Assembly (NCBI GenBank): GCA_030587475.2
Contig: JAUQYZ020000179.1
Span: forward strand, 1-22,191
Length of the DNA: 22,191 nucleotides
Direction of reading: 5' to 3'
Source of the DNA: Candidatus Sigynarchaeum calidifontis
Lineage (GTDB): Archaea > Asgardarchaeota > Lokiarchaeia > Sigyniarchaeales > Sigyniarchaeaceae
Below the pieces are notes generated by a model, which did no database searches, had not been told where the DNA came from, and saw only the letters and a program-made list of their open reading frames with translations. The position numbers were made by a program, and so were the translations under genes. Every line of letters begins with the position of its first letter. Positions within the stretch are counted from its first letter, which is position 1. This document shows, in pieces, positions 1-22,191 of this stretch.

Positions 1-640
1 CCGCAATCATCGCCTTGGCCGTGCTGCCAAAGATGGTGCAAACCCGCCGCATGTCCGAGACTTTGCATGGTCTTCCGACAAGGTCCGTGCTCTCCCTGCA
101 CACGCACGGGATCGTGGCGATCGGGCCGCGCATTCCCTCGATCATAGCACGCACGTCGTCATACGTTCCCACGACGCGATCCGGGGTAATACTCTCGCCG
201 ATCGGGATCACGCGGAGCTGCGCGGGGACGCCTTCCTTGTGGAATTCCTTATAAAAAGTCTCTTTCAAGTAGGCGACAGCGTGCTCTGCAAATTTCTTGC
301 TGAGGTTCCCTGCCTGGTACTCGAACATGCCGACGGCAAACTGTGCCAGGCTGTATTTCCCGTCACCACCCGTGATTGCACCCTTTTCCACGAGCCCGTC
401 GAGCATCTTGGCGAGGTCATTGATCGGGATGTCCATGCCGGCCTTTCGTATGCGCTTGTAGATGCGATCCGTGGTTTCAGGAAAAACACTGAGATGAATC
501 GCGACGCAGGCTTCTTGTTCGGTGAACAGCAGCTTGAGAAGCTCGATGTCGTGCCCAGCCTTCGATTCTGGAAATCCCACGGGCATGCGCGTGTCGATCT
601 CCCGCTGGAGTGCCCTGTACACGCTTTCTTCTGCATCCAT
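1..640 (-). CDS. 4Fe-4S cluster-binding (ferredoxin-domain) protein, N-terminal part; runs off the left edge
   Basis: Manual translation from ATG at 640 is open to the window edge: MDAEESVYRALQREIDTRMPVGFPESKAGHDIELLKLLFTEQEA...GMFEYQ...LRVIPIGESI...PCVCRES...PCK...RVCTIFG. This matches the pattern of anaerobe '4Fe-4S dicluster' proteins; the ferredoxin motifs would lie beyond the window. GGAGA RBS-like site at 650-654. Absent from the ORF track because there is no stop in the window. Confidence 0.75.
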   Translation of the reverse strand, partial: MDAEESVYRALQREIDTRMPVGFPESKAGHDIELLKLLFTEQEACVAIHLSVFPETTDRIYKRIRKAGMDIPINDLAKMLDGLVEKGAITGGDGKYSLAQFAVGMFEYQAGNLSKKFAEHAVAYLKETFYKEFHKEGVPAQLRVIPIGESITPDRVVGTYDDVRAMIEGMRGPIATIPCVCRESTDLVGRPCKVSDMRRVCTIFGSTAKAMIA

Positions 641-697
641 AGTCGATTTCTCCGTTCTCTTATCTGGTCAGTATAGCTAATTCCAACCCCCTTGTCG

Positions 698-705
698 TTA
701 ATAAA
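698..705 (-). promoter_or_regulatory. TATA-box candidate (TTTATTAA) for the Fe-S protein gene
   Basis: AT-rich octamer on the minus strand about 60 nt upstream of ATG 640, in a GC-rich context. Confidence 0.4.
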
Positions 706-738
706 GAGTCGCGCGGGGGAATGCCCTTTGATGGCCGC

Positions 739-1497
739 CTAGCGAAAGAGCCCGTATATTTCCTTCCAGTTCTCGAGTTCCTTTTTCATCGATTCGAAGT
801 CTCGCGGAAGGCCGAAGTAGCCGCAAAAGCGGTTAGTCGTGGCATAGCAGATGTATTCCGCGCGGTCGAGCCACGAGCCCCGTGGCTTCTTTTCTTTATT
901 GCCCCCGTCATTGGTTTCAAGAAGCTGGGATGCATTCGCGAGGCGCTCGGCCACGTCTTGCTTATATCTTTCAACGAGATCCTTCACGCGCGGGTCATCG
1001 TGCTTGATAATTTCCTCTTTGACGAAGCCGGCCTTGATGAACTTGCGGGCGTGCGAGCCCGCGTTCGACCCGCGGTAATGCGAGAGAACTTGTCTCGGCA
1101 CGGGTTGGGTAAAGGCGATGAACGCAAGCGTCATGACCTCCGACCGGGTGTATGGCATCTCCTCGATGTAGAACGTGTCCACGTGATCAGATACCTCCTC
1201 GCGCAGGTCCATCAGCCAGAGCCCGTCGTCAATCTCGCGGACACGGATTGCACCGGCATAGGTATCATATCGCTTGGCCAAGCTTTGCAAGGCATCGTGT
1301 ATCGACGCTACCGGAATCCCTAGCGTGTCGGCGATGTCGCCCTCGGCGATCGCTTCGCCGCGCATGAACAGGCACGACTCGACGAGCTGGAGGAGCACCT
1401 CGCTATCCTTTTTGGCGATGTCAAGCACATCTTGGGAAATCTCGCCTCCGGCGGGCGTGGCACGCGCCGCGTCGACCAAGTCAATCACGTCTGCCAT
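739..1497 (-). CDS. scpB: SMC-Scp complex subunit ScpB (kite protein)
   Basis: Tandem winged-helix motifs: LVESCLF, TLAFIAFTQPV, YRGSNAGSH, YATTNRFCGYFGL. Starts 4 nt after the smc stop with a GAGGTGG SD. Confidence 0.9.
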   Translation of the reverse strand: MADVIDLVDAARATPAGGEISQDVLDIAKKDSEVLLQLVESCLFMRGEAIAEGDIADTLGIPVASIHDALQSLAKRYDTYAGAIRVREIDDGLWLMDLREEVSDHVDTFYIEEMPYTRSEVMTLAFIAFTQPVPRQVLSHYRGSNAGSHARKFIKAGFVKEEIIKHDDPRVKDLVERYKQDVAERLANASQLLETNDGGNKEKKPRGSWLDRAEYICYATTNRFCGYFGLPRDFESMKKELENWKEIYGLFR

Positions 1498-1501
1498 GAT
1501 A

Positions 1502-4500
1502 TCACGCCACCTCTTGTGGTGCTTGTAGGATTTTCGAGAGCTCGCTGAGCTTCAATTGGATGACATCAGTAACCCCGTCGACGTTCGACACCCCGAGGAT
1601 CTGGTCGACACGGGTCATTGTCACGTCTCGGTGCGTGACGATGATGAATTGACTACGGTTCGATAGTTCCTTGATTAAATCGGCAACGAGCAGCGCGTTC
1701 GCATCGTCCAGCGCAGCGTCGATCTCGTCCAATATGTACAATGGCGAGGGACAGTGTTGCTGGATGGCAAAGATGAGTGACAGGGAAGTCAACGCTTTTT
1801 CACCACCGGACAAGAGCGATATCTCGTTTAATGGCTTTCCCAAGGGACGGGCCATGATTTGCACGCCGCCAGCGAACGGATCGTCGAGATTTTCCAGCTC
1901 GAGCTTGGCTTCGCCTCCCGGGGACAGCCGGGAGAAGACGTAGGCGAAGTTCCGCGCGATGCTCTGGTAGGTTTGCAGGAACACGGTTTTCTTCTGCTTT
2001 TCGATCGACGACATGAATTCGAGAATCGACTCCCTTTCCTTGACCAGTACATCGTGCTTGCCTGAAAGGTCATCGAAACGTGCCTTGTTTTCGTTGTATT
2101 TTTCGATGGCCATCATATTCACATTGCCAAGGCGTGCGATCTCTGCCTTAGCTAATTCGATATCTTTCACGAGCTGCCCCTTGCCACGCTTGATCACGTC
2201 ATCTGGCACGCTCGATGCGGGCGATAGTTCAGCCCGAAGCGCTGCGAGCGTCTGCTCCAGCTCCGCGATCTTCACGGCTTGCGAAGCTTTCTTAAGATCC
2301 GCCGCCTGGCGCTCCAGCCCGAGTCGCTGCAAACCCGAGGTGAGGTCGTCCTTTTGCTTCTCGAGTTCCCGCTTGGTATTGAGTAGCATACCCAGCTCCC
2401 CGTTTTTCTCGGCAAGCAGCTGCTCGAGAGCCTTGATCTTGTCGATTGTCGCTGCCTTTTCGGCCTCCTTCGCGATGATGCCTTGAGATGCCGAAACGAT
2501 CGTCGCGTCGAGGTCCGCTATGCGGTCTTGTTTGGCCTTGATAGAGCCGATGACATGCTCCGTGAGACGTGTCGTTTTCTGGGCGAGCGCGATGCTGGCC
2601 TTGCTGATCGTCGCCTCGGTGGCCTTTATCTCGCGCTCGATCGCCTCGATCTCGGCCTGTACCTGTGCGTGGGGTGATTCTTTCAGCGATCTGTCTATGG
2701 CAGCGATTTCCTCTTCGAGCGCGGCGACCCGCGCTTCGGCTTGCTGGCCGTCGGTAACAAGCTTCTCCCGCCGCAGCATATTCGCTGCGATCAACGACTT
2801 GAGTTCGGCAACCTTCTGTGCCGCGTCCCCGCTGCCTTGTTCGAGTTCCTCGAGGCGTGCTTCGAGCTTGGCGACCTGCTCTCGCAAGCCGCTTCGTGCC
2901 ATTTCCCCGTTGATCTTGGCCGTGTAGTAATCTGCGATGCGTCGCTGGGACGCTTTGATCTCGTGCTCGAGTGCTCTCTCCTTTTCCTTCAAGGATTCCA
3001 GCTCGCGCTCCATCATCGGCAGCTTGTCCTCGTCCTTCGTCTGGAACGCGGTGCCGACGGCCTTCTTGTTGATCGACCCGCCTGTCATGAGATTGCTGGG
3101 GTCAATCACGTCGCCATCCAGCGTGACGCGGCGGTAGCCCGGCGCGAATTCCTTGGCTACCTCGAGATCATCGACGATGAACGTGCGGCCGAAGATGAAC
3201 TCGAAAGCGGGCAAATATTTCTTGTCGAAGTCGATCAGGTCGACCGCCCGGCCATGCACGCCCTTGCCGAGCACTAGCCCGTGATCGTATTCCTTGTACG
3301 AGATCTTGTCGAGGGGGATGAACGACACGCGGCCGAGATTTCCTTTCTTCAAGTAATTGATGCATTCCGTGGCAACGTTCCGGTCGTCCACGACCATGAA
3401 GTTGGTCTTGCCGCCCGCGGCGATGTCCATTGCGACCGAGAACCGTGCATCCACCTTGCCGAGATTGCCTACCGTGTCGTGAATTCCCTTGATGATGCCC
3501 TGGCGTTTCGCTTCAAGCAAGGCGGCGATTGCTTTCGCAGCCCCGTTCCCCGCCATGTTTTGCGAGACCTTGATCGTAGACCGGAGCTCGTAAAGGGCCT
3601 CGGATTTATGCCGTATCATGTCCTTCGTGACTCGGAGCTCGCTCTCGAGCCGCTTCACGTCGGCCTCGATCGTGTCAAGATTTTCACCAGCGGTCTCTCC
3701 CGGCTCCGCAAGGCGCGCGCGCAACTCTTGCAATTGGACTTGGAGAGATTCCCGTTGAGAAGCTGCGTTCTCGGCCTTTTGCTCGATGGATTGCACGCTA
3801 GCCCTGTCCTTCGCGATGTAATTCTCGACCATTTTAAGCTCGGCATGTATCTCGTTGACCACGTTTTTTGCATCGAGCAATGACTGACGGCACCGCTCCT
3901 TGCTGGCGAGCAAGTCCTGGTATTTCTTGTCGTGGCTTGAAAGTTCGGCGTTCTTTTCTTGAAGAGAAACCCGCTTGGCTGATAACGCATCATCTTGAGC
4001 GGCTGCTCTGACCTTTGCATCCTGGATCTCGGACTCGAGCGTTGCCTTTTCCGCATCGAGTTTTTTAATCTCCTCTGCTACACGTGCTCTTTCCGCCGTC
4101 GCGTCTCTCTCCTGCTCTCCGAGGTACTTGATCGCGGATTTGAGATCGGCGAGGGCCTGCTTGAGCTGGTCGAGCTCCTGGTTGATGGCGAGCAGTTCCT
4201 TCCCTTGTTTGTTTGCTAGATCGTCGGTGATTTCCTTGATCTTAGCCTTGACATCCTCTACTGCTGCTTCCTTTTCCTTGATCGCGCCATCTATCTCGGA
4301 AACCTTCTGCTCCAAGGACGAGACGAGCTGCTTGGCCTTGCTCGCCTCGCTCGCGATAGCTTCGATGTCGACAAACTTGATAGCGAGAGACAATTGTTCG
4401 AGTGTTTTCGTGAGGTCCCGGTACTTGATGGCAGCGTCACGTTCCTTCTCGAGGTCGGCGAGCTGGGTCGACACCTCGTTTAGCAAGAGACGTACTTGCG

Positions 4501-5080
4501 AGATGTTTGCCTCGACCTGGTCGAGCTCCTTCTGAGCGTTTTCCTTTTTCTCGTCGTACGCAGCGATGCCCGCGATGTCCTCGATGAGCTTGCGGCGTTC
4601 GTTTTTATTCATGTTGACGACCTCGTATACCGAGCCTTGCAAGACCATGCTATACCCGCTGGAATGCAAGCCCCCCATGGCGAGCAGGTCTTGAATTTCG
4701 GTTCGGGTACTGGTCACGCCGTTGATTTTGTACTTGCTATGGCCATCCAGGTCGACGCTGCGGGATATCTTGACGACATCCGCGTCGATGGGCAAGCCCC
4801 TATCCGAGTTATCGAGGACGAGCTCGACAGACGCCTCCTTGGCCGGTGGAATGCCAGCCTTCGGGTTGCCCGAGTAGATCATGTTTCGCATGTTTTCCCC
4901 GCGCAAGCTCTTGGCGGACAAGTTTCCCATGACGAAGCTGAACGCTTCCAAGATGTTGGATTTCCCGCTGCCGTTCGCGCCAACGATGGCCGAGAACCCT
5001 TTATCGAAATCGATTTGCACGGTCTTCGTCGCGCCGACGCTCTTGAAGCCGCGCAGCCGCATGTACTTGATGAATACCAT
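1502..5080 (-). CDS. smc: Chromosome segregation protein SMC (condensin)
   Basis: 1192 aa; GFKS, Walker A GANGSGKS, long coiled coils, hinge (GRVSFIPLDKI, VTLDGD...MTGG), signature LSGGE, Walker B ILDEIDAALD, VTHR. Confidence 0.97.
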   Translation of the reverse strand: MVFIKYMRLRGFKSVGATKTVQIDFDKGFSAIVGANGSGKSNILEAFSFVMGNLSAKSLRGENMRNMIYSGNPKAGIPPAKEASVELVLDNSDRGLPIDADVVKISRSVDLDGHSKYKINGVTSTRTEIQDLLAMGGLHSSGYSMVLQGSVYEVVNMNKNERRKLIEDIAGIAAYDEKKENAQKELDQVEANISQVRLLLNEVSTQLADLEKERDAAIKYRDLTKTLEQLSLAIKFVDIEAIASEASKAKQLVSSLEQKVSEIDGAIKEKEAAVEDVKAKIKEITDDLANKQGKELLAINQELDQLKQALADLKSAIKYLGEQERDATAERARVAEEIKKLDAEKATLESEIQDAKVRAAAQDDALSAKRVSLQEKNAELSSHDKKYQDLLASKERCRQSLLDAKNVVNEIHAELKMVENYIAKDRASVQSIEQKAENAASQRESLQVQLQELRARLAEPGETAGENLDTIEADVKRLESELRVTKDMIRHKSEALYELRSTIKVSQNMAGNGAAKAIAALLEAKRQGIIKGIHDTVGNLGKVDARFSVAMDIAAGGKTNFMVVDDRNVATECINYLKKGNLGRVSFIPLDKISYKEYDHGLVLGKGVHGRAVDLIDFDKKYLPAFEFIFGRTFIVDDLEVAKEFAPGYRRVTLDGDVIDPSNLMTGGSINKKAVGTAFQTKDEDKLPMMERELESLKEKERALEHEIKASQRRIADYYTAKINGEMARSGLREQVAKLEARLEELEQGSGDAAQKVAELKSLIAANMLRREKLVTDGQQAEARVAALEEEIAAIDRSLKESPHAQVQAEIEAIEREIKATEATISKASIALAQKTTRLTEHVIGSIKAKQDRIADLDATIVSASQGIIAKEAEKAATIDKIKALEQLLAEKNGELGMLLNTKRELEKQKDDLTSGLQRLGLERQAADLKKASQAVKIAELEQTLAALRAELSPASSVPDDVIKRGKGQLVKDIELAKAEIARLGNVNMMAIEKYNENKARFDDLSGKHDVLVKERESILEFMSSIEKQKKTVFLQTYQSIARNFAYVFSRLSPGGEAKLELENLDDPFAGGVQIMARPLGKPLNEISLLSGGEKALTSLSLIFAIQQHCPSPLYILDEIDAALDDANALLVADLIKELSNRSQFIIVTHRDVTMTRVDQILGVSNVDGVTDVIQLKLSELSKILQAPQEVA

Positions 5081-5162
5081 GGTAGGTGACCGGGATTATC
5101 GTGTCAAGTCCGATGAATATGACCTGGATATTCCCGGCGGCATCTTGAAGCCCTATATCATC
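4937..5162. repeat. Direct repeat copy 1: smc codons 1-48 plus 82 bp upstream
   Basis: Ungapped alignment to 6916-7141 (offset 1979); 28 mismatches in 226 bp by hand count (about 88% identity). Confidence 0.95.
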
Positions 5163-5579
5163 GGCGTATATGTGCAGCGATCGAAGCTTGAGTTCACAAT
5201 CGTAACTTCTTTTTAACGACAATAACGCTCCACGTCCGAGTCCGACTAAGGTTTCAAGCGAATGAAGCCTTATGAACGGATATAAGCACAGAAGCAAATA
5301 GATAAGCAAACTACGAAGCGCCTCGAATCATACGAGACCTCCTGGGCATTCGTGAATAAACACGTGAATTCTACGAGAAACAAAAGTGATATCGCTAGGA
5401 AAATACTTACAGCGTTGATTGCCGGCAAGATCTTGCTCGCGCGGCCCTCTACAAACAAGATCCAAGATGGAAAAAGAGCTAAATTAATAGACTCAAGGAC
5501 ATGGTATCGGAGCCAAGGTGATAATCTTATGTCGATGCAAATCTATATTTAAGATCTTAATATTCTGATTGCTAAGAGC

Positions 5580-5586
5580 TTATAAA
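5580..5586 (+). promoter_or_regulatory. TATA box (TTATAAA) for a leaderless ATPase transcript
   Basis: Lies about 22-28 nt upstream of ATG 5608, the usual archaeal leaderless spacing. Confidence 0.55.
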
Positions 5587-5607
5587 CCCGTTTGCATTAA
5601 TATTATT

Positions 5608-6900
5608 ATGGATGTTGAGGGTTTCAACCCGTGGTGGCAAGGGGAGCCAGACGAGCAGTTCGTTGCCTGGCAAGCCAGTCCCATCCATTGGATACCAAAA
5701 ATTATTGATAAAATTCATATTACAAACTCGTACAACCTATATTTTTTAACCGGGCCGCGCCAAGTTGGTAAAACAACTGCGTTAAAAATCTTGATCCAGA
5801 AGGAACTTGAAAAGAAACGAGATCCTCATTCGATCCTCTACATCCAATGCGATGAAATACTTGACTTCAAGGAGCTCGGCGATGTGCTCGATAAATACAT
5901 TAAAAGTAAAAATGCACGTGGAATCACGCGATCTTTGATCGTTCTCGATGAGATTCCAACCGTGAGAGAGTGGTGGAGGGCGATCAAGGCACGCATCGAC
6001 GCGTTCCAGTTCAAGAACGACACGATCATCATCACGGGTTCGTCAAGCATCGAGGTGCTCCAGGAACGGGAACGGTTTCCTGGCCGGCGTGGTGATGGGG
6101 TGGACCTCGTCATGTATCCGTTAACCTTTGGCGAGTACGTCGACCTTCATGTCAAGGCGATCGTGCACCAGGATCTCGACCTAACGAAAGACGTTAACGA
6201 TATCGTCCAACCTAATTTGGTATATGCGGGGAAAATTGATACATTGTTTCAAGATTATTTGATAACTGGTGGATTCCCGCTTCCCATCAAGGATTATCTT
6301 GAGGCACGAAAAATCAAGGTAGGTACTAGACATACGTACATGAATTGGATCCAAGGAGACGTGCGTAAGGCTGGGAAGAATGAAATGTTGATGAAAGAAA
6401 TTCTCGGGTTCATCTTGATGGCGCGATGCTCTCCCGTGAGTTGGCTCGGCATCAGCAAAAACACGTCGGTGAATTCGCCCCACACGGCACAGTCTTACAT
6501 CGAAACTCTTGAAAAATTGCACGTGGTCACCATCTTACCCTTTCTTTCTCAAAATGGCACCATCAATAACAAGAAAAACAAAAAAATACATGTCATCGAT
6601 CCATTCATCTATGCGGTCTTACAAGAATACACGGGTGTCAAGATACTCGAAGAAACCGTGGTTGAAAGCATCGTCGCGTCACACCTGTCGCGTGGCTACA
6701 ATACATACTACTGGAAAAATGGCAGTGAGGTAGATGCCATCGCGCTGGTTAATGGCCGGCAAATCGGATTCGAGGTCAAGTGGGGGTACAAGCAGTGGCG
6801 GCAGCCGATTCACCTGAAAAAAACATACTTGCTCACTAAAGACCTGCTTCCCACGTTCATGGCGACCATTCAATTTCCACCGGTTACTCTGCCTTCTTAA
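5608..6900 (+). CDS. AAA+ superfamily ATPase (AAA_14 + DUF4143-type) with C-terminal PD-(D/E)XK-like motif
   Basis: N-terminal FNPWW, Walker A GPRQVGKT, Walker B IVLDEI, ITGSS, FPGRRG, YLITGGFP, C-terminal EVD...FEVK. ATG 5608 preferred over the track's 5569 start because of the TATA position and the NPWW N-terminus. Confidence 0.88.
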   Translation: MDVEGFNPWWQGEPDEQFVAWQASPIHWIPKIIDKIHITNSYNLYFLTGPRQVGKTTALKILIQKELEKKRDPHSILYIQCDEILDFKELGDVLDKYIKSKNARGITRSLIVLDEIPTVREWWRAIKARIDAFQFKNDTIIITGSSSIEVLQERERFPGRRGDGVDLVMYPLTFGEYVDLHVKAIVHQDLDLTKDVNDIVQPNLVYAGKIDTLFQDYLITGGFPLPIKDYLEARKIKVGTRHTYMNWIQGDVRKAGKNEMLMKEILGFILMARCSPVSWLGISKNTSVNSPHTAQSYIETLEKLHVVTILPFLSQNGTINNKKNKKIHVIDPFIYAVLQEYTGVKILEETVVESIVASHLSRGYNTYYWKNGSEVDAIALVNGRQIGFEVKWGYKQWRQPIHLKKTYLLTKDLLPTFMATIQFPPVTLPS

Positions 6901-7059
6901 ATATCCAATGATGGTGCTGAACGCTTCCAGGATGTTCGATTTTCCGCTGTCATTCGCACCATGGATCGCCGAGAACCCATTGTCGAATTTTATTTGCCCG
7001 GTCTTTATCGCGCCGACGTTCTTGAAGCCGCGCAGCCGCATGTGCTTGATGAATACTAT
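6898..7059 (-). pseudogene. smc: smc 5' fragment (about 54 codons), degenerate
   Basis: IVFIKHMRLRGFKNVGAIKTGQIKFDNGFSAIHGANDSGKSNILEAFSTIIGYL vs SMC MVFIKYMRLRGFKSVGATKTVQIDFDKGFSAIVGANGSGKSNILEAFSFVMGNL; start ATG->ATA, Walker A G->D. Confidence 0.9.
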
Positions 7060-7141
7060 GGTGGATGACCGGGATTGTCGTGTCTTGTTAGATGAATATG
7101 ACCTGGATATTCCCGGCGGCATCTTGAGGCCCTATATCATC
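6916..7141. repeat. Direct repeat copy 2 of smc 5' end plus upstream region
   Basis: Aligns without gaps to 4937-5162; the last 51 bp are 50/51 identical. Confidence 0.95.
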
Positions 7142-7196
7142 TGCATATTTGGGTTTTCGGGATGACCTTATTTGAGGCGCAGGATGGAACCTTCTT

Positions 7197-7222
7197 TTAG
7201 GAAAGCGCATGCGACTTTCTAA
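7197..7222. promoter_or_regulatory. Imperfect inverted repeat upstream of the TA promoter (candidate operator or hairpin)
   Basis: TTAGGAAAGCGCA-TGCGACTTTCTAA, dyad with one bulge per arm; TATTTAA at 7240-7246 follows. Confidence 0.45.
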
Positions 7223-7267
7223 GCCGGATTCTCAAAATCTATTTAAGGTCAAAGTTCCTTGATTTAA

Positions 7268-7519
7268 ATGGTGATGCCAATGGTGATGGTGATCAAGGTT
7301 GATAAGCAAGGACGGGTAATCCTTCCGAAGGAGGTGCGTGACAAGTACCACTTCGACCAAGGCACGGAATTGCACGTGATAGAGAAAGAAGATGGGATAG
7401 AAATTAAATTAGCACGGAATAAACTCCCCCTCAAGGAATTGTGTTCAAATGGATTGAAATATGATCCCAAGAATATCCTTGCATTAGACATTGCAAACAT
7501 GGATGATGACCTGCAATAA
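7268..7519 (+). CDS. AbrB/MazE/SpoVT-family antitoxin (VapB-like)
   Basis: KVDKQGRVILPKEVRDKYHFDQGTEL is a classic AbrB swapped-hairpin motif; acidic C-terminus; directly upstream of a PIN gene. Exact start uncertain (7268/7280/7286). Confidence 0.9.
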   Translation: MVMPMVMVIKVDKQGRVILPKEVRDKYHFDQGTELHVIEKEDGIEIKLARNKLPLKELCSNGLKYDPKNILALDIANMDDDLQ

Positions 7520-7547
7520 AGCTGTGGTGGTGTTAAGTGCATTGCTG

Positions 7548-8129
7548 GTGAAAAAAATTATCGACTCCAACATAATCATATACTCGCTCCTTCAGAATCA
7601 TCCTGCAAATGGAGATTGCGTAAAATTCCTCGAGGATCATGATGCACCTAACGTGCTTTATTCCTTGGTTGATTGTCTTGATGAAACTTATTGGATCTTG
7701 AAGAATGTTTATCGAATCGATGCAGTTGCGATAATTCAAAGACTTGAAAAATTGATCAACACCAATATTATTTTTCTAGGCTTGAAACTTCAAGATTCTT
7801 TTAAAGCGTTCGAAATCCAAGCAAAAAATTCCATCCAGATCACTGATGCACGTTTATTCTTGCTTGCATCGGCTCAACAAATACCCGTGATAGTAACAGA
7901 CGACATGCGGTTCCAGACGTTTAACAGATCCCAAGGATTGCTCACAGAAACTCCGATCACTCAAGACACACGAAATAAAATGGCGGAGTGGGAGAATAAG
8001 AACCTTCCTGAAGCGGGATTGCCACGAATACTCGCCCGCATACACGCATATCTTTCCGGGCGAGATCCAAAAACTGCAGATTTGTTTGAACATGATACTT
8101 TTCATTTTTCCAAGTTACCCGGTGTATAA
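7548..8129 (+). CDS. PIN-domain ribonuclease toxin (VapC-like) with C-terminal extension
   Basis: IIDSNIIIY, LDETYW, TDARL and VTDD acidic PIN residues; GTG 7548 is the probable start. Confidence 0.85.
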   Translation: MKKIIDSNIIIYSLLQNHPANGDCVKFLEDHDAPNVLYSLVDCLDETYWILKNVYRIDAVAIIQRLEKLINTNIIFLGLKLQDSFKAFEIQAKNSIQITDARLFLLASAQQIPVIVTDDMRFQTFNRSQGLLTETPITQDTRNKMAEWENKNLPEAGLPRILARIHAYLSGRDPKTADLFEHDTFHFSKLPGV

Positions 8130-8275
8130 CAAGAGAAATATACAACCTTGTTAACGGAGACGCCCTTGGGTGATCCATGTTTTCGGAAAAGGACCATCGC
8201 GTCGATGTTTCAGATATCCTTCCGATTTCTGCAATACCCTCGGGAGATATGGATGGTGACGAGATTTTACCAATA

Positions 8276-9979
8276 TTATTCGGAGCCAGATGATGGATCC
8301 AGCACGCAACCACGATCCGCCGGCGCGACCAAGGCCCGATACTTGGCCAGCAGTTTGCTATTGATTCTCGTGGTGGGAACGCGCCATTGCGACCGCCGAT
8401 TGACGAGCTCGGCCTCGGGAACGAGTAAATCGAGCCTTTTACCCGGAACGTCGATGCGGATCGTGTCTCCGTTCTGGACGAGGGCGATCGGCCCGCCGGA
8501 ATACGCCTCTGGACACACGTGGCCGATGCAGGGCCCCTGCGTCGCTCCTGAAAAGCGGCCGTCCGAGACCAACGCGACCCGGTTGAGCTCCTTCATCACC
8601 ATGAGTCCCGTGGTGAACGCGAGCAATTCCGGCATCCCAGGCGCACCTTTCGGCCCTTCGTAACGGATCACGACGACACTATTGTTCTTGATCTCGTTAG
8701 CTGCCAAAGCATTGATGGCCGCCATCTCTGATTCGAAAACAATTGCTGGGCCTTCGAACACGAGCATCGACTGCTCGGAAACGGCGGATTGCTTGATCAC
8801 GGCGCCGCGGGGTGCAAGGCTTCCCTTAAGTATGACCGTGCCGCCTTCGGGATACAGGGGCTTGTCGAGCGGCATGATGATCTTGTCATCTTGCACGAGT
8901 GCTTTCTTGATGTTCTTGCCAACGGTCTTTCCCGTGACGGTCATGCAGTCGAGGTGCAAGAATTTCGAGAGACGGTTCATCACCGCGGGGATGCCACCTG
9001 CTCTGTACAGATCCACGATGGAGTAACGCCCCGACGGTGCCACGTTCACGATCGTGGGAATTTTCTTGGAAAACTGGTTGAACCAATCGAGGTCGAAATC
9101 GATGCCCATTTCATGCGCGATGGCTGGCAAGTGCAAAGCCGAGTTCGTGGAACCCCCGATGGCCACGTCGACCATTAAAGCGTTCTCTAGGGACTCCCGG
9201 GTCATGATCTTGGAAGGGCGCAAATCCTCCTTGAGCATTCCCATGATGCGGCGACCCGATTCCTTGGCGATGCGATATTTCAATGACGTGACGGCGGGCA
9301 TGGCCGCGGCGCCCGGCAGCGTCATGCCGAATGCTTCCATGAGGCACTGCGTCGTGTTTGCCGTGCCCATAACCGAGCAAGCACCATACGTGCTACACGT
9401 GATGCACTTCAGCTTTTTCTCCACGTTCTCGTAAAACCGCGTCTCGATGCCTTGATAATCCTTTTCCGGTCCAAGCTGGACTTCATACATGTTGGGGCCA
9501 CCGGGAACGCAGATCGTCGGGATATCGAGCCGCACGGCCGCCATCAAGATGCCCGGGTTGATCTTGTCGCAAGTAGAGAGGGTGACCAGGGCATCAAACT
9601 TGTGGGCTTCGACCATCGCCTCGATGCTATCGGCGACGATGTCCCGCTGGGGCAGGATGAACCGCATTCCGTCGTGGCCGTTCGCATAGCCATCGCAAGG
9701 CGCGATCGTGTTGAAGAGCATCGGTATGCCACCTGACTCGATGATGCCGTACTTGACGGCCTCGGCAAGCCAGTTTAAATGTGCGTGACCCGGATTTATC
9801 TCGTTCCAGGTCGAGGCGATCCCGATCAGCGGCTTGCTCATGATTTCTTTCTCGTCGAGTCCAAGACCGTTGAAGATTCCGTGCGTCACGTAATAGAATA
9901 GTGTTTGCTTGGTGATGTCGAAGATTTGGTTACTACGTTTCTTGATGTTCGAGGAATTTCCGCTCATGGCCGGTTTCAC
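8276..9979 (-). CDS. ilvD: Dihydroxy-acid / sugar-acid dehydratase (IlvD/Edd family)
   Basis: NPGHAHL, CDG, ADSIE, TCDK, GACSVMGTANT, GGSTN, YEGPKGAPGMPE, DGRFSG, GHVCPEA. Start may be ATG 9967. Substrate uncertain. Confidence 0.88.
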   Translation of the reverse strand: MKPAMSGNSSNIKKRSNQIFDITKQTLFYYVTHGIFNGLGLDEKEIMSKPLIGIASTWNEINPGHAHLNWLAEAVKYGIIESGGIPMLFNTIAPCDGYANGHDGMRFILPQRDIVADSIEAMVEAHKFDALVTLSTCDKINPGILMAAVRLDIPTICVPGGPNMYEVQLGPEKDYQGIETRFYENVEKKLKCITCSTYGACSVMGTANTTQCLMEAFGMTLPGAAAMPAVTSLKYRIAKESGRRIMGMLKEDLRPSKIMTRESLENALMVDVAIGGSTNSALHLPAIAHEMGIDFDLDWFNQFSKKIPTIVNVAPSGRYSIVDLYRAGGIPAVMNRLSKFLHLDCMTVTGKTVGKNIKKALVQDDKIIMPLDKPLYPEGGTVILKGSLAPRGAVIKQSAVSEQSMLVFEGPAIVFESEMAAINALAANEIKNNSVVVIRYEGPKGAPGMPELLAFTTGLMVMKELNRVALVSDGRFSGATQGPCIGHVCPEAYSGGPIALVQNGDTIRIDVPGKRLDLLVPEAELVNRRSQWRVPTTRINSKLLAKYRALVAPADRGCVLDPSSGSE

Positions 9980-10116
9980 GATGGAAAATGATTCTGAAAT
10001 TGATCTTTTCCTATTTGGTTGCAGTTTAAAAAAGCATTAAATTCGGAACTTAAATCTCCCCTTTTGCATTGTCGGACGCCCCTCGGGAGCATCATGGAGC
10101 CCCCTTGGCTTCCCCG

Positions 10117-11364
10117 TTAGAAGAGCTGGATGCTCGTCGGGAACAATGCAACTTTCGGGGAGGGGCCGATGATTTTCTCCAGCTCTTCAACGACCCTGCT
10201 GAAGCTCTTGTGGAGGATCGTCCGCTCCGGGAAAAAATGATGCACGTCTGCCCTGGAGACGTTCTGCGAGTATATGAACAAGGGGTTCGATTCCAGCAAC
10301 GCTTTGTACAAGACGTTCTCCCCGAAATTCTGGTATAATCTGCCCCCGGTTTCTCCTTGCAGCGAATGAAACCCGCGCCCCTCGGACGCGGCAGTCATCA
10401 TCACTACGGGCGCTTTTCGCTGGAACAGCGCGTGGGCCCCGATAAACGCGTTCGTTCCCTTCCCCGATGCCTGAGAAAGCTCGGTATCCTCGGGGTACAT
10501 GTTGAAAAAACCCGCCGAAAAGCGTTCCTTGGGTAACACTTTCGGGATATCCGTGTGGTACACTTCCAAGGCCTGCTCGACGGCCTTGCGGTGCGCGGCG
10601 ATGAAATGCCCGGCATAGACGCCCGCGATGCCCCGCCGGGATGTTGTCACGATATTCACGCTGAAATCGAGGCCGGCCTTGCTGCAAACGTCCTCTATAT
10701 CTTTCCTTAGATCAGTGATGAACCCAAGGCCCACGCCGATGCCTCGCAAGCCGGCCTTGTGGTTTGCTTCGAGCGTATCGATGCCACAAACGCCCGGGAG
10801 TATGACTTTCGCGCCACCGCCAAACCCTGCAAGGGGATGGGGGGCGACCGTGCCCACGGCGATCTTCACCGCCGCGTCGTGGTACGTCTTGTTGATGAAA
10901 ATGGGCGTGCCCTTCTTCGACGTGCCGACGTTGACGAGGTTCTCGTAGGGATGGTGGTTCTCGATATTAACCCTATCGACGACTACCTCGCCCACCTTCT
11001 TGATATAATCCGCGCGGGTCATCGGCCGGTGCGCCCCTAGTGCGCCGATGATCGTTATTTTCGCATCCGGGATCCCCGCATCGTTCAATTCGTCGATGAT
11101 CGACTCGCATATATCCCCGCAGCGTATCGGGCGCGAGATGTCCTCGACGACGATGACGGCGTTCGGTTTTCCCGCTGCTATCGACTTGATCGGAGGCGAT
11201 CCGATGGGATTTCGAATAGCGCGCTGGATCGTGGCCTTGTCCGTGATATCCGGTGCATCTCGCATCCGGAAGACATGGACGTCCCAGCCGTCCGGAAATT
11301 CCAGATCCATGATCTCGTTCCCGCCAGACCACGCGCCCCACGGGATGGTTATTTTCCTCGCCAT
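10117..11364 (-). CDS. Nickel-pincer-dependent lactate racemase (LarA) superfamily alpha-hydroxy-acid racemase/epimerase
   Basis: EDISRP, ALGAHRPM, GTSKKGTP, PHPLAGFGGGAKVILPG, EANH, YPEDTELSQ. Confidence 0.88.
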   Translation of the reverse strand: MARKITIPWGAWSGGNEIMDLEFPDGWDVHVFRMRDAPDITDKATIQRAIRNPIGSPPIKSIAAGKPNAVIVVEDISRPIRCGDICESIIDELNDAGIPDAKITIIGALGAHRPMTRADYIKKVGEVVVDRVNIENHHPYENLVNVGTSKKGTPIFINKTYHDAAVKIAVGTVAPHPLAGFGGGAKVILPGVCGIDTLEANHKAGLRGIGVGLGFITDLRKDIEDVCSKAGLDFSVNIVTTSRRGIAGVYAGHFIAAHRKAVEQALEVYHTDIPKVLPKERFSAGFFNMYPEDTELSQASGKGTNAFIGAHALFQRKAPVVMMTAASEGRGFHSLQGETGGRLYQNFGENVLYKALLESNPLFIYSQNVSRADVHHFFPERTILHKSFSRVVEELEKIIGPSPKVALFPTSIQLF

Positions 11365-11391
11365 GAATCCTTCCTGGTTTGCGTCATTCGA

Positions 11392-12195
11392 TCAGTGCAC
11401 GTGAAGAATGCTTTTGACGGCATTCACTTTTGACATGTGTCCCCCGGTAATCGCGGCCATGGGATCTTTCTTGCCCAAGACCCTGGCCGCGATCTCCTTC
11501 AACGGAACATTCTGCGATCCAAGCGTTTCTACCTTTTGCTGGACCTCGGCCATGAACTCGATCTTCTCGTTCAAACGTTCCTGGCCACCCGGGATCACGC
11601 CGTGGTGCGCGCAGAAGATTTGCTGGATGTTCAAGGGTTTCAGCTTCTTGAGCGACGCGAGTATCGCGTGGAAATCGTCGCGCGGCTGGTATACCAGCGT
11701 CTTCTCACCGATTTGCAAGTCCCCGGAGAAAAGCCAACCCCGGGATTCCTCGTACAAGCAAACGTGATCTGGCGAATGTCCTGGCGTTTCTATCACCTTG
11801 AACACGTGGGTGTTGGTGTGTATTTCGCCGGGTAGCGGTATTGCTGAAGATGGTTCAGGGATTCCCCATGCAAATTTCTGGTAAAATTTCAAGGCTAGCG
11901 ATCTCGGGTTTTCAAGTATCGGAAAGGCTTTTGGATGTGCATATATCTTGGCATTCTTCATTTGCGATAATAAACGATTGTTGCCGATATGATCCTCGTG
12001 ACCGTGCGTGTTGACCACGATCGAGATCTGGATCCCTTCCAACACTTTCTTGAACTCCTTCCGGGCGACCGGGGCTCCCGAATCGACCAGTAAATCGTCG
12101 ACCAGGTAACAATACACGGGAAAAATGAACTTCCCCCCGATGCCACGGCCCATGGATATGATCGTGATATCGCCTACGCGCTCGTGCTTTAGCGT
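11392..12195 (-). CDS. Metallo-beta-lactamase-fold hydrolase (probable ACG start at 12195; first ATG at 12153)
   Basis: VDSG, THGHEDHIG, TPGHSPDH, FSGD and CAH metal-binding motifs; frame is open to 12201 with a GGTGA SD 6 nt before ACG. Confidence 0.85.
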   Translation of the reverse strand, partial: TLKHERVGDITIISMGRGIGGKFIFPVYCYLVDDLLVDSGAPVARKEFKKVLEGIQISIVVNTHGHEDHIGNNRLLSQMKNAKIYAHPKAFPILENPRSLALKFYQKFAWGIPEPSSAIPLPGEIHTNTHVFKVIETPGHSPDHVCLYEESRGWLFSGDLQIGEKTLVYQPRDDFHAILASLKKLKPLNIQQIFCAHHGVIPGGQERLNEKIEFMAEVQQKVETLGSQNVPLKEIAARVLGKKDPMAAITGGHMSKVNAVKSILHVH

Positions 12196-13175
12196 TTCCC
12201 TTCACCAGCATGTTCAAGCGTATTAACGTACCAATCGTACGTGTCTATCGTGGACTCGATATCGGTTTTCGTGGGTTTCCAGCCTAATATTTCTTTTGCA
12301 AGGGTCGTGTCGAACATGTAATCTCGCAGCGCTATTTCCAAGTGTTGTGGTTCAACGGGGGACAGATGCAATTTGTGCAACAATTTCACCAGTAGGCGAG
12401 CAACGCCCGGAGAAAAGCTCGTGATTTTCACTGGCTTGCCCGCGTGCTCGTACAAGGCGACGATGATCTCCCGCATCGTGGGCACGTTATCACTTCCCAA
12501 GTTCATTATCACGCCGTTGGATCTCGGATTGTCGATGGCCAAGAGGATCGCGGTGCACACATCGACAACGTTGACCATCTGGAGCCTTGTTTTCCCGCCG
12601 CCGGCGAGCATCGTCGATTTTCCCTTGTAAGCACTGATGACTTGCCCCAGCAGCGTGGGCTCGTTCTGGCCTGGGCCGGCGATGGTCGGGGGCCGGAAGA
12701 TCGTGATGTTCATGCCCTTTTGTATGTATTCCCTGCACAGCGCCTCGCAAGCAACCTTGTCCTCGCCATACTGGCACACGGGGTTGAGCGGTGCCGTCTC
12801 CGGGCAGGGAACCTTCACGTCGATACCATAGACCTCCACGGATGACAAAAAGATGAATTTCCTGGTCCCTGCTTCATGGGCGGCGGACAAGACGTGTCTC
12901 GTGCCGTCAACGTTGATCGCATGCAAGCATTTCTTGTCCTTCACGAACTGGGCAAGGGCCGCCGCTGAATGGATTACCACGTCAGGTTTTGATGATACCA
13001 CGATGTCCTTGATTCCATGCTCGTCCGTGATGTCGCAAATCCTTTCTTGATACTTTTGATGGGCAATGCCGGAGGGCTTGATGTCGATTCCCATGACTTC
13101 ATAGCCTTTGTCGATGATTTTTTGGACGAGGTGCTTTCCCAAGAAACCGGCACTTCCCGTTATCAATGCTCGCAC
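12189..13175 (-). CDS. NAD-dependent epimerase/dehydratase (extended SDR)
   Basis: ALITGSAGFLG, HSAA, NVDGT, SSVEVYG, YGEDK (YxxxK). GTG 13175 is preceded by GGTGA (13181-13185); the track's 13466 start overlaps the upstream gene. Confidence 0.9.
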   Translation of the reverse strand: MRALITGSAGFLGKHLVQKIIDKGYEVMGIDIKPSGIAHQKYQERICDITDEHGIKDIVVSSKPDVVIHSAAALAQFVKDKKCLHAINVDGTRHVLSAAHEAGTRKFIFLSSVEVYGIDVKVPCPETAPLNPVCQYGEDKVACEALCREYIQKGMNITIFRPPTIAGPGQNEPTLLGQVISAYKGKSTMLAGGGKTRLQMVNVVDVCTAILLAIDNPRSNGVIMNLGSDNVPTMREIIVALYEHAGKPVKITSFSPGVARLLVKLLHKLHLSPVEPQHLEIALRDYMFDTTLAKEILGWKPTKTDIESTIDTYDWYVNTLEHAGEGKR

Positions 13176-13200
13176 ATCGTTCACCGGCTTGTCTTGATAA

Positions 13201-13872
13201 TCAAGGGAGTGGCTTGTCTTGTTCGATTTCAGCCGGGTTCCTCCCCATTTCCAGTTGCTCGAACCACCACGTGTCCGTGGCAATGATCTCCTTGGCTTTT
13301 TTAAGCACGTCCTCCACCCTGTCACCCGGCACGATGACAACACCGTTGATGTCCCCGAAGACCAGGTCGCCTGGATTGATCGTCCGCTTCCCGCATTGCA
13401 TGGGTTTATTGATGCTATCGAAATCAATGACCATCCTCCCGCGGATCGACGAGCAAATGATGCCACGGGCGAACAAGGGGAATTTCAAGGCGGTCACTTG
13501 CGCGATGTCCCGCACAGGCCCGTCGACGAGCCCGCCCTTGAACCCAAAACCCTGGAGCATGCGGCTCGTGCTCTGGCCCAGGCCCGCGGCGATCATCTGG
13601 CCGCTCATGTCGACGCAAGCGACGGGAAATTTTGGAACCGTGGTGATGAATTTTGCCATGCGAGCAACGATGTCACGCTCGAGCGGCGCATCCGACACGA
13701 CCATCTTCATGATAGCCGCAAATCCCACCATCCTGGCCCCTGGCCAAACAGGGCGGATGCCAGGATCGATGAACCCCGCCGGGAGACCAAGCTCGTCGAT
13801 CGCATCTGAGACCGCGCACGTGTATAATTTCTCATATTCCTCGACGAGTTGCCTTATCTCTTTCGTTTTCAA
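13201..13872 (-). CDS. RraA / HMG-CHA aldolase family protein
   Basis: TCAVSDA, GIRPVW...MVGFA, VDGPVRD, PGDLVFGDINGVVIVP; TTG 13872 is preceded by GGTGA (13880-13884). Confidence 0.85.
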   Translation of the reverse strand: MKTKEIRQLVEEYEKLYTCAVSDAIDELGLPAGFIDPGIRPVWPGARMVGFAAIMKMVVSDAPLERDIVARMAKFITTVPKFPVACVDMSGQMIAAGLGQSTSRMLQGFGFKGGLVDGPVRDIAQVTALKFPLFARGIICSSIRGRMVIDFDSINKPMQCGKRTINPGDLVFGDINGVVIVPGDRVEDVLKKAKEIIATDTWWFEQLEMGRNPAEIEQDKPLP

Positions 13873-13912
13873 TTGACAATCACCACAAGGTAATGGATTA
13901 TTCGGAAAACAC

Positions 13913-13928
13913 ATTAATTAAGTTAAAG
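13913..13928 (-). promoter_or_regulatory. AT-rich TATA-like region for the rraA-SDR-MBL-larA operon
   Basis: TTTAACTTAATTAA on the minus strand about 40-55 nt upstream of the TTG start. Confidence 0.45.
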
Positions 13929-14168
13929 AACATCCTCCCTGGTTTCTCGGAATGCTAATCCCGTCGGACATCATGTTAACGAACATGCCGGTTACGAGCC
14001 GCCTCGATACGATGGATCATGCGCTGGCCCCGAACATCGTGTTTCCGTGGGATACTTGCATCATCGTGGCATCGAATGCCGTATTCATCAGCATCGTGAT
14101 TATCATGATCGCCAAGAAACATTCGAGAAAAATGACTCCTTTCCTTTTTGCCAAATGGTGCATGAAAA

Positions 14169-15518
14169 ATGGAGATCGATGACCTCGCGAACGCTGGAAA
14201 TTGCGCGTGCGGACGGCAGCATGCGGTGCGCATCGATATCGTCAGATGCAATCGTGGCGCGCTCGCGGCGGTCCCGGCAATCGTTAAAAAACATCTTGCT
14301 GGCGGGAGTGTCGGGATCTTCTGTGATCGACATACGTTTACAGCGGCTGGCAATGAAGTCGTTAATTATTTGGAAAGGGAAAAGATTCCAAGCAATGTTT
14401 GCGAGCTCAAGCCAGAGGAACGCGTTGTTCCTGACGAAAAAACGATCGACATGGCTCGTGGTTGCGTGTCCAATGACACCCGGTTGCTGCTCGCCGTCGG
14501 AGCCGGCACGATCACCGACATCACGCGGTTCGTCGCCCACGAGCAGCAGATCCCATTCATCTCCATTCCCACAGCGCCGTCGGTCGACGGGTTCGCATCC
14601 GCGACGTCGGCACTCGTCGTTAAGGGTTTGAAGGCATCGTACCCGGCGAGCCCGCCAATAGCCATCGTCGCGGATCTCGAGATCCTGGCAAGGGCACCCC
14701 GCAAGATGAGGGCCGCCGGTTTTGGTGACTTGCTGGGGAAGAGTACTGCCCGCATGGACTGGGAGTTGGCCCGCATCATGAGCCAGGAATATTATTGCGC
14801 AAGGATCGCTAGCATGGTACAAGCGTCTCTTGATGATTGCATCCAGGCTTTCAAAAGCGGGAACATGTATGAAGAAAAAATGACAGGATCCTTGATGGAA
14901 GGCTTGCTCCGTTCCAGCTTGTCCGCCGCGATGGTCGGCTCAACCCGCCCCATCTCCGGTTCCGAGCACCACATCTCGCATTTCCTGGAGATGAAAGGGC
15001 TTGCGGGTGAAGTGCCCGAGCATCTCCACGGCGAGACCGTCGCGTTCGGGACATTAATCGTGTCGGCGCTGTATCACGAGGTTTTTTCCTTGAAACACGA
15101 GGAGCTCGTAGAATTGGCCTTGGAATCCGCGGGCTCCCATCCCCCGGCGGTTCGAGAATCGCGCTTGCTCGCGGCTTATGGCCCCCTGGGTAATAAGATG
15201 GTTGAATCGTGGCGGAACACGATTCACCGGCGTGCAAGCGCTCATGCGGTGCTCGATCGCCTTTCAAATAACTGGGCCGATCTCGCACGCCTCGAGAAAA
15301 AAACCATCTTCAACATTCCAGAGCTCTGTGGCTTGATGACGGAGTCGGGCATTCCCTTCCAACCCGCCAAACTCGGCTACACGGCGGCATTGATCGAGGA
15401 CGCCATCCTTTGTGCAAAGGAAATCCGCGACCGGTACACGATTCTCACGCTTCTCGATGATCTTTCCTTGCTGGAACACTTTTGTGAGGTCGTTCTTGGA
15501 AAGCTCGGCATTCGTTAA
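14169..15518 (+). CDS. sn-glycerol-1-phosphate dehydrogenase, long bacterial AraM-like type
   Basis: N-terminal CACGRQH, VGAGTITD, PTAPSVDGFAS, GFGDLLGK, SGSEHHISH, LHGETV; 449 aa. Confidence 0.85.
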   Translation: MEIDDLANAGNCACGRQHAVRIDIVRCNRGALAAVPAIVKKHLAGGSVGIFCDRHTFTAAGNEVVNYLEREKIPSNVCELKPEERVVPDEKTIDMARGCVSNDTRLLLAVGAGTITDITRFVAHEQQIPFISIPTAPSVDGFASATSALVVKGLKASYPASPPIAIVADLEILARAPRKMRAAGFGDLLGKSTARMDWELARIMSQEYYCARIASMVQASLDDCIQAFKSGNMYEEKMTGSLMEGLLRSSLSAAMVGSTRPISGSEHHISHFLEMKGLAGEVPEHLHGETVAFGTLIVSALYHEVFSLKHEELVELALESAGSHPPAVRESRLLAAYGPLGNKMVESWRNTIHRRASAHAVLDRLSNNWADLARLEKKTIFNIPELCGLMTESGIPFQPAKLGYTAALIEDAILCAKEIRDRYTILTLLDDLSLLEHFCEVVLGKLGIR

Positions 15519-15568
15519 GCAGCCAGTCGAGAGTCCAACGTTAAATTCCTAAAAAGCGACGTTGATTC

Positions 15569-17269
15569 ATGGGAGAAATCACGGTCAACAAGGCCATCGT
15601 GGATATTCTCGTCGAAGCGGGAATCGATCACGCTTTCGGGATGCCCGGGGGCACGACAGACTTTCTTTGGGAAGAGATCTATCTCAGGCACCAAGAGATC
15701 AAGTGCATCATCACGCGCCACGAGGCCGCGGCTGCATGCATGGCCGACATGTACGGCCGGCTAACCAGGAAGCCCGGGGTCTTGATCGGGCAAGGCCCCT
15801 TTATCGGCACGAACGGATCCTTGGGCATCGCGGAAGCTATGTTTGCTGGATCCCCGATGCTGGTCATCGCCGAGTTATCGGATTGGTACGGCGTGAGCCA
15901 CCAGGCACCGTACCAGGTCGCCACGGGTGCCTACGGGAGCATCAACCTGCCGAACATAATGCGATCGATGACGAAATACACCGCGGTCGCGGACACGCCA
16001 GGCGAGGTGCCATACTGCATCGAGTTGGCAATCAAGCACGCCACATCGGGACGACCTGGCCCCGCCGCGGTGCTCATGCGCTGGAACACGCTGGGCGGCC
16101 GTGTGGATCTCGCAAAGGTCACGCCGAAATTGTACCCGATAGGGGGTTTTCTCCGCGTGTCCCCGCCCTCGATCAGCCACGAAGACGCCGTGAAGATAGC
16201 GGAGATGCTGGTGGCGGCGGAGCGACCCGTGATGATCATTGGCCGTGGCATCCACGCGGCGAACGCCTACGATGAGGTGCAGCGGCTAGCCGGACTCCTT
16301 GGCATGCCGGTCGCCACGACCTACATGGGCAAGGGAGGGATCCCGGAGACCCACGACCTGGCGCTCGGGAGCATCGGCACCCTCGGCCAGAAACTCGCGA
16401 ACCAGCACGTCGGGGCGGCGGACGTGATCCTCGCGGTCGGGACGTGCCTTGCGCCCGAGAACACGGACAACCTCAATCCCAAGCTGATAGATCCGGATCG
16501 CCAGAAACTCCTCCACGTCGACATCGACCCTCGCAATGCCGGCTGGACGCTGCCCGTGACCCTCGGCGTCACGTCGGATGCGAAACTCGCCCTGCAAGAG
16601 ATCGTGAAAGCCATCCAGGGCATGAAACTGCCGTTCGACGCCCACGAGCGCGTGGCAGCCCTTGCCAGGCAGAAAATAGACCCGGCTAGCAATTTCTTCC
16701 AGAGTCCCTATTTCGGAAAGGACAGAACGCCGATCGATCCCGAGCGCGTGGTGGAAGTCGTTAACAAGGCGATCGGGGACAATCTGCTCGTGCTCGAATC
16801 GGGAAATGCCCGGGCATGGTTCACCAAGCTGTTCCAAACGAGGCGGCCTGGGCAGATCGTCGCGGGCGGCGGGATGGGTGCAATGGGCTGGGGCGTCCAG
16901 GGAGCCCTGGCGGCGCAGATGCTCTTGCCCGACCAGAGGGTATTCTCGCTCATGGGGGACGGCGCGATGATGATGGCCCTGCACGCGCTGAACATGGCGA
17001 AGCAGTTCAGCCTCCCGATCATCTACCTCGTGATGAACAACGAGTGCATGGGGAACATCCGCGATTACCTGCGGCCCAAGTGTCGCCCCTATGCCGAAAC
17101 GCCCCGCGTCGACTTCGCCGCCACGGCGAAGGCGCTAGGAATCGAAGGGCTACGAGCGGACAGCGCCCAAGAATTGCGGATGGCAATCGAATCGGCACTC
17201 GCCAGCCCGCGCGCGTGCTTGATCGACATCAACACGTCCCAGGCGACGCACATGCGGATCAGGAGTTAG
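15569..17269 (+). CDS. Thiamine-diphosphate-dependent enzyme (acetolactate synthase-like family)
   Basis: FGMPGG, RHEAAAACMAD, AERPVMIIGRG, GAMGWG, ThDP motif GDG...NN; TTAAAT about 25 nt upstream suggests a leaderless transcript. Confidence 0.9.
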   Translation: MGEITVNKAIVDILVEAGIDHAFGMPGGTTDFLWEEIYLRHQEIKCIITRHEAAAACMADMYGRLTRKPGVLIGQGPFIGTNGSLGIAEAMFAGSPMLVIAELSDWYGVSHQAPYQVATGAYGSINLPNIMRSMTKYTAVADTPGEVPYCIELAIKHATSGRPGPAAVLMRWNTLGGRVDLAKVTPKLYPIGGFLRVSPPSISHEDAVKIAEMLVAAERPVMIIGRGIHAANAYDEVQRLAGLLGMPVATTYMGKGGIPETHDLALGSIGTLGQKLANQHVGAADVILAVGTCLAPENTDNLNPKLIDPDRQKLLHVDIDPRNAGWTLPVTLGVTSDAKLALQEIVKAIQGMKLPFDAHERVAALARQKIDPASNFFQSPYFGKDRTPIDPERVVEVVNKAIGDNLLVLESGNARAWFTKLFQTRRPGQIVAGGGMGAMGWGVQGALAAQMLLPDQRVFSLMGDGAMMMALHALNMAKQFSLPIIYLVMNNECMGNIRDYLRPKCRPYAETPRVDFAATAKALGIEGLRADSAQELRMAIESALASPRACLIDINTSQATHMRIRS

Positions 17270-17288
17270 GCATGGACGTTCTGGCCCT

Positions 17289-18638
17289 TCAATACAATGT
17301 AAAGTTGAAAGAATCGTCCCTGCATGGCATGTCCAGGCACGGGAAGCGTCCCCGTGCATTGCCCTTGCCCGGGTTAGCATAGATATAAATTTTCTCGCGC
17401 GTGTGAAGCAGCACGTCGCATCTCGGTTTTTCAGCGCGGGGCTTGACGATCGGGAGCACCGACACGAGCGGCTCGGCGTCGCCTGGCTTGTTAAACCAGT
17501 TCCCCGTGATATCCGGGTTGGCGCGGATGATTTCCCAGTCGGGCCCCAGGTCAAAGGATGCGACCCGATCCCCGCGCGTGTTCACGAGAGCGGCGGCGTT
17601 CCCCAGCACGATTTCGTTGGCGCCGTCCCCGTTCCAATCAACCATCCGGTGGTGGCGGCTGTAATCCATCGAGTATTCCCCGAGGATCGTGCCATCGATG
17701 TCGTAAAGGCGACCGCGATTATTTCCAAAATATGGTCTTGTCGTGATATCTACGTAAAGCCCGAGCTTTCCATCCGGCGAGATCGGGCCGAGGTCGATAC
17801 TCTCGTAATGGTGCCCGTCCGCGTGCTCCCACACGACGTTGCCTTCCCCGTCCACCATCGCCAAGGTATTCCCCCCGCAGTAGGTCAGCACCATCCGCAC
17901 GTCTGCCGGATTCCGTGCCGTTCGCACGACCCGCATCGAGTCCAGGTGTCCATTCGATGCCAGGTTATCCGAATTGAGTGCCCATAGCTCAGACCCATCA
18001 TGATCGAGCATCATGTTCCCCGCGAGTAGTTCATCCTTCCCGTCTCCATCGAGATCGAATGGTTCAGGGTGGTGGCATGTTTTGAAATCCATCCCGAGTG
18101 ATTTATTGCCAAGCTCCTTGCCACCGGGTGGCCATTCCCAGAGCATGTTCCACGTGTTCGTGAACGCCCAGATCTTGGTATAGCGGCTCTTGACGACGAT
18201 GTCTTGCGGCCGCTCTAGCCCCCGGAAATTCGCAAAGGTGATGCAATCGGCCACCTCCAGGCCACGCGGGAGGATCCATTTCGCTTTCTCCTCCCCGTCG
18301 TAGCCTCGCAACACCCTCAAGGTGCGTCCCGTGCTGAACAACACCTCGGGATGCCCGCATCCATCGATGTCGTATATTTGCAACGGGAGATCATAGCCGA
18401 TCTGGTAGTCGCCCGCGCCCGAGGCCCCCCAGGTCCAGAGCACGCTACCATCAAGCATCAGCGCAGCGATTGCAGTGACGTGCTGGGCGACGTTTCTCCC
18501 CGTCACGAGTTCGATCTCCCCGTCACCATCCAGGTCACCCGTTACGACCCAGGCACCTGCGAACTCGGGTGGCTTTTCGATGACTTTCCAGGGCTCTATC
18601 AAGGGCTCAAGTTGCCCCTTGATTTCCGTCTCGAACAA
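17289..18638 (-). CDS. FG-GAP-like repeat beta-propeller protein resembling PL11 rhamnogalacturonan lyases
   Basis: Repeated DxDGDG Ca-binding loops (GDLDGDGEIE, YDIDGCGHPE, FDLDGDGKDELLAG, DWNGDGANEI); probable TTG start at 18638 after GAGGAG/GGGGA. Activity uncertain. Confidence 0.65.
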   Translation of the reverse strand: MFETEIKGQLEPLIEPWKVIEKPPEFAGAWVVTGDLDGDGEIELVTGRNVAQHVTAIAALMLDGSVLWTWGASGAGDYQIGYDLPLQIYDIDGCGHPEVLFSTGRTLRVLRGYDGEEKAKWILPRGLEVADCITFANFRGLERPQDIVVKSRYTKIWAFTNTWNMLWEWPPGGKELGNKSLGMDFKTCHHPEPFDLDGDGKDELLAGNMMLDHDGSELWALNSDNLASNGHLDSMRVVRTARNPADVRMVLTYCGGNTLAMVDGEGNVVWEHADGHHYESIDLGPISPDGKLGLYVDITTRPYFGNNRGRLYDIDGTILGEYSMDYSRHHRMVDWNGDGANEIVLGNAAALVNTRGDRVASFDLGPDWEIIRANPDITGNWFNKPGDAEPLVSVLPIVKPRAEKPRCDVLLHTREKIYIYANPGKGNARGRFPCLDMPCRDDSFNFTLY

Positions 18639-18676
18639 TTCCCCGTTCAACTCCTCTTTTTCGTGTCGTGGCGCGT

Positions 18677-20326
18677 TTAAAAGTACATGTGCGGTCCGAA
18701 TTTCGGGTTTTTCTTGGCCAGCTCGATGGCCTCGTTGCTTGGATCCGCCTCCGCAAGCGTGGCGTGCTTGATCCCGAGCAGGTCCCAATATTCCAATGCG
18801 ATCGCCACGCGTTCCATGAAAAGGGCGTGGTTCTTCTTGTCCTTGGGGGTCCAGCACGTGTCCGCGATGGCGAAAGCTCTCGGGAAGGTGCAATACTCCA
18901 CCTGTGCCTTATTCTGGAAGACCTCGCCCCACATGGGTGCCTCCACGCCGATGATCCCCCCCTCGGCGGCCTTTTTTGCCGCCGCCTTGCTGATGGCCTT
19001 CAATGTCTCCGGGCCGAGCGGGTCATAATGGTACACTTTCTTCAAGGGCAGCGTCGAATACGCCATGTCCATGTACACGGAACTCGAGGGACTCATGAGC
19101 AACCTTCCACCGCGTTCCAGGAATCCGTTCACCTTTTCCAGCGTGCCGGTCCAGTATTGGCATATCACGTGCTCCTTTCGCTCGGCGAGGGTCTCGTCCG
19201 TGTGCTCGTTCCAGAGCATGGTTATCTTGCCAAGGCTTGCTAAATAATCAATTATCTCGGCCGTGAATGTTTTTTGTAGCTCCTCCTCCGTCTTGAGGCC
19301 AAGGGCGGCCATTCTTTCTTGACATCTCTCGCAGCACATCCATTGTGCCTTGGGCACCTCGTCGCCGCCGATGTGGACGATCGGGCCGGGAAACAAGCCA
19401 GCAACCTCCTTGAGGATGTCGTGAAGGAACTCGATGGCCTTCGGGTTACCCGCGCAGATGATGTTCGCGAACACGCCCCAGCTGCTGGCGACCTTGATGT
19501 CGGCACCGTCCAGATGGTGCCCGAATATATCCGCCCCTTGGGGAGGGAAGTCATCGGGGAGAACGCAGCGCATTTCCGGATAGCTCGCCAGCATTGCGGT
19601 CGCGTGCCCGGGCATCTCGATTTCCGGAACGACCACGATGTGCCGGTCGGCTGCATATTCTATTATTTCCTTGATCTGCGCTTGCGTGTAAAAGCCTCCG
19701 TGAGGGATGCCATCGCTGTTCTTCATGCCTTCTGGGGGGCGACCGTTCCGGTAGATGGGCGTGCCGTCGCGCCTGGAGCCGATCTCCGTCAATCTCGGGT
19801 ATTTCTTGATCTCGATGCGCCACCCCTGGTCCTCGGTCAAGTGCCAGTGGAACCGGTTTAGCTTCAAGAGCGCCATCCAATCGAGAACAGATTTCACGAC
19901 GTCCACGCCCAGGAAATATCTCCCCTCGTCAAGCATGTATCCGCGGTAAGGGAAGCGCGGGTAGTCAACGATCTCGCAGCAAGGGATGGCGGATCGAACG
20001 TGCTTGGTTTCATTCTCCTTCGAATCACCCTTGGGCATGAGCCAGCGAATGGTCTGGATGCCGTAGAAGCAGCCGGTCGTGGTGTTCGCATTTATCTCGA
20101 TACGATCCGGTTTAACCGTTAGTACATAGCCTTCAAATCCGATACGATCGATGGGCGCATTCTCGTCCGCGATCGACAAGAAGATGGAAAACCTGGCGAG
20201 GTCCGACGAGCAAGTGCTGAAATCTGCTGGAATGCTTCCGAGATAACTTGCAAGACCTGCTGGAACGGCGTAGACACCATCGCGCTCTTTCAATTCTACC
20301 GGATCGGGGAATATCGTGATCTTCAT
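18677..20326 (-). CDS. Beta-N-acetylhexosaminidase (GH20)
   Basis: DYPRFPYRGYMLDEGR, HWHLTEDQGWR, PEIEMPGH, catalytic HIGGDE, YMD, MWGE; no signal peptide. Confidence 0.93.
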   Translation of the reverse strand: MKITIFPDPVELKERDGVYAVPAGLASYLGSIPADFSTCSSDLARFSIFLSIADENAPIDRIGFEGYVLTVKPDRIEINANTTTGCFYGIQTIRWLMPKGDSKENETKHVRSAIPCCEIVDYPRFPYRGYMLDEGRYFLGVDVVKSVLDWMALLKLNRFHWHLTEDQGWRIEIKKYPRLTEIGSRRDGTPIYRNGRPPEGMKNSDGIPHGGFYTQAQIKEIIEYAADRHIVVVPEIEMPGHATAMLASYPEMRCVLPDDFPPQGADIFGHHLDGADIKVASSWGVFANIICAGNPKAIEFLHDILKEVAGLFPGPIVHIGGDEVPKAQWMCCERCQERMAALGLKTEEELQKTFTAEIIDYLASLGKITMLWNEHTDETLAERKEHVICQYWTGTLEKVNGFLERGGRLLMSPSSSVYMDMAYSTLPLKKVYHYDPLGPETLKAISKAAAKKAAEGGIIGVEAPMWGEVFQNKAQVEYCTFPRAFAIADTCWTPKDKKNHALFMERVAIALEYWDLLGIKHATLAEADPSNEAIELAKKNPKFGPHMYF

Positions 20327-20360
20327 TTAGAAAAGGCCTCGTCTTGTTGGGAAAGAAAAC

Positions 20361-20372
20361 TTGCACGTGCAA
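20361..20372. promoter_or_regulatory. Perfect 12-bp palindrome TTGCACGTGCAA, followed on the minus strand by a T-rich tract
   Basis: Located in the 60-bp gap between the GRE and GH20 genes; could be an operator or attenuator/terminator. Confidence 0.3.
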
Positions 20373-20386
20373 TATCGCGTTGGATT

Positions 20387-22191
20387 TCACGTCCTTTTAT
20401 GCTTCGTCCTTGCAATGATGTGCTCTTGCATGGCCTTGTCGAGCAAAACAAAGCGTTGGCTAAACCCTGACACGCGGACCATCAAGTTTGGATGGAGTTC
20501 GGGATGCTTCATGGCATCCATGAGCACGTCCTCGGTGATCACGTTGAACTGCGCTTGGGGGACGCCCTTGTCAAACGCTGCTTTCACGAGGGAGACCATC
20601 GCGTCAATGTTCTTGTCATCAAACAGGACAGGATCCACTTCGATTATTGCCGATGGCCCGCCCGCTGCCATGTGGTGTGGTAACTTTGATAGGCTGTTCA
20701 GCATGGCGGTCAACCCGTTCACGTCCCTGCCTTGATGCGGTGACAGCGAATATGCCAGGTTCTCGCGGGCCCGGCGCCCGTCGGCGGATGCGCCGGTTCG
20801 CCGGCCGTGGTCAACGAGCCAGAGAAACGTGAACGGCTGCGGGAGGAATCCGCCCTTGAAGATGCCACGATGTTCCTTCAAGCAATCACACGCGTGCTTC
20901 ATGACCTTGGCGGCCAGCAAGTCCACGGAATCCCGGTCGTTCCCATACTTGGCTGCCTTGTTGAGGCACGCGTTTCGCATCCATTCTCCCGATTCCATGT
21001 CGCCGCCTGCCGCCCAGTTCGCGCGGAGCTGGTCGACCAGTTCCTTCAACGTGAACTTTTTCTGGACGAAAACGAGCTCGCGGATGGCCTCGAGGGCATC
21101 CGCAACGTTCGGGATGCCGAAGAGCATGGTTTCGTGCCAGTTATAGAGCGCGCCCCCCTGGTTGAAGTCCCTGCCCGAGTCCAGGCATCCATCGGTCAAG
21201 AGACTCTTGTACGGCATTGGTTTGTGGAGCGCGTGGCGCAGCTCGAGGCGATTGCTTTCGGAACATGCCATGTCGATGAACCGGGATGCTTGAGCCTCGT
21301 AAGCTGCCATCAACGCATCGAACGACTTGAAACTCTCTACATCTCCCGTTTTCAAGCCGACGGGATCGGTGGGGTTGAGGCCGAACGCGAACGGTATCCC
21401 GTTGTTGAGTGCCAACTCGAGACATTTCAGCAAGTTCACCTGGTTGCTCACCGCGTGTGGATTGCACTTGCCCGGGATGGTGATCTCGACGCAGCCGATG
21501 GCACCGTAGTCCCGAGCATCTTCAAGGGCAACGCCGCTGTCCACCAGCGCGGGAATTAGGATATCATCGTTGAAAAAAAACGGGACGCCCATTCCCTTTT
21601 TCACGACCTCGAGCGCCCGTTTTAAAAATGGCTCGGGCGTTCCCTTGTGATACCGGACCGACAAGCACCGGATGAAAGCGAGGGCCTCGGTGGCGTCCAG
21701 CATCATGTAGGACAGCTCGTTCGTGCCATCCGAGCCGTCGGGCCGCAAGCCCCCGATCTGGGCCTGCTGGACGTCGTATTCTCGGTACAGCTTGAGCCAC
21801 AAGCTGCAAATGATCTCGAACGCCCCTTCCTTCGTGAGCTTGCCCGTCTCCATGTCATGCTTGTAATATGGATAGAGGATTTGGTCCAACCTTCCCAGCG
21901 AGTTCGCGTTGATGCCATCCTCCCACGTGTTGATGATGTGGGCGAACCAAAAAGCCTGCACGGCCTCGCGGAAGCTACGGGCGGGTTCTCGCGGGACACG
22001 CCTGCACGTGGCCGCGATCTCCCGGAGCTCCCGTTTACGTTCCTCGGACACGATAGACGCAGCCAGCTTCTCCGCTGCATCCGCGTACCGGTCCCCCATC
22101 GTGCAAGCGGCTTCCACGATTTCTCGGATGCAATTGATGAGGTGGCGCTTCAAGAAAGATGCGGGATCCCGCAACGACAGCGCCTTTTCAC
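20387..22191 (-). CDS. Glycyl radical enzyme (PFL2/glycerol-dehydratase-like), 5'-truncated by the window edge
   Basis: Single-Cys GCVE loop, C-terminal glycyl motif RVSGFS, SLGRLDQ, RVPREPARSFREAVQ; frame is open to 22191. Confidence 0.93.
   Translation of the reverse strand, partial: EKALSLRDPASFLKRHLINCIREIVEAACTMGDRYADAAEKLAASIVSEERKRELREIAATCRRVPREPARSFREAVQAFWFAHIINTWEDGINANSLGRLDQILYPYYKHDMETGKLTKEGAFEIICSLWLKLYREYDVQQAQIGGLRPDGSDGTNELSYMMLDATEALAFIRCLSVRYHKGTPEPFLKRALEVVKKGMGVPFFFNDDILIPALVDSGVALEDARDYGAIGCVEITIPGKCNPHAVSNQVNLLKCLELALNNGIPFAFGLNPTDPVGLKTGDVESFKSFDALMAAYEAQASRFIDMACSESNRLELRHALHKPMPYKSLLTDGCLDSGRDFNQGGALYNWHETMLFGIPNVADALEAIRELVFVQKKFTLKELVDQLRANWAAGGDMESGEWMRNACLNKAAKYGNDRDSVDLLAAKVMKHACDCLKEHRGIFKGGFLPQPFTFLWLVDHGRRTGASADGRRARENLAYSLSPHQGRDVNGLTAMLNSLSKLPHHMAAGGPSAIIEVDPVLFDDKNIDAMVSLVKAAFDKGVPQAQFNVITEDVLMDAMKHPELHPNLMVRVSGFSQRFVLLDKAMQEHIIARTKHKRT

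Follow-up and report, generated by a model that had tools for sequence, protein, structure and literature searches.

Within a 22,191-nt stretch of DNA from Candidatus Sigynarchaeum calidifontis, analyzed here at its full length (the window), the start of smc occurs twice, and a single ATPase gene lies between the two copies. This raises the question of how the gene came to stand there, and whether smc or the ATPase is the key to the arrangement. The original prediction had reported a direct repeat of 226 bp (4937-5162 / 6916-7141, ~88% identical). We found that this repeat is present, but that its actual extent is larger, covering 253 nt (4920-5172 / 6899-7151; 85-86% identical, ungapped, with a spacing of 1979) and comprising 92 nt 5′ of smc together with smc codons 1 to ~57. 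As previously described, the stop codon of the ATPase (TAA) has its complement in copy B, at codon 54 (TTA, 6898-6900). A BLAST search of the whole genome with copy A, which had been suggested as a check, recovered copy B (E = 6e-79) and no further real copy; the remaining matches cover 96 nt at 71% in another SMC-like gene and 47 nt that resemble a promoter. The coordinates of the features are given in Table 1.

Table 1. Features of the smc-ATPase locus (positions in the window).
Feature	Position	Strand	Basis or remark
scpB	739-1497		comes after smc
smc, intact, 1192 aa	1502..5080	-	ORF + Pfam
Repeat copy A, functional: smc codons 1 to ~57 and 92-nt leader/promoter	4920..5172	-	
51-nt conserved upstream block in copy A, putative cis-regulatory	5112..5162	-	
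Left junction J1: module core (...CATCGGCGTATATG) meets TGCAGCGATC	5159..5182	+	
~340 bp without counterpart in the sister-species ATPase upstream region; no convincing gene	5179..5522	+	
ATPase unit: conserved promoter region 5523-5607 and AAA_14+DUF4143 gene 5608-6900, 430 aa	5523..6900	+	
Right junction J2: end of ATPase homology, ~11 nt, smc fragment	6889..6901	+	alignment
Repeat copy B: dead smc 5′ fragment and leader	6899..7151	-	
Rest of ancestral smc upstream module (GGTTTTCGGGATGACC...), kept beside copy B only	7152..7178	+	
vapBC-like pair: AbrB/MazE antitoxin 7268-7519, PIN 7503-8129	7268..8129	+	Pfam + NCBIfam; divergent from smc fragment
81-nt conserved element, paralogue of smc upstream module	8171..8251	+	

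The two copies of the repeat differ markedly in their state of preservation. For the N-terminal 60 residues encoded by smc, identity is 100% with the sister species and 88-97% within the family as a whole, and copy A is 92.9% identical over 254 nt to the corresponding region of the sister species (locus L082). Copy A thus serves as the 5′ end and leader of the intact smc. By comparison, copy B has lost the start codon (ATG to ATA) and carries the substitution G37D in Walker A. Its codon changes comprise 13 nonsynonymous and 9 synonymous ones, and 17 of 60 amino acids differ, while all orthologues are nearly invariant. The changes unique to copy B are AT-biased, with 16 from GC to AT and 3 from AT to GC, as in decaying DNA. 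Copy B is a displaced and decaying smc fragment.

It is nevertheless copy B that keeps the ancestral upstream context. The 27 nt next to it (7152-7178) have homologues 5′ of smc in L082, L084, and G002 as well as in a repeat of the sister species (L012 rep2), and are absent beside copy A; a BLAST alignment of copy B to L084 extends to 7165. In both L082 and L084, the 253-bp target is single-copy and uninterrupted. On one side it is joined to the smc body, as at copy A, and on the other to the module continuation (...TCGGGATGA) for ~25 nt, as at copy B, after which other genes follow. In a comparison based on small counts, the branch of copy B arises close to the point at which the two species diverge. 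This position is older than a simple post-split duplication predicts, which speaks against the explanation favored below.

The 1726 bp between the copies are, as had been predicted, AT-richer DNA with one ATPase gene (45% GC as compared to 56% for smc); the low-GC islet is, however, wider than the bracketed part, reaching ~8200 and taking in the vapBC-like pair. The ATPase starts with the ATG at 5608, contains AAA_14 (E = 1e-26) and DUF4143 (E = 3e-12) domains with intact Walker A (GPRQVGKT) and Walker B (VLDE) motifs, and matches the PADLOC candidate PDC-S01 (E = 1.7e-35), whose layout of an N-terminal P-loop AAA_14 and a C-terminal DUF4143 domain in ~420-440 aa it shares. Homologues that combine both domains number 930, most of them from archaea, and a search by sequence found no solved structure. 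In agreement with the original prediction, ORF and Pfam analysis of the window revealed no integrase, and the insert also lacks a transposase and terminal inverted repeats. The ATPase unit is 89.5% identical at the nucleotide level to its orthologue in the sister species (L012 5581-6946), which lies elsewhere in the same ilvD-proximal variable region (the ilvD-larA neighborhood), and the ATPase is not foreign to this locus. The IlvD proteins of the window, L012, and the same-genus genome G001, compared to ask whether ilvD had arrived together with copy B, are 61-66% identical pairwise.

The joints of the insert differ in character. Homology of copy A to smc orthologues ends at the left junction, which lies inside a 14-20-nt core common to paralogous promoter modules. 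The sister species has this very joint, TATATG|TGCAGC(A/G)ATC, directly 5′ of its own orthologue of the ATPase (L012 rep3). Because TATATG|TGCAGC is common to both species, part of the left junction predates the event. At the right junction, ATPase homology stops two codons short of the native stop, and the C termini diverge (...PPVTGT* in L012, ...TTQT* in L017, and ...PPVTLPS* here). The right joint is, judging from the alignment, illegitimate and located within the last ATPase codons. The ~340-bp extra segment next to the left junction shows 74% similarity to another contig over part of its length (5187-5309 versus C64:11130-11253). Its 66-aa ORF (5352-5552) has no Pfam match, and as the segment lacks inverted repeats, it is not an obvious MITE. 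Beyond the vapBC-like pair, the 81-nt element is 85-86% identical to L012 3255-3335 and to a site in G003 (L007 10233-10297, ~650 nt 5′ of its smc). It is neither a tRNA according to ARAGORN nor a known RNA in Rfam at E up to 1. The occurrence of several junctions at TATATG| prompted an integron-like reading with the module cores as attC-like sites, which we did not adopt: one joint among them is not recurrent but inherited, and neither an integron integrase nor an attC-type structure was seen.

The genome contains only three PF13173/PF01637 genes, and all three are bracketed by direct repeats that are unrelated to one another and derive from the end of a neighboring ordinary gene. The repeats measure 253 bp at 86% identity here, 233 bp at 89.7% on C215, and 193 bp at 85% on C131; in each pair, one copy is decayed and carries stops, and each insert has a GC content below that of its flanks. 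The other two ATPases match PADLOC PDC-S27 (E = 1e-44 and 4e-41). Since the same bracket surrounds these two at unrelated genes, the common factor is the ATPase gene and not smc. Thus, the brackets look like a recurrent insertion mode of such genes rather than the trace of an smc-targeting element. The genome holds only ~12 such repeat pairs in total, several others of which enclose toxin-antitoxin genes. Within this Asgard genome, the same signature accompanies all members of two related ATPase families together with several toxin-antitoxin modules.

Among relatives, flanking repeats were detected at 7 of 45 such ATPase genes as compared to 4 of 449 control ORFs, the latter drawn from one genome and including spurious ORFs (Fisher P = 8e-6). 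The remaining 38 genes, including 10 of the 11 in the closed Lokiarchaeal genome G011, had no detectable flanking repeat. The one case in G011 is a 355-bp repeat of 97.5% identity around an ATPase that matches PDC-S01 (E = 2.5e-112); the duplicated piece comes from the interior of cas6, the intact copy of which runs on past it, so this is not a textbook target duplication. In a further case with a 129-bp repeat, the second copy begins at the ATPase stop codon, as in the window. Young (97.5%) and old (85%) examples are thus available for work on the mechanism. These ATPases sit in variable islands, where repeats are perhaps commoner for other reasons; this point, the 38 genes without a repeat, the atypical G011 case, and the make-up of the controls tell against the favored explanation.

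The original prediction had interpreted the locus as an element that targets the smc start and supplies a replacement 5′ end. What stands is a single-gene cassette between two smc starts, one of them displaced; the targeting of the smc start and the delivery of a replacement 5′ end are not supported, given that the smc loci of the seven relatives read carry no second smc 5′ copy and that the same bracket occurs at unrelated genes. The genes upstream of smc vary in every relative examined (a further one, P0125, was seen as gene calls, without DNA), but the search for other cargo between smc 5′ repeats was negative, each of the seven loci having one smc 5′ end. Empty-site alleles were likewise sought, and no clean same-species empty site was found; the sister-species smc flank carries other genes, and in G001 the orthologous smc contig is absent and nothing matches the ATPase protein of the window, although a family search shows that this genome does carry an AAA_14 gene. 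Integrases beside smc, also suggested as a check, were represented by one Phage_integrase gene, ~0.65 kb 5′ of smc in the sister species (L082). It is truncated, covering Pfam positions 8-138 of 172 and missing the C-terminal part with the catalytic tyrosine region, and has no homologue in the present genome by tblastn. Between it and smc lies an RHH-like gene, the N-terminal 60 residues of which are 67% identical to a stretch directly 5′ of the smc of G002. Viral contigs contained no match to the conserved leader block and no ATPase relative, and a metagenome scan with the first 60 SMC residues returned only distant SMCs (≤57% identity) and no fragments. In the same island, the sister species has a direct repeat of its own, 380 bp long, around a hicAB module.

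Insertion with long target duplication has been documented for bacterial restriction-modification (RM) genes (Nobusato et al. 2000, Gene 259:99; Furuta, Abe and Kobayashi 2010, PMC2853133), with repeats >30 bp (46-423 bp in length) and no other mobility genes; no archaeal case passed the screen of the latter study (PMC2853133). Against its definition of an insert of <20 kb without mobility genes, we find 1726 bp with one gene, and against that of a repeat >30 bp, target-derived and otherwise unique, 253 bp at 86%. As in the RM insertions, long direct repeats of the local target, found nowhere else in the genome (193-355 bp here versus 46-423 bp), enclose a small defense-type unit of deviating GC content that lacks terminal inverted repeats and has neither a transposase nor an integrase. 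In contrast to them, the host is an Asgard archaeon, the repeats are old (85-90% identical) with one copy decayed, and the inserts carry one AAA+ ATPase gene (AAA_14+DUF4143 or ATPase_2+DUF234) or else toxin-antitoxin genes. Because the definition also calls for both R and M homologues in the insert, which this one does not hold, the locus resembles the class in form and is not a strict RM member. The arrangement thus appears to match the recombinase-free, long-target-duplication form known for bacterial RM genes, here with an ATPase cargo in an Asgard archaeon. How defense genes move in this recombinase-free manner is poorly understood.

A different resemblance is to the dusA islands (Farrugia et al. 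2015, PMC4482086), which also insert at the 5′ end of a housekeeping gene without breaking its frame and leave behind a displaced copy of its start. These islands, however, always have an integrase by the junction, share one conserved target across hundreds of genomes, and are excised in circular form (PMC4482086). The window has no integrase and no recombinase gene inside the element, the seven relatives show no reuse of smc as a target with variable cargo, and the same architecture occurs at unrelated genes. As for the cargo, the PADLOC entries matched by the three ATPases of the genome, PDC-S01 and PDC-S27, are single-gene AAA+ ATPase candidates for phage defense, defined as families by their enrichment in defense islands; the literature searched yielded neither a function nor a mobility mechanism for them.

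The explanation that we consider probable, on balance, is that an ATPase cassette was inserted with a long target duplication, in this lineage, once it had separated from the sister species. The 253 bp between two breakpoints, at smc codon ~57 and leader position -92, would have come to flank the insert on both sides. Copy A, joined to the smc body, would have kept smc intact, while copy B would have stayed on the original upstream DNA, with the rest of the promoter module and vapBC, and would then have undergone neutral decay, except for the 51-nt regulatory block, which is still conserved. An insertion of this kind can be borne even by an essential gene such as smc, whose start is preserved by the duplication. 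Campbell-type single crossover ("pop-in") and homology-facilitated illegitimate recombination, known mainly from genetics experiments and bacterial natural transformation, leave a direct duplication on both sides of the DNA that enters, form one joint by homology and the other illegitimately, and need no dedicated recombinase. At this Asgard locus, the joints point to one of these as the likeliest route, and the incoming piece would have carried the ATPase beside an smc-type promoter module; the homologous integration of a 1979-bp unit, raised in the original prediction, is still viable in this form. Alternatively, a staggered break, possibly provoked by the C-terminal domain of the ATPase itself, may have been filled in on both sides.

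A purely local rearrangement around an ATPase that was already resident between smc and ilvD, and never mobile, is possible but doubtful. The scar could have formed by a tandem duplication (from the ATPase 3′ end to smc codon ~57) followed by deletions between paralogous modules, or by a replication template switch that placed the smc start 3′ of the ATPase. Since the left junction, within the core shared by paralogous modules, is partly ancestral, such a rearrangement could yield the same picture; the orthologous ATPase in the same neighborhood of the sister species and the comparable repeat around hicAB also fit, as does the internal cas6 segment 3′ of the G011 ATPase, which resembles a templated patch. 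Two or three events would be required, however, and the same bracket at 3/3 ATPases, at unrelated loci and with low-GC inserts, would be left unexplained. We regard as very unlikely that the smc 5′ end is the attachment site of a site-specific integrative element, or a remnant of one, that supplies a replacement gene start and is moved by a tyrosine recombinase in trans. The integrase gene close to smc in the sister species, the hypervariable smc upstream flank of all relatives, and the several junctions at the same module core TATATG| would agree with such an element. Against it stand the window free of recombinases, the truncation of that integrase, its separation from smc by the RHH-like gene and its lack of a homologue here, the single smc 5′ end of the relatives, the viral contigs without a match, and an illegitimate right junction inside the last codons of the ATPase.

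An assembly artefact joining two strains or species is scarcely credible. The genome is a metagenome-assembled genome (MAG) of 269 contigs with 5.2% contamination, but three NCBI MAG records (GCA_030587545, GCA_030587505, and GCA_030587525) carry the same arrangement, two of them with 100% identity (across 14.9 kb and 11.1 kb) and the third with 99.99% (across 8.0 kb), although as adjacent accessions of one series they are possibly not independent, and one may be the assembly of the window itself. The copies differ by 14%, which makes strain collapse or a chimera unlikely; moreover, copy B shows the decay of a pseudogene and not the features of a second functional allele, and the same architecture exists in a closed genome.

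A broader and decidedly speculative extension would be to regard the abundant archaeal AAA+ ATPases that end in a DUF4143 or DUF234 domain as mobile elements in their own right, each made up of a single gene. The ATPase itself would provoke the break or recombination by which its gene enters, and the target duplication would be long and of variable length. Entry would usually take place where a neighboring gene ends, so that the host gene survives. We rate this improbable; the signature of mobility itself is now tied to a very common archaeal gene family without an assigned function.

Last, the 51-nt block upstream of smc departs from the decay of copy B. It is identical at 50 of 51 positions between the copies (5112-5162 versus 7091-7141; binomial P ~4e-4 relative to the remainder of the repeat). 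An nhmmer search with this block returned three sites in the genome, namely copy A, copy B, and C141:6386-6454, the last of which lies 5′ of a Tubulin/FtsZ_C (ftsZ-like) gene. The retention in a decayed copy of a block common to an ftsZ-like gene points to a candidate cell-cycle regulatory element in Asgard archaea.

The window is a complete 22-kb contig from a 5-Mb metagenome-assembled genome (MAG). Repeat search and MAFFT alignment confirmed the predicted direct repeat of the smc start as two ungapped copies of 253 nt, which are 85-86% identical and spaced by 1979 nt, and a genome-wide search found no further copy. Because smc starts inside the smc-attached copy (copy A), the repeat consists of a 92-nt leader and smc codons 1 to about 57. 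As also predicted, the copies enclose AT-richer DNA (1726 bp; GC 45% versus 56%) with a single ATPase gene, whose stop codon coincides, on the opposite strand, with codon 54 of the outer copy (copy B). This gene has AAA_14 and DUF4143 domains and matches PADLOC candidate PDC-S01. An identical structure was present in three NCBI MAG records at 100% or 99.99% identity; since their accessions are adjacent, these records may not be independent, and one is possibly the window's own assembly. The closest named protein matches belong to Candidatus Sigynarchaeum and other Asgard archaea, and TFIIB genes lie near the studied region.

Features of the repeat locus and related loci (positions with no prefix refer to the window; C, other contigs of the same genome; L012 and L082, ATPase and smc loci of the sister species; L007, L008, and L142, loci of relatives G003, G002, and G011)
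Feature	Location	Strand	Description
Repeat copy A	4920-5172		smc-attached
Repeat copy B	6899-7151		outer
smc	1502-5080	minus	1192 aa
ATPase gene	5608-6900	plus	AAA_14 + DUF4143 domains
Extra bases relative to L012	5179-5522
Conserved block	5112-5162 (A); 7091-7141 (B); C141:6386-6454 (L097)
81-nt conserved element	8171-8251; L012 3255-3335, 4157-4231, 5511-5585; L007 10233-10297
Window ATPase bracket			253 bp, 86% identical; smc 5' end and leader
C215 ATPase bracket			233 bp, 89.7% identical; 3' end of PIG-L deacetylase gene
C131 ATPase bracket			193 bp, 85% identical; 3' end of 175-aa gene
Repeat around hicAB	L012 3850-4231; 5208-5585		3' part of vapC-like gene and promoter-like module
cas6 duplication	L142 2626-3621; 5246-5776		355-bp internal piece
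RHH-like and tyrosine recombinase genes	L082 413-1782		upstream of smc
Match to RHH-like residues 11-70	L008 8358-8537		67% identical
IlvD/Edd-family dehydratase	8276-9979; L012 10728-12419		63% aa identity

The window organism and its sister species share all of the first 60 SMC residues, although their smc DNA is only 84% identical; across the family, these residues are 88-97% identical. Copy B carries changes at 17 of these 60 residues, including G37D in the Walker A loop, and reads ATA where the start codon belongs; the differences between the copies are mostly unique to B and strongly AT-biased (16 GC to AT, 3 AT to GC). Thus, copy B is a neutrally decaying fragment and copy A the working gene start. 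At informative sites, which are few, B branches near the split of the two species; it would be old, roughly half the age of that split or more, the numbers being too small for a finer estimate. Beyond position -92, copy B reads GGTTTTCGGGATGACC, resembling the smc upstream regions of the sister species and two further relatives (L084 and G002), and B alone has kept this ancestral continuation. The homology of copy A to all orthologues ends at -92, where TGCAGCGATC follows. Thus, the sister species (L082) and L084 most likely represent the uninterrupted target: in both, the 253 bp are single-copy, with the smc body on one side, as at A, and the rest of the promoter module on the other, as at B. 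A search for a same-species empty site found none.

Within decaying copy B, 50 of the 51 nt at 7091-7141 match A, as against a divergence of about 18% over the remainder of the repeat (P about 4e-4). Relatives likewise conserve this block, of about 60 nt, at smc, and elsewhere in the genome it recurs only once, immediately ahead of a 442-aa Tubulin/FtsZ_C gene. These observations suggest that it is still under constraint in B and make it a candidate for an element that regulates genes of segregation and division, potentially a shared cell-cycle cis-element in this Asgard lineage. In B, the dead smc fragment, antisense to the ATPase, lies to one side of it and vapBC to the other.

The left joint, after copy A, reads TATATG followed by TGCAGCGATC. 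In the sister species, the orthologous ATPase has the same joint immediately ahead of it (TATATG followed by TGCAGCAATC), where the preceding promoter-like module is a different, paralogous one. An 81-nt conserved element has the same architecture as the smc leader (TCCCGr ... TAyCATCGGGrTATATG ... TCGGGAT), and the left joint thus falls inside a core of 14-20 nt that paralogous modules share. The 81-nt element is present in three copies at the sister ATPase locus and once in G003, ~650 nt upstream of smc, with 85-86% identity between genera, above that of coding DNA. It corresponds to no tRNA and has no Rfam match; partial copies occur between toxin-antitoxin cassettes in the sister species. 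Compared with the sister locus, the window has ~340 extra bases ahead of the conserved ATPase promoter. A part of them (5187-5309) is 74% similar to C64:11130-11253, just downstream of a 478-aa gene. At the right joint, which is illegitimate, homology to the sister ATPase stops at 6889, two codons short of the native stop, and ~11 nt separate this point from the smc fragment.

The original prediction of an integrative element that targets the smc start, bringing a new 5' end and upstream region, found no support. The window contains no recombinase, and the smc loci of seven relatives have one 5' end each (an eighth, known as gene calls without DNA, is outside this set). Their upstream genes are hypervariable, including toxin-antitoxin modules, an esterase, and an ABC transporter, but no second smc 5' end encloses them as alternative cargo. 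Searches of viral contigs for the leader block and for the ATPase returned nothing. An integrase near smc does exist in the sister species; however, this Phage_integrase gene is missing its C-terminal third and with it the catalytic tyrosine region, has no homologue in the window's genome, and has an RHH-like gene (167 aa) between it and smc. The latter is probably native, since a stretch immediately ahead of smc in G002 matches the N-terminal 60 residues of its product at 67% identity. The ATPase is not new to the locus either. Its sister-species orthologue (87% aa identity; 89.5% nt identity, with 85 nt of promoter counted in) lies, without the smc repeat, a few kb from the same ilvD-larA cluster. 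In that cluster, the adjacent larA, MBL, SDR, and RraA genes have about 85% DNA identity to the sister species, and the poorly matching dehydratase gene has either been replaced or evolved much faster. In four assemblies of one relative (L085-L088), the contig ends ~2 kb upstream of smc, after UPF0175/DUF3368 and MazE toxin-antitoxin genes, which hints that this hotspot contains a repeat or varies within the population.

[quoted passage not shown] No archaeal case survived the screen of that study, and we found no archaeal or ATPase example in the literature searched. Thus, we read the locus as one instance of this class with a new cargo, an ATPase instead of restriction-modification genes, and a new host, an Asgard archaeon, rather than as an smc-targeting element. 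As for the route, one joint is homologous, in the shared module core, and the other is illegitimate; this combination is suggestive of single-crossover or homology-facilitated integration, and the incoming DNA would already have had the ATPase beside an smc-type module. The alternatives are a staggered break with fill-in and a local duplication with later deletions.

Self-BLAST of the genome detected about a dozen local direct-repeat pairs (at least 100 bp, at least 80% identity, spacing 0.8-3.5 kb). The genome has just three genes with AAA_14 or ATPase_2 Pfam domains, and all three lie inside such pairs. Across the three loci, the repeats are unrelated or distant, and so are the ATPases (those of C215 and C131, both matching PDC-S27 in PADLOC, are 32% identical). 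One repeat copy is decayed in both C215 and C131, with 6 versus 11 and 4 versus 17 synonymous versus nonsynonymous changes, respectively, and a stop in each. The three inserts have GC below their flanks, with no terminal inverted repeats or common ends. Several of the remaining pairs enclose ParE, PIN, or DUF2283 genes. A 380-bp direct repeat (90-95% identical) surrounds a hicAB module beside the ATPase of the sister species; the second repeat copy ends exactly where the ATPase unit starts. Among relatives of the same order, flanking direct repeats were found at 7 of 45 such ATPase genes as compared to 4 of 449 control ORFs (Fisher P 8e-6), the controls being crude: ORFs of similar size, all from the window's genome. 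Most ATPase copies in relatives, including 10 of 11 in the closed Lokiarchaeal genome G011, have no repeat. One of the two best cases is a 129-bp repeat whose second copy begins at the ATPase stop codon, as in the window. The other, a 355-bp repeat (97.5% identical) in G011, more closely resembles a templated patch, with an internal cas6 segment (114 of 115 aa identical) duplicated just 3' of the ATPase. This ATPase has AAA_14 + DUF4143 domains and adjoins the source cas6 gene.

Follow-up and report, generated by a model that had tools for sequence, protein, structure and literature searches.

Genes at the locus

The window, by which we mean the whole stretch of 22,191 nucleotides analysed here, is the entire contig C182 of a 5.0-Mb Asgard archaeal MAG that is 89% complete. 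An earlier note on this DNA had recognized ten enzyme genes and joined them into a single candidate anaerobic pathway. Pfam and NCBIfam profile searches recovered all ten, with the domains it had named:

8276-9979, minus strand: IlvD/Edd dehydratase, both Pfam domains
10117-11364, minus strand: LarA, Pfam Lar_N
11392-12153, minus strand: MBL-fold hydrolase, Pfam Lactamase_B; start possibly a few codons further upstream
12189-13175, minus strand: extended SDR, Pfam Epimerase
13201-13872 (likely start) or 13914, minus strand: RraA-like lyase, Pfam RraA-like
14169-15518, plus strand: Fe-ADH_2/G1PDH-like (AraM-like) protein of 449 aa, Pfam/NCBIfam
15569-17269, plus strand: ThDP enzyme of the acetolactate-synthase superfamily, three TPP domains
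17289-~18686, minus strand: FG-GAP/RGL11_C-like beta-propeller, Pfam FG-GAP_3 and RGL11_C; start inferred
18677-20326, minus strand: GH20 beta-N-acetylhexosaminidase, Pfam Glyco_hydro_20
20387-22191, minus strand: putative glycyl radical enzyme (GRE), C-terminal 600 aa, PFL-like and Gly_radical domains

Strands and gaps are consistent with the four transcription blocks drawn previously. Gaps within RraA-SDR-MBL-LarA are 25-35 nt, 137 nt separate LarA from IlvD, 50 nt separate the G1PDH-like gene from the ThDP gene, the GH20 and propeller genes overlap, and GRE is followed by GH20 after 60 nt. As the note had also remarked, Pfam profiles reveal no transporter, kinase or regulator within the window. 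The likely RraA start gives a protein of 223 aa, the form in the database gene call. The SDR start codon is a GTG that follows a GGTGA motif at a distance of 5 nt; it was set by alignment to orthologues beginning MKILITG. The contig ends inside GRE. The N-terminal ~184 aa of this enzyme are encoded on contig C51, which overlaps the last 100 nt of the window with its own first 100 nt, and the two pieces correspond to a single frame of 775-782 aa in the same-family genome G003.

A co-conserved five-gene module

RraA-SDR-MBL-LarA-IlvD (8276-13914, minus strand, with RraA as first gene) is a co-conserved unit, and it is the only part of the window that behaves as one. Of 300 Asgard genomes sampled, 24 have an RraA orthologue (62-73% identity), almost always beside IlvD; wherever the flank suffices an IlvD orthologue adjoins RraA, with the sole exception of L127/G323. 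The usual companions of this pair across Asgard loci are a GH38-fold glycosidase, a tungsten-type aldehyde:ferredoxin oxidoreductase (AOR) and an MFS_2 symporter. A GH38-like gene accompanies RraA and IlvD in at least 20 Asgard loci, often together with AOR, MFS_2 and LarA. LarA and the SDR-MBL pair are optional additions that recur in several lineages. The pair is found with RraA, LarA or IlvD on metagenome contigs L154, L155, L156/157, L158 and L159, of which L154 has the exact five-gene order of the window at 85% nucleotide identity. In genome G009 the order is MFS_2, a GH-like gene and RraA-SDR-MBL-IlvD-LarA, all co-directional, and in the distant genome G121 LarA (28%), RraA (45%) and AOR (40%) lie together.

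Could these genes be no pathway at all, but housekeeping paralogues (IlvD, IlvB, EgsA, GalE) that chance has assembled in a rearranged accessory region? The region is indeed rearranged relative to the same-genus genome G001 and carries an inserted cassette, IlvD scores above the TIGR00110 cut-off, and no gene in the genome scores higher with the G1PDH model than the G1PDH-like one. For the five-gene block, however, this reading is highly improbable: the clustering far exceeds chance, the same gene order is seen again in independent lineages at 42-90% identity, and the housekeeping IlvD lies elsewhere. With 628 bits against the cut-off of 618, the window IlvD is the lowest-scoring of the genome's three copies; the housekeeping copy (734 bits) is on contig C77, near ilvC, and the window copy is a non-housekeeping paralogue. 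The note had named grouping of each enzyme with housekeeping orthologues as an outcome that would count against its pathway.

Relative to the other Asgard clusters, with which it has the RraA, IlvD and LarA families in common (orthologues 54-73% identical), the window adds an SDR/MBL variant of the module in a new archaeal family; the GH38-type glycosidase, cluster-type AOR and transporter are absent from the window itself. Same-genus and same-family genomes are without the module, the window LarA is of a different clade, and the window IlvD is sister to the clade of cluster IlvDs. Up to the LarA stop, nucleotide identity between the window and L154 is 85%; precisely there it drops to 69%, and the window IlvD is a swapped-in paralogue from this sister clade.

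Separate inheritance of the outer genes

In the model of the earlier note all ten genes serve one route, with release by GH20 and the propeller protein, an Entner-Doudoroff-like core, ThDP-dependent decarboxylation and a GRE branch. We consider this very improbable. Its genes are adjacent in the window's genome; in G001 and G002 an AOR gene immediately precedes a ThDP homologue (51-53%), which makes it plausible that a ThDP enzyme has to do with aldehyde or 2-oxo-acid chemistry; and in two genomes the neighbour of GRE is a HexNAc-cleaving glycosidase (GH20 in the window, GH123-like in G003, where the GRE orthologue is 79% identical). Yet missing co-conservation largely refutes the model: in about 110 loci examined around LarA or RraA orthologues, not one of the five outer genes was encountered. 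G001 has GH20, FG-GAP and G1PDH-like genes and lacks RraA and SDR orthologues; in G003 GRE and ThDP are present, separated by over 600 kb, and RraA, SDR, G1PDH-like and GH20 orthologues are lacking. There are thus three different phyletic patterns within one archaeal family, and those of the outer genes differ from that of the module and from one another. The neighbourhood comparison that the note had proposed therefore divides its pathway in two: recurrent clusters bear out RraA-SDR-MBL-LarA-IlvD, and GRE, GH20, propeller, G1PDH-like and ThDP, half of the genes, are not co-conserved. These five are separately inherited accessory genes and not steps of the module route. Compared with the five-gene block, they are best described by the reading without a pathway, and they belong to a glycan- and head-group-degrading island that continues on C51, where heparinase II/III-like genes are found.

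GH20 (Glyco_hydro_20, 330.9 bits) and the propeller are a real pair: in G001 the propeller orthologue (79%) lies directly 3' of the GH20 orthologue (68%), which has no GRE beside it. From its motifs GRE is predicted to be an eliminase-type glycyl radical enzyme. Its best match (380 bits) and nearest structure is the B12-independent glycerol dehydratase of C. butyricum (1R8W), and it keeps the glycyl-radical motif (RVSGF) and the Cys-x-Glu loop (GCVE) of that enzyme and other eliminase GREs; three glycerol-binding residues, H281, S282 and D447, are replaced by N, A and V. No activase was found adjacent to the gene, a further point against the ten-gene model. GRE orthologues, of which there were none among 300 sampled Asgard genomes, were found only in the one same-family genome and do not co-occur with the module.

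The G1PDH-like protein reaches 186-201 bits with NF002022 (cut-off 413). A survey of 101 genomes from the order recovered it in just two, G000 and the same-genus G001. In G001 the gene is divergent to a GDPD gene, with neither RraA nor ThDP nearby. The ThDP enzyme, which has all three TPP domains, falls below all NCBIfam cut-offs (acolac_lg, 287 against 538); its best PDB match is BbmA (230 bits), and its orthologue in G003 (79%) adjoins a heparinase II/III-like gene.

A proposed sugar-acid route

Our best explanation, with a probability of roughly 0.55, is that the window holds an accessory Asgard module for sugar-acid catabolism, in a five-gene variant, together with five separately inherited accessory genes. 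The module most likely encodes an oxidative, non-phosphorylative Entner-Doudoroff/Dahms-like route assembled from non-canonical enzyme families. The chain of oxidation, lactone hydrolysis, C2 epimerisation, dehydration and C-C cleavage set out in the note fits the families of the five-gene unit. Its glycan-release step survives in altered form: GH20 does not travel with the module, and the glycosidase that does is predicted to have a GH38 fold (Foldseek E 1e-20 to 1e-22, TM 0.57-0.64, model pLDDT 82), which again argues against the ten-gene model. The module of relatives supplies this glycosidase and the transporter, both missed previously, as well as an aldehyde:ferredoxin oxidoreductase.

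We hypothesize that in relatives a glycoside would be imported by the MFS_2 symporter and the free sugar probably released by the GH38-fold enzyme. The extended SDR would then oxidize the free sugar at C1, and the MBL hydrolase would open the lactone. The SDR is GalE-like (Epimerase, 148.6 bits) and its best PDB matches, at only ~89 bits, are nucleotide-sugar 4-epimerases; MBL (Lactamase_B, 87.1 bits) keeps the HxHxDH signature as THGHEDH and is nearest to generic glyoxalase-II-like hydrolases. With such nearest relatives, it is from gene context that we propose a sugar 1-dehydrogenase and a lactonase: SDR orthologues (60-87% identity) always precede MBL and have RraA, LarA or IlvD flanking, and MBL was always paired with SDR in the loci examined.

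Inversion of the aldonate at C2, to suit the dehydratase, would fall to LarA, which its conserved residues mark as a probable nickel-pincer (NPN) 2-hydroxy-acid epimerase or racemase of an Asgard-specific subgroup (70 of 70 LarA-related loci are from Asgard MAGs). The protein (Lar_N, 188 bits) shares the fold and the catalytic and NPN-binding residues of LarA1 (5HUQ), Mar2 (6D6Z) and GntE (PMC7583248, PMC11770544); equivalents of LarA1 R75, H108, H174, K184, H200 and Q295/K298 are kept and are invariant in the subgroup, which has its own invariant motifs ENHHPYEN and EGRGxHSL. The GntE D-gluconate 2-epimerases perform the sugar-acid C2 epimerisation that we propose (PMC7583248, PMC11770544). 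Following the catalytic His, the window LarA has P-L where LarA1 has F-F and GntEs usually E-V (PMC11770544). The window's genome encodes LarC, and a LarB search of it gave partial matches. Three different LarA clades supply genes beside IlvD/RraA, which points to an association that was repeated or retained.

The window LarA scores below every NCBIfam LarAH cut-off and lies nearer to the MAR/LAR models than to those for hexonate/gluconate epimerases (36-48 bits), its best match being a malate racemase model (222 against 500). The core trio might accordingly act on a small dicarboxylic or short 2,3-dihydroxy acid (tartrate-, malate- or glycerate-like) and not on a sugar acid, with LarA setting the stereochemistry, IlvD yielding oxaloacetate or pyruvate and RraA serving as an oxaloacetate decarboxylase. 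Glycerate and 2,3-dihydroxy acids are racemised by LarA homologues (PMC11770544), and HMG/CHA aldolases are also oxaloacetate decarboxylases, to judge from the names of the matched NCBIfam models. But this scheme, which we regard as unlikely, leaves the GH38-fold glycosidase, the glycoside-type MFS_2 symporter, the SDR-MBL pair and AOR unexplained.

Returning to the sugar-acid route, the aldonate would be dehydrated to a 2-keto-3-deoxy acid by the IlvD-type Fe-S enzyme, which keeps the CDK, GAC and GRFSG motifs, and this acid would be cleaved to pyruvate and an aldehyde by the RraA-fold lyase; in relatives, the dedicated tungsten-type AOR would oxidize the aldehyde with ferredoxin. RraA (RraA-like, 87.6 bits) is probably a class II pyruvate aldolase or decarboxylase. 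With the HMG/CHA aldolase of P. putida (3NOJ) and FlDet (PMC8563752) it has the fold and the presumed 4-hydroxy-2-oxo acid substrate class in common, although it matches 3NOJ weakly (46 bits across an alignment of ~160 residues) and the context is sugar acids where that of HMG/CHA aldolase is aromatic degradation. Its R135-D136, equivalent to the R123/D124 pair at the metal/pyruvate site of 3NOJ, is invariant in 30 orthologues, and the equivalent of Asp102 is a conserved Gln within a conserved GQSTS motif. We know of no RraA-fold enzyme that cleaves 2-keto-3-deoxy aldonates.

The sole sugar-acid RraA enzyme known to us from the literature, FlDet of an alginate degrader, is a dehydratase/decarboxylase that converts 2-keto-3-deoxy-glucarate to 2-oxoglutarate semialdehyde (PMC8563752). 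The same module could run a Weimberg or oxidative-uronate route in which RraA has this activity, SDR is a uronate or pentose dehydrogenase, LarA is an aldarate or pentonate epimerase and, in relatives, AOR oxidizes 2-oxoglutarate semialdehyde to 2-oxoglutarate. AOR suits the semialdehyde equally well, and the adjoining contig has its heparinase II/III-like genes. In the same direction, the MFS_2 family of the cluster transporter includes hexuronide carriers. A LarA homologue epimerises D-arabinarate (PMC11770544). Against this, the conserved glycosidase has an alpha-mannosidase fold and not that of a uronidase or lyase, and the invariant Arg-Asp pair is typical of pyruvate-forming HMG/CHA aldolases; we judge this alternative possible, with something like one chance in five.

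Several observations count against our preferred reading as well: the Asp102 replacement, members of the window LarA clade in unrelated contexts elsewhere, the swapped-in IlvD behind its 137-nt gap, a window without GH38, AOR or transporter, CoA-transferase genes that turn up repeatedly close to LarA at some loci, and the partial LarB matches.

Relation to known pathways

The proposed route follows the logic of the non-phosphorylative Entner-Doudoroff and Dahms pathways of Sulfolobus, Thermoplasma, Picrophilus, Caulobacter and E. coli (YjhG/YjhH), in which a sugar is converted through lactone and aldonate to a 2-keto-3-deoxy acid and then to pyruvate and an aldehyde that is oxidized (PMC9795676, PMC6336799). 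Bacterial non-phosphorylative versions use IlvD/Edd-type aldonate dehydratases, the family found in the module (PMC9795676, PMC6336799). Unlike these pathways, the module belongs to an anaerobic Asgard archaeon, and in its relatives a tungsten-type AOR would be the aldehyde oxidizer. In place of a DHDPS/NAL- or HpcH-type lyase the module has an RraA-fold one, and in place of an SMP30- or amidohydrolase-type hydrolase an MBL-fold one; a putative nickel-pincer C2 epimerase is inserted into the route.

Gene content of the window

The window, an entire contig of 22,191 bases (C182) from an 89%-complete MAG of 5.0 Mb, carries ten enzyme genes whose positions and strands, as named in the earlier note, were borne out by ORF listing and by Pfam and NCBIfam scans:

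8276-9979, minus strand, IlvD/Edd dehydratase
10117-11364, minus strand, LarA
11392-12153, minus strand, metallo-beta-lactamase-fold protein (MBL)
12189-13175, minus strand, extended SDR (start set via alignment)
13201-13872/13914, minus strand, RraA-like protein
14169-15518, plus strand, G1PDH-like protein
15569-17269, plus strand, ThDP enzyme
17289-~18686, minus strand, FG-GAP propeller
18677-20326, minus strand, GH20
20387-22191, minus strand, glycyl radical enzyme (GRE), cut at the contig end

Upstream of the ten genes lie scpB, smc, a low-GC AAA_14/DUF4143 ATPase cassette and a PIN gene, and behind the cassette a second smc 5' end is found at 6880-7059 (72% amino acid identity to SMC residues 1-60). 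Neither transporters nor kinases nor regulators are encoded in the window. The MBL orthologue of one relative (G013, end of locus L139) begins about 13 residues before the first MBL ATG of the window, and the junction at 12154-12205 fits a non-canonical start further upstream that would overlap the SDR stop.

A recurrent five-gene block

The ten genes were judged by their company in other genomes. When LarA was used as the anchor (orthologues of 44-66% identity in 40 relatives and a species-representative genome collection, with flanks of up to 10 kb queried with all window proteins), at least 10 MAGs were found to share a recurrent cluster of a tungsten-type aldehyde:ferredoxin oxidoreductase (AOR), LarA, an MFS_2 symporter, IlvD, RraA and a large glycosidase-like (GH-like) protein. 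One of the relatives, G009, has MFS_2, GH-like, RraA, SDR, MBL, IlvD and LarA genes in a single direction. RraA orthologues (62-73% identity) were found in 24 of the 300 Asgard genomes sampled, and nearly all of these belong to the taxonomic order of the window's genome. At the 20 newly fetched RraA loci a divergent RraA/IlvD pair with the GH-like gene is present wherever the contig suffices, the exception being locus L127 of genome G323; AOR and MFS_2 are common at these loci and LarA is present at about a third. The distant genome G121 holds LarA (28%), RraA (45%) and AOR (40%) together. A metagenome scan recovered SDR orthologues of 62-87% identity at six loci, where RraA, LarA and/or IlvD always flank the SDR and MBL follows it in five; at the sixth (L159) the contig ends inside the SDR and LarA alone is visible. 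The metagenome contig L154 has the gene order of the window, RraA-SDR-MBL-LarA-IlvD. An identical RraA protein is also encoded on a 90-kb contig, and one of the close homologues of RraA carries the label Sigynarchaeota.

Co-conservation under the LarA, RraA and SDR anchors thus makes the five-gene block a real, recurrent unit. Its core consists of RraA, IlvD and the GH-like protein, to which LarA, SDR with MBL, AOR and MFS_2 are modular additions. What is new here is the occurrence of the SDR/MBL form in a family from whose other sampled genomes the module is absent.

The remaining genes behave differently. GRE, GH20, FG-GAP propeller and G1PDH-like genes are absent from all LarA-anchored loci, and the sole ThDP match among these loci is a 52% homologue about 8 kb from LarA in the relative G002. 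The earlier note had read all ten genes as a single non-phosphorylative Entner-Doudoroff-like route with a GRE branch; that reading is largely refuted by the failure of these five to be co-conserved and by their three phyletic patterns within one family, from which we conclude that they are separate units. This explicit negative for the GRE, GH20, propeller, G1PDH-like and ThDP genes as module members is also new. The observation of the earlier note is confirmed, and its interpretation partly supported. The outcome also shows that lying side by side in a rearranged accessory island is no argument for a single pathway.

Two further features of these loci were noted. The RraA orthologue of G323 (C100:25564-26244, 71% identity) contains one in-frame TGA, and its locus is the only resolvable one that lacks an IlvD beside RraA. 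A CoA-transferase subunit pair, often with a nitroreductase-family gene, adjoins LarA or SDR-MBL at L057, L061, L064, L118, L156 and L157, and is unaccounted for by a sugar-acid model.

Provenance of the dehydratase and LarA genes

The window IlvD belongs to the IlvD/Edd family, with both domains (ILVD_EDD_N, 397.5 bits; ILV_EDD_C, 238.8 bits) and with the cluster-binding Cys and catalytic Ser motifs present; its PCDG, CDK, GAC and DGRFSG motifs align to the dihydroxy-acid dehydratase (DHAD) of M. tuberculosis (6ovt). The genome encodes three IlvD copies, among which the window copy scores lowest on TIGR00110 (628 bits vs a cut-off of 618) and the copy on contig C77, two genes from ketol-acid reductoisomerase (KARI, ilvC), scores highest (734 bits). 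On the IlvD tree its partner is a gene of the same-genus genome G001 (66%), which adjoins a prephenate dehydratase gene and has no other module gene nearby; together the two form the sister group of the cluster-borne IlvDs, a long way from the other two paralogues. Score, the position of the C77 copy near ilvC and the separate tree placement of the window copy agree with the claim that the window IlvD is not the housekeeping biosynthetic DHAD, and this paralogue should not be annotated as a "branched-chain amino-acid" enzyme.

Against the syntenic L154, the window is 85% identical at the nucleotide level between the start of RraA and the stop of LarA (13922-10110) but 69% identical within IlvD. 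The breakpoint is sharp, at about 10110 at the LarA stop, with the 69% region continuing to 8276, and synteny resumes where L154 9403-9473 matches window 6888-6818 at 93%. This drop in identity, together with the 137-nt gap between LarA and IlvD, shows an exchange of the dehydratase gene in place, such that the slot was kept and the occupant is different.

LarA also has a history of its own. All 70 public loci encoding relatives of the window LarA are from Asgard MAGs (Promethearchaeota/Lokiarchaeia and Hel-, Thor-, Hod-, Hermod-, Jord-, Frey-, Atabey- and Heimdall-type), and Asgard archaea have the highest LarA prevalence reported for any phylum, 87.5% (PMC11770544); on Asgard archaea that study notes only the greatest prevalence of LarA homologues. 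The LarA tree has three clades. Other members of the window's clade are in unrelated contexts: the module cluster is not found at the loci of the closest orthologues (62-66%; Atabey-, Jord-, Frey- and Heimdall-type MAGs), which have neighbors such as protease, P-type ATPase, sulfatase and KARI genes. The second clade is almost entirely cluster-borne, and in the third IlvD stands beside LarA only in the basal L081 of G009, the carrier of the SDR/MBL operon, and in L083. The origin of the window LarA in a different clade and the exchange of IlvD in place are new, and we read the placement of LarA genes of differing ancestry beside IlvD and RraA as evidence for functional coupling.

A candidate sugar-acid pathway

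The data establish which genes the module contains, that they are co-conserved, that their catalytic motifs are intact and that the module is not housekeeping. For its chemistry, we hypothesize that the SDR would oxidize a sugar to its lactone, the MBL would hydrolyze the lactone, LarA would invert C2 of the resulting aldonate, IlvD would dehydrate the aldonate, and RraA would split the 2-keto-3-deoxy acid, yielding pyruvate plus an aldehyde that the cluster AOR of relatives may oxidize with ferredoxin. The co-conserved cluster and the dehydratase family fit the Entner-Doudoroff-like character that the earlier note proposed; the dehydrogenase, lactonase and aldolase activities are predictions. 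The same logic underlies the known non-phosphorylative Entner-Doudoroff and Dahms pathways, but neither the AOR nor the families to which the dehydrogenase, lactonase, epimerase and lyase belong are those of a characterized version.

The window LarA contains a Lar_N domain (Pfam, 188 bits), and R78, H112, H176, K186 and H202, the equivalents of R75, H108, H174, K184 and H200 of LarA1, are invariant across 26 orthologues and align to 5huq. Equivalents of Q295 and K298 of the L. plantarum LarA are also kept; the W358/T359 specificity region of LarA1 is variable and poorly aligned in the profile alignment to 5huq. The protein is below every curated NCBIfam cut-off for the characterized subgroups (LAR, MAR, GntE, HHR and hexonate epimerase) and is nearer to the malate/lactate racemase models (best, LarAH6 malate racemase, 222.5 vs 500) than to the hexonate/gluconate epimerase models (hexonate epimerase, 36 vs 500). 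A rival explanation is a route for short dicarboxylic or dihydroxy acids that would end in oxaloacetate decarboxylation. For the nickel-pincer cofactor, LarC is over cut-off in the genome, split at the ends of contigs C104 and C54, and LarB gives partial, sub-cut-off matches in this 89% complete assembly.

The RraA-like protein has the expected fold (Pfam, 87.6 bits), and its R135 and D136, invariant in 30 sequences, correspond to the catalytic Arg and metal-binding Asp of HMG/CHA aldolase (R123/D124). The second acidic metal-site residue of that aldolase, Asp102, is replaced by a conserved Gln114 within a conserved GQSTS motif, and the protein is below the HMG/CHA equivalog cut-offs (NF006731, 70 vs 179; TIGR02798, 67 vs 304). 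Alternatively, RraA could act as a dehydratase/decarboxylase in a Weimberg- or uronate-like route, for which FlDet is a precedent (PMC8563752). The MBL keeps HxHxDH and resembles generic glyoxalase-II-like hydrolases, and the SDR is weakly similar to nucleotide-sugar 4-epimerases.

Returning to the Entner-Doudoroff-like route, a clue to its sugar comes from the GH-like partner of relatives, whose model (pLDDT 82) adopts the GH38 alpha-mannosidase fold over its full length (Foldseek E down to 3e-22, TM 0.57-0.64) and a conserved Glu aligning to the GH38 nucleophile Asp. From this fold, mannose, with LarA converting mannonate to gluconate, is a reasonable guess and no more. A GH38-like paralogue of the window's own genome (C67) lies among esterases and peptidases.

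In its most complete form, we hypothesize that the module would be a kinase-free, ferredoxin-linked glycolytic bypass in which the IlvD-type dehydratase acts twice (aldonate to 2-keto-3-deoxy acid and glycerate to pyruvate), the RraA-fold protein represents a new class of 2-keto-3-deoxy-sugar-acid aldolase, and the nickel-pincer enzyme funnels in mannonate-type epimers from GH38-released mannose. We consider this joint reading unlikely, at roughly one chance in eight. Such a module would be a natural counterpart of synthetic "minimised" cell-free glycolysis cascades.

No paper describing the module in Asgard archaea was found in a literature search. Among known prokaryotes, Asgard archaea are the nearest relatives of eukaryotes, and to our knowledge their sugar metabolism is known almost solely from gene lists. 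If true, a kinase-free accessory route from sugar to pyruvate that feeds ferredoxin would alter energy-yield estimates for Asgard fermenters, and would give first physiological roles to an Asgard-specific LarA subgroup, an RraA-fold sugar-acid lyase and an MBL-fold lactonase.

Five genes with separate histories

The G1PDH-like gene (449 aa) is confined to 2 of 101 genomes of the order, the window's own and the same-genus G001. Against the archaeal G1PDH model (EgsA, NF002022) it scores highest in the genome, although no copy reaches the cut-off (186-201 vs 413); with this score and distribution, archaeal glycerol-1-phosphate dehydrogenase was rejected. In G001 the orthologue is divergent to a glycerophosphodiester phosphodiesterase (GDPD) gene (C432; L121 9916-12154), a hint that it serves the breakdown of glycerophosphodiester head groups and not sugar metabolism, and the region is syntenic with contig C51 of the window's genome, not with the module.

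GH20 has the catalytic domain and domain 2 (Pfam, 330.9 and 50.6 bits) of a GH20 beta-N-acetylhexosaminidase. G001 keeps it (68%), followed directly by the propeller (79%), and has no RraA, SDR or GRE orthologue.

The ThDP enzyme has paralogues of only 26-29% identity in its own genome, and its score on TIGR00118 (287 vs 538) led us to reject acetolactate synthase large subunit. In the same-family genome G003, which has no RraA, SDR, G1PDH-like or GH20 orthologue, the ThDP orthologue (79%) lies beside a heparinase II/III-like gene, more than 600 kb from the GRE orthologue. Homologues of 51-53% identity stand directly downstream of AOR genes in G001 (C58, L151) and G002 (C458, L034 15888-19316), and these may be 2-oxo-acid decarboxylases or carboligases working with an aldehyde oxidoreductase; the adjacency is a weak lead to the role of the window enzyme.

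A sulfoquinovose (sulfo-ED) reading linking the IlvD-type dehydratase, GRE and ThDP enzyme was also rejected, as the genes are not co-conserved and the matches of GRE to sulfopropanediol dehydratase models and of ThDP to Xsc are weak and far below the cut-offs.

The glycyl radical enzyme

The truncated GRE can be completed from contig C51, whose start overlaps window 22092-22191 (100 nt, 86% identity, without a mismatch across the inner 45 nt; the mismatches fall at the very end of C51). C51:1-650 supplies, on the matching strand, the ~184 N-terminal residues that the window lacks, and in G003 both parts form one frame of 775-782 aa. C51 continues with genes for saccharopine-dehydrogenase-like, FAD-oxidoreductase, GDPD, two large unknown (one heparinase II/III_C-like) and CobW-like proteins, in synteny with G001:C432.

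Both the Gly-radical motif (RVSGF) and the Cys-x-Glu loop (GCVE) are present. The substrate-binding residues H281, S282 and D447 of 1r8w align to N, A and V, and the PFL2-3 score is below cut-off (452 vs 678), so a B12-independent glycerol/1,2-diol dehydratase was rejected. No orthologue was found in 300 Asgard genomes; the only one found is that of G003 (79%; C1, L147 4880-11422), which adjoins a 1148-aa GH123-like gene (beta-N-acetylgalactosaminidase family), as the window GRE adjoins GH20. No activase gene was found on C182, on C51 or beside the G003 orthologue, and the four activases of the window's genome adjoin other GREs. This repeated neighborhood of a GRE and a HexNAc-cleaving glycosidase without activase, in both genomes that carry this GRE, is a weak lead, and the orphan GRE could be a radical enzyme of a new kind, acting on a substrate derived from an amino sugar.

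A GRE and its activase are normally separate proteins. Elsewhere in the same genome, C205:1414-4653 and C265:7700-10936 contain frames of 1129 and 1117 aa that are apparent fusions of an N-terminal activase (TIGR02494) to a GRE.
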